In this document: positions 1 through 64,000 of the stretch, piece by piece | Position numbering within the stretch: the first letter of the stretch is position 1 | Layout of the letters: each line of letters opens with the position of its first letter | DNA from: Escherichia phage St11Ph5 | Reading direction: 5' to 3' (one strand) | DNA length: 64,000 bases | Sequence record: NC_070873.1 | Made by a program: the position numbers and the translations under genes | Notes under the pieces: generated by a model | Database searches by the model: none | Told to the model about the DNA's origin: nothing | The model's input: only the letters and a program-made list of their open reading frames with translations

Positions 1-48
1 TTGTAATGGCAGGATGGATAGCTTTTACTATCTACTGTGTAAACAACT

Positions 49-76
49 AACCCTCTTAACGGAGGGTTTATTTTTT
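49..76 (+). terminator. Rho-independent terminator-like hairpin
   Basis: Stem AACCCTC / GAGGGTT with short loop, followed by TTTATTTTTT; lies just upstream of first gene. Confidence 0.5.
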
Positions 77-123
77 ACATGTCATGTATACTAATCCTGC
101 TATTTACTTATGAGGAAATTGAT

Positions 124-957
124 ATGCCAACTTTGAAAGTAGGTTTTAACAAAACCACTAATGTCGCAACTGTACTGGATGCAGGTGGTTCTATCCCGGG
201 TGGTTCCGTAGAAATAGGTACTTTTGTACACCCGGATGCTACCTACCCTGATAGTTTAGTTATCTTTCATGGTGTTCGTGATCTGCTGTATAAATGCTCT
301 GCTAAAAACCCTGCTGAAGAGGGTTTCTGGCCTAACAACATTGTGGATATGCAGTCTATCTCTATTGATATGAAAGCTACTCCACGACTGACTATTGCTA
401 CCAAACTGCCTCGTGTAGTATCTGCTATCGAAGGTGAAGACATCAACTGGCATGTTGATGTAGCAGGTGGTAAAGCACCATTTACTTATAAATGGCAATT
501 CAAAGCTAATACTGCTGGTGCAGCATTCGCTGATATTAGCTCCAGCACTAACCCATCCGCTGCTACTGCAACATTGACCCTTAATGATGTAACAGCTGCT
601 TCCGCTGGTACTTATAAAGTGATTGCTACTGATGCTAATGGAACCACGGTAGAAGATGAGTCGTTGCTGGCTGTAGGCTACTACGAAGCAAGCTCCCTGG
701 TAGCTACTCCTGATTCACTGGCTCTGTCTGTTGCTGCTGATATTGCTGCTGGTAAGACCGTAACAATTGTTGCTATGCCTGTTGGTTCTTCTGCTGGTAC
801 TTTGTCTATCAAGACCGCTCCAGATTCTGCTCGTGCTACGGCTACCATTGCTGGTAATGTACTGACAGTTAAGCCAGTGGCTGCTGGTGATGCTACTTCT
901 GTAGTAGTTACCAACGGTACTGTCGATGTAACTATCTCTGTTACTGTTGCAGAGTAA
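124..957 (+). CDS. Ig-like domain protein, probable capsid decoration protein (N4 gp17-like position)
   Basis: ORF 79..957; preferred start ATG at 124 with GAGGA RBS about 8 nt upstream; Thr/Ala/Val-rich beta-type sequence with AGTYKV Ig-like motif; flanked by terminators. Confidence 0.5.
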   Translation: MPTLKVGFNKTTNVATVLDAGGSIPGGSVEIGTFVHPDATYPDSLVIFHGVRDLLYKCSAKNPAEEGFWPNNIVDMQSISIDMKATPRLTIATKLPRVVSAIEGEDINWHVDVAGGKAPFTYKWQFKANTAGAAFADISSSTNPSAATATLTLNDVTAASAGTYKVIATDANGTTVEDESLLAVGYYEASSLVATPDSLALSVAADIAAGKTVTIVAMPVGSSAGTLSIKTAPDSARATATIAGNVLTVKPVAAGDATSVVVTNGTVDVTISVTVAE

Positions 958-979
958 GAGTATTTCTTTTTGTGGTTAT

Positions 980-1010
980 AGCCCTCCTTAGCGAGGGCTT
1001 TCTTGTATCT
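980..1010 (+). terminator. Rho-independent terminator
   Basis: Stem AGCCCTC / GAGGGCT, loop CTTAGC, followed by T-rich tract. Confidence 0.5.
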
Positions 1011-1024
1011 ATAGGAGAGTAAAA

Positions 1025-1339
1025 ATGGCGCAAAAATTGCGTGTATGGCACATTCCCCAAGTGCCAATGAAGGCATTTCAAGTAGAGACTAATAGTCTTC
1101 AGGAAGCTGTTAAGATTAAGAATGCGTTAGCAGATTATGATCTATTCCAATATGAGAACAATGTCAAAGGCGATTATGCTAATGCTAACGGTATTGAGAT
1201 GTGGGATGAGACTATCTCCGATCAAGAACTAGTGGAGATGGGTTTAGAAGACCGTTGGGTAGATTGGTATATTGAAACTGAAGATGGTTTCTTTGATGAC
1301 CCAGAAGAGTATCTGAATTATCTAATCAAGCAAGTATGA
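1025..1339 (+). CDS. hypothetical acidic protein
   Basis: 104-aa ORF with AGGAG RBS upstream; followed by terminator. Confidence 0.55.
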   Translation: MAQKLRVWHIPQVPMKAFQVETNSLQEAVKIKNALADYDLFQYENNVKGDYANANGIEMWDETISDQELVEMGLEDRWVDWYIETEDGFFDDPEEYLNYLIKQV

Positions 1340-1385
1340 TTGCTTTATTTGGGGTTATAAACCCTGAAATGAAACCCTCAAGTTT

Positions 1386-1415
1386 GACCTCCCTATTAAA
1401 GGGAGGTCTTTTTTT
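1386..1415 (+). terminator. Rho-independent terminator
   Basis: Stem GACCTCCC / GGGAGGTC, loop TATTAAA, followed by TTTTTTT. Confidence 0.55.
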
Positions 1416-1440
1416 GACTTAAACATTCTGGAGCCAGGAA

Positions 1441-1653
1441 ATGTATAAAGAGATTGCATTCTTCTCATTCTTGCTAGGTGGTTTAATAGGTGCAGGATTT
1501 GTAGCTATTTCTAATACCTACTTTGGTTCTACTCCAAATTCTGTAACACAAACCCTCAAGCATGAATGTGAATTAAATATCCCTCGTAATCAAAACTGTG
1601 TAATGCAGTTCGTACCGGAGAAAAATGAATATCCACAATCTACATTTGGTTGA
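1441..1653 (+). CDS. hypothetical small membrane protein
   Basis: 70-aa ORF, N-terminal hydrophobic segment FFSFLLGGLIGAGFVAI; GGA before ATG. Confidence 0.4.
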   Translation: MYKEIAFFSFLLGGLIGAGFVAISNTYFGSTPNSVTQTLKHECELNIPRNQNCVMQFVPEKNEYPQSTFG

Positions 1654-1885
1654 GAAACTGTATGAAGAATACAATGACAACCGACAGCAATTAGCTAGTT
1701 TGAAGAAGTCACCACATATGGTGAAAGTATCATTCAATGGTACGGATTTAGGACCGCAAGCTCGTACAAGAATACTTCCTGAACTGCTGTCATTTTATCA
1801 AAAGAGGATTGCTGTCTTAGAAAAACGCTTTGAGCATTTATGTGTAGATTTATCACCACTCCCAGATGAAGGGGAAGATGAGTGA
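1625..1885 (+). CDS. hypothetical protein
   Basis: 86-aa ORF, start overlaps preceding ORF end. Confidence 0.4.
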   Translation: MNIHNLHLVEKLYEEYNDNRQQLASLKKSPHMVKVSFNGTDLGPQARTRILPELLSFYQKRIAVLEKRFEHLCVDLSPLPDEGEDE

Positions 1886-2067
1886 AATTAACCCAGTCCC
1901 AAGCAATCTTCCTTCGTATGGTTCAAGGTGGCTCTGCCACCAGCAACCGTAATAACAAAACCGCACAGTCCCTTAAGAAGCTGGGCTTAGTTCAGTTCAA
2001 TGCTGGTCTTGGGTGGTCATTAACCCTTATCGGTGTACTTAAACTCAATGAAATGAAAGGTAACTAA
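1882..2067 (+). CDS. hypothetical protein
   Basis: 61-aa ORF with ATGA stop/start overlap with upstream ORF. Confidence 0.35.
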   Translation: MKLTQSQAIFLRMVQGGSATSNRNNKTAQSLKKLGLVQFNAGLGWSLTLIGVLKLNEMKGN

Positions 2068-2397
2068 ATGAAAACTTTACTTAAAGGTATTGCAGTAGCT
2101 GCACTGATAGCTTTAGCTCCAAATGCACAAGCAGTTAAACCAGAACCAATTCTGGAAGGTGCTCAGGCTTATCTGGATGACACTCGTGATGCATTCGGAC
2201 AAGGATTCTTCATGGGCAGTATGATCTCTTACATCGAGAACACTAATAACTGTGTTCCAGATGGTATGAAGTATTCAGACATTCTGCCTAAGATTGCCAA
2301 AGTAGTTATTTATGACTCTGCAATCCTCAAACTGAAGAATACATCTCAAATTGTCGTGTACTCCGTACACAAGGCATATCCCTGCACTAAATCTTAA
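2068..2397 (+). CDS. hypothetical secreted protein
   Basis: 109 aa; N-terminal signal-peptide-like MKTLLKGIAVAALIALAPNAQA. Confidence 0.5.
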   Translation: MKTLLKGIAVAALIALAPNAQAVKPEPILEGAQAYLDDTRDAFGQGFFMGSMISYIENTNNCVPDGMKYSDILPKIAKVVIYDSAILKLKNTSQIVVYSVHKAYPCTKS

Positions 2398-2431
2398 TCA
2401 GTAATCCCATTAGCTTTAGGAGAGTAAGTAA

Positions 2432-3484
2432 ATGGCAAGCATTGACTCCTTGACTGTATGTAATTCACGTCAAGCTCGTAACTTTATTATCCGTGCTCTG
2501 AAAGCAGGTAACGTACCGTTCCTGACTTCATCACCAGGTATGGGTAAATCTGCAATTATTCGTTCTATTGCAGAAGAATTTGGTATGAAGCTGATAGACC
2601 ATCGTCTGTCTACTTCTGCTCCGGAAGACCTTTCTGGCTTACCATTCCGTAATGGCGACCGTGCAGAATTTATTCCTTTCGCTGACCTATTCCCTATTGA
2701 AGGGGATGAAGTACCGGAAGGTTATAATGGCTGGCTCCTGTTCCTTGATGAGTTCAACTCAGCTAAGAAAGAAGTGGTAGCTGCTGCATACAAGCTGATT
2801 CTCGACCGTATGACTGGTCAGAAAAAGCTTCATCCTAATGTGATGATTGTCTGTGCTGGTAACAAAGCCACTGACCGTGCCATTGTTAACCCACTAGGTA
2901 CTGCAATGCAGTCTCGTGTGGTTCACTTCGAAATGGAACTTAACTTCGACATCTTTGTTGAAGATGTAATGATTCCTCAGCAATGGGATGAACGTCTGGT
3001 TGCATTCTTACATGCTAATCCTGGTTATCTGCATGACTTCGACCCAGCACATAAGAATAAAACATTCTGTTGCCCTCGTACCTGGGACTTTGTTAACAAA
3101 GACCTCAAGAACCTGCCAGAAGGTGCTCTGCCTGATGAAGATTCTCTTTACTACGCAGGACACGTTACTGCTGGTAAAGCTACAGAGTTTGTTCAGTTTA
3201 CTCAGGTATACAATCGTATCATTACGATTGAGAAGGTGGTCAAAGACCCATTGGGCTGTGCACTACCCGATGATAACAACCTGTGTTGGGCTACCGTTAA
3301 CCACCTGGCTAACAAAACTACTGAAGAAAACTTCGCTGATGTTCTTCAGTACATTGAACGCTTTAAAACGTTCACCCATAAGATTCTGTACTTCCGTACA
3401 GTAGGCAGAGCATTACCAGAACTACAGGCTACCCCTGAATGGCGTAAGGCTGCTGCTAATATCTCTCGTTACATTCACGGATAA
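2432..3484 (+). CDS. MoxR/CobS-like AAA+ ATPase
   Basis: Walker A SSPGMGKS, Walker B LLFLDEFN, sensor-like VCAGN; 350 aa. Confidence 0.75.
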   Translation: MASIDSLTVCNSRQARNFIIRALKAGNVPFLTSSPGMGKSAIIRSIAEEFGMKLIDHRLSTSAPEDLSGLPFRNGDRAEFIPFADLFPIEGDEVPEGYNGWLLFLDEFNSAKKEVVAAAYKLILDRMTGQKKLHPNVMIVCAGNKATDRAIVNPLGTAMQSRVVHFEMELNFDIFVEDVMIPQQWDERLVAFLHANPGYLHDFDPAHKNKTFCCPRTWDFVNKDLKNLPEGALPDEDSLYYAGHVTAGKATEFVQFTQVYNRIITIEKVVKDPLGCALPDDNNLCWATVNHLANKTTEENFADVLQYIERFKTFTHKILYFRTVGRALPELQATPEWRKAAANISRYIHG

Positions 3485-3491
3485 TCACAAC

Positions 3492-4667
3492 ATGAACCAA
3501 TTTCCTCAGCACACACTTAGTGATGAACAACTCATGCGTGAGTATGACCGTATTCAGGCGCAGGCGTTTCTCGGACGCAGTGCTGCGTTCTTTGGTTCAT
3601 TGCTGTGTAGTCTTAAGTTCTCATGGAAACGTGAGGATTGCCCCACTGCATGTACTGATGGGATAGAACTCCATTTCAACCCAGACTTCTTTATCTGGAT
3701 GTGTCCAGATGCAAGAGAAACAGTATTAATGCATGAACTATGGCATGTAGCATATCTACATGACATCCGTCGTGGAAGCCGTGACCCGGAAATCTGGAAC
3801 CAGGCTTGTGACCACTTCATTAACCTTCAGTTAGAAGAAGATGGTTACAAGTTCACTGGCATTGACAAAGGCATTTGCAAAGACCCTCAATATAAAGGAT
3901 GGGTCGAAGAAGACATCTACGATGACCTGATGAAGAACCCTCAGAAAAGGCAGAAGCCCTCGGGGGGTGCTGGAGCAGGTCTTGCTGGCGACATGAAATC
4001 CCCCACTTCGGGGCAGTCCCAGGGTGCTGTTGTCAACAACGTAGTACGTGCAATGCAAAGCCAGAAAATGGCTGGTGGACAGATGCCCGGTAAGGGTGCT
4101 GGTCGTATGGAAGAGGTTATTACCCAATTCCTTAAACCAGTGGTTCCCTGGCAGGAAGTTCTGATGAACTTCTTTACCGACATTGATGACACACACTATA
4201 CGTGGGCCAGACCTAATCGTCGTTACACTGATATCTATCTACCTTCCCTGGAAGATGATGAAGGACGTTTACGTCACTTAGCCTACTTTGAGGATGTGTC
4301 TGGTTCTATTAGTAGTGCTGACTCTCTGCGTTTTAACTCAGAGGTTGCCTACGTTAAGAGCCAATTCAATCCTAAGAAGATGTCCTTAATTACCTTCGAC
4401 GATATTATCCAGGAAGAGATAGACATCACTGAAGAAGATACTTTTGAAGAGATTAAGATTACAGGTCGTGGTGGTACAAGCCTTGTGCCTGTACGAGATT
4501 GGATTATTAAGAATAAACCAACCGCTGCAATCATATTCTCCGATATGTATGTTCGCCCAATGGAAGAATTGCCATTTGATATCCCTATCATCTGGTGTGT
4601 TCTGAATAATCCTAATGCTACCGTACCTTTTGGGGAGGTAGTTCATATCCCTAAAGGAATGAAATAA
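3492..4667 (+). CDS. VWA-like partner protein with N-terminal HExxH motif (CobT-like)
   Basis: 391 aa directly downstream of AAA ATPase; LMHELWHV motif near N-terminus, Gly-rich linker; assignment by resemblance to MoxR-VWA pairs. Confidence 0.55.
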   Translation: MNQFPQHTLSDEQLMREYDRIQAQAFLGRSAAFFGSLLCSLKFSWKREDCPTACTDGIELHFNPDFFIWMCPDARETVLMHELWHVAYLHDIRRGSRDPEIWNQACDHFINLQLEEDGYKFTGIDKGICKDPQYKGWVEEDIYDDLMKNPQKRQKPSGGAGAGLAGDMKSPTSGQSQGAVVNNVVRAMQSQKMAGGQMPGKGAGRMEEVITQFLKPVVPWQEVLMNFFTDIDDTHYTWARPNRRYTDIYLPSLEDDEGRLRHLAYFEDVSGSISSADSLRFNSEVAYVKSQFNPKKMSLITFDDIIQEEIDITEEDTFEEIKITGRGGTSLVPVRDWIIKNKPTAAIIFSDMYVRPMEELPFDIPIIWCVLNNPNATVPFGEVVHIPKGMK

Positions 4668-5173
4668 TGGTTGTTAATGGTAATTCTCTATATCGTTCTT
4701 CTCAGTTGCTAGATGTCCCTGACCGTAAGATATCCGAGCATGGTGTAAGCTACGGATTGGGTGAAGCTGGTTATGATATTCGTATCAAACAGGATATTAC
4801 CTTCTATCGCTTACTTGGGTTGATTCCAATGGTGAAGGTCGTTGATGGAAATCAAGTATCACGACATTTTGGTAAGTTCACATTGGCTTCAGCAATTGAG
4901 AAGTTCAACATGTCTCCGTCCTGTGTAGCTATCGTTCACGATAAGTCTACATGGGCAAGACGTGCATTATCCGTATTTAATACAGTAATCGAACCAGGGT
5001 GGAAAGGTTGGCTTACTTTAGAGCTTGCCTACCATGGTCGTAAGAAATTGCATATCCCGGCTGGTTCTGGGATAGCTCAAGTATTATTTCATCTGGTTCA
5101 GGAACCTGCTAATTACAATGGCAAGTACATGAACCAGGAAAACAAACCAGTAGCTGCAAGAAGCAGTAAATAA
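4667..5173 (+). CDS. dCTP deaminase-like (dUTPase superfamily) protein
   Basis: 168-aa ORF overlapping upstream stop (ATGA); weak resemblance by eye only. Confidence 0.4.
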   Translation: MVVNGNSLYRSSQLLDVPDRKISEHGVSYGLGEAGYDIRIKQDITFYRLLGLIPMVKVVDGNQVSRHFGKFTLASAIEKFNMSPSCVAIVHDKSTWARRALSVFNTVIEPGWKGWLTLELAYHGRKKLHIPAGSGIAQVLFHLVQEPANYNGKYMNQENKPVAARSSK

Positions 5174-5182
5174 GGAAACAAC

Positions 5183-5392
5183 ATGTCAGTATTTCAAGTA
5201 ACTCATGCAACCTCAGATGTACGCTTAACCATTAATGCTGCAAATGTAATTGCAGTAGAACAGATTCCACAGTCTGACCATGCACGCGTCATATTTGTAG
5301 ATAATAACTATATAGAAACCAAAGAAACCTATCGTTCAGTACGTAATTACCTGAAGAAAGCACTTGCTTCTGCAAGCAAAGACGCTGAGTAA
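5183..5392 (+). CDS. hypothetical protein
   Basis: 69-aa ORF with AGGAAA upstream. Confidence 0.4.
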   Translation: MSVFQVTHATSDVRLTINAANVIAVEQIPQSDHARVIFVDNNYIETKETYRSVRNYLKKALASASKDAE

Positions 5393-5403
5393 GTAGCTGC
5401 CTA

Positions 5404-5430
5404 AATAGCCCAGCATTGTTGGGCTATTTG
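5404..5430 (+). terminator. terminator-like hairpin
   Basis: 9-bp stem AATAGCCCA / TGGGCTATT, loop GCATTGT; weak T-tract. Confidence 0.35.
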
Positions 5431-5465
5431 TGAAGAAACTAACTCAACCCCACATAGGAACCATC

Positions 5466-5717
5466 ATGGAATCTTTAGCAGCAATCCTTGTTATGTTGTT
5501 TGTATTAGCTGTATACCTTATCCCTACTATCATTGCTTTTGCACGAGGCCATGCCTCTAAGTGGGGCATTGGTGTGCTAAACATCGTATTAGGTTGGTCA
5601 CTGGTATTCTGGGTAGTAGCACTGATTTGGGCACTGTCCAATAAAGGAACTACAATCGTTAACGTTGGTAGTGGTAACCAGTACAACGTGTCCCAAACGA
5701 GCAGTAAAGCAGAGTAA
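5466..5717 (+). CDS. superinfection-immunity-like small membrane protein
   Basis: Two predicted TM helices; IPTIIAFARG ... LGWSLVFWVVALIWAL pattern; start ATG 5466 with AGGAA RBS (ORF extends to 5430). Confidence 0.5.
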   Translation: MESLAAILVMLFVLAVYLIPTIIAFARGHASKWGIGVLNIVLGWSLVFWVVALIWALSNKGTTIVNVGSGNQYNVSQTSSKAE

Positions 5718-5789
5718 CTAACCGAAGTATCCCCAAGAGGGTACTTCTGGAAGTTACTTCCAGCTCATTGCTTATCCATCTCCTAACCC

Positions 5790-5820
5790 AAGCCCACCTA
5801 ACCCGTGGGCTTTTTTATTT
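5790..5820 (+). terminator. Rho-independent terminator
   Basis: Stem AAGCCCAC / GTGGGCTT followed by TTTTTTATTT. Confidence 0.55.
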
Positions 5821-5848
5821 AAAGGTACTTCTTGTGACAAGTAGACGA

Positions 5849-6212
5849 ATGGTAAGTCTATCCTACAAGGACTGGACTTCGGTAAGCTGGAACAAACTGC
5901 AATGCTTGCTTTAGGTAAAACTATCCATGACCAAGTGGAAAGTGAAATTGAAGCAGATATTTATACAAGAATGCAGGTTCTTATTAAGAAAAATGGGTTA
6001 CTACCAGATCCCTTCATTCATACATTCCCCCAGAACCTCATCTGAAATCTAAGGTAGACCGAATCATAGATAAGTTCTGGCTTAACCCATGTAAGGATGA
6101 CACGCAACTTTATCTGGCTCAAATACAAAAGAATCCTCGTACTAAGGATGTATTCAAAGGCAAGAGCACTACCCATCACTACCCCTGGTATAGAAGAGGT
6201 AGTAAATACTAA
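5849..6212 (+). pseudogene. possible frame-disrupted gene (three short ORFs in successive -1 frames)
   Basis: ORFs 5849-5914, 5902-6045 and 5988-6212 overlap, each -1 relative to the previous; no single ORF over 75 codons; frame-0 piece has no ATG. Confidence 0.25.
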
Positions 6213-6655
6213 TGCGTATTCCATTCCTAAGAAAAAGAGAACGAAATCCTGTTCTTTATAATAAAGGCATAGAGGATGAGTATGAACTCAACCGTAAAGC
6301 TCGTTCCTACACAACAAAATTATTCATGGGGACTAAAAACCCTGATAGATTATTGGACTTTGTTTTTGAACAAGTCTTTATCATATACAGCTTAGCTATG
6401 TCTGCTGGTTCACAAGAAGTGAGTGATAAGGCAAGAGATGCTCTCTGTATGCTCCGTAAAGAGTATGAAGCCCTCATGTATGAAGACTTATACTCCTTTA
6501 AAAAAGAAACCGCTGTAGCGTGTTCTGTGGCTCTTACTGAAGGTGTAGCAGTATTACAGGAACTACCTCGTAGTGAGTTTAAGCTGGTATACGTTCAGGT
6601 TAAGAAAATCACAGAGACGAGAAGTGGTATCACCAACTATCTAAGGTCATTCTAA
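6212..6655 (+). CDS. hypothetical protein
   Basis: 147-aa ORF; start overlaps upstream stop (TAATG); ATGA overlap with thyX downstream. Confidence 0.5.
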   Translation: MRIPFLRKRERNPVLYNKGIEDEYELNRKARSYTTKLFMGTKNPDRLLDFVFEQVFIIYSLAMSAGSQEVSDKARDALCMLRKEYEALMYEDLYSFKKETAVACSVALTEGVAVLQELPRSEFKLVYVQVKKITETRSGITNYLRSF

Positions 6656-7599
6656 TGATTAAGGCAACTGTCATTGCAGATTCCGTTCATCCAGAAACAG
6701 GAACTCGTATCACAACCTTTGAATTGGTTTACCCCCGATTCATTCACAGTGAGTTTATGACTCACCGTGTATTTAACCGTAACGCTTCAAGCAGTCGTGC
6801 TATCCCAACTGCTAAGTTAATCGAACAGGTTCGTAATGAACCAGTGATGCCAAGTCACTGGGGTAAGAACCAGAAAGGAATGCAGGCAAGTGAAGAACTC
6901 ACTCCTATGGAGATTAAGGATGCTGAGTTCATTTGGGAAAATGCTGCCTCTGTTGCTGCTGTGTATGCTGAACAACTTCGTCGCGGACAAGTACATAAGC
7001 AGATTGTTAATCGTATTCTGGAACCATTCACGCATATCCGTGTAGTGGTAACTTCAACTAGCTGGGCTAACTTCTATGGATTGCGTGACCACAAAGATGC
7101 ACAACCAGAGATTTGTAAACTGGCTCAAGCAATGCGTAAGGCACATGAGGAAAGTACGCCAAGGGCATTACCATATGGGCAATGGCATCTACCTTATATT
7201 GCTCATATTGACCGTGTTGGGGCTTACAATTTCTGCAAACGTAATCGAATTACACGCGATGAACCAAGTGATGCAGAAGTGCATGGACTACTTCTCAAAG
7301 TAAGTGCTGCACGTTGTGCTCGTGCCTCATATAACAATTTTGAGGGACGTCCCTCTACTATCGAAGAAGACCTTGGCTTATTCGCTAAGTTAGTGGAAAA
7401 CCAACCTATTCATGCTTCCCCAACAGAACATCAAGCTACGCCTATGAACCTTAGTGAGAAGTATGTGAATAACATGAACCCAGTTACCTGGGAACAAGGT
7501 GTTACATCCATGGATAAAGAAGGTAATCTGTACTCAGGTAACCTGCTCCACTTTATCCAATTCCGTAAGTTAATTCCTGGTGAGACTATTACTGAATGA
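6655..7599 (+). CDS. thyX: flavin-dependent thymidylate synthase ThyX
   Basis: ThyX signature RHRxxxxxS-type motif in THRVFNRNASSSRAIP; 314 aa. Confidence 0.8.
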   Translation: MIKATVIADSVHPETGTRITTFELVYPRFIHSEFMTHRVFNRNASSSRAIPTAKLIEQVRNEPVMPSHWGKNQKGMQASEELTPMEIKDAEFIWENAASVAAVYAEQLRRGQVHKQIVNRILEPFTHIRVVVTSTSWANFYGLRDHKDAQPEICKLAQAMRKAHEESTPRALPYGQWHLPYIAHIDRVGAYNFCKRNRITRDEPSDAEVHGLLLKVSAARCARASYNNFEGRPSTIEEDLGLFAKLVENQPIHASPTEHQATPMNLSEKYVNNMNPVTWEQGVTSMDKEGNLYSGNLLHFIQFRKLIPGETITE

Positions 7600-7834
7600 A
7601 AAACTAGCTCTATATGCAATGCTAACTAGTGGCTTACTCCCATTAATTTTCGCATACAAAGTCGCCTTTGTATTAGAAACAGATATGCAGTTCATTCGAG
7701 CCAGTATTCTGTTATTAATAAGTGAGATTGGTTTGTGGTGTCTTTATTATATTGCTCGTGACTATGAAGCAATTCGCGAGCAAGAAGAAGTGAAAAAACA
7801 AATGATACGTTTTGTAGAACAAAATCGTAAGTAA
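7580..7834 (+). CDS. hypothetical membrane protein
   Basis: 84-aa ORF with hydrophobic segments; overlaps thyX 3-prime end; followed by terminator. Confidence 0.4.
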   Translation: MRLLLNEKLALYAMLTSGLLPLIFAYKVAFVLETDMQFIRASILLLISEIGLWCLYYIARDYEAIREQEEVKKQMIRFVEQNRK

Positions 7835-7840
7835 ACCTAA

Positions 7841-7866
7841 GACCTCCTCCGGGAGGTCTTTTTTTG
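7841..7866 (+). terminator. Rho-independent terminator
   Basis: Stem GACCTCC / GGAGGTC, loop TCCG, followed by TTTTTTTT. Confidence 0.55.
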
Positions 7867-7894
7867 GTTTCAATTAACTCTTTTAGGAGGGCAT

Positions 7895-8107
7895 ATGCCT
7901 GCTAAATACCGTATCAAAGACACACCTGTAATGTGTGAGGGTGAGAAAGGTGACATTGTATATGCCTGTATCCAGGATGATTTCAATGCTGCTCAAATGC
8001 TAACCCAAATGACCAATACACTGCATGTATCTGTAACACTGGACCCTACCGGTGACTATCCATGCTTCCCTATTCCTGCCCATAACCTGGAGCAAATCCA
8101 TGATTAA
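7895..8107 (+). CDS. hypothetical protein
   Basis: 70-aa ORF with AGGAGG RBS. Confidence 0.45.
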   Translation: MPAKYRIKDTPVMCEGEKGDIVYACIQDDFNAAQMLTQMTNTLHVSVTLDPTGDYPCFPIPAHNLEQIHD

Positions 8108-8414
8108 TCCTGAAGTAATTCATAGTAAAACCGGTAAGGCTATCCCACTTAGTGAGATTGCAGTTACAGGTGATATTGCTGCTTGCCCGGCAAACATTGC
8201 CTCTTTATGTATGTGCATTGCTGCATTGGCAGAGGAACGTAAGTTATGGCTGGAACCAAGCAAAGAAATGGTACTGGCTGGTATGGCTGAACTGAATGCA
8301 CTTCTGAAAGAAATGTATGACGAGAATGGTCAATTAGTTGAACCAACTGATGACCAAATATCAGACACTGTAGTATTTGTCCTTCAAGCAATGGCAGGTA
8401 AACGTAATGGCTAA
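8100..8414 (+). CDS. hypothetical protein
   Basis: ORF 8052..8414; preferred ATG 8100 overlapping upstream stop. Confidence 0.4.
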   Translation: MINPEVIHSKTGKAIPLSEIAVTGDIAACPANIASLCMCIAALAEERKLWLEPSKEMVLAGMAELNALLKEMYDENGQLVEPTDDQISDTVVFVLQAMAGKRNG

Positions 8415-8598
8415 TGTAAATATTGCCTCAGAGAAAACGCATAGCATTCAGATTAATGGATTAACTGAGTATCAGGTCTTATTCCTAATGAATGCTTTTC
8501 AAAATAGTCCAGTGGGCCACCATCCTAATGATGAACCACGAGAAGAAGCTGAACTACGTAAAGCTATTTTTGATAAGTGTAAACAAGTTCTAATGTAA
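8407..8598 (+). CDS. hypothetical protein
   Basis: ORF 8377..8598; preferred ATG 8407 overlapping upstream stop. Confidence 0.35.
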   Translation: MANVNIASEKTHSIQINGLTEYQVLFLMNAFQNSPVGHHPNDEPREEAELRKAIFDKCKQVLM

Positions 8599-8625
8599 GC
8601 AACATTTAATCTGGAGAGTAAATAA

Positions 8626-11193
8626 ATGTTAGTTGCAGATACCAATGAAGTAGCTACCTCAGCGACACTGGGTGGCAAAGAAACAATTGCCTTTGGCATC
8701 TCTGATGACCCGGCATTCTTCCATGTATTAAGTACTTCCCTGTATAACAATCCTACTCTGGCAGTAGTTCGTGAAACTATCTGTAACAGTTGGGATGCTC
8801 ATATAGAAGCTGGTAAGACTGATAATCCTATTCGTATCACTATTGATACAGACAACTTTATTACCTTCCGTGATTACGGTAGTGGTATTCCAGATGAACT
8901 CATTGGTTCCATTTATGGTGTCTATGGTGCATCTACTAAGAAGTCCAACAGTAGTGTTACCGGTGGCTTTGGTCTGGGATGTAAATCTCCATTCGCTTAT
9001 ACAGATAGCTTCCAGGTTACTTCATGGAACCAAGGAAAGATGTCGGTATATAACATAGCTAAGGCTGCAATTGAGAATGATGGTAAGCCTGGTATTGTTC
9101 CTATTGTTACTAACATTCCTACTGAGGAATCCGGTTTGGAAGTTAAATTTCAGTTAGGTAAACATGATGTAAATACCTTCGTACATTACATCACATCAAT
9201 CGTATTTAATGGTGAGATTAAAGCTGAGCTTAGTATTCCTAAACTAGTTAAAACAGAAGCAGGAAATAGTATTCAACAAGGTGACTACACTTTACTGAAT
9301 ACGCTGGGAATGTCATTTGAACCTGGTTCATATGATATGTCTGATAGCTGGTATCAGGGCTATATGGGTAACAGTAACATATTCGTTCGTTACGGCAACG
9401 TAATGTACCCAATAGTATCTAGCCCAGCTAGTGAAGAAGCTGTAGGTCTTATCCTCAACTTTATGAACATCATTGGTGCATCTAATTTAGTAGTTCAGGC
9501 TGCACCGGATACTCTAGCTATTGCCCCTAGTCGAGAAACACTGTCTAATCAGAAGTTAACCGACGATGGTATTACTACTCTATGTGTAGATTTAGTAAAC
9601 CGTATGGAGAAAGAGATTAAGGCTAAGATTCCTGAAGCTATTAAACAGGTTGAGGAATACGCCTCTAAATCCCCTACTTGCTTCTGGACCTATCCATCTT
9701 TTATGCTTGCTGTTACAGACAGAATCGTTCAACGTTATATGTCCTCTAGTTTGTGGGCTAAGCAACGTAAGCATCACATCAAGCATTGGCGTAATCTATC
9801 CAATAAAGCATTATTAGCTCGTCCTGAATATGCAGGTCTTAAGAAACTGTATGGTAAGGCTATGCGTGCTCTTAAGGATACTCGTGAAGAAAGTACATAC
9901 TCCCCATTCCATGAATTAGTATATCGCCATCTACACTTACCTCAGCTTGCTGCTTTAAAAGCTACTGGTATTAAGTGGTCTGGTTACATAGTGAACCAGG
10001 GTAACAGTATTGACTTGGAGAAGGGTAAACTCGCTGACTACTTTAGGATATTCCATAACTCTCATCAGAGTATTGGCATATTCACTACCAAGAACGTTGT
10101 AGTTACCCGACGTTTATCTGATTGTGCAGACTCTTTCTCATACTTCCCCGAATACAACCGAGGTGACCTGGAGCGTACAGCTTTTGTTCACTTAGTTGGT
10201 CCTAAGAAGGGTGCAGCAGAAGAAGCTGTATCTAAGTTCACTGCTATGGGTTATCGGGTGATTGACCTTACTCAATATAATGAGTGGGACAAACCAACCA
10301 ACTACCGCAGAGAGCAGGCTAAGATAGCTGCTGAGAAACGGGCTAAGACAATAGCTGCCAATAAAACCAAAGCAGGAGGTAAAACTAATGCTCTGATTTC
10401 ATTGAATGCAGTTCTCGGCACTACCCCTGTACGGAATAAAAGTGGGGATTGGGATTCTAAACCGTACATTGACAAGGATTTTACTGACCCGAGCTTCCAT
10501 GAGAAATATGGTTTCGTTGAGGTAGAGCAGCCTAAGTACTATGTACTAGCCAATCAGATTAGTTCTGGTAGTCCAATAACTGCCCGTATTGGAACCATGT
10601 GGAAATGGTATGAGTTATCTGATGAGATGAAAGCAGAGACTGTTGTCTGTCGTAATCAAATCGAGGCTAACAAAGCCAAACGACGAGGTGCTATCCACAT
10701 TGATGATGTTCGCTTTAATGAGTTGATGTCAGTTATTACCAGTAAAGGCTTCAAGAAGTATGTTACTGAACACCGCATCGGTATTCTGGATTACATAGGA
10801 CTGGATGACAGAGAGTACTGGGAAATCCTCGACATACTGGGTCTAACATTCAAACCGTTACAGAATCTGATTTTTAAACCAGAGTATGAATGGGCATATG
10901 ACTTTCTACGGAGTCGACCACATGACAACAAAGAAAAACTTGTTGAAATGGGCTGTATTAAATCAGTAGATGACTTAGAGCCATATAGAATGATGGCTAA
11001 TCCACGTAATCATAAGTACTTTAAAATTCTTAATGATTACAAAGAATTATTCAGTCATAGCTGGAATAAAAATGACATCCTACAGACGCTGGACTTAGGT
11101 AGTTTGGTAAAACACCTTAAGAAGAATCCAGAGGATATTCCTGGGTTTAAGTCCCTCTACCGTAACCGTCTAAATAAACTGAAAGGTAACTAA
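8626..11193 (+). CDS. rIIA: rIIA-like protein (histidine-kinase-type ATPase fold)
   Basis: 855 aa; N-terminal HATPase_c-like motifs (ICNSWDAH, FRDYGSGIP, GGFGLG); followed by second large ORF as in rIIA/rIIB pairs. Confidence 0.6.
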   Translation: MLVADTNEVATSATLGGKETIAFGISDDPAFFHVLSTSLYNNPTLAVVRETICNSWDAHIEAGKTDNPIRITIDTDNFITFRDYGSGIPDELIGSIYGVYGASTKKSNSSVTGGFGLGCKSPFAYTDSFQVTSWNQGKMSVYNIAKAAIENDGKPGIVPIVTNIPTEESGLEVKFQLGKHDVNTFVHYITSIVFNGEIKAELSIPKLVKTEAGNSIQQGDYTLLNTLGMSFEPGSYDMSDSWYQGYMGNSNIFVRYGNVMYPIVSSPASEEAVGLILNFMNIIGASNLVVQAAPDTLAIAPSRETLSNQKLTDDGITTLCVDLVNRMEKEIKAKIPEAIKQVEEYASKSPTCFWTYPSFMLAVTDRIVQRYMSSSLWAKQRKHHIKHWRNLSNKALLARPEYAGLKKLYGKAMRALKDTREESTYSPFHELVYRHLHLPQLAALKATGIKWSGYIVNQGNSIDLEKGKLADYFRIFHNSHQSIGIFTTKNVVVTRRLSDCADSFSYFPEYNRGDLERTAFVHLVGPKKGAAEEAVSKFTAMGYRVIDLTQYNEWDKPTNYRREQAKIAAEKRAKTIAANKTKAGGKTNALISLNAVLGTTPVRNKSGDWDSKPYIDKDFTDPSFHEKYGFVEVEQPKYYVLANQISSGSPITARIGTMWKWYELSDEMKAETVVCRNQIEANKAKRRGAIHIDDVRFNELMSVITSKGFKKYVTEHRIGILDYIGLDDREYWEILDILGLTFKPLQNLIFKPEYEWAYDFLRSRPHDNKEKLVEMGCIKSVDDLEPYRMMANPRNHKYFKILNDYKELFSHSWNKNDILQTLDLGSLVKHLKKNPEDIPGFKSLYRNRLNKLKGN

Positions 11194-11197
11194 TCTG

Positions 11198-13246
11198 ATG
11201 AAAATCGAACTGATTTCTATCATCGCACTGGCAGTTGACAGTCGTAATCTTACATTGTGGAAGCCTGATGGCTCCACGATTGTATATCCTCAGAGCGACC
11301 CACGGGTTGCTCGCATTGTATCTGAAGCACAAACCAAAGGTTTGGGAACTACTAAAGACCAGATAGAAGTAAACATTGCACCAGAAGCAAACCTGCGTAC
11401 TGAATATCTGGAAGCAGAGAAGAACACTAATGGATTCGTCCGTTTCTTCAAGGTAGCTAAAGCTAAACTTAAAGAGTTCTTCCAGGATGGTACAGGTATC
11501 CAACCTGCACACATAGTCTCAGATATTAAGCTGGGTAATCCTACTAAGACATTAGTATCTAAAGCCATGGATACCTTCCTGGCTGTGCAGGCTAATGAAC
11601 CAGAAGTAACTGTAACAGACGGTTGCTACGACAGACGTGACAATCTGATGTGGGTTACTGGCTGGGATAAGGACCATAACCATCCTGCACTGGTTCGCTT
11701 TATTAACGATGTATTGTATTGGGGTTATGCCCATACCGACCGTATTCTTGCACAAGAGTGGCCTATTGCAATCCGTGCAGTATCCGATGATGAAATGAGT
11801 GAGTTTGCTAAACAAGCTAAGCACATCAAAGGAGTACACATTGTATTTACCAGTCGTGATGTAACTCCATTTCCTTACGTAGAAGTAGCTAAAACTACGA
11901 ACCAGGATAAACTGGCTGCTGCTTCTGAGAAGTTGGCTGCATTGGGGGCTATTAGCACCGATGACGCTAACTTCCACACTGAAGTGAAAGAAGACGAAGT
12001 GGTTGTTGCTGTTACCAACAATGGGGTTATTCCTGGAGTTGAAAACCTGCATCGTCACTTACGTCAGTCTGCCAAGCTGAAAGACTACAAGGGCTTTACT
12101 AAGTTCCTTGAGCGTCTGGCTCCGGTTATTAAAGACCGTCTGCACTCAGTAGAAGACCTGATGAAGTTCATGGAGACTGCTGAATTACCTATTGCTGATG
12201 ATGGTTCAATCCTGTTCCTCAAACGTCTTCAGTATAAAGACAAAGAAAATGGTAAACGTGTATTCGTTGACTGTCACTCAGGTAACATTCGTCAGTGGGT
12301 AGGCTGCAAAGTGCAGGTACGTGAAGACCTGGTAGACCCTGACCGTCGTCAGGACTGCTCTAATGGTCTACACGTAGCATCCATGAGCTATATCCGTAGC
12401 TTCGGTGGTAACGTAACTATCCTTGGTAAAGTAGCACCAGAAGATGTATTTGCTGTTCCTCAGTACAGCACCAATAAGATGCGTGTATCTGCATATCATA
12501 TTATTGCTGAACTACCAGAAGAGGAACGTAATAACGTTAACAACGGTATCTATCTGTCTAAGACAGAAGTAGGTAAGAAATTGCTTAACGATGCTATCGT
12601 TGGGAACCATAGTTCACCCACCACACTTATTATGGTTGGTGGTCATCGTGGAACTAACCTCAAATACACCAATCTCACATCTGGTTCTGTAGAACAATTC
12701 CGTACAATTGCTAGTAAAGAAGCACTGAACATGGAAGAGTCACTGAATGAAGCTGTAGCTGCTGAACCAGTGAAGGCTACTGACCTTAAACCTGTTATTA
12801 AGAAGGCTCCTACTGTGAAAGAACAAATCCAGGAACTGGTCAAAGAGTTCCTTAGTGCAACAACACCGGAAGATAAGTTAGCTGCTGCTGACCTTCTGGT
12901 AGAACTGCGTTCCAAAGCCAGAAAGCCTTGGGGTGCATTCGATGTAGGTAGTGATGTAGTAGCTAAGATTGCTGATGTACGTGCAACCTATACAGCTAAA
13001 CCTATTGGTAAACCTAAAGCTGTTAAGCAGGATAAGACAGTTAAACCCACTAAATCTAAGCCTGCTATTAATGGTACTAATGCCAATATCATCAGAGGTT
13101 ATCTAGCAGATAGTGGTATGTCCGATTATCAGAAAGCCCACTCCATTCATGACCTGAAACGTGCAGCTAAGAAGTCATACGCTGCTATGGGTCTTACTGA
13201 AGAAGAGTGCAAAGCCATTGATAAACTGAAGCACCATCTTAAGTAA
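11198..13246 (+). CDS. rIIB: rIIB-like protein
   Basis: 682-aa ORF immediately downstream of rIIA-like gene; assignment by synteny only. Confidence 0.45.
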   Translation: MKIELISIIALAVDSRNLTLWKPDGSTIVYPQSDPRVARIVSEAQTKGLGTTKDQIEVNIAPEANLRTEYLEAEKNTNGFVRFFKVAKAKLKEFFQDGTGIQPAHIVSDIKLGNPTKTLVSKAMDTFLAVQANEPEVTVTDGCYDRRDNLMWVTGWDKDHNHPALVRFINDVLYWGYAHTDRILAQEWPIAIRAVSDDEMSEFAKQAKHIKGVHIVFTSRDVTPFPYVEVAKTTNQDKLAAASEKLAALGAISTDDANFHTEVKEDEVVVAVTNNGVIPGVENLHRHLRQSAKLKDYKGFTKFLERLAPVIKDRLHSVEDLMKFMETAELPIADDGSILFLKRLQYKDKENGKRVFVDCHSGNIRQWVGCKVQVREDLVDPDRRQDCSNGLHVASMSYIRSFGGNVTILGKVAPEDVFAVPQYSTNKMRVSAYHIIAELPEEERNNVNNGIYLSKTEVGKKLLNDAIVGNHSSPTTLIMVGGHRGTNLKYTNLTSGSVEQFRTIASKEALNMEESLNEAVAAEPVKATDLKPVIKKAPTVKEQIQELVKEFLSATTPEDKLAAADLLVELRSKARKPWGAFDVGSDVVAKIADVRATYTAKPIGKPKAVKQDKTVKPTKSKPAINGTNANIIRGYLADSGMSDYQKAHSIHDLKRAAKKSYAAMGLTEEECKAIDKLKHHLK

Positions 13247-13258
13247 TAGCCTGTTCAA

Positions 13259-13295
13259 ATAGCCTCACTTATAATAAAGTGAGGCTATCTTTGAA
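13259..13295 (+). terminator. Rho-independent terminator
   Basis: Long stem AGCCTCACTTTAT / ATAAAGTGAGGCT followed by T-rich tract. Confidence 0.5.
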
Positions 13296-13308
13296 GAGGA
13301 AATAAGCT

Positions 13309-13704
13309 ATGTCTAAAGTATTCAGAAGTAATCGCAAAGCAACTGATGAAGACATCATTCGTATGAATGCTGTTGGTCTGTCCCTCGCAACTATCGCTAA
13401 GACGTTGGGGGTTCACCCCACTACGGTTACTTTGCGATTGCGTTCTCTAAACATTGAACCAGCCGATACACGTCGGACGTTCATGGAAAACGTATTACGA
13501 CCTTTACCAACCCATGTGGCTGATTGGCTATCAGAACAAGTTGGTCCTGCTTATGAGATTCGTTCATATGTAAGAGACTTGATTCTGGAGGCATATAACA
13601 ATCGTCACCTTAACCAAGAGAGTGAGCATGACAAGTTCATCCGTTTGTACGCTGGCAAATACGGAAGCCTGGTTCCGGAAAGCAGTACCAAATCCGACGA
13701 GTAA
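13309..13704 (+). CDS. HTH DNA-binding protein
   Basis: 131 aa; helix-turn-helix-like segment GLSLATIAKTLGVHPTTVTLRL. Confidence 0.45.
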   Translation: MSKVFRSNRKATDEDIIRMNAVGLSLATIAKTLGVHPTTVTLRLRSLNIEPADTRRTFMENVLRPLPTHVADWLSEQVGPAYEIRSYVRDLILEAYNNRHLNQESEHDKFIRLYAGKYGSLVPESSTKSDE

Positions 13705-13720
13705 GAACATTAGTACCCAG

Positions 13721-14083
13721 ATGGGTTGCCATCTGGAAGAAGTAGAAGAAATGCTTCAGACCATTTATCCAAATGGTAGTTACGATGCAGAATTACTGCA
13801 ACGTGCACAAGATGCCATTACAAATCTGGCAAACCATATGAAACGTAATGACGATGCTTATCGCATTGACGCTAGTACCAGTCTGCTGGACTCATTGGCT
13901 GACCAGATTGTTACAGCAACTGGCGTCGGTACTTTCCTTGGGATGAATGTCCCTGGAGCATTGGCTGAGGTCAATCGCTCAAACTATTCTAAGTTTGAAG
14001 ATGGTGAGCCTGTCTTCAATGAGAATAAGAAAGTTATGAAAGGGAAAGACTACACTCCCCCGGATTTAACCCCTTACATCTAA
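13721..14083 (+). CDS. hypothetical protein, possibly MazG-like NTP pyrophosphohydrolase
   Basis: ORF 13622..14083 overlaps upstream gene; preferred ATG 13721; weak EExxE / LADQI resemblance to MazG motifs. Confidence 0.3.
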   Translation: MGCHLEEVEEMLQTIYPNGSYDAELLQRAQDAITNLANHMKRNDDAYRIDASTSLLDSLADQIVTATGVGTFLGMNVPGALAEVNRSNYSKFEDGEPVFNENKKVMKGKDYTPPDLTPYI

Positions 14084-14103
14084 CCCTCTACGGAGGGTTT
14101 TTA
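14082..14103 (+). terminator. Rho-independent terminator
   Basis: Stem AACCCTC / GAGGGTT, loop TACG, followed by TTTTT. Confidence 0.5.
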
Positions 14104-14115
14104 CTGGAGATTTTA

Positions 14116-15426
14116 ATGTTTTCCAAACCTACCAAAGCCCCGCTGAACAAGGGGCAAGAAGCGGTTGCGAAGGAGTTCTTCGACTTCCTGCTCAACCCTA
14201 ATGCTACCGAATTCAATATTAGTGGCCCAGGGGGAACTGGCAAGACATTCCTGATGTCGCACCTCATTGATGACACAATGCCTGCATATATGGAAACTTG
14301 CTCCCTTATGGGAACCAAGCCTCTGTATAACGAAGTTGTTATGACTGCGACCACGAACAAAGCTGCTGAAGTTCTGGCTCAGGCTACTGGACGTCCAACA
14401 TCTACCTATCATTCCTTTCAGGGGCTGATTGTTAAAAATGACTTTAAGACTGGTGAGGCTAATGTCGTGCCGTCTAAATCATTCAATATTAAGAAGAACA
14501 AAATCATCTTCGTAGACGAAGCATCCATGATTGACCGTCAGTTACTTAAGTATGCTCGTGAAGGTACTCACCAGTGCAAACTGGTATTCGTAGGAGATGC
14601 TTCTCAGCTTCTGCCTGTTAAAGAGAATAAGTCTCCAGTGTATGCAGGTAATATCCCAACACACTATCTGACTGAACAGATGCGTACCGATGCACCGGAA
14701 CTTAAAGCATTGCACCAGCAATTGCGTGATACGGTGGAAGGTAAGACAGGCTTCCTGCCTATTAAATGTATTCCAGGCATCATTGACTGGGTACAGGGAG
14801 AAGAGATGGAGAAACTGGTTCTCAGTCACTTCACTCAACCTACCAATAGCCGTATTGTTGCTTACACAAATGACCAGGTTATTAATTACAATAACTACAT
14901 TCGTAAAGCCAATGGCTACGTGGGTGAATACTCCATTGGTGAACAGTTAGTTTCTAACTCTGCTGTTCGCTTAGGTGTGGAAGACCGTCTGTCTATTGAG
15001 CAGGACGTAAAACTCATTGACCAGGATAGTAGTACTCGCATGATTCAGGTTACAGGTGACCTGGAACTGGAAGTTCGTGATAGTACTCTGGACCTTGGTT
15101 ATGGTGGTATTGTAAGTGAAGTTCCAGTACCTACTGACCCAGACTACTTCAACCGTTTGGTTAAGTGGCTTGGTAAAGAGAAGAACTGGGAACCTTACTT
15201 CCGTCTTAAAGAAACCATTCCAGACCTGCGTGCTACTCATGCATGTACTGTCCATAAATCACAAGGCTCTACTTACGACACAATCTTCATTGATGCAGAT
15301 GACCTCTCAAGCTGTCGCCAACCTGATATGGTTGCCCGTCTGCTTTACGTCGCTGTGTCCCGTGCACGTAAGCGAGTAGTGTTCTATGGCAATCTTGTCA
15401 GTAAGTATGGTGGTCTAACTTTCTAA
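14116..15426 (+). CDS. SF1 DNA helicase (Dda/RecD-like)
   Basis: Walker A GPGGTGKTF, Walker B FVDEASM, VGDASQLLPV, C-terminal TVHKSQGSTYD motif. Confidence 0.75.
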   Translation: MFSKPTKAPLNKGQEAVAKEFFDFLLNPNATEFNISGPGGTGKTFLMSHLIDDTMPAYMETCSLMGTKPLYNEVVMTATTNKAAEVLAQATGRPTSTYHSFQGLIVKNDFKTGEANVVPSKSFNIKKNKIIFVDEASMIDRQLLKYAREGTHQCKLVFVGDASQLLPVKENKSPVYAGNIPTHYLTEQMRTDAPELKALHQQLRDTVEGKTGFLPIKCIPGIIDWVQGEEMEKLVLSHFTQPTNSRIVAYTNDQVINYNNYIRKANGYVGEYSIGEQLVSNSAVRLGVEDRLSIEQDVKLIDQDSSTRMIQVTGDLELEVRDSTLDLGYGGIVSEVPVPTDPDYFNRLVKWLGKEKNWEPYFRLKETIPDLRATHACTVHKSQGSTYDTIFIDADDLSSCRQPDMVARLLYVAVSRARKRVVFYGNLVSKYGGLTF

Positions 15427-15436
15427 GGGAGGATAT

Positions 15437-15967
15437 ATGCCTCAGATTGGTTCAGCGACTATTGGTCAAGTTGCCAATAGCAGTGAGATAGTCAAACACC
15501 TGTTCTTAGCAGAACTGGTTCGTCTTGATAGTGTGTTAAACGGTATCATTGATAAGAATGACCGTATCAATGGTATTGATGTATCGGCTGGATTCCTTTA
15601 TCAAGGGGAGTTCTATCAACGTTCTAATGCTGCCAGACCCCCAACCTACGGAGAACGATTAACACTTAATCCAGAACTATGGCCTGCAATGGACAAGTAT
15701 CTGAAAGCCTCCAGCCGTCTGATTATGGAAGTACACCTCGTTAACCAGACTGTATATCGCCTGGTTCGTGGTTGTATGTCCTATCAGGATGTACGTGATG
15801 CTTTACCTGAATGCCTGGTAGCCCAGGACCAGACTGGTAAGTACAAGGAACTGCCACGTACTCGTGAAGCAGCCTGGACACTTGCTGGTGATGCTATGGC
15901 AATCAAGCAGTATGAGAAGATTCTGCCATCTATTGAGTACTATGCAGCTTCCCATCTGATTTTCTAA
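15437..15967 (+). CDS. hypothetical protein
   Basis: 176-aa ORF with GGGAGG RBS. Confidence 0.5.
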   Translation: MPQIGSATIGQVANSSEIVKHLFLAELVRLDSVLNGIIDKNDRINGIDVSAGFLYQGEFYQRSNAARPPTYGERLTLNPELWPAMDKYLKASSRLIMEVHLVNQTVYRLVRGCMSYQDVRDALPECLVAQDQTGKYKELPRTREAAWTLAGDAMAIKQYEKILPSIEYYAASHLIF

Positions 15968-15976
15968 GGTAAAGCT

Positions 15977-18556
15977 ATGCGTTACATCACCTCTCAAGAT
16001 ACGGGTAAGTATCCTATTGCTATCCTCGGTCATCAAATCCGAAGGGAGGAGATGATTAAAACCTACCTGCTGCCTAATGACCTAAGTATGGAAGATTTCA
16101 TCTTCATTGAACTTCATTCTGCCCCTGGTAAGAAGAAGACTCCTGCAAGGGAGATTAAGGAGTTCATACAGCAGGAACTGCAACAAGTACTGGATGATGC
16201 AGAGACTCAGTACATTATCTGTACCGATTCTGATTACTTTAAAATACTGACTAAAGAAGCTAAAGCAGAGGCTAACCTCGGCTATGTTTGTGACTCAGTA
16301 TGGGGTAAGCAGAAGGTTATCTATGCACCTAGCTACAGACAGGTCTTTTATGACCCTCCTGTAGTGAAATCCAAGATTGCTCAGGGTATGGATGCATTAC
16401 TTAACCACATTCGTGGACAGTATGCTGAACCAGGTCATGGAATCATTGAGTTTGAAGCCTACCCAGATACTCCGGAAAAGATTAAAGCCTGGTTAGACCA
16501 ATTGCTTGAGATGAATAAGCCTCTGGCTATAGATATCGAAGCATTCGGTTTAAAACACTATAACGCCGGTATAGGGACAATTACATTCTGTTGGAGTAAG
16601 ACACAAGGCATAGCCTTTAATGTGGACTACGAGCCGATTCCTGGAGCTACTGAAGCACCTTATGGGCGTATCAACAGAAATGATATTGTTCGAAATCTTC
16701 TACGTGAGTTCTTCATTAAGTACACCCAACGGCAGATGTATCACAACATTAGCTATGACGTGTATGTGCTTATCTATCAGTTATTCATGGATAATCTGAT
16801 TGATACAGAAGGCTTACTGCATGGCATGGAAATCATGCTACGTAATTGGGACTGTACTAAGTTAATCACCTACTTGGCTACTAACAGTTGTGCTGGTAAT
16901 CACCTTAGTCTGAAAGACCAGGCTCAAGAGTATGCTGGTAACTATGCTCAGGATGATATCAAAGACATCCGTCTTATTCCTAATGAGCAACTGTTACGCT
17001 ACAACCTCATTGATGGTTTATGTACTTGGTACACCTATGAGAAGCACTGGGATACCTTGGTAGCTGATGACCAACTGGATGTTTACAACAACATCTTTAA
17101 GCCAGCTTGTGAAGACATCATCCAGATGCAATTAACCGGTATGCCTATGAATATGGATACCGTTAACCAAGTAGCTAAGGAGATGGAAACTGACAGGAAC
17201 CAAGCTCTGAAAACTATTCGTGAGTCTAAGCTCATGAAGAATTTCACCCTGATGCTTCGTCAGGAATGGGTAGATGATAAGAATGCTAAGCTCAAGAAGA
17301 AGCAGGTGACGCTTGCTGACTGTGACATCGAGTTTAATCCAAACTCCGGTCCACAATTACAGAAGCTGTTATTTGATTATATTGGCTTACCGGTTCTTGG
17401 TCTTACTAAGAGCAAGCAACCTGCTACTGACGGTGACACTATTAAAGCACTGCGTACACACACGCAGAGTGAAGATGTTAAGGAACTGCTCAATGCACTT
17501 ATCGACTATAAGCTCGTGGATAAGATTATCACTAGCTTTATACCAGCTTTCAGGAATGCCCAACCCGGGCCGGATGGATGGCACTACCTATTCGGCAACC
17601 TCAATCTGGGAGGCACAGTCTCCGGTAGGCTATCGGCTTCAGAGCCAAATCTACAAACAATTCCATCCGGCTCTAAATATGCCAAGAAGATTAAGAAATG
17701 CTTCGAAGCTCCTCCAGGCTGGATATTTTGCGGCTTGGATTTCGCCTCGCTGGAAGACAGAATCTCTGCACTAACTACTAAAGACCCACAGAAGCTTAAG
17801 GTATATACCGATGGCTATGATGGGCACAGTCTCCGTGCATATGCTTACTTTGGTGAGCAGATGCCAGACATAGAAGACACAGTAGAATCCATTAACTCCA
17901 TTCAGCATAAGTACAAATCATTACGTAGTGACTCGAAGGCTCCAACCTTCTTGCTTACCTATGGTGGTACGTATATGGGGTTAATGAAAAACTGTGGCTT
18001 CTCTGAAGAGAAAGCTAAGACTACAGAGAAGCGTTATCACGACCTCTATGTAGTTAGCGACCAGTGGGTTCAGGCTAAGCTAGACGAAGCTGCCAAAACT
18101 GGTTATGTTACTGCCGCATTCGGTTTGAGAGTGCGTACTCCTTTACTGGCTCAGGTTTTACGTGGGACATGTAAGACTCCGTATGAAGCAGAAGCAGAAG
18201 GCAGAACTGCTGGTAATGCTTTAGGGCAAAGCTGGTGTCTACTGAATAACCGTGCTGGTTCAGAATTTATGCGTAAAGTCAGAGCCAGTGAGTTCAGGTT
18301 AGATATACGTCCTAGTATTCATATTCACGATGCTCAGTACTTCATGATTCGTGACAACATGGATACCTTGCAGTTCACGAACAAGCACTTGGTTGAGGCC
18401 GTTAACTGGCAAGACCATCCCGATATTGCTCATCCAGAAGTTGGTTTGGGTGGGGAACTATCCTTGTTTTACCCAACGTGGGCTAACGAGATTGAAATTC
18501 CAAATCACGCTACCCCAGAAGAAGTTCATCAAATAATTCAAAAGGCATTCGCATGA
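15977..18556 (+). CDS. family A DNA polymerase with 3-prime-5-prime exonuclease domain
   Basis: Exo motif IDIEAFGL; Pol motif A LDFASLEDRI; motif B SDSKAPTFLLTYGG; motif C IHIHDAQ. Confidence 0.85.
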   Translation: MRYITSQDTGKYPIAILGHQIRREEMIKTYLLPNDLSMEDFIFIELHSAPGKKKTPAREIKEFIQQELQQVLDDAETQYIICTDSDYFKILTKEAKAEANLGYVCDSVWGKQKVIYAPSYRQVFYDPPVVKSKIAQGMDALLNHIRGQYAEPGHGIIEFEAYPDTPEKIKAWLDQLLEMNKPLAIDIEAFGLKHYNAGIGTITFCWSKTQGIAFNVDYEPIPGATEAPYGRINRNDIVRNLLREFFIKYTQRQMYHNISYDVYVLIYQLFMDNLIDTEGLLHGMEIMLRNWDCTKLITYLATNSCAGNHLSLKDQAQEYAGNYAQDDIKDIRLIPNEQLLRYNLIDGLCTWYTYEKHWDTLVADDQLDVYNNIFKPACEDIIQMQLTGMPMNMDTVNQVAKEMETDRNQALKTIRESKLMKNFTLMLRQEWVDDKNAKLKKKQVTLADCDIEFNPNSGPQLQKLLFDYIGLPVLGLTKSKQPATDGDTIKALRTHTQSEDVKELLNALIDYKLVDKIITSFIPAFRNAQPGPDGWHYLFGNLNLGGTVSGRLSASEPNLQTIPSGSKYAKKIKKCFEAPPGWIFCGLDFASLEDRISALTTKDPQKLKVYTDGYDGHSLRAYAYFGEQMPDIEDTVESINSIQHKYKSLRSDSKAPTFLLTYGGTYMGLMKNCGFSEEKAKTTEKRYHDLYVVSDQWVQAKLDEAAKTGYVTAAFGLRVRTPLLAQVLRGTCKTPYEAEAEGRTAGNALGQSWCLLNNRAGSEFMRKVRASEFRLDIRPSIHIHDAQYFMIRDNMDTLQFTNKHLVEAVNWQDHPDIAHPEVGLGGELSLFYPTWANEIEIPNHATPEEVHQIIQKAFA

Positions 18557-18858
18557 CCAAAAGTACTAAAGAAACTGTAGTCAGAAAATATCATTGGATG
18601 GTAGCAGCACAGGTAGTATTCCAACTTCCTAAAGTGGATGATGGTTCCCTGCTTACCATGAATACAATGTTGCTCACTGATGAACCTTATGTGACCTATA
18701 AAGATTTGGCCCGTGCCAATCACTCCCTGAAAATTAGTCTGGACCAACGCTTCGATACCTCAGTTGACTTGAAAGACATTGTTTACCTGTCTCTTAGCAA
18801 CCTGGGTCTGATGTCTGAACCAGAGTTCCAGGCAAACATGATTCCTAAGGAGAAGTAA
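18553..18858 (+). CDS. hypothetical protein
   Basis: 101-aa ORF overlapping polymerase stop. Confidence 0.45.
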   Translation: MTKSTKETVVRKYHWMVAAQVVFQLPKVDDGSLLTMNTMLLTDEPYVTYKDLARANHSLKISLDQRFDTSVDLKDIVYLSLSNLGLMSEPEFQANMIPKEK

Positions 18859-19325
18859 TGGCTAAGCTCTCCGGTGGATTGAATAACTGGTATGTAGTAC
18901 CAGTTAAGCACCCTCAACGGAAAGAGCAAGAGCCATATCAAGCGGAGTGTGAGGATATTATCCAAGCACTGGGCATGACCTTCGATGAAGGTTGTGCCTT
19001 TAAAGCTCTATGGCGAAATGCTGCTGCCCGTATGGGTAATGGTAAACCAGGAAACACTTCAGTATATGACGCTGAAAAGCTAGTTCATTACGCTAATCGT
19101 ATTCTTACTAAGGAGAAGTTAGTAGATGAATTGCCTGCCACAGATACCACTGCTATTGGGAGATGCTGGCATTACCCAGGAAATGGGAAGCCTTATATAA
19201 CAACAAACTTTCAGTTCATTGAGGTAGCCTACAAAGGTGAGCTAGATAATATAGTCAGCTATAACTTCGATGAGGTAGAGGGTATTCGCTGGAACCAGGT
19301 GCATAAATACAGGATTACCTACTGA
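18858..19325 (+). CDS. hypothetical protein
   Basis: 155-aa ORF, ATGA overlap with neighbours. Confidence 0.5.
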   Translation: MAKLSGGLNNWYVVPVKHPQRKEQEPYQAECEDIIQALGMTFDEGCAFKALWRNAAARMGNGKPGNTSVYDAEKLVHYANRILTKEKLVDELPATDTTAIGRCWHYPGNGKPYITTNFQFIEVAYKGELDNIVSYNFDEVEGIRWNQVHKYRITY

Positions 19326-28333: not shown

Positions 28334-28627
28334 ATGGAACTCTTTAAGAAGGGTCAGCTTATACCAAAGCGTATTGGTGGATTACATGTCCATCGTAAAG
28401 CCCGACACCGTTTAACCTTTGGTTGTGATGTACAAATTGATGGTAATAGCTGGATTGCTGTACCGGATACAGGAATTGCAATGGTTCTCTGTAAGAAGTT
28501 AGGTATTCGCAGAAACAACGGTACTTACCAAAACGTAGATGCAGATTTTGTAGATATTTACTTTGAAGCTAACAAGATTGATTATGTAATCAAGACTGGC
28601 AAAAAGATTCTTGTAGTTAAGAAATAA
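28334..28627 (+). CDS. hypothetical basic protein
   Basis: 97-aa ORF with AGGAG RBS; last plus-strand gene before strand switch. Confidence 0.5.
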   Translation: MELFKKGQLIPKRIGGLHVHRKARHRLTFGCDVQIDGNSWIAVPDTGIAMVLCKKLGIRRNNGTYQNVDADFVDIYFEANKIDYVIKTGKKILVVKK

Positions 28628-28629
28628 AA

Positions 28630-28657
28630 TAGAAGCCCCTCATTAGAGGGGCTTTTT
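28630..28657. terminator. bidirectional terminator between convergent gene blocks
   Basis: Stem GCCCCTC / GAGGGGC, loop ATTA, T-tract on plus strand and A-tract upstream (T-tract for minus strand). Confidence 0.55.
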
Positions 28658-28660
28658 CAT

Positions 28661-31600
28661 TTAGTTAGTTAGGTTGAGCCATGGGTTCAGGGTATGGGCA
28701 CGTAAGCCTTGTCCTAAACCGAAGGAGTAACCGAGATTACCCTGTGCAGCAATGCTAAAGATGTTGTCCTGAATAGGAAGACCGACGTTACCAAACATGG
28801 TAGGAGTTGGAGCCAGCATAGCCATAGCAGCATGTACTGGGTTATTACGAATCATGGACACTGCAACTTTTGCAGAACGAATCTTAAAGTTGTAGAACCA
28901 CATTAAACCAACACTTTCCATATATCCACGGAAGCGTCCTGGTAAACGGTCATAGTTAATGAACTCTTCCGTTACACGTCCTAGTGCTTCTTCACGAGTC
29001 TTGCCTTTACGCTGGGTCAGTTCATCATAGATGATTGCTTTAGCGATAAAGTCAGAGTACTCAACTGTCTTCTGGATACCCTGGAAGAGGGCAGTATCCT
29101 TAGTGATAAGTGCATAACGCCCTGCGTTACGTACAGACTTAGGCAGCTTATCAGCCAGCTTATCCATGTATTCGTGAATCTTACCTTCAGTAATCAGGAT
29201 GTCATCACGCCCAATACCAGCATCTGCAATTGAAGAGAACTCACCAGCTTCTAACAGAGGCCAGATACTCAAACGTTTATGGCTATCCGTGATGGACTGA
29301 ATCTCAGCCTTAAGTTTACGAATCTGGTTCGGGTTGGTAGCTGCACGTAATTCTGCTTCTGCATCTACCTGGCGCAGACGAGATTTTAGGTACTGATTAA
29401 TCTCAGCAGTTTTCTGTGGAATGCTCTTAGCAATGTTCTTAACAGGTACACCACGAGCAACCATCTGGTAAAGGTTAGCCAGGAAGTTAACAGCAGGTAC
29501 AACTACTGACTTAACTACAATCAGAGTCTTAGCTTCTTTAACTAAGTTCTGAACCAGATTCTCACCACCCATTACATACTTATAAGCACGGTTGCCAAAT
29601 ACACCCAGCATAGCTTTCTTGAAGGTATCCAGTGTTTCTGGGGACCAACGAGAATTACCAGACCAGGCATCACCAACAGAAGCTGCACGATAACCAAGAG
29701 CATCATTGAGCATGTCACGACGTACCCATAACTCACCCGGACCAAACAGACTTTCTGCTTTCTGACGAGTTTCACTGTTCATCAGCTTAAGTGCATCAGC
29801 AGTTACTGGGTCCAGTTTAGAACCAAGAAGGTTAACGTACTGGGACTTATTAGAGGCAGACATCTTAATATCGTTCTCATACATGCTATGCAGATTCTCA
29901 ATAAGCATGTCGTTGAAACGCTGAGCCTTAGCCTCTTCCACCTGACGTCCACGCCATACACCAATCGCACGAGCAAGATGGTTCTCACCTTCGATGTGCT
30001 TCAGCATATTAGGGTCAATGGATTGCTCGTAAGCAACCACATTACCATTGGCATCATATACAGGCAGCAATGGTTCATTACCACGTTCACCGCGAGCCAG
30101 TGCTTTAGTAACACGGTCCACGGAAGGCTTGTCAGTGATACGACCAGCTACCATGGTTCCCATAGTAAAGCCTGTACCAAGGTCTACGCCACCAGCAGTA
30201 TTGCGAACGTTCTGCAGGATACCCTGTGAGAATGGAGCCTGTGCCTGTACTGGTGCAAAGTAGTAGCTACGTGCTGGCCCACGATTAGCAGAGCTACCCT
30301 GATAAGTGCCCAGTCGTACATAGGATTTCTCAATCAAATCAGCAAACTGACTATCTTCAGCAACAATCAGGTTAACACCCTGTTTAGTCTCACCAGGGAT
30401 ATATCCTTTGTACTGGTTCAAGGTTGCACGACTATCAGACTTAGCTTTAGCCATTTCGTCTTTACGCTGACCAACCAGGTAAGAAGTAGCAAAGTCCATA
30501 CCTTCAATTTCTGTCTGAGCCAGTGAAGATAACATCTCACGGTCAGTCTTATTCATTGCTTCCAGTGCATACAGAGTAATCAGTTTATCCAGCTGAGCTA
30601 CATCTACAACAGAACGTGTAGTCTTACGTTCGCCCAGCAATCGAGAAATTGCAGTAGCATTACGCAGCAGGTTATTACCAACAGTACCATTAATCATGTA
30701 CTGAGCCAGTTGCTTAGATTTACGGTTAATCAAAGACCAGTTACGTCCGGCTTGTTTCTGCAAATCTGCTTCCAGTTTATTAACCTCACGGTCAACAATC
30801 TTCTGGTCAGTTAGCAAGTCACGGATTTCAGCCAAAGACATAGTGTCACGCAGAACAGCTAAGTCAGTTTTACCCATACCGGTATGCATTGCTTTCCACT
30901 CCTCATTAGTCAGCTTACGGCTGAACTTAGATGCGATAGTGGTAGGTAAATGTTCACGGAACTGTTGACGGTCAGCCTGTACCTGTGCACGTACTGCTTT
31001 AATCAAATCATACACAGAAGCATTGCTCTTAGTACGTCCGATTATGTCATTAACCAGGTCATGGAAAGGTTGCCATACTTTACCCTGGTTCATTGCAGCC
31101 ATAACACCTTCAGCTACGATTGAACCATTCTTCTCTGTAGCAATAGCAGCTATCAGTTGTGCAGCATGAGCAGCACCTTTGACCAATGGGTTCTTGGTAT
31201 TAGCCGCAACTTCACGAGCACCTTCCAAAGCACGGGTAGACAGCACATCAATAGAATCCACCAGATACTGGTTAGCACGGTCGATAGCATTACCAGTAGG
31301 AGTAGCAACGGAATCATAGAAGGATTCTGCATTAAGACTGGTCTGCATGATTGTCTGAGCCAGTGCATCCATACCTTCCTGTACGTTAGTGGCTTTAGTA
31401 TCACCTGCAACACGAGCATTCAGACTAGCCATTGCAGCAGTACCGATGTTAGTCAGCATTGCGTCAACAGTATTGCCAGATTTCTTATCTGCTTTCATAA
31501 CAGGAATATCAGCCAGCACCTTACGTACTTCTTCACTTACCATTGCCAGACCAACAAAGGTAGGCAGTAAGGAAGAACGACCATGTGCATCAAACTCAAT

Positions 31601-34600
31601 GTTGTTAGCACCCATGATGGTATCGAACTTCTGCTGTGCATAGTAACGGTCAGCAGGGTTAGTACTATCTGGGTCAGCCATGAATACTTCGACGGTCAGG
31701 TTCTTAGTAACATGTGTGTAGTATTCCTGTGCACGAGCCAGGGCAGCTGGGTTAATAGCAGCCTCAGTAGCTAGTGCAGCAACAATGTTAGTGAAGAGAC
31801 GCTGTTCCTGCATATTCATGGTGAAGCCATGGGCCTGAACATCACGGGTTACTTTGGTTGCATTCACTACTGCATCAGAGAACTTACCTTTGCGAATTAC
31901 TTGCTGTACTGGTTCTGAACCAATGTAGTTAGTAATTAGCTTATCGAAGGTTTTCCCTAATTCTTCCAGACGGGTATTGTTACCATATGCTTTGTTATGG
32001 AACAGGGTAGTGTCTTTGGCTACAGTAGCAGTAGGAGCTTGTCCACGCATTACTACAGCAGAGTTAAACAGTAAGCCAGAGAACATATCATCTGCATTAG
32101 CCGGAGCTTTCTTACGTCCGAATACCAGACGCTTGATTGCTTCATATACAGCCTGAACCATCGTTTTAAGTGCAGTGGTTTTCTTCTGCTTATTAATAAG
32201 TTCACGGTTAGTTAATCCCCAAGCCATGTACTCATTCAGTGCAGCAGCTTTAGCCATTGCTGGTTCAATGAAGCCATTAGACAAGTGACCATTAATGGTA
32301 TTCAGTGCATCAGCATATGCTTCACGTACTGCCGGAGATTCATCATAAACATCCAGAGCACGGAACTGGTTCATCAGGTCTTCAATATTCTGGACAGCTT
32401 CATTAGGAGTACCTTCGTAGTGAGCCAGTACAGATTCAAAAGTAGAAGCATGTACCAATTCATGAACCAGAGTCTCTAATGAAGGAGTAACTAAGTAGAT
32501 GGTCTTATCTTCAAAGTTAGTCCAGCCATATGCATTACCTGCTTCAGCAGCCTCAATATCTTCTGGTGCTGGGCGAGTAATATTCTTCTCAATAGCATAG
32601 GCATCCAGTTGAGAAGGTGTACCATAAACAACCTTATAGTCTTTAGCAGCAAGGGATTTCTGTATTTCTTTCAATACTTCTTGCTGTTCAGGAGACATCT
32701 CTTTAGCCAATTTAGTAATAGCAGTATTAGACAGCAGACGTACACCAGATTTCAGTACACGACCAACTTGTTCCATTGCTGGTACTTCTTTCACTGGTTC
32801 TGCTTTAGCAGCACGTACTGCATCACGACGCTTGTTTAATTCAGCATCAAACAGTTCGTTCAGCTTAGCTACTTGCTGGTCTACAGTTAAACCTTCCAGA
32901 GAGATTTTACCGTTGTTCACATAAGGAGCACCAACAGCAGCCATCTGGTCAACAGTGACCTGTACCTGGTCCATTACCTTGTGACGAATATCTACACCCA
33001 GGGCAATGTTACGCAGATTACGCTCAATTAATGCAATACCAGAATCTTTAATCATAGAAATTTTATAATCTCTATCACCATCTACTCTGGTAATCTGAGC
33101 ACGTTGATCAAAGTCTAAAGCAGACTTCGCAATAGCATCTATTGCTGCATCGGACAGCTTATTTAAATCAACATTCTTAGCAAACTTAGAGAAAGACTCA
33201 TAAACATTCTTGATAGGGTTACCCTGCCAGGAAGTATATACAGCCTCGTTAGCTTTACGGCTTGCATCAGTAATGTCATTGATACCAATGTTCATACCAT
33301 CAAAGATTTTCAGGGTATTCTTTGGAGCACCTTTCATAGTAGAAAGAGTCTGCATCATCATGCCATCACCAGTACCGATGGTCATAAATGGAATACCTGC
33401 TACACCTGCCTGCGAAGGAGCATAGATGCTCATTGGCACACGCATACGGTCATCTAAGTTAGTAGCCAGTACTTGGTTAGCAACATCAGTATTTTCACTA
33501 CCTGCAATGTAGAAAGTCTGGGAACCAGTCTCAATCATTGGAGCCAGTGGTGCTAAGCTATTCTGAATTTCATTCAGTTCTTTCTGTGTTAAGAAATCAC
33601 CTTTCTTCCATGTTGGGTCTTTTTCTTTTTCTGCCAGTTTAGCCTGTACTGCCTGTTGGAACATATCCTGCAATACCAGAGATTGAATCTGGGTAGCCTT
33701 CTGTAAGTTCTCCGTAGATTGCATCAACCCTTCACCAACAGTGAATCGGATACTTTGTCTCATAGGCTCAACAAAGAAGTGCAGCATATTCTCTTGTAAG
33801 TTCTTAAGAGCATCCCCGGATACGGTAAACTCCCGGGGATCTAACTTACCAGTCAGAACACCATCTACTTCTTTAATGAATAACTTACCTTTACGCTTAG
33901 CTGGAATATTTCCAGTCAATGCTTTCATAGAAGTAAGGAAGGTATCCAGCATAGCCTGAGCATCGGCTTCAGATGCAGCCTCCTTACCAAACATCGCCAT
34001 AGCTGGGGAAATGTTAGGGTCAACAGCACGGGCTTTTAGAACGTCGCTTAAGCGTTCATAGATGGTATCAGTAATTGCACTTACCATCTTGCCAGCAATA
34101 CCACGTGCGCCAGAACCATAGATGGTAATGGTTAGTGGGTTTTTAGCGATACCACGTTTCAAGTCCAGAGTACCGTCTTCCTTAAGATTGAAGTCTTTAA
34201 TGAACAAATCCATTAGCTTCTGGAGATGGTCCATCTGGTTTATAACAGGAATATTTTTACTATAAGCATTGCGTAATTCATTTAGATAGAATTGCAGACT
34301 ATTAGTAGATGCTTCATACAGGTCAACACTGTCTTCCTGAGTATGATGCTCATTCATGGTCTTACCGGCTTTACCGAAGAACAAACCACCTTTGGCAGTA
34401 TTCTTAATCCAGTTTGGAGTGAACTTACCACCGGTCATTAATACCATTGCGTTGATTGGACCGTTGGTTACACCATCGGCTTCAACGTACAGTGGGGTAT
34501 TAAAGTTGGCACGGTCATCACTGTTAAGATAACGGGCATATTCCATAAGAGCCATAAGAGCTACAAAGGATTTATCATTACCAAGAGATGTTCTCAGAAT

Positions 34601-37600
34601 ATCCACTGCATCAGTAGGTAAGTATCCAGACTTATCAAACTCAACCATCATATCTACAGCAGGTTTCAGCTTACCTTCCAGAGCTTTGGTAAGTTCTTCT
34701 GACATAGTTTCACGAGTCATTTTATGAACTTTGATACCTAATGCCTGAGCCAGTCCAAGCTGGAAGCCTGAGAAGTCTTCATTGTTCTGATTCGATAAAT
34801 CCAGAGTAGCTTTAGTAGGTAAGATAGCCTCACGAACCAACTTAGCTGATTGAGGATTATATTTACCTAACATCTGCATACGACCAACACGGGTCATATT
34901 GTAAGCATAGTGAATAGGCACAGTGGAAATGTCTTCACTCTGTGCTCTCACCTGTTCAATAACAGAGAACAATTGGTTGTAAGAATCCTCTACTGAACGG
35001 TTTTTACCTTCCAGAGATTTAGCATGGTTCTTATTAAGTAAATCCTTATCCAGAGTACCAGCACCCATCAATTCGAGGATACGGTCTTTACCTAAAGCCT
35101 CATAGAACTGAACCATTGGGGTATGCACAAAGAACTCTGTAGCCTGCTCTGCTTTAAGGGCAGCTTTCTGTTCCGGAGTATTACGGACAGCAGGGTTACG
35201 TAACTGAGTATGAGCCACGGGAGGAATGTCATCACCGAAATACAGTTTCTCTACTGGTTCTACGAGGACAGCTTCCTCGATAGCAGTAGGGAATTTGTTA
35301 ATAGCGTCGGTATCATCCAGCTTCTCAATGGTATACAGACCAATAGTCTTATTGGATTCTGGGTCAATTTCAGACACATCCAGCATGGACTCTTTAACTT
35401 CACCCATTTCAATAAGGGAAGATAGAATCTCTGTAGCCATTGCCATCGGGATACCTTTGGTATAACCCAGTGGTGCATCAGCATTACGATTAAGTCCCCA
35501 GTAAGATTCAATCTTTTGAGCCAGTGAGTTAGTAGCTTCTACTAAGGTTTGTGCATTCTCAAATTCTGCGAGGATACCTTCTGGTAACAAGGAAGCATTT
35601 ACACCAGTAATTGCAGCCACATCCTGCATGTCTTTAATAGCAGCATTCTGTGTAGCAGTAAGTCGCCATTGCAGACCAGCAAGTACAGCAGTCTCTAACA
35701 ATTGGTCATTGAACTTAAAGGTGTCTCCGTCTTTCTCTACGATATTAAGTAACTTACCACCTACCCAACGGTTAGCTTCAGTACCTTCTGCAAAACGTTT
35801 ACCAACGTTCTTGTTAGCAAGGAATTTAGTCAGACGGTCAGACAAAGTAGTCTTCAGAGTTTCACCAAACTCAAATAAGTCCTGGTAACGCTTAATCACA
35901 TCACTTGTGAGAGCGTTATTTTCTTTTTGAGTAAATGCTTCAAAACGAGCAGCAGAAGACAGTGCTTTATTAACATCAGTTAAAGGAGATTCAGAACCAA
36001 TGGTACGGGACTTAGGTTCTTCTGGCAGACTAAATGCTTTAAGGAACTGGTTCGGTGTCTTTTCATTGTTATAGACAGGGAACACTGCTTCCATTCCCGA
36101 TAGAGGTTTACCACCAACAGTATAGTCTGCTTTCAGTTGAGCCAGTGATACTTCTTCTTTCTCAACGTTATTGGTATTAAGCCCAGATGTATCTACACCA
36201 ATCTGAATCAGTGCATTGTTTGCTTCTACGAATGATTGAACAGTATTGAATTGTTCAGCAGTTAGCTTCTGATTATCAAACAATTGCAGAGATACGAACG
36301 GTTGCTCACTACCTTTATAGAAAGTAGAACGTACAGCACCAGTATCCAGAGACATGTCACGATAACCATCATGACCAAATACGTCAGACAGACTGATATG
36401 GTCGCCATTGGAACCAACAACAGTACCATCAGCGAATAGCCATGGACTATCTCTACGGTCACCATACTTATTAAGAGTATCTTGTGAAATAGTATTCTCT
36501 TTCACATAAGAATCTCTTTCAGATTCAGTAGGCTGTTCAACGATATCCTGTTTTTCAGACTGGTTCTCAGGTTCTTTTACGGTTTGTGGTTTAGACTCTT
36601 TAATAGTAGGTTCTGTTTTAACAGCTTCACTAACAGAGGGTTTAGTCTGTACAGTAGGGGTAACTGGTTCCTGTTTTGTAACAGGAGCTTCATCAACCTG
36701 ATTCACTGGTTCATTAGTCTGTTGGGATTGAGCAGCATCAAGATTGCCCTGACGGAACTCTTTAACTACCTGGGCAGCAGGCTTGTTCAGACGTGAATCC
36801 AATGGGGTAACTTTCACATGAGAAACATTAAGCTCCGGGTAAGCCGTAGCAAGTGCGTTAGCAATATCAGCTACGGTCTTGGCTTCCAGTCCTACTTGCT
36901 GGGCAAACTTAACAGACTTGGTATCATACGGATTGACACCGAGGCCAGTACGACTACGTACCCATTCACGCGAGGGAGTAAGAGCCTGATAATGGACAGA
37001 CTTATTCTTATCCGCATTCCCAGAAATCAGATGCTCATTCAACGCTCCGACCTTATTCTGCATGTGCTGGGCGAACTTCATAAAGTCGTCGAGATAAGCG
37101 GAAGCCAAATCGAAGTTACCAGAGTTGTACGCAGAACGAATGCGTTTAGCATGTTGCAACGCAGAGTACTGGCCTTCATTAGAACGAGACTCGTCGGTTT
37201 TAATCTGTTTACTAACAATGTCTTGAGGACGTAAGCCTAGTTCTTCTGCTTTAGCATCAAATTCTCGTGCTCCTTGTAATAGAGCAGCAGCAGATTGCAG
37301 GGCAGCACGCTGACGATTCCCCAGTGTAATCTTACCTTCACTTGCATGTTTCAGAACCATGTTCACTGAATCTGCATCCAGCACTTCTGGAGACATATCA
37401 GCAGCCATAGCAATGTTGTTTGCCTGAGCTTGGTTAGCTTCTTCAGTAGCTTTCAGTTTACCTGCTTCAGCCTGTTCCTGAATCATAGAATGGATGGCAC
37501 GGAATGCACGGAGTACCTTCGGTGTATTCTGAACATTAGCCATCAGGCCAGAGAATTGGTCAACAATATTAGCAGCAGGAGAACCCTGTTCCAGATTAGC

Positions 37601-39466
37601 CAGAGCACCAGGGTCACGGTTAATGAAGCTATCCATAGACATGATGTTGTCATACATCTGGATTGCAGCTTCCATTTGAACGTTAGGGTCTTCGGCAGTA
37701 TTAACCAGGTCAGCCATCTTCTGAATAGCTTCAACACGGTTAGTGGAACCAGAAACAGCTTCACGGATTGCCGGGCTAGCTTGTTCCAGTTCTACTGGGT
37801 CAAACTTCATTGCCTGAGTTAAGTCAGCAGCATACTGAGTAGCAGCAGCTTTCTCTTCAGGAGAAATATCCATTGCATCTACTGCTTCCTGAACAGTTGC
37901 TTGAGCCTGTTCTGCCTGAGCAGTAGCTTCTTGTGCAGCAGCATTAACTGTAGCGTCTGATACAGGGGATGCTTGTTCATTTCGCTTAGCAACTTCTTCG
38001 CCACGCTGAACCAGGATGTTAGTAATAGGAGAAGCAGCTTTTGCTAATGCATTACCAGCCAGAGAAGCAGCAGCCATGGTAGTACGTACAGCAGGACCAA
38101 CGGCAGCACCAGCAGCTTTAACAGTTGCACCAGGAGCTTGAGCAACTCCAGCAGAACCGAAGCCATACAATGCACCAAGCCCGGTTTGTTCACCAACACC
38201 TTTAAGCAAATCACGCTTAGCATCTACATTACCTTGAATTGCCTTGTTCTGTGCAAGCTGACTTGTACCAGACTGGATACCTTCTTCTACAGTCTCACGC
38301 AGCATGTTAGAACCAGCACCAGCCAGTGAACCTACCTTAAGTGGATTAAGTTCAAACTTGGATACCAGTGGACCAGTAAGAGCAGCAACCGGAGCAGTTA
38401 AGCCAGCAGCAGTAATACCTGTTTCAGATGCAGTTTGACGACGTGCTTCTTCAGGAGATAAACCATCTTTAATATGCTGTTGGTATACAGGGGATTTAGC
38501 AGCCAGTTCACTAAACGGCATTTCCATAATTTCATTAGCAGTTTGTTGGTATGCACCACCAGCTTCCATACCACCAATTGCTATAGCAGGTGCAGCAACA
38601 CGACCAGTAGCCAATGCAACCTGTGCAGGACGTGAACCTAATTCAGCAGCTAAGGTAATACCCTTAACAGCTTTATCCCCACCTACCATTACTTTACCGA
38701 GTGCGGATACACCACGAATCAATGGACCACCGGTAAAGAGAGAACCAACACCCTCAGCCAGACCATCAGTAGCAGCCATGCCATTGGACAAAGTGTTAAC
38801 AACAGAATCGTAAGCATCACGTCCAATGCGAGACAGGGAAGCAACGAGTTCGCTTTCTCCTTTAGCAATATCCTGCTTATAGAGTTTCTCATTCTCCTGT
38901 GCAGATATTACGTTCTGGTTCTGTACTACATTACGACGAGCATTCAATGCATCAGACTGTAGGTTATGTACACCTTTATTCAACCAGTCAAGACCGGAAG
39001 CAATGGATGCCCCGGCATTATCATTGACCAAGCCTGTGCCAAGAGCAGCAATGCCCCCAAGGGTATTAGCAACACCAAGACCAACACCAGAAAGGGTATC
39101 ACCAAGTGCTTCACCATATGTACGACTCTTAGTTAAATCACGACGAACAGCATTAGCTGCATTGACACGAGCATTGAGAATGTCCATTCCTTGCTCATTG
39201 CCGTACTTGTTTATGATTTCAAGAGGAGAGGCGTTAGTAAAATCTGCCTGAATAGAACCTGGGTCAAATGCACCAGCACCTAAGTTACCAGTACGACCTG
39301 CCTGCAATTGGTAGGCATTCTGAGGAGTTAATTGGAAAGGGTTTTGCCCTTGTTCAGCTTGTTTCCGAGAGGTTGCAGTAGAGACATCGACTTGCTTAGC
39401 AGTAGTGATGCTGTCTGCGAAACCTGCCAGACGGTCAAATGTTGACATAGCATGATTCCTGTTCAA
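28661..39466 (-). CDS. virion-encapsidated RNA polymerase (N4 vRNAP-like giant protein)
   Basis: Single 3601-aa ORF; size and genome position match N4 gp50; central segment ITIYGSGARG compatible with single-subunit RNAP motif B. Confidence 0.8.
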   Translation of the reverse strand: MNRNHAMSTFDRLAGFADSITTAKQVDVSTATSRKQAEQGQNPFQLTPQNAYQLQAGRTGNLGAGAFDPGSIQADFTNASPLEIINKYGNEQGMDILNARVNAANAVRRDLTKSRTYGEALGDTLSGVGLGVANTLGGIAALGTGLVNDNAGASIASGLDWLNKGVHNLQSDALNARRNVVQNQNVISAQENEKLYKQDIAKGESELVASLSRIGRDAYDSVVNTLSNGMAATDGLAEGVGSLFTGGPLIRGVSALGKVMVGGDKAVKGITLAAELGSRPAQVALATGRVAAPAIAIGGMEAGGAYQQTANEIMEMPFSELAAKSPVYQQHIKDGLSPEEARRQTASETGITAAGLTAPVAALTGPLVSKFELNPLKVGSLAGAGSNMLRETVEEGIQSGTSQLAQNKAIQGNVDAKRDLLKGVGEQTGLGALYGFGSAGVAQAPGATVKAAGAAVGPAVRTTMAAASLAGNALAKAASPITNILVQRGEEVAKRNEQASPVSDATVNAAAQEATAQAEQAQATVQEAVDAMDISPEEKAAATQYAADLTQAMKFDPVELEQASPAIREAVSGSTNRVEAIQKMADLVNTAEDPNVQMEAAIQMYDNIMSMDSFINRDPGALANLEQGSPAANIVDQFSGLMANVQNTPKVLRAFRAIHSMIQEQAEAGKLKATEEANQAQANNIAMAADMSPEVLDADSVNMVLKHASEGKITLGNRQRAALQSAAALLQGAREFDAKAEELGLRPQDIVSKQIKTDESRSNEGQYSALQHAKRIRSAYNSGNFDLASAYLDDFMKFAQHMQNKVGALNEHLISGNADKNKSVHYQALTPSREWVRSRTGLGVNPYDTKSVKFAQQVGLEAKTVADIANALATAYPELNVSHVKVTPLDSRLNKPAAQVVKEFRQGNLDAAQSQQTNEPVNQVDEAPVTKQEPVTPTVQTKPSVSEAVKTEPTIKESKPQTVKEPENQSEKQDIVEQPTESERDSYVKENTISQDTLNKYGDRRDSPWLFADGTVVGSNGDHISLSDVFGHDGYRDMSLDTGAVRSTFYKGSEQPFVSLQLFDNQKLTAEQFNTVQSFVEANNALIQIGVDTSGLNTNNVEKEEVSLAQLKADYTVGGKPLSGMEAVFPVYNNEKTPNQFLKAFSLPEEPKSRTIGSESPLTDVNKALSSAARFEAFTQKENNALTSDVIKRYQDLFEFGETLKTTLSDRLTKFLANKNVGKRFAEGTEANRWVGGKLLNIVEKDGDTFKFNDQLLETAVLAGLQWRLTATQNAAIKDMQDVAAITGVNASLLPEGILAEFENAQTLVEATNSLAQKIESYWGLNRNADAPLGYTKGIPMAMATEILSSLIEMGEVKESMLDVSEIDPESNKTIGLYTIEKLDDTDAINKFPTAIEEAVLVEPVEKLYFGDDIPPVAHTQLRNPAVRNTPEQKAALKAEQATEFFVHTPMVQFYEALGKDRILELMGAGTLDKDLLNKNHAKSLEGKNRSVEDSYNQLFSVIEQVRAQSEDISTVPIHYAYNMTRVGRMQMLGKYNPQSAKLVREAILPTKATLDLSNQNNEDFSGFQLGLAQALGIKVHKMTRETMSEELTKALEGKLKPAVDMMVEFDKSGYLPTDAVDILRTSLGNDKSFVALMALMEYARYLNSDDRANFNTPLYVEADGVTNGPINAMVLMTGGKFTPNWIKNTAKGGLFFGKAGKTMNEHHTQEDSVDLYEASTNSLQFYLNELRNAYSKNIPVINQMDHLQKLMDLFIKDFNLKEDGTLDLKRGIAKNPLTITIYGSGARGIAGKMVSAITDTIYERLSDVLKARAVDPNISPAMAMFGKEAASEADAQAMLDTFLTSMKALTGNIPAKRKGKLFIKEVDGVLTGKLDPREFTVSGDALKNLQENMLHFFVEPMRQSIRFTVGEGLMQSTENLQKATQIQSLVLQDMFQQAVQAKLAEKEKDPTWKKGDFLTQKELNEIQNSLAPLAPMIETGSQTFYIAGSENTDVANQVLATNLDDRMRVPMSIYAPSQAGVAGIPFMTIGTGDGMMMQTLSTMKGAPKNTLKIFDGMNIGINDITDASRKANEAVYTSWQGNPIKNVYESFSKFAKNVDLNKLSDAAIDAIAKSALDFDQRAQITRVDGDRDYKISMIKDSGIALIERNLRNIALGVDIRHKVMDQVQVTVDQMAAVGAPYVNNGKISLEGLTVDQQVAKLNELFDAELNKRRDAVRAAKAEPVKEVPAMEQVGRVLKSGVRLLSNTAITKLAKEMSPEQQEVLKEIQKSLAAKDYKVVYGTPSQLDAYAIEKNITRPAPEDIEAAEAGNAYGWTNFEDKTIYLVTPSLETLVHELVHASTFESVLAHYEGTPNEAVQNIEDLMNQFRALDVYDESPAVREAYADALNTINGHLSNGFIEPAMAKAAALNEYMAWGLTNRELINKQKKTTALKTMVQAVYEAIKRLVFGRKKAPANADDMFSGLLFNSAVVMRGQAPTATVAKDTTLFHNKAYGNNTRLEELGKTFDKLITNYIGSEPVQQVIRKGKFSDAVVNATKVTRDVQAHGFTMNMQEQRLFTNIVAALATEAAINPAALARAQEYYTHVTKNLTVEVFMADPDSTNPADRYYAQQKFDTIMGANNIEFDAHGRSSLLPTFVGLAMVSEEVRKVLADIPVMKADKKSGNTVDAMLTNIGTAAMASLNARVAGDTKATNVQEGMDALAQTIMQTSLNAESFYDSVATPTGNAIDRANQYLVDSIDVLSTRALEGAREVAANTKNPLVKGAAHAAQLIAAIATEKNGSIVAEGVMAAMNQGKVWQPFHDLVNDIIGRTKSNASVYDLIKAVRAQVQADRQQFREHLPTTIASKFSRKLTNEEWKAMHTGMGKTDLAVLRDTMSLAEIRDLLTDQKIVDREVNKLEADLQKQAGRNWSLINRKSKQLAQYMINGTVGNNLLRNATAISRLLGERKTTRSVVDVAQLDKLITLYALEAMNKTDREMLSSLAQTEIEGMDFATSYLVGQRKDEMAKAKSDSRATLNQYKGYIPGETKQGVNLIVAEDSQFADLIEKSYVRLGTYQGSSANRGPARSYYFAPVQAQAPFSQGILQNVRNTAGGVDLGTGFTMGTMVAGRITDKPSVDRVTKALARGERGNEPLLPVYDANGNVVAYEQSIDPNMLKHIEGENHLARAIGVWRGRQVEEAKAQRFNDMLIENLHSMYENDIKMSASNKSQYVNLLGSKLDPVTADALKLMNSETRQKAESLFGPGELWVRRDMLNDALGYRAASVGDAWSGNSRWSPETLDTFKKAMLGVFGNRAYKYVMGGENLVQNLVKEAKTLIVVKSVVVPAVNFLANLYQMVARGVPVKNIAKSIPQKTAEINQYLKSRLRQVDAEAELRAATNPNQIRKLKAEIQSITDSHKRLSIWPLLEAGEFSSIADAGIGRDDILITEGKIHEYMDKLADKLPKSVRNAGRYALITKDTALFQGIQKTVEYSDFIAKAIIYDELTQRKGKTREEALGRVTEEFINYDRLPGRFRGYMESVGLMWFYNFKIRSAKVAVSMIRNNPVHAAMAMLAPTPTMFGNVGLPIQDNIFSIAAQGNLGYSFGLGQGLRAHTLNPWLNLTN

Positions 39467-39510
39467 ACTTATATCGTATAAGAAGTTTCACTGTACAGTA
39501 AGTGAATGTA

Positions 39511-39535
39511 AGAGAAAAGCCCCGGATGGGGCTTT
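39511..39535 (-). terminator. terminator-like hairpin
   Basis: Stem AGCCCC / GGGGCT, loop GGAT; T-tract on minus strand after hairpin. Confidence 0.45.
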
Positions 39536-39551
39536 ATTAGTATGTAAGATT

Positions 39552-41498
39552 TTATCGAGGTTGCATATAGGGAGGTAAACCCTCTGCTAATTTTCGATAA
39601 CGTTTAGCTCGTTCTTCATCTTCACGACTACGCTCACGTTCTACTGAAGCATTAGAACGGAAGTTCTGTGGAACCAGGTTTCCTTGGTCAGCTACCACAG
39701 TATTGACAGCAGCATCTAGTGCAGCTCGTGCTCTTGCTAACTCAGCCTCACGAGCAGGAATAGTAGCAGCAAGTCCACTTTGCCCAGCAGCTACACGACG
39801 ACGGGTATCAGCAAGCAAGGCTTCTGCTTGTGTTACCTGGTTCTGAGCATTTTCAATATTACCCTGTACCTGAGTAAGAACATTATCACGAGCAGTAGCT
39901 TCAATACCTTCCCCACGTCGTACCGAACGTGCTAGTTCTCTGGCAACGGTATCATCAATACGAATACCACCACCACCCTCATTGGAGATGAATGGATTAA
40001 GTGCATCAAGTGCTCGACTAATCATACCTTCCGGTACGTTGGTAGTAGACTGCTTAAGAATCTCAGCAGCTACAGCAGGAGACTGACCGGATTCCTGCAT
40101 AACATCATTCAGTCGAGCTATCATCCATCCTTTCTCAGAACCTTTAAAAGCATCCTTAAGAAGACGGTCTGCTACTTCACCAATGGTAGAGTTGTCACGT
40201 AATGCACGAGCATAGTTAGCAGTAATAGTTCCAGTATTATCTTCAGACTGGCGAGCAGCAACTGTATTGCCTGCCATGTTTGAGACTACTTGCTGGGTCT
40301 GTAACTGTTCAAGAGGTGCACCTACTTCTGCCTGTGCAATTAACTGACGTGCTTCACTCCATGGCATATCCTTATAACCACCAACACCCAAGTCAGGCAA
40401 TGCAGCCCAAGTCTTGGAAAGGTTACCACTCTTACGGTCATTGAAGATTGCTTCAGCTATTTTGTCCTGTACTTCAGGAGTCATTTGCTGATTACGCCAA
40501 TCTGAACCAAGCACCTTAGGTGCATAGTCTTCCAGAGTAGCTTTATTAATCTGAAATGCTCCTACAGGGGAATGACCTTGTGACGGGTTATTAATCATAG
40601 TTTGTTGATGATTAGTAACCTCACCCAGTGTCATTTCAGTAATAGGCTTATCAGTAGCAGCAAAGGTATATGTTGCATCATAAGGAGAACCAGAACGAGT
40701 ACCAGCAGTTCCCGGAGCAGGGCCAGAAGGAGACACAGCATAAGTACCCGGGAATCTCTGGTTCACACCTCGCATGATTGCAGCACGTACACCAGGAGAA
40801 GCATTCTGCATAGCAGACTCTGCCAGTGTAAGAGCATCCATAGGTGTAGAAGCACTACGGAAAATGTCTGTCAATATACCGGATGCAGCTTGTGAATCAG
40901 CATCATTACGTTGAGCCACACCCAAATCAAAACGGTTCTGTGCTTGGTTAATAGCCTGACCACCTTGCCCTTGAAGACGACTCAGCATATCCAGTTGTTG
41001 ATCAGCAGGGAGTGTAGACAGTGCCTCTCGGGTTTGTCCCAATGCAGAATTAATACGGTTCTGGTCACCGGACTGATAAGCCTCAGACAGCAGTCGAATA
41101 GCTGGAGAAGCATTATCCAGTGCAGAGTTAACATCCTTTAAGCGACCAAAGTTATAAGCATTGAAGTCATTGATTCCCTGTTGACCTTGCTGAGTCAGAA
41201 GTGTACCTGCTCGCTCATCCAGATTCTGAAGGGTATGTTGGTTTACCAATGAAGGGTCAACCCCCTGAAACAGTGCACCAGATGCCAGAGCATTACGATA
41301 CTCAGTAGGGTCTTGATACTGCATAGCATTCATCATGACGGCATTGCCAGCCTCCTGCTTGGCAGCGTTCTGGAAGTTACCCAGTGCATCACTTAAGCCG
41401 GAGGTGGCGCTACCAATCATGCTTCCAAATGTGCGAATGCTGTCACCAACTCCGGAGAAGTTAGGTGCATCAACATTACGCCATGTAATTTGAGCCAT
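39552..41498 (-). CDS. virion protein (N4 gp51/52-like position)
   Basis: 648-aa ORF upstream of vRNAP in late operon; Gln/Ala-rich; product by synteny. Confidence 0.4.
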   Translation of the reverse strand: MAQITWRNVDAPNFSGVGDSIRTFGSMIGSATSGLSDALGNFQNAAKQEAGNAVMMNAMQYQDPTEYRNALASGALFQGVDPSLVNQHTLQNLDERAGTLLTQQGQQGINDFNAYNFGRLKDVNSALDNASPAIRLLSEAYQSGDQNRINSALGQTREALSTLPADQQLDMLSRLQGQGGQAINQAQNRFDLGVAQRNDADSQAASGILTDIFRSASTPMDALTLAESAMQNASPGVRAAIMRGVNQRFPGTYAVSPSGPAPGTAGTRSGSPYDATYTFAATDKPITEMTLGEVTNHQQTMINNPSQGHSPVGAFQINKATLEDYAPKVLGSDWRNQQMTPEVQDKIAEAIFNDRKSGNLSKTWAALPDLGVGGYKDMPWSEARQLIAQAEVGAPLEQLQTQQVVSNMAGNTVAARQSEDNTGTITANYARALRDNSTIGEVADRLLKDAFKGSEKGWMIARLNDVMQESGQSPAVAAEILKQSTTNVPEGMISRALDALNPFISNEGGGGIRIDDTVARELARSVRRGEGIEATARDNVLTQVQGNIENAQNQVTQAEALLADTRRRVAAGQSGLAATIPAREAELARARAALDAAVNTVVADQGNLVPQNFRSNASVERERSREDEERAKRYRKLAEGLPPYMQPR

Positions 41499-41510
41499 GA
41501 TGGTTTCCTA

Positions 41511-41954
41511 TTAACGAGTTAGCTTATTAGCTGCAATGTAAGCATCAGCTGAAGACTGGTCACGGTTCTCTGCTGTAGCACGACTACGAGCACGGTCTTC
41601 TAGTGCAGTGTTATAAGACTTAATCTGGTTATTCAGGTTAGTGTTAGTAACACTCTTAGCAAAGTTCAACTGGTCTTTGGCTAACTTATTAGCCTGGAAA
41701 CCACTGTAGATATTAGCTAATGAACCAAGTGCACCAAGCCCTAACTGAAAGGTAGGTACGTTCATGCCCAACTGATTAGCTGAACCAGACATGAGCGAAG
41801 TAGGGGTAGATGCACCCAAATTAGTACCCATACCAATAGCTGCACCTGGGTTATAGTTCATAGCCGAGGTATTAAAGTTCTGATTGTTATTAGACATCCA
41901 AGACATAGCAGCTGGCTGTGGGGTTTGGTTGCCTGTTAAGAATGACAAATCCAT
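41511..41954 (-). CDS. hypothetical virion protein
   Basis: 147-aa ORF in structural block. Confidence 0.4.
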   Translation of the reverse strand: MDLSFLTGNQTPQPAAMSWMSNNNQNFNTSAMNYNPGAAIGMGTNLGASTPTSLMSGSANQLGMNVPTFQLGLGALGSLANIYSGFQANKLAKDQLNFAKSVTNTNLNNQIKSYNTALEDRARSRATAENRDQSSADAYIAANKLTR

Positions 41955-41967
41955 GGGGATTCTCCTG

Positions 41968-44622
41968 TTAAACTAGGTCAGTATTAAGGGTCATGTCAGA
42001 GTAGTTGCCAATCATGTCTAGAGACAAGTCAGCTATATCTGAACCAGTCATAAGAGTACGTGATAAGAATGAATCCAGTGACTCCATTGACACGAATTGC
42101 ATTGGGTCAATTACACCCTGCCCAGCAGTACCAAACATTTCTTCATACTGCTTATTGATTGCCATCATATCAGTATTGTACTGCTGCATTACTTTCTCTG
42201 CTTTCTGAATAGTAGCAGCCGTAGATGCATTAATATACTGACTAATACCATTACCTACCGAACTGGTAAGCTGCATGATGTTTTGGGCATTCATCATCTC
42301 ACCTGCTAGGGTGGATAAGGATGTACCAGTAGACAAAGCAGTACCAACATTCATAGCTACCAATGAAGCAATAGCAGCAATGATAAAACCTAGCTTATCT
42401 CCGAACAGTGCAGTGGATACTTTTGTAGTAATGGATATCAGAATCATTGCAGCAATAGCATTTGCTACAGCACCAACTATTACAGCAGCTAATCCAACAA
42501 AACCAAGAGAAGCACCAACTGCACCATATGCTCCAAGTATACCTGCACCACCAGCACCCATAGTGAATACGGATACAACGACAGCAACTACAACAACCAC
42601 AATCTTAAAAGCAGATGTTTGGTACCACTTCTGCTTAACCTTCTTATATGAGTTCATCACTAAGTAGGAACAGGCAGTGGATAACTGAGTACTTCGAACC
42701 AGTGACATTGAACGGTAGATGTTAGTATGTAGTGGAATAATGAATCCACTCTCCTCTGCATCACCCATTGCTTCGGCAACATCAATGTGCACTGACTTAT
42801 TCTTATATACCCTGTTATTGTGGTTTAGACCCAGTACCCTGAGTTTACGGTAAGTGTTATTACCATCCTGCCAAAGCAACTCATACTCCTGCATCGAATA
42901 GAATGTATATGTTACTTCAAGTTTCTTAGCAGAACCGGAGTTAGAAGCTGTCCTTATGTTCTTGCGAGTAAGAGTTATATCTCCTGCATACCTGGCTCGA
43001 AGTTGTCCTTGCTTAGCACCAGACCATGCTTGTCCTGAGTGAGTAGTTTCGGATACATAGTTCCAGCCAATAGTCATGTCATATTTGTAATGCTTATTAC
43101 TATGTACCCTAAACTCTCGCTTAGGTATGACTGGATATTCTGGAAGTGGCGGGGGAGTTCCAATAGTATGCCCCTCAGTTCTGTTCCACCATTCTACATA
43201 TACATCAACTGCATCATTAGCTGCCTGATACCCTGCAATCACTGCCTCCAAAGTTGGGTAGGTTGGGTCAGGAGGGAATGCTTCAGTAGCCATCTGAAAG
43301 AAGCGATAGATGTATTCCTTGGCAGTATCTTCAGGAGTATTAAGAGATACACCGAATGTTCCATAAATGTACTGAATATCACCTATATCATCATTCTTCT
43401 TAAGCTCTGTCACTACCTTATCAATTTTCCCACCAGTAGCTTTATAAAGGGCTTTCTTACAGTGTGGGTAGATTGGGTCATTCTCTACCCATTGTTTATC
43501 ATTCCTGATTGGAATGAATGGATAGAACCGGTTATCAGTAGCCTCAGTTTCAAACAGTGAATCTAGTGCAACGTTACCAGAGTTCTGCTTATAGATAAGC
43601 ATCTTAGGCGTACCAACAGCAGTCATCTCAGTATCAGTACGAGTAGTCTGAGATGAGTACTTACGAACCAGTGTCTCTGTGGTTGTAGTAATTGTATCGG
43701 TACGAGTAACACCACCACCTATATCAACTACATTGGTAGTCACAACAGTACTGGACTGAATCTCACCAAACTTTTTATGAGTCATTACTCTGTCAGATAC
43801 AACTACAGTCACATCATCAGGTTTCTCAGTGAATCCTCTACGGTAAACCTTAACGTAAGAGTTCCAGTTATCCACACTTGGCTCAGTGACAGTACTATCT
43901 TCATCTGGTCTGCCATCAGAGTAAACAGAATGAGTATGTATAGTCTTAATAAGGTTGGTTGTATTAGCCGTCGTATCGCTTGAAATGGTAGTCCATAACA
44001 AAGTGGAGGGTAAGTCATCCTCATCATCATAGACAGTAGTCGGTCCTACTACAGGTGGATTAATAGAAGGGGATTTGTAAAAAGAGTAATCAGCATAGAG
44101 ATACAAAGCACCTGGTTCAAAGTTAGTAGGTGTGAATTTAATAGTAGAACCTCCATCCAAGGAGGTCATAGTAATTTCATTGATATCTTCATCAATGTCG
44201 ATGTCGAATCGTTCCATGATTCGACTTGGAGCATTCTCATAAAGATACTGGTCACACCATTGTTCAAAGTCAGCAAAGCCAATCTCTGCTGCCTGAACGT
44301 AGACAGACTCTCCAGCAGGTGGTGTAATTTGACCCTCTATAACAGTAGGGTCAATCTTAGCCAGTACACCTAATGAAGAACCAGCCATGCCAACTTCTGA
44401 ATCATAGTGATTCTTACTCCAGCTGGAGAACAGTCGCATACGAATACCCGGCCCATTCAGATAACTATCAGAGATAGTGTCTGCCATAGTGAATCCTGTA
44501 TTTGAAACGATATTGCCTATGACTACAGTCTTCATATAGTTAGGGCGTTTATGTATATCCCCTGCCATGTTATAGACAGAGGATGCTACGTATACTTTGG
44601 TCTTCCCACTGAATAAGCCCAT
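41968..44622 (-). CDS. large virion protein with C-terminal multi-pass membrane region
   Basis: 884 aa; C-terminal about 120 aa Gly/Ala/Val-rich with 3 predicted TM helices. Confidence 0.45.
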   Translation of the reverse strand: MGLFSGKTKVYVASSVYNMAGDIHKRPNYMKTVVIGNIVSNTGFTMADTISDSYLNGPGIRMRLFSSWSKNHYDSEVGMAGSSLGVLAKIDPTVIEGQITPPAGESVYVQAAEIGFADFEQWCDQYLYENAPSRIMERFDIDIDEDINEITMTSLDGGSTIKFTPTNFEPGALYLYADYSFYKSPSINPPVVGPTTVYDDEDDLPSTLLWTTISSDTTANTTNLIKTIHTHSVYSDGRPDEDSTVTEPSVDNWNSYVKVYRRGFTEKPDDVTVVVSDRVMTHKKFGEIQSSTVVTTNVVDIGGGVTRTDTITTTTETLVRKYSSQTTRTDTEMTAVGTPKMLIYKQNSGNVALDSLFETEATDNRFYPFIPIRNDKQWVENDPIYPHCKKALYKATGGKIDKVVTELKKNDDIGDIQYIYGTFGVSLNTPEDTAKEYIYRFFQMATEAFPPDPTYPTLEAVIAGYQAANDAVDVYVEWWNRTEGHTIGTPPPLPEYPVIPKREFRVHSNKHYKYDMTIGWNYVSETTHSGQAWSGAKQGQLRARYAGDITLTRKNIRTASNSGSAKKLEVTYTFYSMQEYELLWQDGNNTYRKLRVLGLNHNNRVYKNKSVHIDVAEAMGDAEESGFIIPLHTNIYRSMSLVRSTQLSTACSYLVMNSYKKVKQKWYQTSAFKIVVVVVAVVVSVFTMGAGGAGILGAYGAVGASLGFVGLAAVIVGAVANAIAAMILISITTKVSTALFGDKLGFIIAAIASLVAMNVGTALSTGTSLSTLAGEMMNAQNIMQLTSSVGNGISQYINASTAATIQKAEKVMQQYNTDMMAINKQYEEMFGTAGQGVIDPMQFVSMESLDSFLSRTLMTGSDIADLSLDMIGNYSDMTLNTDLV

Positions 44623-44623
44623 A

Positions 44624-45466
44624 TTAGTTCAGCCCGTTGTTAGACTTCAGCTTGGTCAGAATGGTATCAATACTTGCGTTAGTGAAGCCATTCGGTGGGT
44701 TCAAGCCTTCGTCAATAGTCTTCTGAGTAATCCATGCATCAGTAAACAACTTAGATGCTTTAACCTCTGCATCACGTTGGTAAGAAGTAATCTGTTGAGA
44801 GTACAACTCTTTCTGTTTACCTACAGAACCCTTAACTACTGCACCATCAGTACGAGTGTCCAGCGTCTGTGCACGTTGTGCTTCTGTCTGCTCAGTAAGC
44901 AATTTAAGCTGTTGGGGTAACATCTGACTAGCATTAAACAATGCAGCACAGTATGTCTCAGACTCAGTAGCAATCTTTAACTTAGTAAGTGCATATTCAC
45001 TCTTAGCAGACAATGCCTGAATCTTAGCTAGTACATACTGAGCTTTAGAGGTAGCCAATGTGACACGAGCAGTAACTGCTTGAATCTGTGCCAGTGCAGC
45101 AGCCCAGTATGCCTGGTCACGACCAAGTAAGAACTGAACAGCATTACTCATGCAAGATTCCATCATAGCAATGTATGCTTTGGTATATTCACCACCTGTA
45201 ATGCGGTTAGCCTTAAACTCAGCTTTAAGGTGATTGTGAGCAGATTCCATTAATGCATCAAACGTACCACTACCACCTACTTCACGGGTAGTAAGGGATT
45301 CATTGGTTATTTTGGTAATGGCTCCAAAGATTGGAGAATCATCCCCACCTGGGATATCCCATTCGGGACCGGACATATCAATATCAGGGAGGGTAAAGTC
45401 ATCACCCTTAGTCAACTCTTCAAGGAGTCGGTTAGCTTCTACCTCAGCAGAACAAGACATAATCAT
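44624..45466 (-). CDS. hypothetical virion protein
   Basis: 280-aa ORF, helical-looking sequence; structural block. Confidence 0.4.
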
Positions 45467-45536
45467 TCCTCTTGGTTCAAAAAGAAACGGCCCACGGAGT
45501 TACCCCAGTGAGCCGTGTTGAACTGTAGCTTATACG

Positions 45537-46178
45537 TTAATCGTTAAGGCTACCAGCAGCAATCTGTGCTTGAGCCAGCTGAGCCAGTTCAGCTTCAGTC
45601 AACGGAGGCAGTACTTCAATGGAGAACTCACGTGCTTCTGTTGCACGGATGTCCGGTAAGCCATTCTTACCTTTACGAGTCGTAATGTTGATAAACTTAC
45701 GCTCTTTAAGGAACTCGTAGATACAATACGGAATATGATAACCATTGTCGGTTACTTCACCGAACGGAACAAACTTACGTACAGTACCCATATATTCGTT
45801 AGCTACGGTGATAATCTCACCCGGCAGGTCTTTCTTCTTAGGATCGAGGTTCTGGATACGTACACGAATCAGTCGAGTCTGCTCTGCACGAATCTTCTGA
45901 CCCAGGGTCATCTTCTTAACACCAGCTTCCTGTTTTTCACCAAGGGGGTTAACAGCAGCTTCCTCTACTACTGGTTCATCTTTTACTTGTGCAGCTTCAA
46001 TCTTCTCACGAAGCTTCTCAACGGAAATGTTGTTAGAGAACTTAATATTCATCAACGTTGCACGTTGCTTAAGAACTTCAAGTTCGCTAGGCATTGCAAT
46101 ATCGTTAACGGTATCTTCGTTGCCCTGTACGTTTACTTCTACGTCAGTGGTCGGTTTATCGTTAATGCTCATGTTCAT
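45537..46178 (-). CDS. hypothetical protein
   Basis: 213-aa ORF downstream of capsid gene. Confidence 0.4.
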   Translation of the reverse strand: MNMSINDKPTTDVEVNVQGNEDTVNDIAMPSELEVLKQRATLMNIKFSNNISVEKLREKIEAAQVKDEPVVEEAAVNPLGEKQEAGVKKMTLGQKIRAEQTRLIRVRIQNLDPKKKDLPGEIITVANEYMGTVRKFVPFGEVTDNGYHIPYCIYEFLKERKFINITTRKGKNGLPDIRATEAREFSIEVLPPLTEAELAQLAQAQIAAGSLND

Positions 46179-46200
46179 ATTTCCTGCGGTTCATTTAGTT

Positions 46201-46235
46201 TTATTAAGAGGGGGACATAAGTCCCCCTTGTTTTA
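46201..46235 (-). other. GC hairpin immediately downstream of capsid gene
   Basis: Stem AGGGGGAC / GTCCCCCT, loop ATAA; no good T-tract on minus strand. Confidence 0.35.
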
Positions 46236-46245
46236 TTTCGGACTA

Positions 46246-47448
46246 TTACAGAGGAGCAACAGTCTTAATCAGAGCCAGACGTTCTGGGCGTTTAACCAGG
46301 ATACCATAGTACCACTTGATAGAACTGAAGCCAGTTTCACCATACGGGTCATTACGGTCAGCAGTTTCTTTACCAGGCATCTTAGTCATGATGGTGAACT
46401 TAACAGACTTACCATCAGTCTGGAAGCCAATGGTAGAGAAGGAATCATCACCAACTACCAGCATCGGGAACACGTCGTAGTGCTCCTGACCAGATACCAT
46501 AGAGCTACGATAACCTGGGTTATTGCTAACCTGTGCACCAGCACCTGCCCAATGCAGCATCTCAGGAACCTGGATAATACGGAACTTATCAATACAACCG
46601 ATTTCACCATTCATCAGTGTACCAGCATCAGCATAGTGCTGAACTTCGATGAATGCTTTATTACCAAACAGGTCTTTCATCGCTTTCAGTTCTGGAACTA
46701 GTTCAGAACCAACGTACATCACACGAGTACCACCAAGTACTTTGGTATCTGTCAGTTTAGAACCAGTGATGATAGTAGTCTGGGTCGGGGTACGGTTCTC
46801 AGTAAGAATCTGGTCAAGACGCATCAGGTTCTTATAAGAAACTACAGACGGAGTAGCACCTTCACCAGTGATGGTAGCATCAGAGACAGCAGCACCTGCA
46901 TACAGTACAGTACCGGCAGCAGCCAGCAGGTCTTTCTGGAGAACAGCTTCAGTCAACTGTACAGCACCATTCATCAGTTCACGAGACAGGTGTTCTTTCA
47001 GTTGGTCATCAGAATCAAAGTCCAGAGACTCTTGAGTAAATTCGTAGAAGAAACCGAACTTATGAATAGAGCCTTCACGAGCCAGACGAGTAAAGCCTAC
47101 ACGGTTAACACGACCACCGTTCTCTGACAGCAGAGGCAGTTTAGAAGTGATGTTACCAACGTCTTTGGAAGAACCATACAGGTTACCGTTAACGATGGTA
47201 GCACCATTAGCATCAATACCCTGGTCGTTAATGTTCTTATCGTCGAGCAGAGGAACGTACTCATACACCTTAACAGTCTTACCGTAGTTCTTCGGCATGT
47301 TAACGGTGTTAGCCAGAGGCATAAAATACTGATCTTTACGGGACTGAATAATAGCTTTCTTCAGCCAGTAATAGGTATTCATCTGGTCGGAACCAGCACC
47401 ATCAATGCTAGATTTCTGACCGTCAATTGGAGCGTTATAGTTTAACAT
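46246..47448 (-). CDS. major capsid protein (N4 gp56-like)
   Basis: 400 aa; preceded by acidic scaffold-like gene and portal; size matches N4 MCP; assignment by synteny. Confidence 0.55.
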
Positions 47449-47464
47449 ATCATCTCATTCCTGT

Positions 47465-48685
47465 TTAAAGACTACCCGGTACTGGGAGTTTAGCGAAATC
47501 TTCATCACTCATAGCGAGTGGGTTTACAATAGGTGTTGCTTTACGTGTAGCAGCCCGATTAAGGGAAGCTGCTTTAGCTTGCTCGTTGTTAGCCAGAGTT
47601 TGCTTAGGTTGTGCTACACGCACTACCGGCTGAACTGCTGGTTTAACTGCTTGTACCGGTTCAGGCTTAGCCACTTGGTTAAATGCTCCTTGTTGTGCAA
47701 GGAGGTTACCAACGTAGTTATAAGCCTGAATGAACGGAGTACCTACCGGAATCTGACCTAACACCTGAAGACGATTCACTTCATTAGCAATGGTGTCATA
47801 AATACCATTCTCACGTTGTTCGTGAATAGTGTGGAGTAGACCACGATTCTGATAAAGAGCATCTTTACTGGCAGCATCCCATGTCGAGCTAATAACACCT
47901 AATGTAGCTTGTCCTTCTTGAGTAGACTTTAAGTCGTCAATTTCGGTTGCAAAATCTGCTTCGGTGTCTGTAACACGGTGTTTGCCACCCTGGTAGTTAA
48001 TTTCCTCTTCTGGATTAAAGTCCAGAGGATCTGTACCAGAGTCCTTCAACAACTTTTTAATGGCTTCAGGATTCTTCTTATCCAGGTCAATCAGGAAAGA
48101 AAGTTTTTCCTCATCCATTAAACCGTTGTTTTGTAGCATCAGCATTACCTTACGGTACGGCTGAAGTTCTTGCATCTTACGAGTATAGTTAGCACCCATC
48201 TGCATCAGGCTAATGGCCTCCTCCGGTGAACGGGGAGTAATCATTTTGCCGTTAGCTTTAAAAGGAGCCATCAACTTCTCATAACCTTCCTTATAGTTGA
48301 AGTCAGCAGGCAGACCTTCAGACTGTTTGCCTTCTTCTTTCTGTTCCTGGCCTGGTTCAGCAGTAGAAGGTTCAGCTTTAGTAATCGGCTTACCGTTACT
48401 ATCAACTTCTGTGTCAACAACTTTATCATCAACTTTATCAGAAGTTAAAGAATTTGCTGAATCATCTTCATCTGGGTCAGGTTCAGTGGAGGTTTCTTCG
48501 GTTGGTAGGTCTTCAACAGCAGGGGTGTCAACTTCTTCATCAGGAGTCTGTACGCCGTTGGTTTCTGGGTTGTTCTGAGTGGAAGTGTCTTCCTCAGTGA
48601 TAATAGCTGGGGCTTCCATATTCAGAATCTCATCATCCGACATTGCGAGAATGTCGGAAGCTGTGGTTGCAGCTTCCGTAGTCAT
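47465..48685 (-). CDS. scaffolding-like acidic protein
   Basis: 406 aa, very acidic Thr/Glu/Asp-rich N-terminal third; located between portal and capsid genes. Confidence 0.4.
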   Translation of the reverse strand: MTTEAATTASDILAMSDDEILNMEAPAIITEEDTSTQNNPETNGVQTPDEEVDTPAVEDLPTEETSTEPDPDEDDSANSLTSDKVDDKVVDTEVDSNGKPITKAEPSTAEPGQEQKEEGKQSEGLPADFNYKEGYEKLMAPFKANGKMITPRSPEEAISLMQMGANYTRKMQELQPYRKVMLMLQNNGLMDEEKLSFLIDLDKKNPEAIKKLLKDSGTDPLDFNPEEEINYQGGKHRVTDTEADFATEIDDLKSTQEGQATLGVISSTWDAASKDALYQNRGLLHTIHEQRENGIYDTIANEVNRLQVLGQIPVGTPFIQAYNYVGNLLAQQGAFNQVAKPEPVQAVKPAVQPVVRVAQPKQTLANNEQAKAASLNRAATRKATPIVNPLAMSDEDFAKLPVPGSL

Positions 48686-48704
48686 AGGAAATATCTCCGG
48701 TTAA

Positions 48705-49049
48705 TTATTCGTCTTCAGGTTCAGCACGAACTGCATCGAGTTCTTCTTCTACCTGAAGAATAACGTCAGCTTCGTTTTCGCCCATACGAATGGCAAGGTC
48801 GAGCCAACGACGTAAGTGACCAGCAGCTTGAGCCATGTTCAATGCATCTGCACGGTTATTAGGTTCAAGCAGTGGGTCACCAGACTCCTGCACGTAACGT
48901 GCACAATCTTCCACACAGAACTGGCGAAGGATTACTTTACGGAACAGTGGATTCTCCAGAAGTTTACGTACATCTTCTGCATGTGCAACTGCACCTTTAG
49001 CAGCTTCCAGTCGATGTTCCAGTCCTGCGATTGTTGATTCTTTACTCAT
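48705..49049 (-). CDS. hypothetical protein
   Basis: 114-aa ORF between portal and scaffold-like genes. Confidence 0.4.
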   Translation of the reverse strand: MSKESTIAGLEHRLEAAKGAVAHAEDVRKLLENPLFRKVILRQFCVEDCARYVQESGDPLLEPNNRADALNMAQAAGHLRRWLDLAIRMGENEADVILQVEEELDAVRAEPEDE

Positions 49050-49062
49050 GTGAAGGTCTGCC

Positions 49063-51333
49063 TTATAAGTTCATACCAAGAGCCGATGCTGGGTCTTGGC
49101 TAGGGTCATAAAACTGGGAACTAAGTGAATAAGTCGGGTCTTGCTGTGCAGCTAAGTCACGTTCCTGTAAAGAGTTCCCGTTAGTCAAAGTGTTATATCC
49201 GACAGCAGCAGATATATTGGGGGTAGTTTCACCTTCTTTAGTAGGTGTTGTCAACGCCTTAGTTATTTGAAGGTTCTGGTTTCCTTGAGACTGTGCTTTT
49301 TGTTTCTCCATATCACGAGCATGTTTAGTACCAGATTCCTGTTCCAGATAATCCAGGTCTTTAAGATCACCACTAGAAATAGCTTCTTTAGCTTTAGCAT
49401 TATTGAGTGCAATCTTACTTTTCAACTCTTCATTCTCAAGCTGTGCTTTCTGAATTGCCAATTGCTTAAGCTGTTCTTCCATAGGGTCTGGCTGTGGTTT
49501 CCATGTACGTAATTCATGAGCAAGGTCCGGCATACGTTTAAGTTCTGCAATCTTAGCTACAAGAGATAACGTAATAGTCTGGTCAACTGTATTACCTAAT
49601 GTTTGAACCATGAAGCTTAAATCCTGAGACTTCTGGTTATCAATTTCAGCAGTATTAATATCAACCTCAATATCGAAGTTACCTTTAAGGTCTTCACGAT
49701 TAATTTCTACATACTGCTCATTAGTAATACGTACCACTTCCTTCTCAGATAAGAACACAGCATTCATTGCACAAATCTTAGTACCAATGTCTGCCATACC
49801 CTTAGCTAATCGACGAAGGATTGCCATCTCACGTTTGGATGCTGCATCAAGTGCACCACGAATACCAGCAGCCACATCTCCATACGCTGCACCAGTTACG
49901 CCACCAGAAAATGCTTTAACACCTGTTAGTGCTTCTGCTTCCTGATTCTGCATCTGAGTCATTACTATTGCCGACTGAGGTAGTTCCGGGAACTTATGCT
50001 CCATAATGGCCTGACTAGGGTTACCCTGCATTGGGTTGTATTCATAGTCTTGCCCGTCATCATATCGACGACGGTTCAGGGTATCTAACATCCCCTTGGG
50101 GTAACCACGCTGTCCATTTGCACTTCGACCTAACAGGTCAATCATCCCACGCATAGTTGCACCAAGAATTGCTTGGTTATCTCCTAACAGTTCAGCATCA
50201 GCCTCACCATAGAGTTCACGTTTACGAGGCATATAGGGAACAACTACCAAGGGCAACTTACCATCCGGGAATGGGTTCTTCTCCATACGAATAAGAGTAG
50301 AGCCAATCCAGGTAGCGACAATTGGTTCCAGTGAACCATCATCGTTGATGTCATAGAATCCCCAGTATTCATAAGCGACTACTTTCTTACGAAGTGCATC
50401 CTTAAACTGGAAGTCACCAGGAGTTTTACTTTCATGGTCTGGGTCAGTCATAGGACTGGAACTTTCCCAGTCAATCTTATCCAGGTTATGGTAACGGTCT
50501 TTGTTCTTCATAAGGTCTGCTTTGCACGTCTCAAATGAGATAACTGCATAAAGAGCCTTATCCAAATCACCATTACAGCTTGGGTCAATAACTACGTTAT
50601 TTGGGTTAAGCATTTCAACAGTAGGTCTGTTAACCAGTGCTTTCTCTACTTCTACATCAGTAACACCAGTCTGAATTGCATAGGTAGCTTCTCCAGTTTC
50701 ATTGAAGTAGTTAACAGCTTCCTTGATATCTTCCGGCATTGTTTCATCATACTCACGGGGATTCTCTGCCTGAAGCTGTAGAGCCTGCTGAAGAATATCT
50801 GCTTGTTCCTGGTTCTCAATTGGATACAACTGGAAGACTGGAGTTTCTGTTTTAATCTTAACAGTCTTACGTTCCCAACCGATACGAGCAATACCAGTAC
50901 CATCATCTACGACACTGTGTACGTAATCATCCACCAATTTTACTTTATTAAGCTGGGTACGGAATTGGTAGTTAAGAACTAGCTCATTCTGACGTGCAGC
51001 TAACTCATCTTCAAAAGTTACAGGGGTTACCTTAAAGAGTTTATTGGATGAGAGGAATGGTTCAGACAATGGTGCATAACGCCATTCTGCCTGACGGCGA
51101 ACCAGTCTAGGTTGGACTTGTGAACGACCTTTAACCTTTGGGGGTTTAGCCTTACCCTTAACTTCCATCAGGTCATTCCACTCACGAATCTGTGCCATGA
51201 TTGCATCGTGGGCAGGTTTAGCTGATTCCAAATCGCCTTTCAGTAATTGGATACTTGGTTCCTTCTTCCAGTCCGTTAACTTCTCTGATTGAGCCGGGTC
51301 TGGTAAAGGCTTAAAAGTGTCTTGGTGTTCCAT
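49063..51333 (-). CDS. portal protein (N4 gp59-like)
   Basis: 756 aa; position upstream of scaffold/capsid; assignment by synteny. Confidence 0.5.
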
Positions 51334-51335
51334 AG

Positions 51336-51842
51336 TTATTCCTGTTCAAAAAGTTTACGGTCAGCCTGAATCTGTTTACCCAACTCAATTAGTTGGCTGT
51401 CACGGAGTCTAACAGTTGCCCGGAGTTCTTCAACCAAACGTCTGCCTTCTTCAAGACTGTTGTCGAGTCTGGCTGCATGGCTTGCAAGACTTCTGCACTC
51501 AAAGGTTCCGGATTCGGCTTGACGTTTATATACCGATGCTCGTCTTTCAGACTGTTGCATCCGGCTGTCGTAATCACTGCTAACGCGAGCAAGCTCGCTT
51601 GCGTAATTACTCTCAGCCGTCTGCAACCGGGAAGTGAGTAACCCGACTTCATAACTATGGTTTCTTTGGAGAGCATTGTATTTGTCCTGTAATTTTTGTG
51701 TTGCCTTTTGGTCTTCGACCTTTTGGGCATCCCACTTCTTTTGAACAGTAGACTGTCCATTGGAGTTACCCCAAAAGTAAATGGTGGCCCCAAGGACCAC
51801 CACCAGAAGATAAGGCCAACCTTTAGAGATTAGCATCTTCAT
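51336..51842 (-). CDS. Rz-like i-spanin
   Basis: N-terminal [23 protein letters not shown] then coiled-coil-like periplasmic domain; contains embedded lipoprotein ORF in +1 frame; ORF 51336..51863, start trimmed to internal Met. Confidence 0.55.
51389..51652 (-). CDS. Rz1-like o-spanin lipoprotein (embedded in Rz)
   Basis: Signal peptide with lipobox-like TTAGC then Pro-rich NVKPNPEP; entirely inside Rz in another frame; start Met uncertain. Confidence 0.45.
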   Translation of the reverse strand: MKSGYSLPGCRRLRVITQASLLALAVITTAGCNSLKDEHRYINVKPNPEPLSAEVLQAMQPDSTTVLKKADVWLKNSGQLLDSVTAN

Positions 51843-52458
51843 TACATGCCTCCAGTGGCACATTGCCTATTCGGTTAGCTACCCAACCATACGTAAAGTC
51901 TGGCATGTTTAATGAGGTGTAGTGGTTCAGTTGTTTGGCATCAAGTAACTTAATCATTACCTGACATGCTGCAACTTTGCCTCGTTTTTTCTGTAATGCT
52001 TTATATGCATTAACAGTACTTGTACCGACTTTACCATCAACCTGTATTTTAGGGTAGTCTTTGCCGTCACGGGACATTTCATTAAGAGATAACTGCAACC
52101 ACTTAGCAGGACGGGTTACACCAGTGTTAACACCAGCATCAACCAGCTTGTGTGTTACAGCAGGAGATATATCAGCAAAGGCTACGAAGTTAGGCTTAAG
52201 TACGTAGTCATCAATGTATATCTCAGCAGCCATCTCTTTAGACAAACCTTTCATAGAACCATCCCAACCATACTCAGTAGCCAGAACTTCTTTATGAGAT
52301 TTAGCTACCGATTGGGTAATTCCATGGTTAGTTTCCCCACCTGGGTCACGAGGATTGTTTACGTAACCCCCTTCCATATAGAACACTGCCCCCAGGATAG
52401 CAGCGACAACTCCTCCCACTGCACCACCTTTCGCAGCAAGTTTTTGTTTAGCTTTCAT
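51823..52458 (-). CDS. endolysin, GH108-type muramidase with N-terminal SAR-like segment
   Basis: GGYVNNPRDPGGETNHGIT matches GH108 N-terminal signature; N-terminal Gly/Ala-rich weakly hydrophobic AAKGGAVGGVVAAILGAVFY. Confidence 0.6.
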   Translation of the reverse strand: MKAKQKLAAKGGAVGGVVAAILGAVFYMEGGYVNNPRDPGGETNHGITQSVAKSHKEVLATEYGWDGSMKGLSKEMAAEIYIDDYVLKPNFVAFADISPAVTHKLVDAGVNTGVTRPAKWLQLSLNEMSRDGKDYPKIQVDGKVGTSTVNAYKALQKKRGKVAACQVMIKLLDAKQLNHYTSLNMPDFTYGWVANRIGNVPLEACNEDANL

Positions 52459-52708
52459 GTGAATCTTCCTTTGGTCGGAAACGTATTAATCTGCCTATGA
52501 TATTTAAGGCAAACAGTGCGATTGCAATATTGGAACCATGAGGAATGTCTTCCAGGATGTGTCGAGGTAATCCTGTCAGCATTGGTTGGATAATATCTAT
52601 GGCAGAAAACATAATTAACCCAAGCGTACTAATCTGAATGGATGCCCACTTCCAGCATCTTTTCCAGTTAGGTACTAACTCTACCTTTCTATTTAACCTG
52701 CGAACCAT
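52448..52708 (-). CDS. holin-like membrane protein
   Basis: ORF 52448..52774; from internal Met about 86 aa with two hydrophobic helices; immediately upstream of endolysin. Confidence 0.4.
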   Translation of the reverse strand: MVRRLNRKVELVPNWKRCWKWASIQISTLGLIMFSAIDIIQPMLTGLPRHILEDIPHGSNIAIALFALNIIGRLIRFRPKEDSHES

Positions 52709-53022
52709 GCGAATATCTCCCGTCTTGCAGCAGCCAATACACCAATAATTGCACCTGCCCCAGCCCATACCCACTTACCGAAAATCCCTGCACCAACAAC
52801 TTTATGCTTAATGGTGATGAACTCTTCAATAGTAGGTTCATTCTTAGCTAAGCTATCCTCCACATTCTTTAGTCTATTGCCTATGTCATTGATTGAATCT
52901 CGTAGTTCTACTAGAGTCTCCTCTAGTTTCTCACGGTCCTGCCTTTCCCTTGTCTGGTTCTCAAACAGAGTCTTCAATCGTTCCTCCAACCTGACTAGGA
53001 GTAGTTCACCCGATTCATTCAT
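52693..53022 (-). CDS. membrane protein with coiled-coil N-terminus (holin/antiholin candidate)
   Basis: 109 aa; C-terminal TM VVGAGIFGKWVWAGAGAIIGVLAAA. Confidence 0.4.
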   Translation of the reverse strand: MNESGELLLVRLEERLKTLFENQTRERQDREKLEETLVELRDSINDIGNRLKNVEDSLAKNEPTIEEFITIKHKVVGAGIFGKWVWAGAGAIIGVLAAARREIFAWFAG

Positions 53023-53194
53023 AATATTACCGTAGTTGTGTAGTTAGAATCCCCAATAGGGTCATATCATAAGATGACTCATAGATAATACTTAGTATGA
53101 TGGAGTACATCCAGACATAGTGTCTGCCTTAGACATTATTGTAAGAAGTGCAGGTACAGTGAGAGAATGGGGAATGCAAACAGTAAACTCTATA

Positions 53195-53225
53195 TAGGAA
53201 AAGCCCCCTTAATTGGGGGCTTTTA
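53195..53225 (-). terminator. Rho-independent terminator
   Basis: Stem AAGCCCCC / GGGGGCTT, loop TTAATT; T-tracts on both sides. Confidence 0.45.
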
Positions 53226-53238
53226 GTAATGTCACATG

Positions 53239-55146
53239 TTATACAAAGTAAACCAATGTACCTATGATACGTGAATTATTCCCCAGTGCTGCAACAGAAC
53301 CAGAAATACCCACTGCTGAGGCTGTAGATGCAGAGATCATGATATTGGAGTTCAGTGCTTCTGCTCGGATATACAAGCCATAAACAGGTAAGGCAAGTTC
53401 AGCATAGTAGCCTACACTACCTGTACCTGTGGTATCACCACACGCAAAAGGCAGACCTAAAATTGCTGACTGATTCCCTGTACCAATAGTATTGATATGA
53501 ATATCAAACTCTACTGTTACCTTACGACCTTCTTTACGGTACTTACCCTTCTGAATGTTATAAGTAGCATTACCACCTACAGAAGGGGTCCATGTACCTT
53601 CTATAACATCAGAGGATGTCCATGCATTTGGTGATAATGGTGGGTTATTGACAACAGTGAATTTAGCACCAGCACCTGAGTTGTAGGGGATGAATACAGG
53701 ATTAATACGAGCAAAGGTGTTATTAACCTGTTCATCAAGGTTGTTCATATCAATCAGAACCTGTCCATTAGCAAATGTACTAACAGCAATATCCTCTACT
53801 ACCCAATCACGTAGCTTAACGTTACCATCCATCATTCCGATGATGCGACCATTATTCCCTATCTTCTCACTATGCATGTTGATGTAACAGTTACGGATTC
53901 GTACACTCTGTGGGAAAAGGTAGTTTGCAGGATTAGTCTTGTCACTAAGTACTGAAACCATCCAAGGTCGTACAGCTGTACTCACCTCTGTGTAGTATCC
54001 ATCAATAATAGCACCGTGAGCATTTGGCCCAAGAAGAATACCTCCAGTACAGTGGTGTGCGTTACCTCCAATTACACGGCACATTGTAGAGTTGATATAT
54101 GCAAAGTAACCTAAGTCTTGGTTATCGTATGCACCCATTGAGCAATCACGTATGGTAAATCGTGAGTTACCGCCATCATAGGCACTACCATCAGTCTTCT
54201 TGCCAAGGAGAGCTATGAAACTACCAGTTGCTACTGTACTGAAGTAGGTATGTTTCTCACAACACTCAATGATCCCATCCCAGTTCTCATACTGAGAATA
54301 GATGTCATAGGTTGCAGAGTTACCATAGTCCATAAAGATGCAGTATCTGATTCTAGGTGTGAATACGAAGGACTTAATGAAAATACCGAAACCTGCTTGC
54401 ACACCACCAGTGAATCGCAGACCCTCTATAGTGTATTCAGACTGATAGAAGTTATCAGCAGTAGGTGCATCTTCTGGAGTTGGGTCACCTAAGTACATTG
54501 CTGCACCAGTACCTGAGTAGTCCAGAGTAGCTGACTGAAAACCATATACTGCTACAGGGCGTGTAAAGTTTATACCAGTAGTATACTTATAATGACCAGC
54601 AGGAAAGATAACAGAAATGGGTGCAGAGTATTTGGCTCGGGAGTTTACCCAAGCAACCATAGCCTGAATAGCAGCAGTGTCATCGGTAATCCCATCACCT
54701 ACTGCACCAAAGTCCTTCAGACTTACCCAATCACCTAATGCAGCCTGTACAGTGCGAGCAACTTCACCAACACGTCCGGTAATGTGACCAACCTTACTAG
54801 AGCCAGTGTTAGAAGCCAGTTCGTCATATACTGCTGTAATGGCTTCATTGACTCGTACAGCAATGTCATTTGGTGCAGGAAGTAGACTAACGGTAATACC
54901 CCCTGGGTTATAGGTTAATTGGTCACCATTTACATTAGCAATGGTTGCCCCGGAGGGGAGAGTAGGTAAAGTCCATATCTTCTTAGCATTACGATCGAAG
55001 AGTATAGTCTTATCATCTAGCAATGTATTAGTATTCGTACTGAGAATAACTTTACCTTCTGCTACGTTACATGCACGAGCAATGGCTTGTATATTGGTAA
55101 GAATACCCGTAGAGCCTTTACCACCTTGAGAGAACATCTCGTTCAT
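53239..55146 (-). CDS. tailspike/tail fibre with pectate-lyase-like beta-helix
   Basis: LKDFGAVGDGITDDTAAIQA motif typical of right-handed beta-helix depolymerase domains; 635 aa. Confidence 0.55.
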   Translation of the reverse strand: MNEMFSQGGKGSTGILTNIQAIARACNVAEGKVILSTNTNTLLDDKTILFDRNAKKIWTLPTLPSGATIANVNGDQLTYNPGGITVSLLPAPNDIAVRVNEAITAVYDELASNTGSSKVGHITGRVGEVARTVQAALGDWVSLKDFGAVGDGITDDTAAIQAMVAWVNSRAKYSAPISVIFPAGHYKYTTGINFTRPVAVYGFQSATLDYSGTGAAMYLGDPTPEDAPTADNFYQSEYTIEGLRFTGGVQAGFGIFIKSFVFTPRIRYCIFMDYGNSATYDIYSQYENWDGIIECCEKHTYFSTVATGSFIALLGKKTDGSAYDGGNSRFTIRDCSMGAYDNQDLGYFAYINSTMCRVIGGNAHHCTGGILLGPNAHGAIIDGYYTEVSTAVRPWMVSVLSDKTNPANYLFPQSVRIRNCYINMHSEKIGNNGRIIGMMDGNVKLRDWVVEDIAVSTFANGQVLIDMNNLDEQVNNTFARINPVFIPYNSGAGAKFTVVNNPPLSPNAWTSSDVIEGTWTPSVGGNATYNIQKGKYRKEGRKVTVEFDIHINTIGTGNQSAILGLPFACGDTTGTGSVGYYAELALPVYGLYIRAEALNSNIMISASTASAVGISGSVAALGNNSRIIGTLVYFV

Positions 55147-55441
55147 AGCAACCTCTTTGTTTTTCTAGAAGACCTCGCTTCAGCGGGGTCTTATAACTAG
55201 GTAAGTACACGGTAGCGTAGGCCAGTATGCATTATCTTATCTAGACTTTTCCTCTTACTAGATACAATAACCATCCATTCCCTCCTACAATGTTACACCA
55301 ACCTTTCATATTAATACTTGGAATACACTAAGAGCAAACCTAGATAGTCAGGGAACAAGTCATAGACTCCAGAGCGGCACTCATAGGTGTGCTGTGAGCT
55401 ATCATAGGTCTGCCCTTGTGTACACTAAGATATTAACCTGC

Positions 55442-55591
55442 TTACGCAGAAGATACAGAAGGTTTCTTCATTGCACGACGTTGTACATCCTTAGCAATGG
55501 CGTAAGCCTGCTTAGGGTCACACTCTTCCTTGATGAGTTCTTCTGTGTTCCGGCGTACAGCACTTTGCTTAACTGACTTGATTAATGGCAT
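55442..55591 (-). CDS. small basic protein translationally coupled to upstream tailspike
   Basis: 49-aa ORF (MPLIKSVKQSAVRR...), ATG overlaps upstream TGA (TGATG); too short for the ORF track. Confidence 0.3.
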   Translation of the reverse strand: MPLIKSVKQSAVRRNTEELIKEECDPKQAYAIAKDVQRRAMKKPSVSSA

Positions 55592-58428
55592 CACTCTTCA
55601 GTCCCAAGTCTGCTCGTTACCTCTGGTATGACTGTCACTTGCATTGTTTGACCTGCGTGCCCATTGATTACCTTGATACGAATAAGATTAGCTGTGGAGG
55701 AATCATCACTAACAGTAATATCGCCAGTATTTACCCCTACTGCTCCGTATTTATCACCAAAGCTAACAGTAACAGAGGAACCGAATACTGCATGTCTCCC
55801 ATCGACACGATAGGAAGAAAAGTTTCCTGTAGAAACGTTACGGATAAGAACCCACAGACTAAGTCCACGGAAAGACAAAGTACCATTTGTTGATACAGGT
55901 AACTCAATAGTAGCTGACCCACCTTGTACAATTTCTCCTGCATACTTAGATTTGTATAGGTACTTCCCTGGCAAATCTAGGTATTCTTCATTTACACGAA
56001 GAAGATTGTTAATGTGCATTGCGTCAGTTCTGTTTGTAACAGGGGATTCATCAACTCCAACATCAAAGTTGTCATAACTATAAACTTTGCCGCCTGAACC
56101 ACTAAAGAGTAAGTTAGTGCCATGTAAGTTATTATGACGCACCGTATGGTTAGCACCGGAATGGCGAATAATGGTTATACCTCTAACACCAGACACACCA
56201 TAACAATCATTACCCTCAATAGAAGCGGAATCAACAGAATCATCTAAGAATATACAGTTAGGAACATCCTTGCCAGTGATATGGTTGCCACGTATAGTCA
56301 AGTTACGGTGACGACCTGTTGGGCTTTGGCCAAACTTACTGACGTAAATGCGAGGTACATTGTTTCCTACTACTGATACGTTCTCAGAGTTGTTAGATTG
56401 TGCAGTAATGAAAATCCTATCCGTGCAGGTGTTACCTATTACGTTAATGTTGCTAGTGTCATCTATCCATAGCAGTTTATGGAAGATATTACCAGTAACA
56501 ACACCGTAGCTTATCTGGTTATTCTCAATCTCTAAGGATCCATATTCATTGTCATGGTCATAGTTACCAATAACCACCAAAGAGCCGTTACCATTAATGA
56601 AGTTATAAGAAGTAGCATTCTTGCCACCATACGTCGAGTTACCTATGCACTTGGCATTGGTCACACCTACGTGTTGAAAGTGGCCTCTATCTTTACCATC
56701 TTTAGGCTGAACTGAAGTACAGCCCATAATAGAGGTGTCACGAACTACTCTGTTGGTAGGATCGCTTTCTGACGCATCGTAGGAGCGACCTCGGAAGTCT
56801 GTGTTATAGAAGAAACCCTCGAAACGCGCACCATGTACCTTGATGTCCTCATAGTCTCTACCGTCTTCATAGGCCAATATTTGAAATGCACGACATGCGT
56901 TGTCATATCTCGCAGCAGTAAGTGTCCCTGTCAAGAAACTACGAAACTTACTTGTTTTGATACGAATACACTCAAACTGCAAGTCTGCATCTCCAACTAG
57001 TGTAATAGGTTTGTCCACGGTAACAGTACCAAACCTATAGGGTCCGCCATAGAAACCTAAAGTACCTCCAGACGGAGTCGCATCAATTGCAGCTTGAATG
57101 GCGTAAGTACTATCTGTTGTAAGATTGGGCACTGCACCAAAATCTTTGACACTAACACTATCTTCTGCCCGTTCCTGCAATGTACGAGAAATTGTCCCAG
57201 GCAAAGGAATCTTAATACCAATCTTACTTGCACCGGAATCACTAGCTAAATCCGCTTTATATGCAGTCAGCTCATCTCTTACTGGAGATGGTACAGGAAG
57301 TAGATCAACAACAATTTCGCCAGGGGAATATGTTAACTTACCTGCATTAACAGACTGAATATATACATTCGCTGGTAATACAGGTAAACCATAAGACTTC
57401 TGTTCGCTAACAGAGTAAACAACCCTCTTACCATTAAGGGACTGGGTACTATCTGTGCTAAAGATTACCTCATTGTCTTCCACATTAGCAGCACGAGCAA
57501 CTTCCTGTAGAGTACGATCTGCTGCTTCTAGTACTCGTGCTTCACCACCAATCTGTACTATAAGACGATCATTGGTTGTCAGTGGTTCGGTAAGAAAAAT
57601 ACGCTGGTTATCTGGGTCAGCAGTATATGACTCAGTAGTTAGCCCTTTATACAAACGAAGACCATTCTTATACACAGCAGGAACAGACTGGAAGGTATAA
57701 GGAATAGCGATAACCTGCTCACCACCTACAGCAGCACCATTGTTGTACAACCAGTTAATCTGAATCCAGTCATTAACGTTAGGATTATCTGGTACAGCAG
57801 GAACCCCAGTCAGAAGGAATACCACTTCATCACCTTCTTCTAGAGGCTGAGCCAGAGTTACTGACAGGCTATCCACATTAAATTCAAAACCACGCCCTAC
57901 ATATTGCATGTCACCATTAACAATAATGAAAGGCACACCTACCGTACCATCTGGTACGTTGATTGTGGTTTCCCCACCAGTAGCGGAACCATTGCTGTAT
58001 ACCCAAGGGATATAAGCTCCTTCTCCGGAGGAAGTACCACCACCAGAGGAACCAGAAGTAGCAACAGTAATCCATGAACCGGTTGCAGCAGCATCATTTG
58101 GTAGAATACCTGTACGGTCACCCTCTACGTACAAGTAGTCAGTTACCTGCCGGTCACCTGCACGGGAGAAACCATAGATACGGGAATATTTAACCTGCGT
58201 GGATAATGCCTTCAATTCCTCTACAGAGTTTACACCGATGACCATCCCATACTGGTTCAGGAAATCATACAGGAGTTTAAGATTACCCAGGTTACAGTAC
58301 ACAGTACGAACCACATGGTAAGCATTACCAAGCAGTGCATCTACCATTGGGTCATTGGAACTATTCTGGCAGTAAGGATTAGTCCAATCCTGTTTTGCAT
58401 CAAAGGGGTTGTGTGCGTTCATCGCCAT
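55591..58428 (-). CDS. tailspike with pectate-lyase-like beta-helix
   Basis: 945 aa; VKDFGAVPNLTTDSTYAIQAAIDA motif; NxxG-rich repeats typical of beta-helix. Confidence 0.6.
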   Translation of the reverse strand: MAMNAHNPFDAKQDWTNPYCQNSSNDPMVDALLGNAYHVVRTVYCNLGNLKLLYDFLNQYGMVIGVNSVEELKALSTQVKYSRIYGFSRAGDRQVTDYLYVEGDRTGILPNDAAATGSWITVATSGSSGGGTSSGEGAYIPWVYSNGSATGGETTINVPDGTVGVPFIIVNGDMQYVGRGFEFNVDSLSVTLAQPLEEGDEVVFLLTGVPAVPDNPNVNDWIQINWLYNNGAAVGGEQVIAIPYTFQSVPAVYKNGLRLYKGLTTESYTADPDNQRIFLTEPLTTNDRLIVQIGGEARVLEAADRTLQEVARAANVEDNEVIFSTDSTQSLNGKRVVYSVSEQKSYGLPVLPANVYIQSVNAGKLTYSPGEIVVDLLPVPSPVRDELTAYKADLASDSGASKIGIKIPLPGTISRTLQERAEDSVSVKDFGAVPNLTTDSTYAIQAAIDATPSGGTLGFYGGPYRFGTVTVDKPITLVGDADLQFECIRIKTSKFRSFLTGTLTAARYDNACRAFQILAYEDGRDYEDIKVHGARFEGFFYNTDFRGRSYDASESDPTNRVVRDTSIMGCTSVQPKDGKDRGHFQHVGVTNAKCIGNSTYGGKNATSYNFINGNGSLVVIGNYDHDNEYGSLEIENNQISYGVVTGNIFHKLLWIDDTSNINVIGNTCTDRIFITAQSNNSENVSVVGNNVPRIYVSKFGQSPTGRHRNLTIRGNHITGKDVPNCIFLDDSVDSASIEGNDCYGVSGVRGITIIRHSGANHTVRHNNLHGTNLLFSGSGGKVYSYDNFDVGVDESPVTNRTDAMHINNLLRVNEEYLDLPGKYLYKSKYAGEIVQGGSATIELPVSTNGTLSFRGLSLWVLIRNVSTGNFSSYRVDGRHAVFGSSVTVSFGDKYGAVGVNTGDITVSDDSSTANLIRIKVINGHAGQTMQVTVIPEVTSRLGTEE

Positions 58429-59129
58429 CCTCGTTGTTCAAATTTAGTTTCGGTAATTGAAATACTTCCATTAGCCAGGTCGTAATCAACAACCTCACCA
58501 CAGATGCTTTCATACGTTTGCAGATACTCTGCTGCCTTAGCATTAGCTTCCGGAGTATTCAAACCAGTGTGGTAACGATAACCCACCCAGTTATTAAGTG
58601 CCGTCATTAGCGTGTCTGCTAAGTCAACTTCCTGTTCTTCATCACCCATAAGTACAGGGTGCTTAGCTTGATAAGTTACGTTAAGTGCCTCGAAGTGTCG
58701 AGGTCGCATACACTGAATAGTATCAGGCCGAGGGGTGAAGATTGCATGGGGGTCTGAATCGTCGTTAAGTCTACGTCGATTCCCTAAGTTATCAAACACA
58801 TTTAAGATTTTAATAACATCATCCTGGAAAGGTTTCATGAACCCATCCATGATGTATGGATATTGAATCTCAAGAGTGGGCTTAGTAAATCTGGAGTAAG
58901 CATATTTGGATTGAAGAGGATAATCAGTACGACCTTCCTTCATCTCCACAATGCAGCTATTAGTCCTCAGAGGGAAACGACTATGCAGTCGTACCAGCCC
59001 CTCATTAATAGCAGCCAATATCTCAGGCTTACTCTCCGGTTCAATACCCAATCTGTCATCCGTGACTGCACCAGTACCCTTTAAGGTACTTAATGCCAAG
59101 CCACGATATACTTCCGATAATTTCTGCAT
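58419..59129 (-). CDS. hypothetical virion protein
   Basis: 236-aa ORF between terminase and tailspike. Confidence 0.4.
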   Translation of the reverse strand: MQKLSEVYRGLALSTLKGTGAVTDDRLGIEPESKPEILAAINEGLVRLHSRFPLRTNSCIVEMKEGRTDYPLQSKYAYSRFTKPTLEIQYPYIMDGFMKPFQDDVIKILNVFDNLGNRRRLNDDSDPHAIFTPRPDTIQCMRPRHFEALNVTYQAKHPVLMGDEEQEVDLADTLMTALNNWVGYRYHTGLNTPEANAKAAEYLQTYESICGEVVDYDLANGSISITETKFEQRGWR

Positions 59130-59135
59130 GGTTCC

Positions 59136-60746
59136 TCACACAATGTATGAACGTAGTGGGTTAACACTATCTTCTTCTTCATCATCCCACATTGGGTCAC
59201 CCTTGTTATCCACCATAGTCATACCTGCTTGTGGTTTCCAAGGATTGAGATAACCCAGCATGGAGATAGTATCAATACAGTCATCCTTACCTTTGATTCC
59301 ATTAATGGTAGCTAGTTTAATCTGGCCCATGAACAGACCCATAATAGTTGAATCTCTCAACTCTTCCGGGAAATACATCTTACCAGCCTTGAACCAGGGA
59401 ACTACCAGGTTAAAACGTGACAGCTTAGAGGTTACAGGACGTATACCTGGCTTACCACCCTCAGAGGATGCAAAGTTAAAGAAGACATTACGGTTAATCA
59501 TTTCTTTCTGAAGGAGTGAAATGAAACCACCTTGTTGCCCTGTAATTTCGACCCCAACGTTTTGGGGTTGGTATTCTTGAACCAGACGGAATAAGTCATC
59601 AAAGTTTTTATCCATAAGCTGACGATTAGCCACACCATCAACCCAGAACCAATCTCCATTAGAACTATAAGCCCAAACTGATATGACACTGTAGTCACTG
59701 GTCTGTTTCTCCGAAGTAGCAAAGTCAGTTGTAATGTAATAGTTATAACAAGACTTCATCCTTAACAGTTGCTGTCTGCTATACCATCTAATTTCACTAT
59801 CCTGAACCAGTCTCTCATCTTCGGAGCTAATACGGAGCATAAGTTCCTGATAGAAGCCAGCCAACTTACCAGTTTTAACTGCCATGTCATATTGGGCTTT
59901 GATATAGTCGTAAGAGAAACGGTCATCCCATGCACCCTGAAATTCTTCCCTACTACAGGGGAACTTCTCACACACAGGCCATACGTTGACATCCCATGCA
60001 CCAGACTCTACTGCTTCAATGATAATGTCTTCCTTATTAAAAGGAGTACCGTTGAAGATTACTTTACGTCGAGTTGGATCAAGAGCATGGTTCACACCTT
60101 TATAGACGGTATCCTTAATAGCTTCCATGCTAGTCTTGGAGTTAGCATCACCATCACTAATCAAGTCATCCAGTACACATAGTGTTGGACGTTTACCATA
60201 TATCTTCGTACCACGAAGACCTGTCTTAGCACCAAACAGCTTAACACCAAGACGATGCCCTTCTACATTACGGAACTCCAGTAGGTTATCCGTAAAGGTA
60301 GCTTCAGGTATCCATTGCTGGAGGAACTCACTATTCTTGTAACGAAACTCAATGTTCTTACGTGCAGATTTAGCACCGTTATCCATTGAGTCAGATACGT
60401 AAATCATTCCTTCTACTTTACCCAGGCTTGGTAAGTGACCAAACACTGCCAGGAACAGAGTAAAGTATTCCATGAACACAGCAGTCTTACCTGCACCACG
60501 GAAGCATAGGTTAACTACATACTGGTTCGGACTAATCATCTTATCCAGCATCTTCAAGTGAACTGGAGGTGTTTTGTTGGATTCACCCTCTTTGCCATTA
60601 ACCAACTTAATAAAGTTGGCAAAGGTAAGAGCAAACTGACTAGGAACATAGTTAGATGAATTAAGGTGTGAGTAATCCACCTGGTCCAGCCATTCATCCA
60701 GTTCCTGCTTAATTAACTCAGACATCTGTAATGTCCTCATCTGCAC
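59136..60746 (-). CDS. terminase large subunit
   Basis: Walker A CFRGAGKT, Walker B LCVLDDLISD, C-terminal nuclease-like region; 536 aa. Confidence 0.8.
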   Translation of the reverse strand: MQMRTLQMSELIKQELDEWLDQVDYSHLNSSNYVPSQFALTFANFIKLVNGKEGESNKTPPVHLKMLDKMISPNQYVVNLCFRGAGKTAVFMEYFTLFLAVFGHLPSLGKVEGMIYVSDSMDNGAKSARKNIEFRYKNSEFLQQWIPEATFTDNLLEFRNVEGHRLGVKLFGAKTGLRGTKIYGKRPTLCVLDDLISDGDANSKTSMEAIKDTVYKGVNHALDPTRRKVIFNGTPFNKEDIIIEAVESGAWDVNVWPVCEKFPCSREEFQGAWDDRFSYDYIKAQYDMAVKTGKLAGFYQELMLRISSEDERLVQDSEIRWYSRQQLLRMKSCYNYYITTDFATSEKQTSDYSVISVWAYSSNGDWFWVDGVANRQLMDKNFDDLFRLVQEYQPQNVGVEITGQQGGFISLLQKEMINRNVFFNFASSEGGKPGIRPVTSKLSRFNLVVPWFKAGKMYFPEELRDSTIMGLFMGQIKLATINGIKGKDDCIDTISMLGYLNPWKPQAGMTMVDNKGDPMWDDEEEDSVNPLRSYIV

Positions 60747-61407
60747 GTACTAGTTTAGAACCAGCAACCTCTTTAGTAGGTACTCCACTATTGATTGCAT
60801 TAATTTGCTGTTCAGCTAATGCAGCAAGCGTTGCCTTGAGGTCAGTTAACCCAGAGTTCTCTCTCAAGTCCAGATTGATATTCGTTACCTGGTCTTTCGG
60901 TTTAGCTAAGTGGGTAAGGATAGAGTTAGCTGCATCACATCTTACCTTCTCACTTGCTGCTGTAGTCATCAGTTCAACCTGAACATTAATTGCCTTCTGA
61001 TAATTGTCCTGGTTTACAATCCACACTGGAACCAAACTTTGTTCCATGATGAGGTTAACTAGCTTACCTCTGTGATAAGCAGATACATAAGCACTAATAT
61101 CTTTCTCACTGGTTCCTCGTGCAACAAGTTCTGCTTGTCGGTTAGGGAATGTTTTGAAGTAGGCTTCCTTATTGGAGTAGCCCATGTGTTTATAAGTCAC
61201 ATACTGAACTGCATTCATGTAGTCCTGTGTCTTAAACTTACCCTCCTTCATTACACCAGAGTAGGAGATAAAGTTTTCACGGAAGGACTCAGCAACCAGT
61301 TGGTCTTGGGTAATGTTGTTAATTGTATCTACCAACTCCTGGGTCACACTGTTTTTGAAGTTAGCAGGTAAGGCATTAATAATCTGCTGCTTAGTTAGTT
61401 CACTCAT
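60718..61407 (-). CDS. putative terminase small subunit
   Basis: 229-aa ORF directly upstream of terminase large subunit, overlapping its start; by position only. Confidence 0.35.
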   Translation of the reverse strand: MSELTKQQIINALPANFKNSVTQELVDTINNITQDQLVAESFRENFISYSGVMKEGKFKTQDYMNAVQYVTYKHMGYSNKEAYFKTFPNRQAELVARGTSEKDISAYVSAYHRGKLVNLIMEQSLVPVWIVNQDNYQKAINVQVELMTTAASEKVRCDAANSILTHLAKPKDQVTNINLDLRENSGLTDLKATLAALAEQQINAINSGVPTKEVAGSKLVRADEDITDV

Positions 61408-61578
61408 ACTTATCTCGCTACAAAGTTATGTCTATTAAAGAAGATTCTTTTCTTGGGGTGAGTTACCCCTTGAAGAAACGATACCATACAGTTACACTTT
61501 AGTCATGATATAGAAAAAGTTCATGATACTAAATAGTATGTAATGTTCCGATGATCCTATTCCCAAAAGGAGTAACCT
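61408..61578. promoter_or_regulatory. divergent AT-rich intergenic region
   Basis: 170-bp AT-rich gap between divergent genes; repeated TCATGATA motifs; hairpin GGGGT-GAGTT-ACCCC. Confidence 0.3.
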
Positions 61579-61869
61579 TTGAGAATCTATATGAGAGTCC
61601 ACGACTCTAAAGATGAATACAAGGAGCTAGACCACACCAAAGCTGGTATTCTTTCAGATGACATTATCATCACACATGATGAAGACACTTACCATGAATT
61701 AGCTGGGATGATGCTTTTAGAGAATCGACCTGGCATTAAAATCTTAGAACCAAGAGAAACTTACTCTTTAGAAAAACGCCCATCAGCTCTTGTGTTCTTC
61801 ACAAAATTACCTCATAGTGTCTCCGTCAGGCGAAGCAAAGACAGTGTTCGGATGACGGTGACGATGTGA
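61579..61869 (+). CDS. small protein, paralog family member 1
   Basis: 96 aa; TTG start with AAGGAG RBS (alternative ATG 61591); shares D/E-x-H-E-hydrophobic-x-G core with four downstream ORFs. Confidence 0.4.
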   Translation: MRIYMRVHDSKDEYKELDHTKAGILSDDIIITHDEDTYHELAGMMLLENRPGIKILEPRETYSLEKRPSALVFFTKLPHSVSVRRSKDSVRMTVTM

Positions 61870-62069
61870 TTAGTCATGCCGCCTAGTAGACAGTGGCGGT
61901 ACTCGTAAAGAGTTAATAACTTCTACAGTCAGGGTTGCCCGGCTCCTTTCCTACCTAGTAGGCTAACGATACACATGTATCTAGGGTGATGAACTGACCC
62001 GTGATAGAAAACGGTAAGGGGTAGAGTCGAGAGGCTCTACCTCATTTCTTTTTCAGGAGGTATGCAAAT
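61870..62069 (+). promoter_or_regulatory. structured intergenic region with repeated CCTAGTAG and terminator-like hairpin
   Basis: CCTAGTAG at about 61882 and 61954; hairpins CCGCC...GGCGG and CCTAC-CTA-GTAGG; stem GGTAGAG/CTCTACC with T-tract just before RBS of next gene. Confidence 0.3.
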
Positions 62070-62468
62070 ATGAGCATCTACTGTTTTGATATTGATATTA
62101 CCGGAGTACTACTTATACAGGAACCTTATTACCTTGGGGAACCAGAAGTAGTAAGTAAGTTCATTACCCCGTGGCAAACAGTATTCTTACCTGACTGCGA
62201 AGAGTCCCATGAGGTTATTGGTTCTCTTTTCCTATCCAACCTGCAACTCAATACTAAGATACTTACTGAACCAAAGGTGTATGATCTTTCCTTTTATAGC
62301 GACTTTCAAATGCTCTTCCCTGGTGTACGTTTCTATAAGATAGATGGTTGGGAATTGATAGCTGACCATAATGTTTTTAATAAAACACTTTCCATTTACT
62401 TCAGACCTATTCCTAAAGGAAGGAAAATCAATCATGAAATTCATAATGACCATCCCCAGTTTTGCTGA
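62070..62468 (+). CDS. small protein, paralog family member 2
   Basis: 132 aa; AGGAGG RBS; motif VFLPDCEESHEVIGSLFL. Confidence 0.45.
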   Translation: MSIYCFDIDITGVLLIQEPYYLGEPEVVSKFITPWQTVFLPDCEESHEVIGSLFLSNLQLNTKILTEPKVYDLSFYSDFQMLFPGVRFYKIDGWELIADHNVFNKTLSIYFRPIPKGRKINHEIHNDHPQFC

Positions 62469-62748
62469 AAGGGAATCTATGTACACAACTGACTTCACTT
62501 TAGAAGAAGTCATGAACAGCAATCCTCAGCAAGTAATCCTGGTTCCTACCTTAGAAGATTATCATGAGGTAAGGGGTCAACTCTTCTTAGCAGGTAATGA
62601 CCGTAAGGTTGTATGTATTATTCCTCCTTCTGTCTATACCAACTATAACGCTAATGACCCTATCCCTTACATGATGGTATCTGATGACTATCAGTGGGAG
62701 AGTCGTTATGTGAAGGGTGAATACCGTTACTACTATACAAGGAAGTAA
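62434..62748 (+). CDS. small protein, paralog family member 3
   Basis: ORF 62371..62748; preferred ATG 62434 after AAGGAAGG; motif VILVPTLEDYHEVRGQLFL; overlaps member 2 by about 35 nt. Confidence 0.45.
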   Translation: MKFIMTIPSFAERESMYTTDFTLEEVMNSNPQQVILVPTLEDYHEVRGQLFLAGNDRKVVCIIPPSVYTNYNANDPIPYMMVSDDYQWESRYVKGEYRYYYTRK

Positions 62749-62751
62749 GTT

Positions 62752-63075
62752 ATGCGCTTCTACTCATTAGTTGCACTAAGTACAAGCTGCTATCTCAGTA
62801 CTGTAACTAAACAGGATTGTTTAAATGGTAAACTGGATGGAACTACTATCCTGTATGAACCAAATGAAGAAGCAGATGAGTTCATAGGTACATGCCTAAT
62901 GTTAGGTATACCCATCACTTTCATTAAGATAGATACATCAGTTGAGATATCTGAATTTGCAAGGGTGTACATCCTATCAACTGCTGAACCTATGGTAGTA
63001 ACTACCCTAACAGGTAGACTTATTACCCTCTACCCATCTACCTCATATTTATCTAGCGACGAGTGTGCCCTATGA
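62752..63075 (+). CDS. small protein, paralog family member 4
   Basis: 107 aa; motif TILYEPNEEADEFIGTCLML. Confidence 0.45.
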   Translation: MRFYSLVALSTSCYLSTVTKQDCLNGKLDGTTILYEPNEEADEFIGTCLMLGIPITFIKIDTSVEISEFARVYILSTAEPMVVTTLTGRLITLYPSTSYLSSDECAL

Positions 63076-63413
63076 ATAGAGTACTGTACCTTCATCAATA
63101 TACAGATGATGTCTCTGTTTACTCCGAGAATGTCAATAAAGCTATTGATTGGTTACTGCCACAAGACTGTCATATGCTTATGCTATCTGGCGAGTTAGCA
63201 GATAGTACCCGTGGTTCCATCCTTCTACTTAACAGTCTAGCTAAGTTAACCATCCTTAACCCAGGTGAATCCATAGAGATACCTGCAGGTGAATCTGCAT
63301 TTTTGTTCTTTGAACCAAGGATAGAAGAAGGGTTTGTTGGGCTTACTATAGATAGCAGACCTAATAAAGATTTTAAAAGAGTACGTATCATCACCCCAAG
63401 GGTATCTCTATGA
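63072..63413 (+). CDS. small protein, paralog family member 5
   Basis: ORF 63063..63413; ATG 63072 overlaps upstream stop (ATGA); motif MLMLSGELADSTRGSILL. Confidence 0.4.
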   Translation: MNRVLYLHQYTDDVSVYSENVNKAIDWLLPQDCHMLMLSGELADSTRGSILLLNSLAKLTILNPGESIEIPAGESAFLFFEPRIEEGFVGLTIDSRPNKDFKRVRIITPRVSL

Positions 63414-63739
63414 AACTAAACACATCCCCCTATCCAGTACAGCTAGAAGTAGTATTTGACCAGGATACCTTCATTAAAAAGTACAAGAAACTTAAAGGGT
63501 ATGAGCCAGACTTGGACGATTGTAAGGGGTATACTTCTTACTCTGGAAATCGAGTATTGATCGGTATCTTTAGGGAACCTTTACATACACTCATCCACGA
63601 ACTCAATCATTTCTGTTTATGGGTGTTTGACTACATAGGTATGCCTATAAACTCTGCCAATAGTGAAGCATATTGCTATTACTATGACCATATCTTCTCC
63701 CAGATTCCTTCCTCCTATTTAACTGCTTATAAGGGCTAA
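63410..63739 (+). CDS. small HExxH-motif protein (possible minimal zinc metallopeptidase-like)
   Basis: 109 aa; LIHELNHF motif; ATGA overlap with upstream gene. Confidence 0.4.
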   Translation: MKLNTSPYPVQLEVVFDQDTFIKKYKKLKGYEPDLDDCKGYTSYSGNRVLIGIFREPLHTLIHELNHFCLWVFDYIGMPINSANSEAYCYYYDHIFSQIPSSYLTAYKG

Positions 63740-63740
63740 C

Positions 63741-63875
63741 ATGTGGTATGTAACAGTCAAGGGCTTACCTGAACCAGTAATAGTACACAGCCTAGCTTTC
63801 GTAGAAGTTGGTGGACCATTGCTTGTAAACGGTAAGCTGTATGAGGTTTTAGGTATTAAACGCTATGACGAATAA
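63741..63875 (+). CDS. hypothetical small protein
   Basis: 44-aa ORF starting 2 nt after upstream stop; followed by hairpin GGGGTA...TACCCC. Confidence 0.25.
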   Translation: MWYVTVKGLPEPVIVHSLAFVEVGGPLLVNGKLYEVLGIKRYDE

Positions 63876-64000
63876 GGGGTAGATAGCTACCCCAACCATC
63901 TTTCATATTAATACCTCAAAGCTATCTGCTTATAGAGATAGTGCCTATAATATTTTTGCATGTCAAAATTGTGATAGCTATGTACAGCCATAGTGGTGTG

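What the first reader, a model, noticed from the sequence alone, without database searches (positions are those of the whole stretch)
2432..4667. MoxR-type AAA ATPase paired with a VWA protein carrying an N-terminal HExxH
A clear AAA+ ATPase (Walker A SSPGMGKS, Walker B LLFLDEFN) is followed 8 nt later by a protein with LMHELWHV and a Gly-rich linker, resembling the MoxR-VWA (CobS/CobT-like) pairs found in phages. The function of such pairs in phage infection is not well defined, and the HExxH suggests a protease or chaperone-like activity.
Basis: partly seen in the sequence, partly recalled or inferred. Interest (0 to 1): 0.45.

Follow-up and report, generated by a model that had tools for sequence, protein, structure and literature searches.

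The report
N4 gp24/gp25 ATPase–VWA-peptidase gene pair
These two genes are the already-catalogued, always-conserved but never-tested "gp24/gp25" pair of N4-like phages: an ATP-driven ring motor and a partner protein that combines a metal-dependent docking domain with a probable zinc protease. It is a correctly read, ordinary member of a known gene pair whose target is still unknown.

Summary

The window is a Gamaleyavirus (G7C/IME11-like N4-like coliphage). The two ORFs are orthologues of coliphage N4 gp24 and gp25 (62% and 61% identity), two of the 14 published core genes of N4-like phages, listed as "unknown" and "vWFA".

The same MoxR plus vWA-with-metallopeptidase architecture was described for jumbo phages in 2021. 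I also find the pair in rV5-like and Wroclawvirus phages and on conjugative plasmids beside type IV secretion genes.

By analogy with NorQ/NorD and CbbQ/CbbO, the most likely mechanism has three steps. A gp24 hexamer holds one gp25 through its VWA domain. The MIDAS site grips an acidic residue on a target protein. ATP hydrolysis then remodels the target while the tethered zincin cleaves it.

The target is unknown and no experiment exists. Novelty: already known. Interest is modest.

The parts
1386..1408 (+). Intrinsic-terminator-like hairpin with a T-run. Likely upstream boundary of the transcription unit that holds the pair.
   Evidence: 9-bp stem with 6 GC pairs, followed by TTTTTTT.
2418..2422 (+). 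Shine-Dalgarno AGGAG, 9 nt upstream of the ORF A start codon.
   Evidence: Read directly from the sequence.
2432..3484 (+). ORF A, 350 aa. AAA+ ATPase of the AAA_5/MoxR branch and orthologue of N4 gp24. A C-terminal helical half (residues ~174-350) is specific to this family.
2528..2551 (+). Walker A motif SSPGMGKS (residues 33-40). P35, G38, K39 and S40 are invariant.
2597..2728 (+). Insert between strands beta2 and beta3 (residues 56-99), in the position of a helix-2 insert or pore loop. It carries the invariant block D56 R58 L59 S60 T61 P64 D66 G69 P71 (DHRLSTSAPEDLSGLP). This is the candidate contact for the VWA partner.
   Evidence: Invariance. Low-confidence loop at 65-72. Aligned to the midasin 'LSDQTDLMDLFG' segment. 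Same motif in the rV5-like, Wroclawvirus and plasmid ATPases. A group I intron interrupts exactly this motif in relative PW8. The contact role is inferred from NorQ/NorD.
2735..2758 (+). Walker B motif LLFLDEFN (residues 102-109). D106 and E107 are invariant.
2861..2917 (+). Sensor-1 N144 at the end of strand beta4, followed by the conserved post-sensor-1 loop (D148, I151, T157, A158, Q160, S161). It ends in R162, the candidate arginine finger.
   Evidence: Invariance. Loop has low pLDDT at 149-159. The roles are assigned by position and are inferred.
3077..3079 (+). R216 in the invariant motif TFCCPRTW. This is the candidate sensor-2 arginine. Distant homologues have [ST]PR[SA]W here.
   Evidence: The comparison with the MoxR 'SPR' sensor-2 motif is from my own knowledge and was not tested.
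3492..4667 (+). ORF B, 391 aa. Zincin-like domain, disordered linker and VWA/MIDAS domain. Orthologue of N4 gp25. No clear SD precedes it, which suggests translational coupling to ORF A.
3540..3941 (+). N-terminal putative zinc metallopeptidase domain (residues ~17-150; Pfam DUF2201_N).
   Evidence: 2.1e-56; 1.1e-34 for residues 1-158 alone. The model is confident here, pLDDT ~80-92, with three short strands followed by the HExxH helix.
3732..3746 (+). HExxH motif (H81 E82 L83 W84 H85), invariant.
3759..3824 (+). Candidate third metal ligands. H90 is His in most homologues and Asp in a few. The next helix carries the invariant motif N103-x-A105-x-D107-xx-I110-N111.
   Evidence: The ligand role is inferred and no geometry was checked.
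3942..4271 (+). Gly-rich, largely disordered linker (residues ~151-260). It nevertheless carries invariant motifs: F213-L214-x-P216...W220 and W238-x-R-P-N-R243-R244...Y249-L250-P251.
   Evidence: pLDDT below 50 for residues 158-164, 202-204, 211-221 and 232-256. Invariance. P216, R243 and P251 also invariant across lineages.
4278..4649 (+). VWA domain (residues 263-386; Pfam DUF2201). MIDAS residues are D268-x-S270-x-S272 (nt 4293-4307), T329 (nt 4476-4478) and D351 (nt 4542-4544). The C-terminal motif is P379-F380-G381.
4667..5173 (+). dCTP deaminase/dUTPase-like gene (N4 gp26 position). Its ATG overlaps the ORF B stop (TAATG), so it is co-transcribed and probably translationally coupled. 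It is context, and has not been shown to be part of the machine.
   Evidence: Same order in N4 and in L004.
5790..5812 (+). Intrinsic-terminator-like hairpin with a T-run. Likely downstream boundary of the transcription unit.

Best explanation
The two genes are the Gamaleyavirus orthologues of coliphage N4 gp24 and gp25, a two-protein machine of the MoxR-AAA+/VWA class.

Shown by the data:
- ORF A has every catalytic AAA+ residue and the AAA_5/MoxR-type architecture.
- ORF B is built like NorD, CbbO and ViaA: an N-terminal specificity domain, a disordered linker and a VWA domain with a complete MIDAS site. Its N-terminal domain is a zincin-like HExxH module.
- The two genes travel together in at least four phage lineages and on conjugative plasmids.

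Inferred mechanism:
1. gp24 forms a hexameric ring.
2. One gp25 docks its VWA domain on the ring. The conserved helix-2-insert loop and post-sensor-1 loop of gp24 contact the VWA domain and its conserved hydrophobic C-terminus.
3. The MIDAS metal ion captures an acidic side chain on a target protein.
4. ATP hydrolysis rotates or pulls the VWA domain and stretches the linker, remodelling the target.
5. The tethered zinc peptidase cleaves what is exposed.

In effect this would be an ATP-dependent metalloprotease split over two polypeptides.

Timing and target: the pair sits in the early/middle, rightward-transcribed block with nucleotide-metabolism genes, and homologues occur on plasmids that make no virions. 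I therefore think the target is more likely an intracellular host or element-encoded protein, handled while the element establishes and replicates, than a virion component. The identity of the target is unknown.

How the confidence breaks down: about 0.95 for the identity (N4 gp24/gp25 orthologues, MoxR-class AAA+ with a VWA/MIDAS-zincin partner), about 0.55 for ATP-driven remodelling coupled to cleavage, and about 0.35 for a non-virion target.
For: Identity:
- 62% and 61% full-length identity to N4 gp24 and gp25, with the same gene order gp24-gp25-dCTP deaminase-...-ThyX-rIIA.
- gp24 and gp25 are 2 of the 14 core genes of N4-like phages and are middle transcripts in N4.

ATPase class:
- Midasin is the only PDB sequence hit.
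- AAA_5 scores 20.2 bits against a cut-off of 22, and the full-length plasmid homologue passes at 25.7 bits.
- Walker A/B, N144, R162 and R216 are invariant.

Partner protein:
- DUF2201_N 2e-56 and DUF2201 2e-34.
- HExxH and the DxSxS...T...D MIDAS set are invariant in 30 homologues and across five lineages at 23-30% identity, so both sites are under selection.

Co-inheritance of the two genes:
- Asteriusvirus, adjacent.
- Vequintavirus, 3.6 kb apart, hhalign probability 99.4%.
- Wroclawvirus, probability 99.9%.
- Mydovirus.
- Conjugative plasmids beside type IV secretion genes, probability 99.9%.

[quoted passage not shown] The authors propose this is general for MoxR/VWA couples.

Operon: SD before ORF A, a 7-nt gap, a TAATG overlap with the next gene, and flanking terminators.
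Against: - No experiment on this pair in any phage was found.
- Peptidase activity is only predicted. The zincin fold of the N-domain could not be compared with solved peptidases, because VWA hits filled both fold-search lists and no sequence match to a solved peptidase exists.
- The third metal ligand is not identified.
- Whether the short (~125 aa) VWA domain has a pore-inserting finger was not tested.
- Hexamer formation and the gp24-gp25 contact are inferred by analogy only.
- The published NorQD model argues against threading of targets through MoxR pores, so 'unfold and degrade' in the FtsH or Clp sense is unlikely. Cleavage may be limited processing.
- The preference for a non-virion target rests on gene position and on plasmid homologues, which could have diverged in function.
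- In Asteriusvirus the pair lies directly after genes annotated 'structural protein'.
Confidence: 0.55

Rival explanations
1. Virion-assembly chaperone with a maturation protease. This is the published proposal for the same architecture in jumbo phages. The MoxR-VWA pair would fold or assemble a structural component, as the p618/p892 pair does for the tails of Acidianus two-tailed virus, and the zincin would trim structural proteins.
For: - Proposed explicitly for the MoxR plus vWA-with-N-terminal-metallopeptidase pair of group 2.2 jumbo phages.
- In Asteriusvirus A4 the pair directly follows four genes annotated 'structural protein'.
- In this window an Ig-like 'Hoc-like head decoration' gene (79-957) lies in the same rightward block, so structural genes are not excluded from this region.
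- Core-gene status in N4-like phages fits a role in building a conserved virion.
Against: - N4 gp24 and gp25 are middle transcripts.
- The pair is translationally linked to a dCTP deaminase-like gene and lies among ThyX, rIIA/B and replication genes, on the strand opposite the late block (GC-skew switch near 28-30 kb).
- Homologous cassettes occur on conjugative plasmids, which have no virions.
- The parts of the RPP1/RLP1 virion mass-spectrometry table that I read list N4 gp52, 54, 56, 59 and 67 homologues but not gp24 or gp25. A chaperone need not be in the virion, so this point is weak.
Confidence: 0.22
2. Non-proteolytic maturation factor. Like NorQD (iron into NO reductase), CoxDE, CbbQO (Rubisco) or the Mg/Co chelatases, the pair would open a client enzyme to load or exchange a metal or cofactor. 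The client could be one of the neighbouring nucleotide-metabolism enzymes. The HExxH domain would act as a metal-binding or client-recognition module, not as a peptidase.
For: - Every characterised MoxR/VWA couple cited in the papers read here is a remodeller or metal inserter, and none is a protease.
- Nucleotide-metabolism genes recur next to the pair in unrelated lineages: dCTP deaminase and ThyX here and in N4, thymidylate synthase in Asteriusvirus, thymidylate kinase and an HD hydrolase in Mydovirus.
Against: - The full HExxH, including the catalytic Glu82, is invariant across lineages. Metal binding alone would not require the Glu.
- The plasmid cassettes have no nucleotide-metabolism neighbours.
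- No shared client gene was found across lineages.
Confidence: 0.12
3. ORF B is an HNH endonuclease, as labelled in PHROGs (phrog_1314) and in many RefSeq phage records, including N4 gp25.
For: The label appears and in the annotations listed.
Against: - No HNH family appears in Pfam scans of the whole protein or its halves, even at E<=10.
- The entire length is accounted for by DUF2201_N plus DUF2201.
- The fold is VWA.
- The label probably spread from true HNH homing-endonuclease genes inserted nearby in some relatives.
Confidence: 0.01
4. A CobS/CobT-type cobaltochelatase remnant, as the cobS genes of marine phages are usually annotated.
For: CobS is an AAA_5-type ATPase and CobT carries a VWA domain, so the class is the same (my own knowledge; a CobSTN preprint is listed).
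Against: - No CobS or CobT profile matched either protein in Pfam or NCBIfam.
- ORF B's N-domain is a zincin-like module, which CobT lacks.
- No CobN-like gene lies nearby.
Confidence: 0.02

Closest known systems
Coliphage N4 gp24 (ATPase) and gp25 (vWFA protein), core genes of N4-like phages (Schitoviridae)
   Same: Orthologous, with 62% and 61% identity over the full length. Same order and same neighbours (gp26 dCTP deaminase-like, ThyX-like gp30, rIIA/rIIB). Same Pfam content.
   Different: Only sequence divergence, plus a shorter gap between the genes (7 nt here, 167 nt in N4). N4's own pair has no assigned function either.
MoxR AAA+ / vWA-with-N-terminal-metallopeptidase pair of group 2.2 jumbo phages (Iyer et al. 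2021, PMC7824862)
   Same: Same two-gene architecture. The Asteriusvirus pair is homologous to both window proteins: ATPase BLASTP 1e-25, and the partner has DUF2201_N plus DUF2201.
   Different: - About 25-28% identity, and the jumbo-phage proteins are larger (441 and 467 aa).
- The genomic neighbourhood there includes structural genes.
- The published role in virion assembly and processing is a proposal, not a result.
NorQ/NorD and CbbQ/CbbO (bacterial MoxR-class AAA+ with a VWA adaptor)
   Same: - The partner has the same layout of N-domain, disordered linker and VWA with MIDAS.
- The conserved helix-2-insert and post-sensor-1 loops, and a conserved hydrophobic C-terminus on the partner, parallel the mapped NorQ-NorD interfaces.
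   Different: - NorD and CbbO have no peptidase domain and are much larger.
- Their clients are metabolic enzymes.
- The VWA domain here is minimal (~125 aa), and a 'finger' was not demonstrated.
- Sequence similarity is at fold level only (13-15% identity).
Acidianus two-tailed virus p618 (MoxR ATPase) / p892 (VWA)
   Same: A virus-encoded MoxR-VWA couple, cited as a chaperone for tail development.
   Different: It has no metallopeptidase domain and is an archaeal virus. I did not compare the sequences.
FtsH, and Wss1/Spartan with Cdc48/p97 (AAA+ motors working with HExxH zinc proteases)
   Same: A functional analogy only: an ATP-driven motor coupled to a zincin protease.
   Different: - FtsH is one polypeptide with a classic-clade AAA module and an M41 peptidase. 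No M41 or WLM/SprT profile matched here.
- The motor here belongs to the AAA_5/MoxR branch.
- Coupling here would run through a VWA/MIDAS adaptor.

Membership tests
AAA+ ATPase, AAA_5/MoxR branch (dynein, midasin, CbbQ, NorQ, MoxR) | Walker A GxxGxGK[ST] and Walker B hhhhDE | tested here: met
   SSPGMGKS (33-40) and LLFLDE (102-107). G38, K39, S40, D106 and E107 are invariant in 30 homologues.
AAA+ ATPase, AAA_5/MoxR branch (dynein, midasin, CbbQ, NorQ, MoxR) | Sensor-1 polar residue, arginine finger and sensor-2 arginine | tested here: inconclusive
   N144, R162 and R216 are invariant and sit at the expected places relative to beta4, beta5 and the lid. Their roles are assigned by position only.
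AAA+ ATPase, AAA_5/MoxR branch (dynein, midasin, CbbQ, NorQ, MoxR) | Helix-2 insert and pre-sensor-1 beta-hairpin | tested here: inconclusive
   A ~40-residue insert with short strands lies between beta2 (52-58) and beta3 (100-106), and short strands lie between helix 113-125 and beta4. The insert aligns with the corresponding midasin segment. It is modelled at low confidence, and the 3D coordinates could not be inspected.
AAA+ ATPase, AAA_5/MoxR branch (dynein, midasin, CbbQ, NorQ, MoxR) | Match to the Pfam AAA_5 (PF07728) or AAA_3 model above the curated threshold | tested here: inconclusive
   The window protein scores 17.4 bits (whole) and 20.2 bits (N-half) against a cut-off of 22. bpMoxR scores 0.0054. 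The full-length plasmid homologue (hhalign probability 99.9%) scores 25.7 bits and passes.
AAA+ ATPase, AAA_5/MoxR branch (dynein, midasin, CbbQ, NorQ, MoxR) | Nearest solved structures belong to the branch | tested here: met
   [not shown]
AAA+ ATPase, AAA_5/MoxR branch (dynein, midasin, CbbQ, NorQ, MoxR) | Genetic pairing with a VWA-domain partner | tested here: met
   Adjacent here, in N4, in Asteriusvirus and on plasmids. Within 3-4 kb in Vequintavirus, Mydovirus and Wroclawvirus.
AAA+ ATPase, AAA_5/MoxR branch (dynein, midasin, CbbQ, NorQ, MoxR) | Hexameric ring with ATPase activity | not testable with these tools
   Needs biochemistry or a multimer prediction.
VWA domain with MIDAS | Rossmann-like alpha/beta VWA fold | tested here: met
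   [not shown]
VWA domain with MIDAS | MIDAS motif DxSxS ... T ... D | tested here: met
   D268, S270, S272, T329 and D351 are invariant in 30 homologues and across five lineages.
VWA domain with MIDAS | Pore-inserting 'finger' typical of MoxR-associated VWA domains | not tested
A candidate is the hairpin around residues 303-327 that leads into T329, but this is conjecture.
Zincin-like metallopeptidase (Pfam DUF2201_N, PF13203) | HExxH on a helix preceded by a small beta-sheet | tested here: met
   H81, E82 and H85 are invariant. The model has strands 42-45, 53-55 and 59-62, then helix 72-87 carrying the motif, at pLDDT ~90. DUF2201_N scores 2.1e-56.
Zincin-like metallopeptidase (Pfam DUF2201_N, PF13203) | Third zinc ligand | tested here: inconclusive
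   The candidates are H90 (His, or Asp in a few sequences) and the invariant D107 on the next helix. No geometry was checked.
Zincin-like metallopeptidase (Pfam DUF2201_N, PF13203) | Structural similarity to solved zincins, and peptidase activity | not tested
   The fold-search lists were filled by VWA hits. There is no sequence match to any solved peptidase. Activity needs an assay.
N4 gp24/gp25 orthologous group (core genes of N4-like phages) | Full-length similarity to N4 gp24 and gp25, with conserved synteny, in an N4-like genome | tested here: met
   E=7e-173 and 2e-177, at 62% and 61% identity. Same neighbours. The window is ~94% identical in DNA to Gamaleyavirus genomes.
CobS/CobT cobaltochelatase subunits | Match to CobS/CobT profiles and presence of a CobN partner | tested here: not met
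   No such family appears in the Pfam or NCBIfam scans. There is no CobN-like neighbour.
HNH endonuclease (the label carried by phrog_1314 and RefSeq) | HNH/beta-beta-alpha-metal motif and a match to an HNH profile | tested here: not met
   No HNH Pfam family appears even at E<=10 on the domain halves.
Known anti-phage defence systems (PADLOC) | Match to a defence-system protein model | tested here: not met
   Only a sub-significant DolB hit (E 0.0065, 13.8 bits) for ORF A, and none for ORF B.

The most novel reading that the evidence does not exclude
The pair could be a distinct kind of ATP-dependent protease, built from a MoxR-type ring and a separate subunit that joins a MIDAS 'hook' to a zinc peptidase. 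Mobile elements of very different kinds (N4-like, rV5-like and jumbo phages, and conjugative plasmids) would carry it to remove or process one conserved host protein when they establish in a cell. Examples of such a target would be a defence or DNA-bound protein.

This would make gp24/gp25 a general 'establishment' or counter-defence module, not a virion chaperone.
Probability: 0.25. Interest if true: 0.6.

Novelty: already known. Interest (0 to 1): 0.28.

Why it matters
gp24 and gp25 are two of only 14 genes shared by all N4-like phages. Related pairs occur in several other virulent phage groups and on conjugative plasmids, and the protein family has more than 21,000 clusters at 50% identity. 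Despite this, no function has been tested.

Finding the target would fill a gap in the biology of a phage family that is widely used as a model and in phage therapy. It would also add the first protease-bearing member to the MoxR/VWA class, whose known members insert metals or reactivate enzymes.

For this window, though, the finding adds nothing new to what genome annotations and the 2021 comparative study already contain.

Tried and rejected
1. **Solved relatives of ORF B by sequence.** A single-sequence search found none and a profile search gave only a spurious hit at E=1.3.
3. **NCBIfam and PADLOC.** Nothing useful was returned.
4. **Genome-collection scan for cellular relatives.** It returned only five close, N4-like loci. 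The plasmid tblastn was more informative.
5. **A conserved third component.** I tested the ~300-aa gene upstream of the DUF2201 gene in plasmids and rV5-like phages. These genes are conserved within each lineage, but show no similarity between lineages or to any window ORF.
6. **rV5-like immediate upstream gene as the ATPase.** Rejected. The real partner is 3.6 kb away on the other strand.
7. **The 'HNH endonuclease' and 'anti-sigma factor' labels** on family members. No profile evidence supports either.
8. **The CobS/CobT reading.** No profile match.
9. **Literature searches for functional data** on N4 gp24/gp25, DUF2201 or phage MoxR-VWA pairs. They returned only genome descriptions and one comparative-genomics proposal. 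One search failed on a too-short term.
Full report
**What is there.** All quoted motifs are present.
- ORF A is preceded by an AGGAG Shine-Dalgarno sequence.
- ORF B starts 7 nt after ORF A's stop, with no clear ribosome-binding site of its own.
- ORF B's stop overlaps the start of the next gene (TAATG), a dCTP deaminase/dUTPase-like protein.
- Strong terminator-like hairpins at 1386-1408 and 5790-5812 bracket this block.

**Which genome.** The region is about 94% identical in DNA to some 50 sequenced *Gamaleyavirus* coliphages, including vB_EcoP-ZQ2, IME11, Bp4 and G7C relatives. These are N4-like phages of the family *Schitoviridae*.
- Proteins 98% and 97% identical to ORF B and ORF A are already in public collections.
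- Against N4 itself, ORF A is 62% identical to gp24 and ORF B is 61% identical to gp25, both over the full length.
- The neighbours are the same: gp26 dCTP deaminase-like, ThyX-like gp30 and rIIA/rIIB.
- Published comparisons list gp24 ("unknown") and gp25 ("vWFA domain") among the 14 core genes of N4-like phages, and state that they are middle transcripts in N4. Other genome papers tabulate them as "putative ATPase, AAA superfamily" and [quoted passage not shown], function unknown.

**ORF A.**
- Profiles: Pfam gives the generic AAA family (5.6e-6) and AAA_5 just under threshold. The N-terminal half alone scores 20.2 bits against a cut-off of 22, with a weak match to the MoxR domain of ternary systems.
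- Solved relatives: the only one by sequence is midasin. It aligns over Walker A and the loop that follows.
- Conservation in 30 homologues at 51-87% identity: Walker A (G38 K39 S40), Walker B (D106 E107), N144, R162 and R216 are all invariant. So is a long loop motif, DHRLSTSxPEDLxGLP, in the insert between strands 2 and 3.
- A plasmid homologue that aligns over the whole length (hhalign probability 99.9%) passes the AAA_5 threshold on its own.

"MoxR-type" is therefore a fair description. More precisely, it is the AAA_5 (dynein/midasin/CbbQ/NorQ) side of that group. The C-terminal helical half matches no Pfam family.

**ORF B.**
- Profiles: Pfam matches DUF2201_N, "putative metallopeptidase domain" (2.1e-56, residues 17-253), and DUF2201, "VWA-like domain" (2e-34, residues 263-386).
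- Model: pLDDT 77. It has two confident domains joined by a partly disordered, Gly-rich linker.
- Motifs: the MIDAS residues D268-x-S270-x-S272, T329 and D351 are invariant. So are H81-E82-x-x-H85 and N103-x-A105-x-D107 on the following helix. H90 is His, or Asp in a few sequences.
- Across lineages: all of these except H90 remain invariant when N4-like, Wroclawvirus, Asteriusvirus, Vequintavirus, Mydovirus and Avunavirus proteins are aligned at 23-30% identity.
- Linker: it carries invariant motifs (FLxP...W; WxRPNRR...YLP) in segments that the model cannot place. That pattern is what one expects of a partner- or substrate-binding segment.
- Family size: a profile search of 1.84 billion cluster representatives finds 21,312 clusters at E<=1e-3 and 5,149 at E<=1e-30.
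- Labelling: the "HNH endonuclease" label that PHROGs and RefSeq attach to this family has no profile support.

**Is the pairing real?** Yes. The ATPase partner turned up in every lineage I checked.

| Lineage or replicon | Arrangement | Evidence |
|---|---|---|
| Asteriusvirus A4 | adjacent | BLASTP 1e-25 |
| rV5-like Vequintavirus | 3.6 kb away, divergent strand | hhalign 99.4% |
| Wroclawvirus | 3 kb upstream | hhalign 99.9% |
| Mydovirus | annotated ATPase about 4 kb away | |
| Conjugative plasmids (*Burkholderia*, *Cupriavidus*) | ATPase, ~300-aa gene, DUF2201 protein, next to type IV secretion genes | |

N4's own GenBank notes read "similar to S. coel. protein 1 / protein 2". No third gene is shared between lineages.

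[quoted passage not shown] By analogy with the MoxR-VWA pair needed for tail development of Acidianus two-tailed virus, they proposed a role in virion assembly with proteolytic processing. I found no experimental test of this or of N4 gp24/gp25.

**Most likely mechanism.** The best-studied relatives are NorQ/NorD and CbbQ/CbbO. In NorQ/NorD:
- One VWA protein plugs the concave face of the ATPase hexamer.
- A finger from the VWA domain reaches into the pore and contacts conserved helix-2-insert residues.
- The hydrophobic C-terminus of the VWA protein binds the post-sensor-1 loop.
- ATP-driven rotation stretches the disordered linker between the VWA domain and the N-terminal domain.
- The MIDAS site and the N-terminal domain hold the client.
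- The authors argue that this mode is general for MoxR/VWA couples and that it excludes threading of the client through the pore.

The window pair has the matching parts:
- a conserved helix-2-insert loop and a conserved, flexible post-sensor-1 loop in ORF A;
- a conserved hydrophobic C-terminal motif (VPFG...HI), a linker with conserved motifs and a perfect MIDAS site in ORF B.

What differs is that the N-terminal domain is a zincin-like module whose catalytic Glu is invariant. I therefore read the pair as an ATP-driven, MIDAS-targeted remodelling machine with a built-in peptidase: limited, targeted cleavage of a gripped client. The domain identities and co-inheritance are shown. The assembly, the force transmission and the peptidase activity are inferred.

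**Which target?** Three observations bear on this:
- The pair is a middle gene set in N4. It lies on the rightward early/middle strand (GC-skew switch near 28-30 kb) and is translationally linked to a nucleotide-metabolism gene.
- Nucleotide-metabolism genes recur nearby in unrelated lineages.
- Homologous cassettes sit on conjugative plasmids, which build no virions.

These points lean against a purely virion-directed role and towards an intracellular host or element protein. They do not exclude the published proposal, because in Asteriusvirus the pair follows structural genes, and plasmid and phage copies may differ in function. A non-proteolytic, metal-inserting role like that of NorQD is a further possibility, but it fits poorly with the invariant catalytic Glu.

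**Verdict.** The feature is an ordinary, well-conserved member of a gene pair that is already catalogued and already described at the level of domain architecture. Its function remains an open, testable question. I score interest as modest for that reason alone.

Noticed in passing
L013 (Escherichia phage vB_EcoP_PW8) ~836-1703; corresponds to window ~2624-2626: In some close relatives the gp24 gene is split by an insertion of ~865 bp carrying an HNH endonuclease gene. PW8 was inspected; U1G shows the same 'ATPase (x2)' pattern in its annotation.

The insertion lies exactly within the codons of the invariant pore-loop motif EDL|SGLP. The junctions fit a group I intron (the exon ends in U and the insert ends in G). 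Rfam's group I intron model matches at 25.6 bits, below its gathering score of 50 (E=4.3e-4).

This also explains the 68-aa 'phrog_21479' and the truncated ATPase clusters P0141, P0145 and P0180.
   Followed up: partly
window 3492-4667 and its homologues in RefSeq and PHROGs: The gp25 family is widely mislabelled 'HNH endonuclease' (phrog_1314; RefSeq N4 gp25 and many others). In rV5-like phages it is labelled 'putative anti-sigma factor'. Neither label has profile support.
   Followed up: yes
L014 (Burkholderia ambifaria pBMC401) 3935-7197; L015 (Cupriavidus necator pBB2) 3970-7251: Conjugative or MPF_T-type plasmids carry a three-gene cassette: a gp24-like ATPase, an unknown ~300-aa protein and a gp25-like protein. 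In pBMC401 it lies immediately next to VirB-type type IV secretion genes.

101 plasmid records hold a gp25 relative, mostly from Burkholderia and Rhodococcus.
   Followed up: partly
L004 (Mesorhizobium yinganensis, 727-kb contig) 4854-12279; L003 (Roseococcus MAG, 297-kb contig): An N4-like gene block (ATPase, DUF2201 protein, dCTP deaminase-like, then a ThyX-like gene about 3.6 kb further on) lies inside large bacterial contigs.

This could be an integrated N4-like element or an assembly chimera. N4-like phages are generally regarded as strictly virulent.
   Followed up: partly
L002 (contig of a MAG labelled 'archaeon', 69 kb): A contig the size of a phage genome encodes a gp25 protein 78% identical to the window's, yet it is binned in an 'archaeon' MAG. 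This is almost certainly a coliphage-like contig that was mis-binned.
   Followed up: no
window 2068-2397 (+): A 109-aa protein with a signal-peptide-like N-terminus lies directly upstream of ORF A. It has a weak Pfam match to Rap1a type VI secretion immunity proteins (E 0.005, below threshold) and is annotated 'tai4 protein' in a relative.
   Followed up: no
window 79-957 (+): An Ig-like protein, annotated 'Hoc-like head decoration protein' in a relative, is encoded in the early/middle rightward block just after the RNAP subunit genes. So this block is not free of structural genes.
   Followed up: no
window 5430-5717 (+): A small two-helix membrane protein, annotated 'superinfection immunity protein' in a relative, is the last gene before the terminator at 5790-5812.
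   Followed up: no
window 900-6700: Sigma-70-like promoter matches are depleted relative to shuffled sequence (5 found, 13.6 +/- 3.4 expected). This fits transcription of the region by the phage's own RNA polymerases.
   Followed up: no

Follow-up and report, generated by a model that had tools for sequence, protein, structure and literature searches.

The closest known counterpart of the protein described here is Imm of phage T4, the 83-residue product (UniProt P08986) of an early gene (NC_000866, 26373–26624) and the founding member of the Pfam family PF14373, Imm_superinfect. The name of this family is based on a single characterised member. According to a recent preprint, the portion of the tape measure protein gp29 that contains the helical bundle and the transmembrane region co-purifies with T4 Imm, the substitutions R33A and W50A in Imm reduce exclusion, and Imm is proposed to stop the inner-membrane conduit from forming (bioRxiv 10.64898/2026.03.06.709160). 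N4-like podoviruses deliver their genomes via the ejected proteins gp52, gp51 and gp50 (PMC13434306).

In the following, we describe an Imm homolog in an N4-like phage. The window, by which we mean the whole stretch of DNA that was analysed, comprises 64,000 nucleotides of Escherichia phage St11Ph5 (NC_070873.1), a Gamaleyavirus (G7C/Bp4-like; Schitoviridae, Enquatrovirinae). Its section 4600–6700 matches 57 phage records at 80–95% nucleotide identity (best 91.8%), nearly all of which are Escherichia and Shigella gamaleyaviruses of the G7C/Bp4/IME11/ECBP1 type. From 5' to 3', this part of the genome carries genes for a gp24-like ATPase, a gp25-like protein, dCTP deaminase, a gp27-like protein of 69 residues, the Imm-like protein, gp28-like and gp29-like proteins and ThyX, in the same order as the middle-gene region of N4. 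A preliminary description had placed the gene in a replication module, which is a fair account of a nucleotide-metabolism and replication (middle-gene) block with dCTP deaminase upstream and ThyX downstream. The features referred to below are as follows (window coordinates or residue numbers):

2432–3484 and 3492–4667: gp24-like ATPase gene and gp25-like gene, both intact in the window
5402–5430, plus strand: stable 13-bp hairpin after the gp27-like gene, with the core stem AGCCCA/TGGGCT and a loop that varies among relatives
5455–5460, plus strand: Shine-Dalgarno-like TAGGAA, 5 nt before the ATG and invariant in 10 relatives
5466–5717, plus strand: Imm-like coding sequence, 83 residues plus stop (ATG at 5466, TAA at 5715–5717)
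Residues 16–57 of the Imm-like protein: Imm_superinfect domain
Residues 58–83 of the Imm-like protein: polar C-terminal tail
5712–5759, plus strand: composite stem-loop, the predicted minimum free energy (MFE) and consensus structure
5747–5763, plus strand: hairpin B, CTGGAAG-TTA-CTTCCAG, with a 7-bp stem and a 3-nt loop
5764–5789, plus strand: nearly invariant CU-rich spacer CTCATTGCTTATCCATCTCCTAACCC, of which the part CATTGCTTA is common to N4
5790–5820, plus strand: intrinsic terminator AAGCCCAC-CTAACCC-GTGGGCTT plus T-tract, homologous to the terminator between N4 gp27 and gp28

Some of the neighbouring genes are disrupted in individual records. The gp24-like and gp25-like genes are each broken into several coding sequences in the Bp4 record (359–3068 of the Bp4 region), where the pieces of the latter bear the RefSeq label 'HNH endonuclease'; frameshift errors in that record probably explain the split. 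In the window, the homolog of N4 gp28 (Bp4 orf61, SP5M gp33) appears broken (5834–6212). It has GTG instead of ATG at 5834–5836 and, when compared with three relatives, lacks 1 nt after 5847 and another after 5991, and just short open reading frames are left (5768–5914 and 5902–6045); it is either a pseudogene or the product of an assembly error.

The Imm-like open reading frame, together with both peptides quoted in the preliminary description, was found on the plus strand exactly where that description had put it, and encodes the protein MESLAAILVMLFVLAVYLIPTIIAFARGHASKWGIGVLNIVLGWSLVFWVVALIWALSNKGTTIVNVGSGNQYNVSQTSSKAE. An alternative start, GTG at 5430, would give 95 residues; it was rejected because it lacks a ribosome-binding site, falls within the flank of the upstream hairpin and is not conserved, being GAG in ECBP1. 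The gene is real and its core is under purifying selection: compared with nine gamaleyaviruses, pN/pS in the core is 0.04–0.15, and 98% of second but 57% of third codon positions are invariant.

The protein had been described as small and two-helical, and both hydropathy and structure prediction agree with this. Kyte-Doolittle windows above 1.6 span approximately residues 1–27 and 33–59, two hydrophobic segments separated by R27-G-H-A-S-K32, and AlphaFold2, run on a 34-sequence alignment, predicts helices at 2–27 and 32–59 and a disordered tail with modest confidence (pLDDT 66.6). The inter-helix loop carries the positive charges R27, H29 and K32. We infer that the protein resides in the inner membrane, with its N-terminus predicted to lie in the periplasm. 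Comparison of the model with BFVD in Foldseek gave a best E-value of 1.7, a result that says little in the case of a helical hairpin, and a sequence search of the PDB found no Imm-like chain, only spurious lectin matches (E 0.03). NCBIfam gave nothing meaningful.

The resemblance to superinfection immunity proteins, which had been noticed from the sequence and for which a profile search had been recommended, is borne out strongly by such searches and by direct alignment with T4 Imm. The protein matches PF14373 over the full length of the model (positions 1–42 of 42) with 61.5 bits (cutoff 27.9, E 7e-17), and PHROG 1039, 'immunity to superinfection', with 2e-28; T4 Imm itself attains 58.2 bits with the same Pfam model. 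In a tblastn search of 50,697 phage records, it found 1007, including the annotated imm genes of T-even-like phages (MN01, VR26, Mineola and others) as well as sequences from Acinetobacter obolenskviruses, Salmonella and Escherichia siphoviruses and mycobacteriophages. We are therefore nearly certain that it belongs to the Imm_superinfect/T4 Imm family. The assignment, secure as it is, is already part of the public annotation and thus not new, since NCBI lists the identical protein as 'putative membrane immunity protein [Escherichia phage St11Ph5]' and gives its relatives in Bp4, Moo19, SP5M and others the same label. In the literature, we found no paper in which PF14373 or the term 'superinfection immunity protein' is connected with the Schitoviridae.

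Within the genus, the same gene is found at the same position in St11Ph5, Bp4 (orf62, 'gp27.1'), Moo19, SP5M (gp32), IME11 and ECBP1; the St11Ph5 protein is identical to that of the window, and those of the other gamaleyaviruses share 70–99% identity with it. Residues 1–61 are nearly fixed among these relatives. The tail that follows (window 5649–5714) is a mosaic across the genus, giving rise to variants of 67, 80, 82, 83 and 86 residues; the window copy corresponds to the 86-residue type minus QSQ and ends in ...SSKAE. Such a pattern would fit a tail that determines specificity, or one that is dispensable. The Bp4 copy is shortened by a frameshift. Outside phages, a single-sequence scan of bacterial genomes yielded five loci with an Imm-like match in metagenome-assembled genomes (MAGs), with the open reading frames at about 4016–4201 and 4001–4210 in two of the extracted loci, and one of the bacterial copies is situated 2.4 kb from a phage-type integrase.

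In a pairwise BLASTP alignment, the window protein and T4 Imm are 31% identical, with 60% positives, across 45 residues without gaps (E 4e-9), and T4 Imm, used as a tblastn query against the window, matches a single locus (5511–5645, E 7e-6); in a multiple alignment, the resemblance runs over the full length. Common to both are the start ME(S/T)L and the residues Y17, P20, R27-G28, S31, W49 and W55, and a tail motif, Q-x-x-I-V/I, recurs in the window protein, T4, MN01 and AbP2. The two T4 residues at which substitutions reduce exclusion, R33 and W50, align with R27 and W44 in the BLASTP alignment. R27 is invariant in all alignments that we made; W44 does not vary in the set of 34 close homologs and hardly varies in another alignment, in which one sequence has L. 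Of all the evidence, the retention of both residues speaks most strongly for a function like that of T4 Imm.

By analogy with T4 Imm, it seems to us probable, though far from certain, that the protein acts in exclusion at the inner-membrane step of genome delivery. The gene is genuine and presumably expressed, and its product, homologous to T4 Imm over the full length, would be a small inner-membrane protein that binds the membrane-inserting part of the channel-forming ejection protein of an incoming phage and so makes the infected cell refractory to later phages. That related phages in particular would be blocked is an assumption. As candidate targets, we consider the N4-type inner-membrane complex or the tape measure of T-even-like competitors. 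To our knowledge, podoviruses have no tape measure protein, and in a tblastn search, no T4 gp29-like sequence was detectable in the window (best E 0.75). As the window phage is a podovirus, an own tape measure cannot be the target, and the mechanism described for T4 Imm is not literally applicable to the exclusion of its own kind; if its own kind is excluded, the partner must therefore differ from that of T4 Imm. A tape-measure-type target, if kept, would instead mean the exclusion of unrelated competitors.

We tentatively entertain the possibility that the Imm fold has either been retargeted to the N4-type ejectosome or is used against competitors that bear a tape measure. If retargeted, it would meet the hydrophobic C-terminus of gp51 or the N-terminal domain of gp50 at the inner membrane, and Imm would represent a general, re-programmable blocker of channel insertion. 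If directed across families, it would shield cells infected by the gamaleyavirus against T-even-like phages or other competitors with a tape measure. The mosaic, fast-changing C-terminal tail could be a determinant of specificity.

Alternatively, the protein may be a true member of the family with another role, for instance in membrane permeability or energetics or in the modulation of a host membrane protein, in which case the family name would be misleading for this phage. Besides the lack of a tape measure, the known T4 target class, several findings are in line with such a role: PADLOC has no match for the protein; in the literature, no exclusion phenotype is reported for any N4-like phage; and some relatives lie in chromosomal neighbourhoods that are not of prophage type. 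For example, one Imm-like open reading frame on a 2.9-Mb gammaproteobacterial contig has genes for sugar-binding, oxidoreductase, PQQ-dehydrogenase and MFS proteins as neighbours, and no prophage signature was seen around it. Since the family thus occurs in an ordinary chromosomal context, an Imm_superinfect domain need not always mean exclusion. We nevertheless consider a non-exclusion role in the window phage rather unlikely, given the full-length similarity to T4 Imm, the retention of both T4 exclusion residues and the broad occurrence of the family among phages of many hosts, lytic as well as temperate, which fits a phage-versus-phage role.

N4 itself has a gene annotated as 'superinfection exclusion, similar to P22 gp17' (gp18, 7668–7982), which belongs to a different family than Imm; despite this annotation, N4 is described in the literature as having no characterised exclusion system.

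The surroundings of the gene offer some indication of how a gamaleyavirus may have come by it. It had been described as flanked by its own terminators, and this holds only in part. The downstream element is canonical, with an 8-bp stem (5790–5797/5805–5812) that includes five GC pairs and is followed by T6, and it is annotated as a terminator in SP5M. The upstream hairpin (5402–5430) is followed by TTTGTG and thus lacks a proper U-tract; it was not called by a terminator scan, is not annotated in SP5M and is a weak terminator at best. Moreover, both elements have counterparts in N4, where no imm is found between gp27 and gp28. There, the two genes are separated by a spacer of 113 nt, which comprises a hairpin 13–14 nt after the gp27 stop, a TGGAAATTCC segment, CATTGCTTA and the terminator GCCCAC...GTGGGC-T6-AATTA, and which aligns with 5385–5440 of the window on the left and with 5745–5825 on the right. 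Hence, the two phages have in common an alignable segment resembling hairpin B, the CATTGCTTA spacer, the terminator and the position of the first hairpin; the N4 spacer differs in being free of coding sequence and in the stem sequence of its first hairpin, which is completely different from that at 5402–5430. As counterparts of both elements exist in the imm-less N4, the flanking hairpin and the terminator are ancestral to the spacer and not the gene's own.

The comparison indicates that a gamaleyavirus ancestor gained imm by insertion into an N4-type gp27–gp28 spacer, with the cassette landing between the pre-existing hairpin and the pre-existing terminator. From its position, the cassette is most likely transcribed together with the middle genes, with termination at 5790–5820. 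GAGTAA and, after it, a long imperfect inverted repeat are found at both 3' ends (5386–5415/5417–5446 and 5713–5732/5739–5758), which faintly suggests that imm may have been inserted by recombination between similar sequences.

The non-coding stretch downstream of the gene is more constant than synonymous sites. Among 10 gamaleyaviruses, 90% of the columns in 5747–5818 are invariant, compared with 57% of the third codon positions of the adjacent gene, and the stretch is under some constraint of its own, be it for terminator function, for the stability of RNA 3' ends or as homology for the exchange of modules. In the window, the module of hairpin, spacer and terminator lies between two exact copies of a 9-nt sequence in direct orientation, GGTACTTCT (5740–5748 and 5824–5832); this repeat was not found in the aligned relatives. 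A search of 5300–6300 against Rfam returned only sub-threshold chance matches (mir-2831, E 0.15; Trp_leader, E 0.2).

Hairpin B, to which the preliminary description had drawn attention, is present exactly at 5747–5763, but is no special feature of the Imm-like gene. As a bare hairpin, it is unremarkable, because perfect hairpins with a 7-bp stem and a 3-nt loop occur in the window at chance level (5 observed, versus 4.4 ± 2.1 in first-order Markov simulations). A core of 6 bp (5748–5753/5757–5762) is invariant in 10 relatives, while the seventh pair, C5747–G5763, is present in two of them. Neither the MFE fold of 5712–5825 (z = −5.3) nor the consensus fold of the 10 relatives makes use of it; both contain the composite stem-loop instead, whose outer helix (5712–5719/5752–5759) takes in the imm stop codon, encloses an inner hairpin A (5724–5732/5739–5747) and is mutually exclusive with hairpin B. 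In the alignment of the 10 relatives, the outer helix pairs at 100%, and the two changes in it, each on one side, leave the pairing intact. In hairpin A, two pairs are changed on both sides, in the same two genomes, for which reason they may represent a single evolutionary event; base 5747 pairs with 5724 in all 10 (U–G in eight, G–C in two). In this small sample of low divergence, we lean towards the composite stem over hairpin B, but only lean.

Hairpin B might still be read as a promoter, either an early one for the N4 virion RNA polymerase (vRNAP) or a middle one in the style of LUZ7, from which transcription would either give a short RNA that stops at the terminator 30 nt downstream or read through into the next gene. 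The geometry would allow it: vRNAP promoters of N4 are hairpins with stems of 5–7 bp and 3-nt loops (PMC4496689), middle promoters of LUZ7 are hairpins with stems of at least 6 bp and loops of 3–4 nt (PMC9163698), and hairpin B has a stem of 7 bp in the window and of 6 bp in most relatives, a loop of 3 nt and a location in the stretch that is more invariant than synonymous sites. The resemblance ends there, and we regard a promoter as very unlikely. In N4, the vRNAP promoter hairpins (positions 96, 565 and 4554) read ..GC-T(C/T)C-GC.. followed by TT(T/A)TGG, and the gamaleyavirus SP5M has its own at 86, 900, 1160 and 5700. A strict GC-T(C/T)C-GC core followed by (T)ATGG is common to the promoter hairpins of both phages, and in both, one of these hairpins lies directly upstream of the RNAPII subunit genes. 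No site with this GC-TYC-GC/(T)ATGG signature was found in the window. Furthermore, a vRNAP promoter needs a purine at −11, G at −10, G at −8 and C at +1 of the template, and such promoters are restricted to the left genome end (PMC4496689). Hairpin B offers these bases on neither strand, its loop being TTA, or TAA when read from the opposite strand, and its closing bases AG/CT. It thus agrees with the N4 vRNAP promoters in stem and loop size, and differs from them in loop, closing pair, initiation motif and genome position, and was rejected as one on this basis. As to the middle type, N4, a member of the same subfamily, relies on sequence motifs and not on hairpins (PMC9163698). In addition, the seventh pair is missing in eight of the 10 relatives, base 5747 covaries with 5724, and the terminator follows 27 nt after the hairpin. 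A repeated promoter motif was likewise rejected, since even a search that allowed three mismatches found no second copy of the hairpin sequence in the window.

Least likely of all, and to be discounted almost entirely, is that the gene encodes a holin, antiholin or other lysis-timing protein, as small phage membrane proteins of this size with two hydrophobic helices often do; it was rejected on its position in the middle nucleotide-metabolism block, far from the lysis cassette (genes gp60–63 in N4), and on its specific assignment by Pfam and PHROG to Imm and to no holin family, and G7C moreover shows no lysis inhibition (PMC12642591).

As it stands, the assignment confirms the existing database annotation and adds little to it. 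Its added value comes from two papers of 2026, on the binding of T4 Imm to the tape measure (bioRxiv 10.64898/2026.03.06.709160) and on the structure of the N4 ejectosome gp50/gp51/gp52 (PMC13434306). In their light, the occurrence of an Imm homolog where no tape measure exists bears on the question whether the Imm fold is specific for tape measures or a general blocker of inner-membrane channels, and the target of this homolog in a phage that lacks the sole known class of Imm targets is the point worth an experiment. The gene could supply the so far uncharacterised superinfection exclusion function of N4-like phages and, in phage cocktails, a gene of this kind predicts interference between co-applied phages.

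Compared with known systems, the protein most resembles T4 Imm: both have 83 residues, two hydrophobic helices, an R-G-x-x-S loop between them, many W residues in the second helix and a polar tail, and both genes lie among genes of DNA metabolism. They differ in that just 31% of the residues in the core are identical, in that the window gene is part of an N4-type middle region, unlike the early T4 imm, and in the phages themselves, T4 being a myovirus whose Imm binds the tape measure gp29 and the window phage a podovirus that has none. HK97 gp15, for which the tape measure has likewise been proposed as the target, and P22 SieA, an inner-membrane protein that blocks the passage of DNA, belong to different families; what they would share with the Imm-like protein is the proposed principle, a small inner-membrane protein that blocks genome translocation.

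Follow-up and report, generated by a model that had tools for sequence, protein, structure and literature searches.

Why should the interval between the superinfection-immunity gene (imm) and thyX in the genome of Escherichia phage St11Ph5 read as a series of short open frames, each in the -1 frame of its predecessor? We addressed this question in a window of 64,000 nucleotides from record NC_070873.1, in which the features of the locus discussed below lie on the plus strand unless stated otherwise. The open frames reported in the initial annotation (5849-5914, 5902-6045 and 5988-6212) are present and step serially by -1 through frames 2, 1 and 0, with the gene at 6212 again in frame 2. Their description as three short ORFs holds only in part. 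The last is open merely from stop to stop: it starts with GAA right after a TAA, contains no ATG, GTG or TTG with at least 20 codons downstream, and is missing from the program-made ORF list because it has no start codon. The first is open as described, but it is a 21-codon out-of-frame run-on, the real start being located at 5834. The accompanying claim that no ORF over 75 codons precedes thyX is literally false, given the intact 147-aa gene at 6212-6655, although that gene had itself been named as the next one in the series.

Layout and identity of the gp28-like gene

By its profile match, the sequence at positions 5834-6212 is a single homologue of N4 gp28 (phrog_12812). When one base is added at each of the two coding sites, the codon alignment yields a restored protein of 126 aa with no stops, and a profile search aligns its residues 2-126 with positions 2-127 of the 127 in phrog_12812 (E=3.1e-68). 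Because joining the frames gives a stop-free, full-length match of this kind, the pattern of three frames far exceeds chance. The order imm, terminator, gp28-like gene, gp29-like gene and thyX, including a TAATG stop/start overlap, is common to the window and all relatives.

An intrinsic terminator at 5790-5818, placed after the superinfection-immunity gene, bounds the gp28-like gene on its upstream side; it consists of a stem at 5790-5812 (8 bp, 5 GC pairs) and a subsequent T-run. It is annotated in PhAPEC5, PhAPEC7 and SP5M and shows almost no variation in the alignment of relatives. The ribosome-binding region (AAGGT) and spacer occupy 5822-5833 and include an extra T at 5829/5830, which is not present in 28 relatives but is found in the contigs L046-L049, L051 and L052, all with an intact gene. 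Since near-identical independent contigs with intact genes carry this extra T, we regard it as natural and harmless.

The coding sequence itself falls into three segments. Segment 1 (5834-5847) holds codons 1-5 (GTG ACA AGT AGA CG), beginning with GTG where every relative has ATG; M1 is invariant in 29 homologues. Segment 2 (5848-5993), shifted by -1 against segment 1, continues with codons 6-54 (NGKSILQGLDFGKLEQTAMLALGKTIHDQVESEIEADIYTRMQVLIKK), and segment 3 (5994-6212) supplies codons 55-126 and the stop (WVTTRSLHSYIPPEPHLKSKVDRIIDKFWLNPCKDDTQLYLAQIQKNPRTKDVFKGKSTTHHYPWYRRGSKY), comprising the conserved C-terminal half without a start codon of its own. Both of these segments are the same as in the protein of contig L046. 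Frameshift 1 lies at 5848-5849, where the window has AA and every relative has AAA, in the context GACGAAATGG or GACAAAATGG. Frameshift 2 lies at 5989-5993, an A5 run that is A6 in the nearest natural alleles (L046-L052, PD205, EC1-UPM and PE007); the GAAAAAT stretch to which attention had been drawn earlier is indeed located at 5988-5994, and the second break is an A6-to-A5 contraction within that run. With its two 1-nt deletions and GTG start, the deposited sequence thus lacks a single uninterrupted ATG-started ORF of 124-130 codons.

The sole piece annotated in the deposited record is a 47-aa ORF at 5902-6045 ('hypothetical protein St11Ph5_00036', ATS92499.1 / YP_010659884.1). It begins at the internal Met23 of the real gene, runs across the second frameshift and ends with 15 out-of-frame residues, and is a spurious by-product of annotation. 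The downstream gene at 6212-6655, a homologue of N4 gp29 (phrog_9867, 147 aa), is intact; its ATG overlaps the gp28-like stop, and the exact protein it encodes in the window is present on 12 independent contigs. An antisense ORF of 68 aa at 6018-6224 is taken as a shadow of the conserved sense frame.

What kind of protein the gene encodes is little illuminated by profile or structure searches. PHROG lists the function of phrog_12812 as unknown, the Pfam search of the gp28-like protein returned no family above threshold (DUF1033, at E=0.029, falls below the cut-off), no PDB entry came in below E=0.5 in a profile search, and the AlphaFold2 model, with a mean pLDDT of 43.5, is unusable. The label 'shikimate kinase' attached to this protein in some records (24-32N orthologue; PV933157.1, L004 925-1314; PV533664.1) was set aside, as it finds no support in Pfam, PHROG or PDB. 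A non-coding RNA reading of the region was likewise rejected, the only candidate being a Trp_leader match over the terminator that stayed below threshold (20.7 bits where the gathering score is 41, E=0.13), and a sigma-70 promoter scan of the region gave nothing beyond chance.

Intact copies in related phages

How is the same interval organized elsewhere? A blastn search with positions 5400-6700 recovered records of 61 phages that are 86-92% identical, with Gamaleyavirus (G7C/N4-like Schitoviridae) accounting for nearly all of them, and the corresponding interval in related phages holds one ORF, 126-130 codons long, whose annotation points to similarity with N4 gp28. The Bp4 protein, used as a tblastn query, matched about 50 phage records over its full length, all single-frame except ShWW44 and U1G, and the gene is intact in 28 of the 31 sequences fetched. 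In a search of 5.8 billion protein clusters the family amounts to 281 metagenomic clusters, and the best 120 of the 281 measure 124-129 aa, barring one upstream-extended call of 162 aa. The alignment to the orthologous region proposed in the initial annotation therefore reveals an intact single ORF of 126-130 codons in essentially all relatives, which supports its main suggestion of one gene broken by indels, whether as a pseudogene or through homopolymer errors. The same three short ORFs, an arrangement that was expected to recur in related phages if the frames were conserved independently, are found in ShWW44 only, and that record is not independent.

The St11Ph5 copy resembles the N4 gp28 family (Bp4 orf61 YP_009032023.1, EC1-UPM gp29, PhAPEC5 gp29) in its position, its restored length and its full-length profile match, and it shares the C-terminal motif YIPPEPHLKSKVDRIIDKFW...HHYPWYRRGSKY that is invariant in the family. 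It differs from the family in that the deposited frame is broken twice and starts with GTG instead of ATG.

Two relatives bear on whether the gene is needed at all. In the type phage G7C (NC_015933.1 13619-13741, L045) it is absent, gp27.1 (imm) being followed by a 123-nt spacer that contains the terminator and then by gp29. In the U1G record (NC_070872.1, L030) it carries a frameshift of its own, C5 to C4 in ACATTCCCCC; PGN829.1, ZQ2 and HK2, which are closely related to U1G, have the gene in a single frame. The change in U1G is either a further case of homopolymer error or a loss that arose independently. Because the gene is absent from G7C and frameshifted in its own way in the U1G record, we consider it accessory and dispensable.

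In VTCCBPA_322, ST4 and UE-M3 the gene is called from a start located 102 nt earlier, giving ORFs of 160-163 aa that read through the terminator hairpin; the records with such a call are L017 (252-734), L021 (49-537) and L027 (49-540). These upstream-extended ORFs are probably annotation artefacts with mis-called starts.

The closest alleles come from assembled sequencing samples. Searching for the exact gp29-like protein of the window in ENA/Logan contigs yielded L046-L052, drawn from several ENA and Logan samples, each with an intact 126-aa gene upstream of the gp29-like gene. Three of them (L046, L047 and L049) match the gene of the window at 377 of 379 nucleotides (99.5%) and have the same local haplotype, including the extra T, but carry ATG, GACGAAATGG with its A3 and AAGAAAAAATGG with its A6. 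The restored protein is identical to that of L046 at 124 of 126 residues, only codons 1-2 being different. Along the 1.27 kb from 5393 to 6660, what separates the window from L046 and L049 is confined to three substitutions, the two single-A deletions and an in-frame deletion of 9 nt in imm. The 19-mer representing the deletion state at frameshift 1 has no matches in the viral, metagenome and genome collections, as opposed to 5 viral and 10 metagenome matches (15 contigs) for the intact-state pattern.

The in-frame deletion just mentioned lies at 5648/5649 in the tail of the superinfection-immunity gene (5466-5717), where it removes 3 aa (CAGTCTCAG). It is private to the window and is found in no relative, the 99.6%-identical contigs included; it may be a real variant.

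Sequencing error or loss of the gene

What could account for the two missing A's? We consider an error of assembly to be the likely answer. The DNA of the phage itself would probably have A3 and A6 at these sites, and the deletions would be one-base homopolymer undercalls in the Ion Proton/Newbler consensus. In the deposited sequence, the contractions of A3 to A2 at 5848-5849 and of A6 to A5 at 5989-5993 shift the frame twice and create the three successive -1 frames; on this reading, the protein made by the actual phage would be the normal one of 126 aa. Undercalling of homopolymers is well known for Ion chemistry, and Ion consensus sequences rarely contain substitution errors. The St11Ph5 genome was obtained on the Ion Proton platform with a median read of 182 bp at about 350x coverage and assembled with Newbler 3.0 (PMC5764931).

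The behaviour of homopolymer runs in the rest of the window is informative in this respect. Private indels were identified against three genomes, nithesis, PE007 and PD38, along 49 kb of the window, and additionally against near-identical Logan contigs. Each of the six private 1-nt deletions shortens an A/T run by one base, and in five cases that run had a length of at least 6: T7 to T6 at 70, A6 to A5 at 1622, A3 to A2 at 5848, A6 to A5 at 5989-93, A6 to A5 at 7598 and T6 to T5 at 14097. The same 49-kb comparison revealed no private 1-nt run expansions, and natural near-identical haplotypes have the longer run at each of the contraction sites. The three comparison genomes contain one to three private 1-nt indels apiece, all of them non-coding. 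Ten runs of at least 6 are conserved in the three relatives, and the window has a contraction in 3 of them, as against none of the 34 runs of length 5. The large genes are intact because long runs are almost absent from them. From the positions of the contractions, their privacy to this assembly and their recurrence in A/T runs across the genome, we infer a technical rather than a mutational cause, which is the reading we favour.

In several respects the pattern is that of Ion Torrent/Ion Proton undercall errors: the platform is the same, and one-base A/T contractions occur, with no expansions, at sites conserved in near-identical haplotypes. The A3-to-A2 change, however, sits in a shorter run than do typical systematic Ion errors, which classically affect long homopolymers, and this speaks for a genuine deletion. 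The two frameshifts also cluster with the private ATG-to-GTG change in one gene of only 379 nt, which is unexpected if errors are distributed uniformly. A rough estimate of p~0.002 was obtained for three indels within 165 nt, at a stage when the extra T had not yet proved natural. The GTG start is probably real, given the rarity of Ion substitution errors.

These observations lend some credit to a true and very recent pseudogene, in which the St11Ph5 stock would carry one or both deletions, perhaps together with the GTG start, and would not make the protein. Such a loss would be tolerated because the gene is dispensable, and the deposited sequence is unambiguous at these positions. We nevertheless consider this outcome unlikely, though second in probability to an assembly error. 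Compared with the 99.5%-identical intact allele, the copy in the window shows two substitutions and two frameshifting indels, a ratio far above the natural one, as represented by nithesis, which at 92.5% identity to the window shows 86 gap events and roughly 3,700 substitutions. Elsewhere in the genome, at least three further A/T runs of at least 6 have privately lost one base, in one case at the expense of a start codon of a different gene; the sequencing was done on Ion Proton; and the deletions were found in no independent assembly. The gp28-like gene gives no signal of relaxed constraint either: its restored frame has no further stops, positions 6013-6212 have no private substitutions, and we see no sign of decay in its sequence. 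In being a dispensable gene with small indels relative to intact orthologues, the St11Ph5 copy is similar to the frameshifted pseudogenes of phage accessory genes; it differs from them in having no accumulated substitutions and in a disruption private to one error-prone assembly. Of the two main options offered in the initial annotation, the evidence thus favours sequencing error over a true pseudogene. A singleton test of synonymous and non-synonymous changes had counted 5 private non-synonymous changes, but it became void when closer natural alleles proved to share four of them, the start-codon change alone staying private.

A more elaborate version of gene loss would treat the deletions and the GTG start as real, repeated silencing hits on the gp28-like gene, the loss of which could be adaptive by letting the phage evade a host defence that recognizes the protein. 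St11Ph5 was obtained 'after substantial effort', its UPEC host being unusually resistant to phages (PMC5764931). If this were true, the clean deletion in G7C and the separate frameshift in U1G would represent parallel losses; we regard the idea as a long shot.

Still less probable is programmed recoding, in which a single protein would be produced by ribosomes shifting to the -1 frame twice, or by transcriptional slippage adding an A. It could draw on the perfect conservation of the segments, which are stop-free when joined, and on the location of the second site within an A5 run. Successive -1 frames encoding one conserved protein are also what the known cases of programmed -1 frameshifting display (dnaX; the phage tail chaperone G/GT), but these have a slippery heptamer, a stimulatory structure and a conserved shift, none of which is found in St11Ph5. 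The sequence in the zero frame is AGA CGA ATG G at junction 1 and AAG AAA AAT GGG at junction 2, so that neither fits X XXY YYZ, in agreement with the initial annotation, which held frameshifting to be less likely and saw no such heptamer. The 81 nt following each site are not unusually structured relative to shuffled sequences (z = -1.10 and +0.54), and the A5 and A2 runs are much shorter than known slippage tracts. The two-frame arrangement is not conserved, because every natural relative, the 99.5%-identical alleles included, encodes the protein in one frame. Programmed recoding is, in practice, excluded. The least credible reading of all, that of three separate overlapping small genes of 21, 47 and 74 codons, can cite the annotation of the 47-codon piece in the St11Ph5 and ShWW44 records, but its third piece has no start codon, its first is an out-of-frame run-on, its 47-aa product is a one-member cluster among about 15 billion proteins, and the relatives all have one ORF.

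With an assembly error as the favoured cause, the feature is one ordinary gp28-family gene that has most likely been split only in a database record, with nothing new in biological terms. Its biological weight is accordingly small, the phage itself most likely possessing a normal gp28-family gene.

The ShWW44 record and other sites in the window

Does the ShWW44 record (PQ900156.1, L031) provide a second witness to the deletions? It shares both gp28-like deletions and the extra T with the window, and is the only record to share them. A gapless comparison of positions 1-50000 of the window with positions 8445-58444 of PQ900156.1 shows 2,720 substitutions and 0 indels, the CDS coordinates of ShWW44 and St11Ph5 are identical, and both records measure 72,444 bp. 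Measured against three natural genomes, the window has 42 private indel events, and ShWW44 has every one of them. Of the 59 differences between ShWW44 and the window, 51 are polymorphisms found in intact alleles, and at the third site its CAAAAAGATGG resembles the intact CAAAAAGGATGG squeezed into 11 bases. The genome was announced as a de novo SPAdes assembly (PMC12243467). The record behaves in a way that looks like a reference-scaffolded, substitution-only consensus built on St11Ph5 coordinates. Since it is gapless over 50 kb, equal in length and has all the private indels in common with St11Ph5, we discounted ShWW44 as evidence. An alternative in which the two phages represent a pseudogene inherited in two lineages, with recombination responsible for the mosaic flanks, was dropped in view of the gapless alignment and equal length.

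The consequences are chiefly for users of these sequences. The RefSeq record of St11Ph5 (NC_070873.1) probably contains at least five homopolymer errors and three mis-annotated small genes, one of which appears as the 47-aa protein, and ShWW44 (PQ900156.1) seems to have inherited every St11Ph5 indel. Both records would mislead studies of pseudogenes, recoding or the pangenome of N4-like phages.

Other private contractions touch small genes and intergenic runs. In the small gene after thyX (7596-7834), the contraction of A6 to A5 (site 7598-7603) falls in codons 2-3, where relatives have ATG AAA AAA CTA and the window has ATG AAA AAC TAG. As a result, a predicted membrane protein of 79 aa loses its natural start, and the ORF annotated in the record is a shorter one beginning at 7619; the contraction is probably an error of the same kind as in the gp28-like gene. 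In the gene at 1441-1653, which encodes 62 aa, the private A6-to-A5 change (~1618-1622) lies three codons ahead of the stop, at a site where the near-identical contigs L053, L056 and L058 have GGAGAAAAAATG. The contraction lengthens the ORF to 70 aa and brings its overlap with the next gene to 29 nt, compared with 4. The two remaining contractions, T7 to T6 at 70-76 and T6 to T5 at 14097-14102, are private changes in intergenic T-runs that follow GGAGGG stems; the runs are longer in all relatives and Logan contigs that share the segment, L059 being divergent at 14097.

A different kind of variation characterizes the interval 25100-28650, which is hypervariable and low in coding content. One tRNA-Ala(CGC) was detected there, at 25908-25979, and T-arm-like GGTTCGATTCC fragments near 26740 and 26800 suggest remnants of tRNAs; the counterpart of this interval in relatives contains other tRNAs. 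It also includes a 362-nt insertion at 27382, not present in the three comparison genomes, which contains an ORF at 27398-27673.

Follow-up and report, generated by a model that had tools for sequence, protein, structure and literature searches.

The window analyzed here (the whole 64,000-nucleotide stretch of Escherichia phage St11Ph5 DNA, accession no. NC_070873.1) contains a single giant open reading frame (ORF) of 10.8 kb, which an earlier note on this DNA had placed at 28661-39466 and which lies exactly there, on the minus strand, with 3601 amino acids (aa) counted from a TTG codon in the ORF listing of the 64-kb window; the other ORFs in the window are all 945 aa or shorter. The frame very probably encodes a virion RNA polymerase (vRNAP) orthologous to gp50 of phage N4, and the gene, its flanking signals, and the genes upstream of it are arranged as follows.

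28334-28627, plus strand: gene convergent with the vRNAP gene
28631..28656, both strands: bidirectional intrinsic terminator between these two genes
28661..39448, minus strand: predicted vRNAP coding sequence (gp50 orthologue), ATG start, 3595 aa plus stop
39449..39506, minus strand: vRNAP leader with a hairpin, a -10-like element, and a Shine-Dalgarno sequence
39507..39535, minus strand: terminator-like hairpin between the gp51 orthologue and the vRNAP gene; stem-loop at 39516-39535, U-tract interrupted
39552-41498, minus strand: gp51 orthologue, upstream of vRNAP
41511-41954, minus strand: gp52 orthologue, upstream of vRNAP
41968-44622, minus strand: gp53 orthologue, upstream of vRNAP

The TTG at 39466 merely opens the mechanical ORF. 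All homologues start with MS(T/V)FDRLAGF, which matches an ATG at 39448, and an AGGAA lies 8 nt upstream of that codon; the true start is therefore almost certainly ATG 39448, giving a protein of 3595 aa (391 kDa). The length of 3601 aa reported previously thus holds for the frame opened at the TTG but not for the likely protein. In the RefSeq record of Shigella phage pSb-1 this region is annotated as three "virion RNA polymerase" CDSs, as if the giant ORF consisted of several genes. We reject this reading as extremely improbable: the 10.8-kb frame is uninterrupted in the window and likewise in G7C, N4, IME11, Bp4, and AN24P2, and purification and imaging of N4 gp50 showed a single 383-kDa chain (PMC13434306). 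Frameshift sequencing errors most likely account for the split in pSb-1.

The predicted protein matched the PDB entries for full-length N4 gp50 with an E value of 0 over aa 1-990 and 1129-3594 (phmmer against the PDB), and its residues 25-3594 aligned with positions 5-3405 of the 3406-position profile PHROG 2206 ("virion RNA polymerase"). Four Pfam vRNAP domains (PF21867, PF21624, PF21894, and PF21769) were matched at 1e-25 to 4e-99, among them PF21624 (vRNAP_plug) at 1.4e-25. Among Gamaleyavirus records, 55 with a vRNAP annotation share 87-94% DNA identity with the gene; it is 94.4% identical to pSb-1 and 87.4% identical to G7C over 99-100% of its length, no record reaches 95%, and phages of the N4 genus and Klebsiella phages have only 60-80% identity. 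This nucleotide identity places the gene within the genus Gamaleyavirus (G7C-like). The alignment to N4 gp50 that the earlier note had proposed is collinear, placing the polymerase (Pol) domain and disclosing one insertion, and yields the following layout.

36746..39448, minus strand: N-terminal domain (NTD), aa 1-901, 61% identical to N4 gp50 aa 1-906
36476..36745, minus strand: linker 1, low-complexity and E/Q/T/V/P-rich, aa 902-991, equivalent to N4 ~907-1004
36098..36475, minus strand: insert B, aa 992-1117, 126 aa, 13.8 kDa, acidic, pI 4.6, predicted globular, absent from N4
32801..36097, minus strand: central T7-like Pol domain, aa 1118-2216, 73% identical to N4 mini-vRNAP
35765-35767, minus strand: -11G Trp of the Pol domain
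34880-34894, minus strand: T/DxxGR of the Pol domain
34475-34477, minus strand: motif A Asp of the Pol domain
34118-34144, minus strand: motif B K..Y of the Pol domain
33299-33301, minus strand: motif C Asp of the Pol domain
28664..32770, minus strand: C-terminal domain (CTD), aa 2227-3595, 70% identical to N4
32450-32464, minus strand: zincin-like HELVH within the CTD

In mini-vRNAP numbering, the catalytic residues R424 (T/DxxGR), D559 (motif A), K670 and Y678 (motif B), and D951 (motif C) are invariant among the window protein, G7C, IME11, Bp4, AN24P2, and N4. Of the residues involved in recognition of the hairpin promoter, W129 (which stacks on -11G), K114, and R119 are conserved, and K267 is replaced by Asn. 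A single zincin-like HExxH motif occurs, HELVH at aa 2329, which corresponds to residue 2228 of N4 in the alignment; such a motif has been described in the vRNAP CTD (PMC5512222). In N4, the NTD is the membrane-inserting domain required for genome injection and residues ~907-1004 form a low-complexity linker that serves as a flexible tether of ~100 aa (PMC13434306); encapsidation depends on the CTD, which also autoinhibits the polymerase (PMC13492108). We searched the window for the N4 P2-type hairpin promoter (GAAGCNNNGCTTC) and found no exact copy, with matches at three mismatches occurring at chance level; judged from G7C coordinates, the first ~7.5 kb of the genome are probably missing from the window, and the early region therefore likely lies outside it.

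Taken together, the end-to-end profile match, the E value of 0 to N4 gp50, the four Pfam domains, and the retained catalytic residues bear out the N4-like vRNAP identity claimed in the earlier note, which had named a lack of similarity to N4 gp50 or to single-subunit RNA polymerase motifs as the observation that would speak against it; both kinds of similarity are decisively present, and we found nothing that contradicts the assignment. We put the probability that this ORF is a late gene of a G7C-like coliphage (Gamaleyavirus, Schitoviridae) and encodes the RNA polymerase encapsidated in its virions at roughly 0.93. The biology of vRNAP is already known, and as a vRNAP gene this locus adds nothing new.

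The genomic context is that of the ejection proteins. The vRNAP gene lies directly downstream of the gp53-gp52-gp51 genes, in the same order as in G7C and N4, and the ORFs upstream of it match the virion structural family PHROG 6126 as well as PHROGs 2646 and 2220. In N4, gp51, gp52, and gp53 are ejection and tail-plug proteins that are released with vRNAP (PMC13434306).

The bidirectional terminator that had been noted downstream of the gene passed both the consensus scan and the folding analysis on each strand: 28631-28656 is the top-scoring terminator-like site on either strand (stems of 11 and 9 bp with 6 G-C pairs), with a dG of -20 kcal/mol, z scores of -6.2 (minus) and -4.4 (plus), and 0 of 200 shuffles as stable, and the G7C annotation lists two rho-independent terminators at the equivalent site. 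The upstream minus-strand terminator proposed in the same note also corresponds to a real hairpin. Its stem-loop (AAAGCCCC-ATCC-GGGGCTTT, 39516-39535, minus strand; dG of -13.1, z = -4.5) is followed by UCUCUU, an interrupted U-tract that explains why the consensus scan did not list it, and the hairpin is kept at the same place in N4, G7C, IME11, Bp4, AN24P2, and pSb-1, in most cases with a clean T6 tract. The leader that follows contains a second hairpin at a conserved position (39487-39506), a conserved GATATAAGTTTG at 39464-39475 that includes a -10-like TATAAG (39468-39473), and the Shine-Dalgarno AGGAA at 39456-39460. This leader may be a late promoter, and no sigma-70-like promoter in it passed the consensus scan.

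The conserved terminator and the conserved -10-like element suggest that the vRNAP gene is a separate transcription unit, as had been proposed. Some read-through from gp51 is nevertheless plausible, since the U-tract is weaker here and in pSb-1 than in relatives, and on a stronger version of this argument the upstream hairpin would serve RNA stability or act as a leaky attenuator, and vRNAP would be expressed mainly by read-through from a gp53-gp52-gp51 late operon. The interrupted tract (UUUUCUCUU) in the window phage and pSb-1, the failure of the consensus terminator rule, the lack of any scoring sigma-70-type promoter in the 85-bp spacer, and the shared orientation of gp53-gp52-gp51 and gp50, which are functionally linked because all are ejection proteins, are in keeping with that version. 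We consider it possible but doubtful, as the hairpin and T-tract are conserved from N4 to every Gamaleyavirus examined, a strictly conserved GATATAAGTTTG..AGGAA block follows the hairpin at a fixed distance from the ATG, and the pattern fits a weak late promoter activated by N4SSB, which would score low by sigma-70 consensus rules (PMC4496689).

The protein is 95 aa longer than N4 gp50 (3500 aa), in agreement with the excess of about 100 aa given in the earlier note, and this excess is due to one 126-aa insert that the MAFFT alignment places between N4 residues ~1004 and ~1005. The suggestion that extra insertions might exist was thus correct in that there is an insertion relative to N4, but it is a single discrete module and not a set of scattered insertions. 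This module, insert B, sits at the Pol-proximal end of linker 1, 2 to 3 residues short of the point at which the N4 Pol domain becomes ordered, and has the conserved motifs SPWL, DG, GDH, TGA(I/V)R, LTxxQ, and N(P/N). It was found in 27 phage records, all of them Gamaleyavirus, and the copies in pSb-1, ZQ2, EC1-UPM, Bp4, and G7C have 93-100% amino acid identity to it; it is missing from N4 and from about half of the Gamaleyaviruses (IME11-type). Its dN/dS is 0.043-0.045, versus 0.14-0.15 for the Pol domain and 0.3-0.5 for the adjacent linker, which is fast-evolving and mosaic; insert B is under strong purifying selection.

An AlphaFold2 (AF2) model built from an 18-sequence alignment reached a pLDDT of 91 and a pTM of 0.85 (a model from the single sequence, with a pLDDT of 50, was too poor for use), and the BFVD model of a pSb-1 fragment superposes on it with a TM score of 0.93. 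These models describe insert B as an autonomous fold flanked by low-complexity linkers, with a predicted alpha-beta-beta-alpha-beta core. The best Foldseek hit to the PDB had an E value of 0.09, and the partial matches to RumA, a tRNA-splicing endonuclease, and Hjc (TM of 0.35 or less) were dropped as fold relatives because all were below threshold. The predicted core is compatible with the FliF ring-building motif (RBM). As a lead to the fold, however, FliF is unsupported, with an E value of 0.014 over 38 residues in a PDB profile search and no RBM recovered by Foldseek.

Homology searches recovered 21 matches to insert B at E values of 1e-3 or lower. The proteins that contain it carry combinations of SLT, SNF2 helicase, MTase, LPD39, ddrB-ParB, LPD38, LPD22, InPase, and TrwC relaxase domains, and the module is flanked in them by P/A/T/Q-rich stretches; one lies in a temperate-phage contig, another is a Vibrio plasmid relaxase-type protein adjoining mobC, and a metagenomic vRNAP that is only 23-25% identical elsewhere bears the module in the same place. 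Members share just 22-64% identity, yet their alignment has invariant S, P, L, G, D, H, R, and Q columns, D1016, H1017, and R1040 among them. A protein word-index search with insert B alone gave no match, and a profile search of the same index, which seems to miss giant proteins, returned only a 166-aa stand-alone homologue. From these sequence comparisons, insert B appears as a discrete internal module that recurs in giant polyvalent proteins, both of phages and of conjugative elements. Neither it nor 18 of its homologues matched a Pfam family or an NCBIfam or PHROG model, so that the family is uncatalogued in these libraries, a comparison that covers those LPDs deposited in Pfam. The annotation of the Vibrio plasmid protein raised the idea of LPD7; LPD7 occupies aa 699-777 of that protein and the module aa ~1085-1184, and we rejected this identity. 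A tblastn match to mycobacteriophage MuF-like proteins (E value of 8) was at chance level. In the literature we found no published description of insert B in a vRNAP, G7C gp50 included.

The setting in which insert B would act can be outlined from N4, for which the mechanism and the definition of the linker are taken from four studies (PMC13434306, PMC13492108, PMC4496689, and PMC5512222). A few copies of vRNAP would be taken into the virion via the CTD and on ejection would pass, as "beads on a string," through the tail and a gp51/gp52 channel, after which the NTD would hold the protein in the inner membrane. The Pol domain, freed from autoinhibition by the CTD, would then transcribe early genes from DNA hairpin promoters extruded by gyrase and SSB, and this transcription would help to draw the genome in. 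Packaging and ejection have been demonstrated for N4 and for G7C gp51 (PMC13434306).

Because N4 and about half of the Gamaleyaviruses manage without it, insert B is probably not needed for transcription itself. We tentatively suggest, at somewhat less than even odds, that it has an accessory role, as an effector or binding domain that is delivered to the cytoplasm where the DNA enters, possibly to counter host defense; the module lacks a functional homologue, and this role is therefore conjecture. A more specific proposal, which we regard as speculative, is that insert B is the first recognized cultured-phage member of an undescribed, uniformly acidic effector family carried on polyvalent proteins that are cotransferred with DNA (vRNAPs, DarB-like anti-restriction proteins, and conjugative relaxases), and that at the cytoplasmic end of the tether it neutralizes or modifies a host factor such as a defense nuclease, either by mimicking DNA or protein or, as a small enzyme, through the invariant Asp-His, Arg, and Gln.

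Alternatively, insert B could be a passive spacer or extra "bead" that lengthens or stiffens the NTD-Pol tether and has no activity of its own. It sits within the linker described for N4 as a flexible tether of ~100 aa, no other part of the gene varies as much in length as this linker (in G7C insert B is immediately preceded by another, unrelated insert of 136 aa, and the linker of IME11-type phages is shorter), and a 13.8-kDa module should be small enough for a channel of ~35 Å. A spacer would, however, be expected to evolve like the linker, with a dN/dS of 0.3-0.5, and not at the 0.04 of insert B; moreover, the polar S, D, D-H, R, and Q positions are invariant across relaxases, DarB-like helicase-methylases, and the 166-aa stand-alone protein, none of which has a vRNAP tether, and we consider this explanation unlikely. 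The variable presence of insert B among close relatives and the annotation of an HNH homing endonuclease near G7C gp50 would also fit a selfish element, either an intein or a homing-endonuclease remnant. That origin is most improbable and was rejected: the junctions (..SQDT|LNKYG .. GKPLS|GMEA..) read without the Cys/Ser/Thr and His-Asn splice residues, a Pfam scan gave no intein (Hint), HNH, or LAGLIDADG match even at E values up to 10, many unrelated proteins contain homologues as ordinary internal domains, and purifying selection on the module is strong. An effector or binding domain thus remains the reading that we favor, at the tentative level given above.

Full-length cryo-EM structures of N4 vRNAP are already available, and annotated Gamaleyavirus orthologues with 94% identity to the gene in the window exist. 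The modest value of this locus lies in the insert. The NTD-Pol tether, featureless in N4, is here the docking site for an additional, strongly constrained domain that is carried by G7C-like phages and one distant vRNAP and is common to DarB-like anti-restriction proteins and plasmid relaxases. Insert B is a candidate for a new injected accessory function, one that is easily testable because natural insert-plus and insert-minus phages exist within one genus, and it offers curators a domain family missing from current libraries.

Compared with N4 gp50 (PDB 9PNR, 9PNQ, 11GP, 3Q0A, and 2PO4), the window protein has the same order of NTD, low-complexity linker, T7-like Pol domain, and alpha-helical CTD, with the identities listed above for each domain, and the catalytic residues, plug, -11G tryptophan, and HExxH are identical, as are the gene neighborhood and flanking terminators. 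N4 gp50 differs in lacking the 126-aa module, its linker running straight into the Pol domain at ~1005-1007, and in having K267 of mini-vRNAP where the window protein has Asn. Among Gamaleyavirus vRNAPs, those of pSb-1, ZQ2, EC1-UPM, Bp4, and G7C have the same insert B and the same terminators, G7C gp50 differing in that a further insert of 136 aa, insert A, precedes insert B (3748 aa in total), whereas IME11, AN24P2, PhAPEC7, and similar phages lack both insert B and ~20 aa of the linker (~3450 aa).

Polyvalent proteins, as defined by Iyer, Burroughs, Anand, de Souza, and Aravind in 2017, are giant proteins delivered with DNA that combine autonomous modules with low-complexity linkers; N4-type vRNAPs are already counted among them, together with P1 DarB-like proteins and relaxase fusions, and fusions of vRNAP to ART, lysozyme, and PBECR are known, as in the vRNAP-ART of Roseovarius Plymouth podovirus 1 (PMC5512222). 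Insert B recurs in DarB-like and relaxase-type members of this class and matches none of the LPD or other families in Pfam.

T7 RNA polymerase and the mitochondrial single-subunit RNA polymerases share with the window protein the right-hand fold and the T/DxxGR, A, B, and C motifs, and N4 vRNAP was reportedly related to T7-like single-subunit enzymes by Kazmierczak et al. in 2002. The window vRNAP is 4 times larger than T7 RNA polymerase, with NTD and CTD extensions and the extra module, and unlike that enzyme it would, by analogy with N4, be packaged in the virion, injected, and directed to single-stranded hairpin promoters.

The virion RNA polymerase (vRNAP) gene and the elements around it are placed in the window as follows.

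Features of the vRNAP gene and its flanks
28661-39466, minus strand: uninterrupted vRNAP open reading frame, 3601 codons counted from TTG
36098-36475, minus strand: insert B, vRNAP residues 992 to 1117, an alignment block without an N4 counterpart
28631-28656, both strands: downstream terminator-like site, the top-ranked of the region on either strand
39516-39535, minus strand: upstream hairpin, dG -13.1, z = -4.5
39487-39506, minus strand: second hairpin, past the gp51 terminator and ahead of the conserved GATATAAGTTTG block

The single 10.8-kb frame described in the earlier note is indeed continuous, and the second-longest frame in the ORF listing of the window has 945 aa. The 3601-aa protein proposed along with it needs revision at its start: TTG is merely the earliest possible start codon, and we favor the ATG at 39448. 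Since the N termini of all homologs, MS(T/V)FDRLAGF, map to this ATG and AGGAA sits 8 nt upstream of it, the predicted product is most likely 3595 aa (391 kDa). GenBank records of orthologs are often misannotated ("DNA polymerase," "gram positive anchor domain protein," "translation initiation factor 2," "GTP-binding domain," or "hypothetical protein"), and the pSb-1 record divides the gene into three CDSs, probably through frameshift errors.

Pfam found four N4 vRNAP families (vRNAP_dom_2, plug, helical domain, and vRNAP_dom; E values of 1e-25 to 4e-99), the match to PHROG 2206 ("virion RNA polymerase") spans residues 25 to 3594, and a PDB sequence search recovered full-length N4 gp50 chains, whose structures were solved recently, at E=0 in collinear blocks 1-990 and 1129-3594. 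In a MAFFT protein alignment with N4, G7C, IME11, Bp4, and AN24P2, identity to N4 gp50 was 61% in the N-terminal domain (NTD), 73% in the polymerase (Pol) domain, and 70% in the C-terminal domain (CTD). The enzyme-defining N4 residues (mini-vRNAP numbering) are all invariant: R424 (T/DxxGR), D559 (motif A), K670/Y678 (motif B), D951 (motif C), and W129, which in N4 stacks on -11G of the promoter hairpin. At the counterpart of Lys267, which we take to be a candidate promoter-contact residue (vRNAP residue 1366; window about 35351-35353), the window protein and most gamaleyaviruses have Asn and AN24P2 has Asp; this replacement may be a hint that contacts to the promoter hairpin differ slightly. 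The protein has one HExxH, HELVH, and in the alignment it coincides with the zincin-like motif that Iyer et al. described for the CTD of N4 (PMC5512222). Profiles, PDB sequence matches, and catalytic residues thus agree with the N4-like vRNAP named in the earlier note, and the comparison with N4 gp50 suggested there finds collinear sequence with intact RNAP motifs. The closest DNA match across the gene is Shigella phage pSb-1 (94.4% identity), 55 G7C-like phages (genus Gamaleyavirus, Schitoviridae) are 87-94% identical, and the DNA-level search found no record at least 95% identical. The three upstream genes are orthologs of N4 gp51, gp52, and gp53, the periplasmic-tunnel, outer-membrane, and plug proteins that leave the virion together with vRNAP (PMC13434306).

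Downstream, the bidirectional terminator proposed at about 28630-28657 proved to be the best site on both strands, much more stable than its shuffles (z = -6.2 and -4.4; as stable in 0/200), and G7C has a pair of rho-independent terminators annotated at the matching position. The upstream minus-strand terminator fared less well: its hairpin is stable and conserved from N4 to gamaleyaviruses, but it failed the consensus terminator rule because the U-tract that follows is interrupted. N4 and each of the 5 gamaleyaviruses examined have its counterpart, mostly with a T6 tract, in the gp51-gp50 interval. The second hairpin keeps its place in N4 and all gamaleyaviruses while its sequence varies, with double changes at 2 pairs; it may belong to the promoter architecture, act in RNA processing, or be a second terminator. 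After it comes a GATATAAGTTTG..AGGAA block that is invariant and whose spacing to the ATG is constant. Such an arrangement would be expected of a terminator and then a weak late promoter; the late promoters of N4 are sigma-70 promoters with N4SSB as activator (PMC4496689). We infer that the vRNAP gene is a separate transcription unit, and given the conserved pattern, its expression by read-through co-transcription seems somewhat unlikely. Further strong terminator-like hairpins lie amid the short plus-strand genes to the left, at 27350-27371 (plus strand) and at 28282-28302 (both strands), the only bidirectional one of these two. No N4 P2-type hairpin promoter was found in the window, which by G7C coordinates appears to begin about 7.5 kb into the genome, so the early region, where the vRNAP hairpin promoters would sit, is probably not included.

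The earlier note had also put the protein at about 100 aa longer than N4 gp50, with insertions possible; the excess is 95 aa, and essentially all of it is insert B alone. The insertion site falls between N4-equivalent residues of about 1004 and 1005, at the extreme end of the 100-aa low-complexity NTD-Pol linker (N4 907-1006) and 2 to 3 residues ahead of the first ordered Pol-domain residue in N4 cryo-EM structures (PMC13434306, PMC13492108), and N4 resembles a precise empty site. Of 50,697 phage records, 27 contain insert B, each from a gamaleyavirus (93-100% amino acid identity), and queries with two very divergent family members returned the identical 27 and none besides. Roughly half of Gamaleyavirus (IME11, AN24P2, PhAPEC7, and others) lacks it, along with about 20 aa of the linker. 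Because the neighbor-joining trees of the NTD, Pol, and CTD (window protein, G7C, Bp4, IME11, and AN24P2; window 28664-39448) are mutually incongruent and insert-minus phages nest within insert-plus phages in all three, we infer that the giant gene is itself a recombination mosaic and that insert B has been lost or exchanged within Gamaleyavirus.

The linker just ahead of insert B (window 36476-36745, minus strand; residues 902 to 991) is nearly identical to those of N4 and AN24P2, whereas those of G7C, IME11, and Bp4 differ from it. Its dS to N4 is 0.37, compared to about 1.0 for the remainder of the gene, and judged from sequence it looks like a recombination patch common to the Enquatrovirus and Gamaleyavirus lineages. 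In the same linker, directly upstream of insert B, G7C gp50 bears insert A (136 aa, about residues 974 to 1109 of the alignment), which is unrelated to insert B and missing from the window; its sole match was weak, to an HTH DNA-binding protein in PHROG (E=0.0047). In general, the linker seems to serve additional modules as a landing pad.

Searching 1.84 billion representative proteins exhaustively with HMMER yielded 21 insert B homologs. In an alignment of 18 sequences (22-64% identity), the columns for Ser-Pro-(Trp)-Leu, Asp-Gly, Asp-His, Arg, and Gln do not vary, and from this alignment AlphaFold2 predicted a compact alpha/beta domain (pLDDT 91, pTM 0.85), on which an independent BFVD model of a pSb-1 fragment superposes at TM 0.93. 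All members are acidic (pI 4.2-5.8). Scans of Pfam, NCBIfam, and PHROG matched insert B to no family, and no PDB fold matched it at a meaningful level.

By analogy to N4, vRNAP would be packaged through its CTD and leave the virion like beads on a string via a channel of about 35 Å, the NTD would anchor in the inner membrane, and the Pol domain and CTD, tethered by the linker, would refold in the cytoplasm; binding to a promoter would then relieve CTD autoinhibition, allowing early genes to be transcribed from extruded hairpins (PMC13434306, PMC13492108, PMC4496689). Insert B would end up in the cytoplasm, between membrane anchor and polymerase, at the DNA entry site. It is accessory, because N4 and IME11-type phages manage without it. 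We tentatively favor an effector or binding domain targeting a host or defense factor (probability of about 0.35 to 0.4); some other specific binding or regulatory role is unlikely, and a passive spacer is slightly less likely still, as the dN/dS of insert B is 0.043-0.045, compared to 0.14-0.15 in the polymerase domain and 0.3-0.5, ten-fold higher, in the adjoining linker.

The homologs reside within giant multidomain proteins, plus one stand-alone protein.

Proteins bearing insert B homologs
3675-aa protein with SLT, SNF2 helicase, methyltransferase, and LPD39, on a temperate-phage contig
Protein with methyltransferase, ddrB-ParB, and LPD39
Proteins bearing LPD38, LPD22, or InPase
TrwC relaxase
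Relaxase-type protein adjoining mobC on a Vibrio plasmid, with the module apart from the LPD7 domain
L009 7294-7794: P0010, stand-alone homolog of 166 aa, on a metagenomic contig

The separation in the Vibrio protein rules out that the module is LPD7 itself. P0010 adjoins a 585-aa ParB_N/HTH_ParB protein on a contig that looks phage-like and also encodes a DNA polymerase III beta clamp, a Prok_Ub/E2/JAB/ThiF ubiquitin-like set, and a CCA-adding enzyme. A metagenomic vRNAP merely 23-25% identical in Pol and CTD bears the module at the equivalent position, 593 residues ahead of the helical domain compared to 601 in the window vRNAP. In its helicase part, the 3675-aa protein is similar to anti-restriction genes of the DarB-like type from Serratia and Klebsiella phages, and since the nearest non-vRNAP copies sit in the DarB-like protein (63-67% amino acid identity; 77% nucleotide identity over 190 nt), the sequences point to exchange among Enterobacterales phages.

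Polymerase architecture, catalytic residues, gene context, and terminator hairpins are all intact, and the vRNAP finding is real and correctly read, yet what it describes is textbook biology of N4-like phages, and annotated genomes include close relatives. Only one result is nontrivial, namely, that the insert is a polyvalent-protein module not yet catalogued: insert B is a real, autonomous, selected domain of that repertoire. The proteins that host it are built like the "polyvalent proteins" of Iyer et al. 2017, a class that is transferred with invading DNA and already includes N4 vRNAP, and other vRNAPs have known accessory domains, namely, ART, lysozyme, and PBECR (PMC5512222).

Follow-up and report, generated by a model that had tools for sequence, protein, structure and literature searches.

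N4 gp53 is the tail plug of phage N4. The protein was detected in virions by LC-MS and was built into a cryo-EM map (PMC13434306; Bellis et al., Nat Commun 2026). Its globular core, which carries a feather-shaped beta-sheet, sits outside the 12-mer gp54 tube, and the base of the tube is corked by a "hydrophobic knot" of six short helices built from two segments of the chain, residues 29-56 and 670-716. The N4 model covers residues 9-724, and the C-terminal ~160 aa lie in the tail lumen, where they are unresolved. A single copy of the plug is bound by one gp65 sheath subunit through D9-D10, so that the tail has a 12:6:1 symmetry mismatch. Full particles carry the plug, and so do particles emptied in vitro. 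The N4 authors propose that receptor binding leads to lateral displacement of the plug, and that the plug C-terminus is a ripcord for the luminal gp52. Pore-forming or channel activity has been measured for N4 gp51 and gp52, not for gp53 (PMC13434306).

Two other phages have comparable proteins. DEV gp74 is a conserved plug that is likewise present in one copy, and it is held by the gp56-gp55-gp54 receptor-binding fibre (PMC12892993); the feather of N4 gp53 is missing from it (PMC13434306). The Shigella phage Moo19 encodes gp70, a 96 kDa product described as "similar to N4 gp53", which was identified as a virion protein by mass spectrometry. Moo19 particles show an unassigned plug density at the tip of the tube and a single asymmetric side appendage.

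The corresponding gene of Escherichia phage St11Ph5 is located at 41968..44622 on the minus strand of the window, the 64,000-nucleotide stretch of NC_070873.1 analysed here. It is one ORF with an ATG start that encodes 884 aa plus a stop codon, according to the ORF list and the translation. These coordinates and this length are exactly those given in the original prediction, which did not state the strand. That prediction described a large virion protein with a membrane domain at its C-terminus, used as an ejection or channel component. A PDB sequence search matched residues 1-883 to chain FA ("Gp53") of 9YFT with E=0. The second PDB match was chain M of 9ZE4 ("N4 gp53-like protein"), with an E-value of 5.5e-18 over aa 601-867. 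Entry 9ZE4 also holds the DEV gp75 tail tube, and chain M is therefore DEV gp74. The protein falls in PHROG 2220 (phrog_2220; 1109 bits, aa 1-883), and a Pfam scan returned no family at E up to 1. N4 gp53 is a full-length ortholog (E=0, 885 aa against 884 aa here), and the two proteins are alike in gene position, beta-feather, knot segments and C-terminal tail. Identity to the N4-type cluster representative P0053 is about 55% overall; over the last 285 aa, the N4-type comparison gives 68%. The nearest phage records by this protein, at 93-97% identity, are Escherichia phages PBM-3, PhAPEC5, EC1-UPM and phi G17, which we take to be G7C-like members of the Schitoviridae.

We put the probability at roughly 85% that the product of 41968..44622 is a single-copy tail plug, the ortholog of N4 gp53 and DEV gp74, in a G7C-like (Gamaleyavirus-type) N4-like phage. 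The plug identity is backed by strong homology at the sequence level, and the copy number, the location, the hydrophobic knot and the luminal tail would be carried over from N4 at about 55% identity. The earlier assignment to the virion agrees with the detection of N4 gp53 in particles by two methods, with the mass spectrometry of Moo19 gp70 and with the homologous plug of DEV. The protein is an already known, recently characterised and ordinary structural protein, and not a new membrane channel. In GenBank, most of the close relatives among the matches listed carry the label "hypothetical protein", and PHROGs labels the family "unknown function"; both labels could give way to "tail plug, N4 gp53 family". 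The plug times the release of the giant RNA polymerase and the DNA in N4-like phages, and so bears on host range and on the stability of therapeutic particles.

The gene neighbourhood is that of N4. On the minus strand, the order is portal, gp58-like, gp57-like, MCP, gp55-like, gp54-like tube, plug, gp52-like, gp51-like and vRNAP. The gp54-like tail tube gene (44624..45466, minus strand) matches the Moo19 tail protein (3e-149) and N4 Gp54 (6e-125) in the PDB, with a single nucleotide between its stop codon and the plug ATG. On the other side of the plug is a gp52-like ejection protein gene (41511..41954, minus strand; PDB 9yf4_OA, N4 16.5 kDa protein, 7.5e-44), followed by a gp51-like ejection protein gene (39552..41498, minus strand; PDB 11mn_A "66 kDa protein", 2.7e-115; PHROG 6126, virion structural protein). 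The gp50-like vRNAP ORF (28661..39466, minus strand; 3601 aa) is the only ORF of 1000 aa or more in the window. It was placed by synteny with the N4 gp50-gp54 cassette, and its TTG start is a mechanical ORF start only. The plug gene had been described as next to the vRNAP gene, and the gp52-like and gp51-like genes in fact stand between them. The comparison with the N4 gp51-54 region that had been suggested as a check places a gp53 ortholog within the N4 gene order. DEV gp74 shares the position downstream of the tube gene.

The predicted fold of the core is also that of a plug. In the AF2 model, computed with the alignment of 44 homologs described below, aa 7-668 are confident (pLDDT mostly 75-93), and aa 688-884 have a pLDDT below 50, as is expected where the fold of a segment depends on the tube. 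The PDB library used with Foldseek held entries to April 2026 and 9YFT is later, so the structural comparison is with DEV 9ZE4. The model matched 9ZE4_M with an E-value of 4.9e-17, a probability of 1.0 and a TMt of 0.56, at 12% identity in the structural alignment. DEV gp74 (740 aa) has a matching core fold and shares the C-terminal module (aa 601-867 here) with its KWYxxGxFK motif and hydrophobic helices; it differs in its low overall identity to the St11Ph5 protein, in lacking the beta-feather and in being held by a fibre.

The hydrophobic stretch of the original prediction is real, and it lies at aa 672-765. Ala makes up 20% of this block, Val 18% and Gly 14%, together 52% against about 20% elsewhere in the protein, and the first 671 residues are rich in Thr, Ser, Val and Asp. 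The block had been placed at the end of the protein, at a length of about 120 residues with about three transmembrane helices. It is about 94 residues long, and is followed by ~120 polar, acidic, Met-rich residues that are predicted to be helical. The three hydrophobic strings listed earlier were found at aa 674-686, 707-729 and 746-757. We calculated hydropathy by Kyte-Doolittle and as 19-residue sums on the Hessa apparent free-energy scale (the 2005 values), a simple scale and not a trained predictor. The Hessa sums are -0.0 for aa 674-692, -1.0 for aa 711-729 and +1.5 for aa 744-762. The first two segments are long enough to span a bilayer with a dG of about 0 or lower and are clearly TM-like, whereas the third is marginal. 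Such windows are confined to aa 672-765, and before residue 640 none scores below +8. Charged residues are absent from aa 674-733, and directly before the block is a Lys-rich segment (aa 655-673, 42604..42660, minus strand) with 5 K and zero acidic residues. With this Lys-rich flank, the two segments of about 0 or lower dG and the short uncharged loops, the region by its sequence alone looks like a helical membrane hairpin.

In the N4 virion, the equivalent of the first half of this region is not a membrane domain. The HMMER alignment to N4 gp53 is ungapped over the knot and the hydrophobic blocks, with a +4 offset in the C-terminal block, so the N4 knot corresponds to aa 29-56 and 674-720 of the St11Ph5 protein. 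The N-terminal half (44455..44538, minus strand) contains AF2 helices at aa 29-39 and 46-55. The C-terminal half of the cork (aa 674-720, 42463..42603, minus strand; N4 670-716) would comprise helix 1, a Gly-rich linker and the start of helix 2. By this mapping, about half of the supposed TM domain would be a buried protein cork in the virion. In N4, residues 670-716 are buried with residues 29-56 as a helical knot in the gp54 tube and the rest is in the lumen, which does not support the reading of this region as a membrane domain within the particle. Hydrophobic helix 2 continues, and the marginal helix 3 follows, in aa 721-762 (42337..42462, minus strand); AF2 predicts helix here, at a pLDDT below 50. 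The last modelled residue of N4, 724, is residue 728 here, so that very little of the N4 equivalent of this segment, which lies in the tail lumen, is covered by the model. The polar tail that follows (aa 763-884, 41971..42336, minus strand) is presumed to reach up the tail lumen. It is 10% Met, has 12 D/E versus 4 K/R in aa 801-884, and contains the conserved residues E847, F852, R855, T856 and G860. The original prediction named absence from virions, or burial of the region as beta structure, as grounds for its rejection. The orthologs are present in virions; burial of the region is seen, but in helical form and not as beta structure.

The conservation of the protein follows the same parts. 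When 44 homologs with identities as low as 34% were aligned, conservation was highest in aa 1-30, 601-735 and 826-884, and the knot-forming segments and the C-terminal module have a conservation of 0.60-0.72. Residues G703, G707, A713, G717 and G745 are invariant, as are W666 and F672 of the conserved KWYQ..FK motif in the Lys-rich segment. The motif also occurs in DEV gp74, UTK0001 and VCO139. DEV gp74, a 775-aa Ithacavirus protein and a Pacinivirus protein share the order of K-W-Y-x-x-G-x-F-K motif, hydrophobic helices and acidic tail. A profile of aa 600-884 matched, at E up to 1e-3, 2125 representatives of clusters built at 50% identity, and in every one of the best 150 of these the module is C-terminal. 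Judged from these alignments, the hydrophobic feature is not a matter of chance composition; it is among the best conserved parts of the protein and recurs in other subfamilies of the Schitoviridae. From the invariant Gly and Ala residues we infer tight packing of helix against helix in the cork, rather than helices that face lipid.

As judged from the homologous solved structures, the first ~670 residues would form a globular core with the beta-feather outside the distal end of the dodecameric gp54 tube. The chain would enter the tube, where aa 674-720 and aa 29-56 would fold against each other into a compact knot of short helices, which would cork the tube and hold back the DNA and the ejection proteins. 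The rest of the hydrophobic region and the acidic helical tail (aa ~721-884) may run up the lumen beside copies of gp52. When the receptor-binding fibre meets the host, the plug would be pushed sideways, and its luminal C-terminus may be pulled out as the ripcord of the N4 authors, with release of gp52, gp51, the vRNAP and the DNA. The role of aa 721-762 and of the tail in this scheme is conjectural, as the knot covers only about half of the hydrophobic region. Of the earlier claim that the protein is an ejection component for the vRNAP and DNA, a virion protein that controls ejection is kept. A membrane channel is not, given the single copy, the presence of the plug on emptied particles and the pore activities of gp51 and gp52.

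The way in which the plug is held appears to differ from N4. N4 holds its plug via gp65 D9-D10, whereas the 64-kb window of St11Ph5, outside which lies about 8 kb of the genome, contains no gp64/gp65 homolog and has two tailspike-type proteins instead. At 53-58 kb, the matches of the tail genes are to tailspikes and to the N-terminal adaptor of Moo19, B2 and N4 gp66, not to gp65. A 635-aa tailspike and a 945-aa fibre protein are encoded between the lysis genes and a gp67-like adaptor, and the likeness of the 945-aa protein to the N4 gp66 adaptor is limited to its first ~80 residues. With no gp65 sheath in the window, the plug must be held by some other tail protein, and its release must be triggered in another way than in N4. 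The plug holder in St11Ph5 is possibly one of the two tailspike/fibre proteins. Moo19 has close homologs of the St11Ph5 tail tube and of the N-terminus of its tail fibre, and its asymmetric side appendage, likened to the DEV fibre, is by analogy a candidate plug holder.

The hydrophobicity of the C-terminal block could have a use beyond plugging. The domain might be kept in the lumen and, after release of the plug, insert in the outer or inner membrane of the host to anchor or pilot an ejectosome for the vRNAP and DNA. The predicted insertion energies of the two stronger segments, the marginal third, the Lys-rich stretch ahead of them and the uncharged aa 674-733 are all consistent with this, and GenBank annotators have also called the KP8 and Philippe homologs membrane proteins. 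The layout is kept across the subfamilies of the Schitoviridae, and the N4 model (PMC13434306) stops short of half of the hydrophobic region and of the tail, which leaves them room for such a role. The phi29 tail-knob protein gp9 offers an analogy, with no sequence or fold relationship to the plug in the Pfam scan or by Foldseek; gp9 is a hexameric tube protein, and gp53, by contrast, is a single-copy cap. The pore-forming loop of gp9 (PMC6542822, citing Xu et al. 2016) gives an earlier case of hydrophobic elements that are stored inside a short podovirus tail and may reach the membrane on ejection. Against this, one copy per virion, as in N4, would be unable to line a channel of ~35 A, and the plug density stays on emptied N4 particles, even if these were emptied in vitro. 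The conservation at the level of single residues, invariant Gly and Ala included, also suits specific protein packing more than a generic lipid-facing helix. We therefore regard a dual use of this kind as quite improbable. A version fitted to the single copy gives the C-terminal module two lives. It would be cork and luminal tail in the virion and, on triggering by the receptor, would leave the tube first and insert in the host envelope as a pilot or anchor that marks the assembly site of gp52 and gp51. Functionally, it would be like the gp9 loops or the C-terminus of a siphophage tape measure. Such a role, if true, would explain the TM-grade hydrophobicity of the plug, its Lys-rich flank and the conservation of the module over the 2125 cluster representatives, and we consider it speculative and on balance unlikely.

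Two further readings concern the producing cell and tail assembly. TM-like segments in a protein made in the cytoplasm could be caught by the membrane-insertion machinery, and might then act in the producing cell, as an inner-membrane anchor for gp53 during tail assembly or in lysis or exclusion. This is very improbable, as the structure of mature N4 virions shows the corresponding residues within the tail tube, the gene starts 1 nt after the stop of the tube gene within the structural block, and the lysis genes are elsewhere (51.3-52.5 kb of the window). A luminal C-terminal tail that is helical and conserved at its very end also recalls the C-terminus of a tape measure, and it might be tape measure-like or act as an assembly chaperone that nucleates the gp54 ring, with plugging secondary. 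The tube consists of one 12-mer ring and offers no length to gauge, and neither Pfam at E up to 1 nor the Foldseek fold search found tape measure homology; this reading is hardly credible.

The beta-feather of this plug is an insertion of four long antiparallel strands at aa ~180-342 (43597..44085, minus strand), and a separate AF2 model of the domain has a pLDDT of 91.5. The full-length plug gave weak fold matches to aerolysin-type toxins, secretins and porins. In the beta-feather model these matches stayed weak, and they represent a generic resemblance between long strands. An aerolysin-type beta-pore fold for the beta-feather was rejected, with a best TM of 0.30 or lower, an rmsd of about 20 A and one E-value below 1e-3. 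The insertion also divides the family by length. Most proteins among the best 150 of the 2125 profile matches are about 720-760 or about 880-910 aa long, and the shorter class, represented by the 738-aa homolog P0125, lacks aa ~180-342. The still shorter proteins among these 150 are probably fragments.

The hydrophobic block of the tail plug, an Ala/Val/Gly-rich stretch of this N4 gp53-family protein (aa 672-765) with TM-like segments, has already been taken as a membrane domain by other annotators. The homolog in KP8 (MG922974.1) is annotated as 'putative 4 transmembrane helical domains containing protein' and that in Philippe (MZ326861.1) as 'putative membrane protein'. Among the matches listed, the remaining GenBank homologs are mostly labeled 'hypothetical protein', and a few are labeled as structural or tail proteins.

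Elsewhere in the plug, the AF2 model places an insertion, the beta-feather, at aa ~180-342 (43597-44085), where four strands, each 24-31 residues long, are predicted to run antiparallel (pLDDT 91.5). Plug homologs of ~740 aa do not carry it. The modeled beta-feather is unlikely to represent an aerolysin-type toxin or a secretin fold, as matches to both were weak (TM ≤0.30). The C-terminal tail (aa 763-884; 41971-42336) is acidic and has an unusually high Met content (10%). Close to its end is a conserved E-x4-F-x2-R-T-x3-G motif (E847, F852, R855, T856, G860).

The published roles of the ejection proteins encoded between the plug and vRNAP genes need to be treated with caution, since their source is internally inconsistent. 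The abstract of PMC13434306 assigns the outer-membrane complex to gp51 and the periplasmic tunnel to gp52, but its discussion and Fig. 8 legend swap these roles. The vRNAP ORF itself (28661-39466, minus strand) is 3601 aa when counted from a TTG, the first possible start codon past the upstream stop. The gp57-like protein (47465-48685, minus strand) falls in PHROGs phrog_2120, whose label 'tail length tape measure protein' looks doubtful for a podovirus with a tube made of just one 12-mer ring.

No homologs of the N4 sheath proteins gp64/gp65 were found at 51336-61407 or among ORFs of at least 1000 aa across the whole window. In N4 the gp65 sheath retains the plug, so another partner would have to do this here. 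The place of the sheath is taken by two other proteins in the window: 53239-55146 encodes a 635-aa tailspike, and 55591-58428 encodes a gp66-like fibre protein (945 aa) with an N-terminus matching the adaptors of Shigella phage Moo19, B2, and N4 gp66.

Follow-up and report, generated by a model that had tools for sequence, protein, structure and literature searches.

The best-described counterpart of the locus analyzed here is the lysis cassette of phage N4. When N4 gp60-63 are expressed from a plasmid, E. coli lyses in about 25 min (bioRxiv 10.1101/2025.11.12.688109, Awuah et al.). According to the same preprint, gp63 on its own is lethal to cells, and it complements a defect in S21, the pinholin of phage 21, though not one in the lambda holin S; plasmid-driven lysis is delayed by deletion of gp63 and unchanged by deletion of gp62, a dispensable, late-triggering large-hole holin. 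The endolysin gp61 associates with the membrane, functions together with a pinholin and causes leaky lysis independently of a holin, and changes that bring negative charge into its signal-arrest-release (SAR) segment, such as G12E, lead to rapid lysis (bioRxiv 10.1101/2025.11.12.688109). Functionally, gp63 and gp61 stand in for S21 and R21, respectively, and gp60 together with gp60a complements lambda Rz/Rz1 (bioRxiv 10.1101/2025.11.12.688109). Muramidase activity on peptidoglycan has been shown for gp61, a protein described in Stojkovic & Rothman-Denes 2007.

Results

Our window, the whole 64,000-nucleotide stretch of Escherichia phage St11Ph5 DNA under analysis (NC_070873.1), has an N4-type layout that includes a 3601-aa vRNAP ORF. 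Its open reading frames place five lysis genes on the minus strand between 51336 and 53022. The features are as follows.

51336-51842, minus strand: gp60-like i-spanin, 168 aa; phrog_6197 'Rz-like spanin' (E=8e-78); 100% identical to ATS92535.1
51389-51676, minus strand: gp60a-like o-spanin, wholly within the i-spanin gene in the +1 frame; 95-aa form 100% identical to ATZ35296.1
51557-51568, minus strand: o-spanin lipobox T-A-G-C, Cys codon at 51557-51559
51823-52458, minus strand: gp61-like endolysin, 211 aa, predicted GH108 plus PG_binding_3; 100% identical to 'N-acetylmuramidase' ATS92536.1
52375-52440, minus strand: SAR-like membrane segment, endolysin codons 7-28 (LAAKGGAVGGVVAAILGAVFYM); EGGY codons 52363-52374 directly after
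52448-52708, minus strand: gp62-like putative holin (DUF7940), 86 aa, its ATG downstream of GGAG; 100% identical to ATS92537.1
52693-53022, minus strand: gp63-like protein, predicted pinholin, 109 aa; phrog_5211 (E=4.5e-50); 100% identical to ATS92538.1
52975-52987, minus strand: possible internal start of the gp63-like gene; GGAGG 52983-52987, 5-nt spacer, TTG 52975-52977 (codon 16)

Neighboring genes share 16, 11 and 20 nt in turn, and the portal gene starts 2 nt beyond the last cassette stop. All five proteins are exact GenBank copies, 100% identical to the annotated proteins of Escherichia phage St11Ph5 (MG208881), where they are named Rz/RzI spanin (two entries), N-acetylmuramidase, putative holin and hypothetical protein. 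The cassette is already known, its genes having been deposited and annotated in 2018. The window DNA is 96.6% identical to that of Gamaleyavirus ShWW44, which carries the same annotations, and the identity of 95-97% to ShWW44, Bp4, ECBP1 and others goes with a shared gene order and shared annotations. Gene order and relative reading frames are kept across 20 related loci in which identity of the i-spanin falls to as little as 37%.

Identity to N4 gp63, gp62, gp61, gp60 and gp60a amounts to 67, 63, 66, 54 and 61%, respectively, with order and frames alike. An earlier, sequence-only reading of this DNA had described overlapping minus-strand genes forming a lysis cassette; the overlaps and the N4 homology agree with it on both points, and every sequence string that it quoted was found. 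From homology to N4, these are very probably the late lysis genes of a G7C-like, N4-related E. coli podophage of the genus Gamaleyavirus (Schitoviridae), most likely working as the N4 cassette does; the N4 functions come from a preprint and are transferred to the present cassette across 54-67% identity. A scan of 51000-53400 for sigma-70 promoters and terminators found no promoter-like site on the minus strand, with counts at the level of shuffled sequence, and an Rfam search of the whole window gave no match.

The gp63-like protein combines an N-terminal heptad-repeat (coiled-coil) region, a 'LIN' segment (EPTIEEFITIKHK) and a Gly/Ala-rich C-terminal transmembrane domain (TMD). Within residues 31-58 the heptad a/d positions are 100% hydrophobic, compared with 5% elsewhere, a contrast reached by none of 500 shuffles. 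The single hydrophobic segment is C-terminal, with its hydropathy peak at residues 80-98. This product had been read as a coiled-coil membrane protein, and rightly so. Its topology is ambiguous (RR follows the TMD), and predictors disagree on that of N4 gp63 too, according to its authors (bioRxiv 10.1101/2025.11.12.688109). Residues 63-108 are nearly identical to N4 gp63, and four of the five LIN positions are unchanged (S62 is replaced by N). At the DNA level, the region encoding LIN and TMD is the most conserved part of the cassette, 85% identical to N4 as against 60-66% in the flanks. A second coding or RNA function as the source of this identity was rejected: third positions remain variable here (0.32-0.37), so that constraint on the protein explains the figure.

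Hydropathy places two helices in the gp62-like protein, at about residues 22-40 and 59-77, and the protein matches Pfam DUF7940 (PF25612; 54 bits, E=2.6e-14, gathering cut-off 27 bits) and the PHROG family phrog_1356 'holin' (E=5e-30), all of which fits its earlier description as a two-helix holin-like protein. From N4 we predict that the pinholin is the coiled-coil gp63-like protein and not this two-helix protein. The sequence-only reading had suggested pinholin-type lysis control; homology to N4 upholds that suggestion and refines it, the two-helix protein becoming the candidate late, large-hole holin.

The roles might conceivably be reversed, with the two-helix protein as the true timing holin and the gp63-like protein as an antiholin or regulator, or with no part in lysis. 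The gp62-like protein does have the classic class II look with its two TMDs, and public annotations call gp62 homologues 'holin', whereas gp63 homologues appear in many Gamaleyavirus records as 'tail length tape-measure protein' or 'hypothetical'. Roles could also have shifted within the genus, since G7C lacks lysis inhibition. We nevertheless regard this assignment as quite unlikely. In N4 the loss of gp62 is neutral, it is gp63 whose deletion delays plasmid-driven lysis, and gp63 by itself is lethal and makes good a pinholin defect; moreover, conservation in the cassette is highest precisely in the gp63 TMD and LIN segment. The tape-measure name was rejected, as the gp63-like protein, 109 aa long and with a TMD, matches no Pfam or NCBIfam model that would support it. 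The gp63 homologues that carry these labels in Gamaleyavirus records call for re-annotation as candidate pinholins.

For N4 gp62 a dual-start motif has been proposed, giving a longer isoform from an upstream start. The corresponding frame is open here from GTG 52774 or ATG 52768. A Shine-Dalgarno (SD) scan found none before either codon, a stop breaks the extension in three related loci (L012-L014), and synonymous-site diversity of the gp63 codons that it overlaps (0.325 vs 0.323) reveals no added constraint. A long gp62 isoform is therefore not supported for this cassette.

A second start is also conceivable for the gp63-like gene. The ATG at 53022, which opens the 109-aa form, lacks an SD in our scan, and TTG codon 16, behind a strong GGAGG, falls opposite Met17, the alternative start of N4 gp63; its predicted product of 94 aa is the form given by many public gene calls. 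As a family feature this start was rejected, G7C-type loci having CTG without an SD, L011 TTC and L012 CTT, and because it is not conserved in the family its use is doubtful. Translation from both ATG 53022 and TTG 52977 in the St11Ph5/Bp4-type clade, with the 109- and 94-aa products timing lysis as a holin/antiholin-like pair, is a speculative and unlikely arrangement. The close relative G7C has been reported to lack the lysis inhibition to which the 'LIN domain' of N4 gp63 is linked (bioRxiv 10.1101/2025.11.12.688109), so that regulation of the present cassette may differ from that in N4. If true, a dual gp63 start might help to explain why lysis inhibition is absent from G7C-type phages despite the retained 'LIN' segment.

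The endolysin matches Pfam GH108 (PF05838) over residues 24-113 with 71.9 bits (E=6e-20; gathering cut-off 21.2 bits) and PG_binding_3 with 31.9 bits (E=1.5e-7; cut-off 24.6 bits). It also matches a PHROG endolysin family (E=2e-41) and the GH108 chain 6v3z (Sen1395) in the PDB (E=7e-27); a search of NCBIfam gave only a sub-threshold hit, to 'holin-associated N-acetylmuramidase' (57 bits, cut-off 240). The GH108 signature noted earlier, GGYVNNPRDPGGETNHGIT, occupies residues 30-48, and E29-G-G-Y32 aligns with the EGGY of N4 gp61, the founder of GH108 (PF05838), and of 6v3z. The Glu of EGGY is described by Pfam as essential in this family. These matches predict that the protein is a GH108 N-acetylmuramidase, as the signature had implied.

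Between K10 and E29 the endolysin contains 18 uncharged residues, GGAVGGVVAAILGAVFYM, preceded by K3, K5 and K10. Nine of the 18 are Gly or Ala, which bears out the reported Gly/Ala-rich segment ahead of the enzymatic domain, and the segment is conserved in 20 of 20 related loci. Hydrophobicity was discarded as a test of SAR character because it did not discriminate: the segment's Kyte-Doolittle 19-mer mean is 1.78 (1.46-1.71 for the other cassette TMDs), and its crude Hessa-scale sums are +1.3 (17-mer) and +4.1 (19-mer), with similar values for the other TMDs, all of them marginal. SAR behavior is instead predicted from homology to N4 gp61 (66% identity), whose G12 aligns with G15 here; given the same gene order and frames, this analogy favors the SAR-like N-terminus proposed from the DNA letters.

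Instead of a releasable SAR segment, the endolysin N-terminus could be a conventional Sec signal peptide that is cleaved off, or a signal anchor that holds stably; a hydrophobicity no lower than that of the other cassette TMDs would be compatible with either. We consider this very improbable. A polar c-region is missing, since the hydrophobic stretch runs directly into EGGY: M28 closes the uncharged stretch, EGGY begins at E29, and the Pfam GH108 match already starts at residue 24. The segment is kept in all relatives, and its N4 homologue acts as a SAR, being membrane-associated, compatible with a pinholin, prone to leaky holin-independent lysis and converted to rapid lysis by inserted charges. 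A cleaved signal peptide is what the sequence-only reading had named as evidence against its proposal, and the segment does not look like one.

The i-spanin starts at ATG 51842, with GGAGG 6 nt upstream, and not at 51863 as in the ORF list; the curated 2018 spanin database (PMC6139136) gives the matching start for Bp4 and ECBP1. An N-terminal TMD (roughly residues 9-25) is followed by a helical domain in the periplasm, where C115 is the only Cys. A crude heptad test was weak, 50 of 500 shuffles reaching the observed contrast; the i-spanins of Bp4 and G7C are predicted to be about 93% helical (PMC6139136). The PHROG match and 54% identity to N4 gp60 leave its identification as Rz-like in place.

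The o-spanin comprises 95 aa if read from ATG 51676, which has an AGGA Shine-Dalgarno, or 87 aa from ATG 51652 (51389-51652), the form curated for Bp4 and G7C (PMC6139136). The upstream Met is conserved in Gamaleyavirus-type loci with the signal-peptide type of the window, and the second Met is missing from two loci (L019 and L011). Of the 56 aa of the mature protein, 4 are Pro, and the lipobox Cys is its only Cys. Over its full length the o-spanin is 61% identical to N4 gp60a, with 44 of 56 residues matching in the mature part.

The TTAGC and NVKPNPEP strings singled out earlier lie in this +1-frame ORF within the i-spanin. The lipobox TAGC fails the strict consensus [LVI][ASTVI][GAS]C, having Thr at -3, and passes a relaxed PROSITE-type pattern, so that 'lipobox-like' was apt in the relaxed sense alone; the label 'Pro-rich' applies locally but not to the mature protein as a whole. 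The lipobox Cys is invariant in 20 loci, where relatives have VGC, LGC or AGC, and deviant lipoboxes are documented among o-spanins. We predict from the sequence that the lipoprotein signal is usable, and an ORF without a valid lipobox, which would have counted against the earlier proposal, is not what we find.

The embedded frame is really coding. At third codon positions of the i-spanin, diversity stands at 0.39 and 0.37 ahead of the stretch that encodes the mature o-spanin, drops to 0.12 over that stretch and rises to 0.30 beyond it; this roughly threefold fall in synonymous-site diversity shows that the embedded frame is under coding constraint. The out-of-frame lipoprotein ORF claimed from the letters thus gains support from an open frame and a conserved Cys in 20 loci as well as from reduced third-position diversity, and the near-identical spanin pairs of Bp4, ECBP1 and G7C are curated as embedded two-component spanins (PMC6139136). 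To the notion that the ORF is a chance open frame and that the outer membrane is disrupted in some other way, suggested by the failed strict consensus and by the lack of any matching Pfam, PHROG or NCBIfam model, we give practically no credence, as the frame stays open with its Cys while i-spanin identity drops to 37%, third-position diversity dips only across the mature o-spanin, conservation of the mature o-spanin in the most distant locus, L020, equals or exceeds that of the i-spanin frame that it overlaps (33/56 vs 29/56), N4 gp60 and gp60a complement lambda Rz/Rz1 (bioRxiv 10.1101/2025.11.12.688109), and the pair is curated as a two-component spanin (PMC6139136). Dual-coding constraint on an embedded spanin can be seen cleanly in this cassette.

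Discussion

The gene anatomy, family membership, N4 homology and conservation of the cassette, and the dual coding of its spanin overlap, are direct observations. From the N4 experiments and general lysis biology we infer every functional step in the following sequence. The endolysin would be exported by Sec and tethered to the inner membrane through its weakly hydrophobic Gly/Ala-rich N-terminal helix, and would be inactive in that state since the catalytic glutamate of EGGY, E29, lies right next to the membrane segment. Meanwhile the gp63-like protein, with a cytoplasmic coiled coil and a C-terminal TMD, would build up in the membrane until, at a set time, its small holes collapse the membrane potential. 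Depolarization would free the SAR helix, allowing the muramidase to refold and degrade peptidoglycan all around the cell. The gp62-like two-TMD holin may serve as a back-up that triggers late and makes large holes. Once the wall is lost, a complex of the i-spanin, anchored in the inner membrane, and the o-spanin, an outer-membrane lipoprotein, would disrupt the outer membrane; Asn at +2 of the o-spanin predicts its sorting to the outer membrane by Lol.

The cassettes of other Gamaleyavirus phages (G7C, Bp4, ECBP1 and ShWW44) show no difference of substance from that of St11Ph5. All five genes recur in N4, in identical order and with matching overlaps, and there too the o-spanin gene is nested in frame +1. 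Conservation between the two phages covers the SAR segment, the EGGY motif, the TMD and LIN segment of gp63 and the 56 aa of the mature o-spanin; divergence is seen in the cytoplasmic part of gp63 and in the signal peptide of the o-spanin. As its lipobox N4 has IVGC and St11Ph5 TAGC, the internal gp63 start is ATG (Met17) in the former and TTG in the latter, and LIN position S62 of N4 is Asn in St11Ph5.

The endolysin shares its GH108 plus PG_binding_3 architecture with Salmonella Sen1395 and TtsA-type proteins (6v3z, 6v40) and with Neisseria NMB1012 (2ikb). These solved structures have the motif EGGYVN..D.GG in common with it (E=7e-27 and 5e-20), and the region of their chains that aligns to the endolysin begins at EGGY.

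As in lambda Rz/Rz1, the o-spanin gene lies fully inside the i-spanin gene in the +1 frame, here from 0.33-0.37 L to 0.89 L; the i-spanin likewise belongs to the type II membrane proteins, and the o-spanin is a predicted outer-membrane lipoprotein. The lambda pair nevertheless belongs to a different spanin family, with only weak PHROG cross-matches. Lambda Rz1 has 10 Pro in 40 aa, as against 4 in the 56 aa of the mature o-spanin here, and, unlike in lambda, the sole periplasmic Cys sits in the i-spanin.

Finally, phage 21 S21 68/R21, and P1 Lyz, follow the same logic of a tethered endolysin freed by small-hole depolarization, with no sequence relationship between phage 21 S21/R21 and the proteins of this cassette. 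S21 has two TMDs, the first of which (TMD1) can exit the membrane; the enzymes R21 and Lyz are of the T4-lysozyme type (GH24). The pinholin candidate described here has one C-terminal TMD and a coiled coil, and the endolysin that it would release belongs to GH108. Because it possesses only one hydrophobic segment, the gp63-like protein is a functional analogue of the S21-type pinholin and not a member of that type.

Organization of the lysis cassette

Four consecutive, overlapping ORFs and a nested fifth occupy the minus strand from 53022 to 51336.

52693-53022, minus strand: gp63-like ORF, 109 aa
52448-52708, minus strand: gp62-like ORF, 86 aa, with GGAG ahead of its ATG (the mechanical ORF reaches a GTG at 52774)
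51823-52458, minus strand: endolysin (gp61-like) ORF, 211 aa
51336-51842, minus strand: i-spanin (gp60-like) ORF, 168 aa, with GGAGG ahead of its ATG (the mechanical ORF runs from 51863)
51389-51676 (95 aa) or 51389-51652 (87 aa), minus strand: o-spanin (gp60a-like) ORF, in the +1 frame inside the i-spanin ORF
49063-51333: portal gene, starting two bases past the last cassette stop

Successive ORFs overlap by 16, 11 and 20 nt, and the adopted starts are backed by inspection for Shine-Dalgarno (SD) sequences. All peptide strings quoted in the sequence-only reading were found in the sequence. A long form of gp62 proposed for N4 found no support here: it has no SD and is interrupted by a stop in three related loci (L012-L014). 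No extra synonymous constraint was found on the gp63 codons that it would overlap.

Family assignments and public annotation

The 211-aa protein matched Pfam GH108 at 71.9 bits (cut-off 21.2) and carries a PG_binding_3 domain. It also aligned with the solved GH108 muramidases 6v3z (E=7e-27) and 6v40 (E=5e-20), including the motif EGGYVN.P.D.GG. The 86-aa protein belongs to DUF7940 (54 bits, cut-off 27). PHROGs returned holin (E=5e-30), endolysin (E=2e-41) and Rz-like spanin (E=8e-78) families, and placed the 109-aa protein in phrog_5211 (E=4.5e-50), whose function is unknown there. The sole NCBIfam match on the cassette, 'holin-associated N-acetylmuramidase', was sub-threshold.

All five proteins are present verbatim in the GenBank entries for St11Ph5 (ATS92535-38 and ATZ35296), a G7C-like phage described in 2018 (PMC5764931). 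Megablast matched 86 phage records, and in 56 the match extended over 80% or more of the region. The top record, Gamaleyavirus vB_EcoP_ShWW44 (96.6% identity), labels the five genes Rz-like spanin, Rz/RzI spanin, N-acetylmuramidase, holin and hypothetical protein, and phage Bp4 names its cassette genes after the N4 proteins gp60-gp63 that they resemble. In several GenBank and UniRef entries, gp63-like homologues go under the name 'tail length tape-measure protein', a widespread mis-annotation. A 2.76-Mb contig labelled Enterococcus faecium carries near-identical gp63-like (96-97%) and gp62-like (same 90% cluster) proteins, probably through contamination or chimeric assembly.

The endolysin N terminus

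Between K10 and E29 lie 18 uncharged residues (GGAVGGVVAAILGAVFYM), half of them Gly or Ala, bearing out the Gly/Ala-rich segment that had been noticed ahead of the GH108 signature. The segment directly abuts the catalytic EGGY motif and thus leaves no space for a signal-peptidase c-region, which argues against a cleaved signal peptide, the alternative that the sequence-only reading had raised against itself. All 20 related loci have kept the segment, and G15 aligns with N4 G12, where a change to Glu causes rapid lysis. Hydrophobicity scales did not separate the segment from the other transmembrane domains (TMDs) of the cassette, so the predicted signal-arrest-release (SAR) behaviour rests on homology rather than on calculation.

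The gp63-like protein

The coiled coil proposed for the 109-aa protein is well founded: in residues 31-58 the a/d heptad positions are 100% hydrophobic, versus 5% elsewhere, a contrast reached in 0 of 500 shuffles. Residues 80-98 form the sole hydrophobic segment, which is Gly/Ala-rich with small-xxx-small motifs. Positions S62, T65, I70, T71 and I72 of the LIN segment, linked to lysis inhibition in N4, correspond to N61, T64, I69, T70 and I71. The DNA encoding LIN and the TMD (52693-52839) is 85% identical to N4, versus 60-66% in the flanking cassette. Its third codon positions are still variable (0.32-0.37), which rules out a second code and points to constraint at the protein level.

The start of this gene is ambiguous, which is worth recording. 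No SD precedes the ATG at 53022; an internal TTG at 52977, aligned with the alternative Met17 of N4, has GGAGG five bases upstream, and the resulting 94-aa form is that of many automated public gene calls. The TTG is not conserved, being CTG without an SD in G7C-type loci, TTC in L011 and CTT in L012, and the residues ahead of it (LL.RLEER) are kept while their codons change synonymously. For these two reasons we retained the 109-aa form.

The embedded spanin

The o-spanin signal peptide ends in T-A-G-C, which fails the strict lipobox consensus at -3 but passes the relaxed PROSITE-type pattern; to that extent the embedded lipoprotein ORF stands as proposed. The Cys is invariant, other clades having VGC, LGC or AGC, and the Asn at +2 is compatible with outer-membrane sorting. 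Deviant lipoboxes in o-spanins are documented (PMC6139136); the non-canonical TAGC of the Gamaleyavirus clade is worth recording. The mature protein has 56 aa, as in N4. The database of PMC6139136 curates the Bp4, ECBP1, G7C and EC1-UPM pairs as embedded spanins, with the i-spanin start chosen here.

Dual coding was examined by aligning 19 distinct i-spanin genes codon by codon. At third codon positions, pairs of genes differed on average by 0.39 before the overlap, 0.37 over the o-spanin signal peptide, 0.12 over the mature part and 0.30 after it. The dip to 0.12 is the expected signature of a selected second reading frame.

Both o-spanin lengths are possible. The upstream Met (51676, SD AGGA) is conserved in Gamaleyavirus-type loci sharing this signal-peptide type and gives the 95-aa form of GenBank St11Ph5; L011 and the ECBP1 contig (L019) have lost the second Met (51652), and the spanin database lists 87 aa for Bp4 (PMC6139136).

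Mosaicism and flanking sequence

The cassette is mosaic. Relative to the G7C-type contigs (L004-L009), DNA identity is 97% for the i-spanin, 93-94% for the endolysin and 84-85% for the holin, only 59-63% for the N-terminal part of the gp63-like gene, and again 88-93% for LIN and the TMD.

Homology to all Gamaleyaviruses other than ShWW44 is lost at ~53126, 104 nt upstream of the gp63-like start (53023-53126). This break marks the boundary of the exchanged host-recognition module reported for St11Ph5 (PMC5764931). Exactly there lies a hairpin (53112-53126, CAGACA cta TGTCTG) whose 6-bp stem is closed by a 3-nt loop. Immediately upstream of the cassette, the tailspike gene (53239-55146, minus strand) is 99.8% identical to that of ShWW44, and megablast found no match to it in other phage records. 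Between its stop and the cassette, a perfect 10-nt inverted repeat, AAAAGCCCCC/GGGGGCTTTT (53199-53224), is terminator-like on both strands.

The remainder of the window follows the N4 layout, including a 3601-aa ORF (28661-39466, minus strand) for the giant virion RNA polymerase, hallmark of N4-like phages. A single tRNA-Ala gene (anticodon CGC) was found at 25908-25979 on the plus strand; the ShWW44 genome announcement likewise lists an alanine tRNA gene.

Comparison with phage N4

We retrieved the N4 region and aligned each cassette protein with its counterpart. Identity was 67% for gp63, 63% for gp62, 66% for gp61, 54% for gp60 and 61% for the embedded, unannotated gp60a. The genes and their annotation are already known, as are their spanin architecture and how the prototype works. 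In a 2025-26 preprint (10.1101/2025.11.12.688109), lysis assays with plasmids, complementation of lysogens and phage genetics established N4 gp61 as a SAR endolysin, a muramidase whose activity and association with the membrane had been shown in 2007; gp63 as a pinholin that kills cells immediately and complements S21, the pinholin of phage 21, but not the lambda holin S; gp62 as a late-triggering, dispensable large-hole holin; and gp60/gp60a as a functional embedded two-component spanin.

The proposal of a SAR endolysin and two membrane proteins under pinholin-type control agrees with these roles and, given the homology, we consider it correct. A single refinement applies: the pinholin candidate is the coiled-coil, single-TMD protein rather than the two-helix protein. 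By homology, the cassette is predicted to follow the N4 model. The muramidase would be exported by Sec and tethered through its SAR segment; triggering of the gp63-like pinholin would depolarise the membrane and free the SAR helix, allowing wall degradation; the gp62-like holin would act as a late back-up, and the i-spanin/o-spanin complex would disrupt the outer membrane. Because G7C, as the N4 authors remarked (10.1101/2025.11.12.688109), shows no lysis inhibition, the regulatory layer may differ in Gamaleyavirus from that of N4, despite the retained LIN segment.
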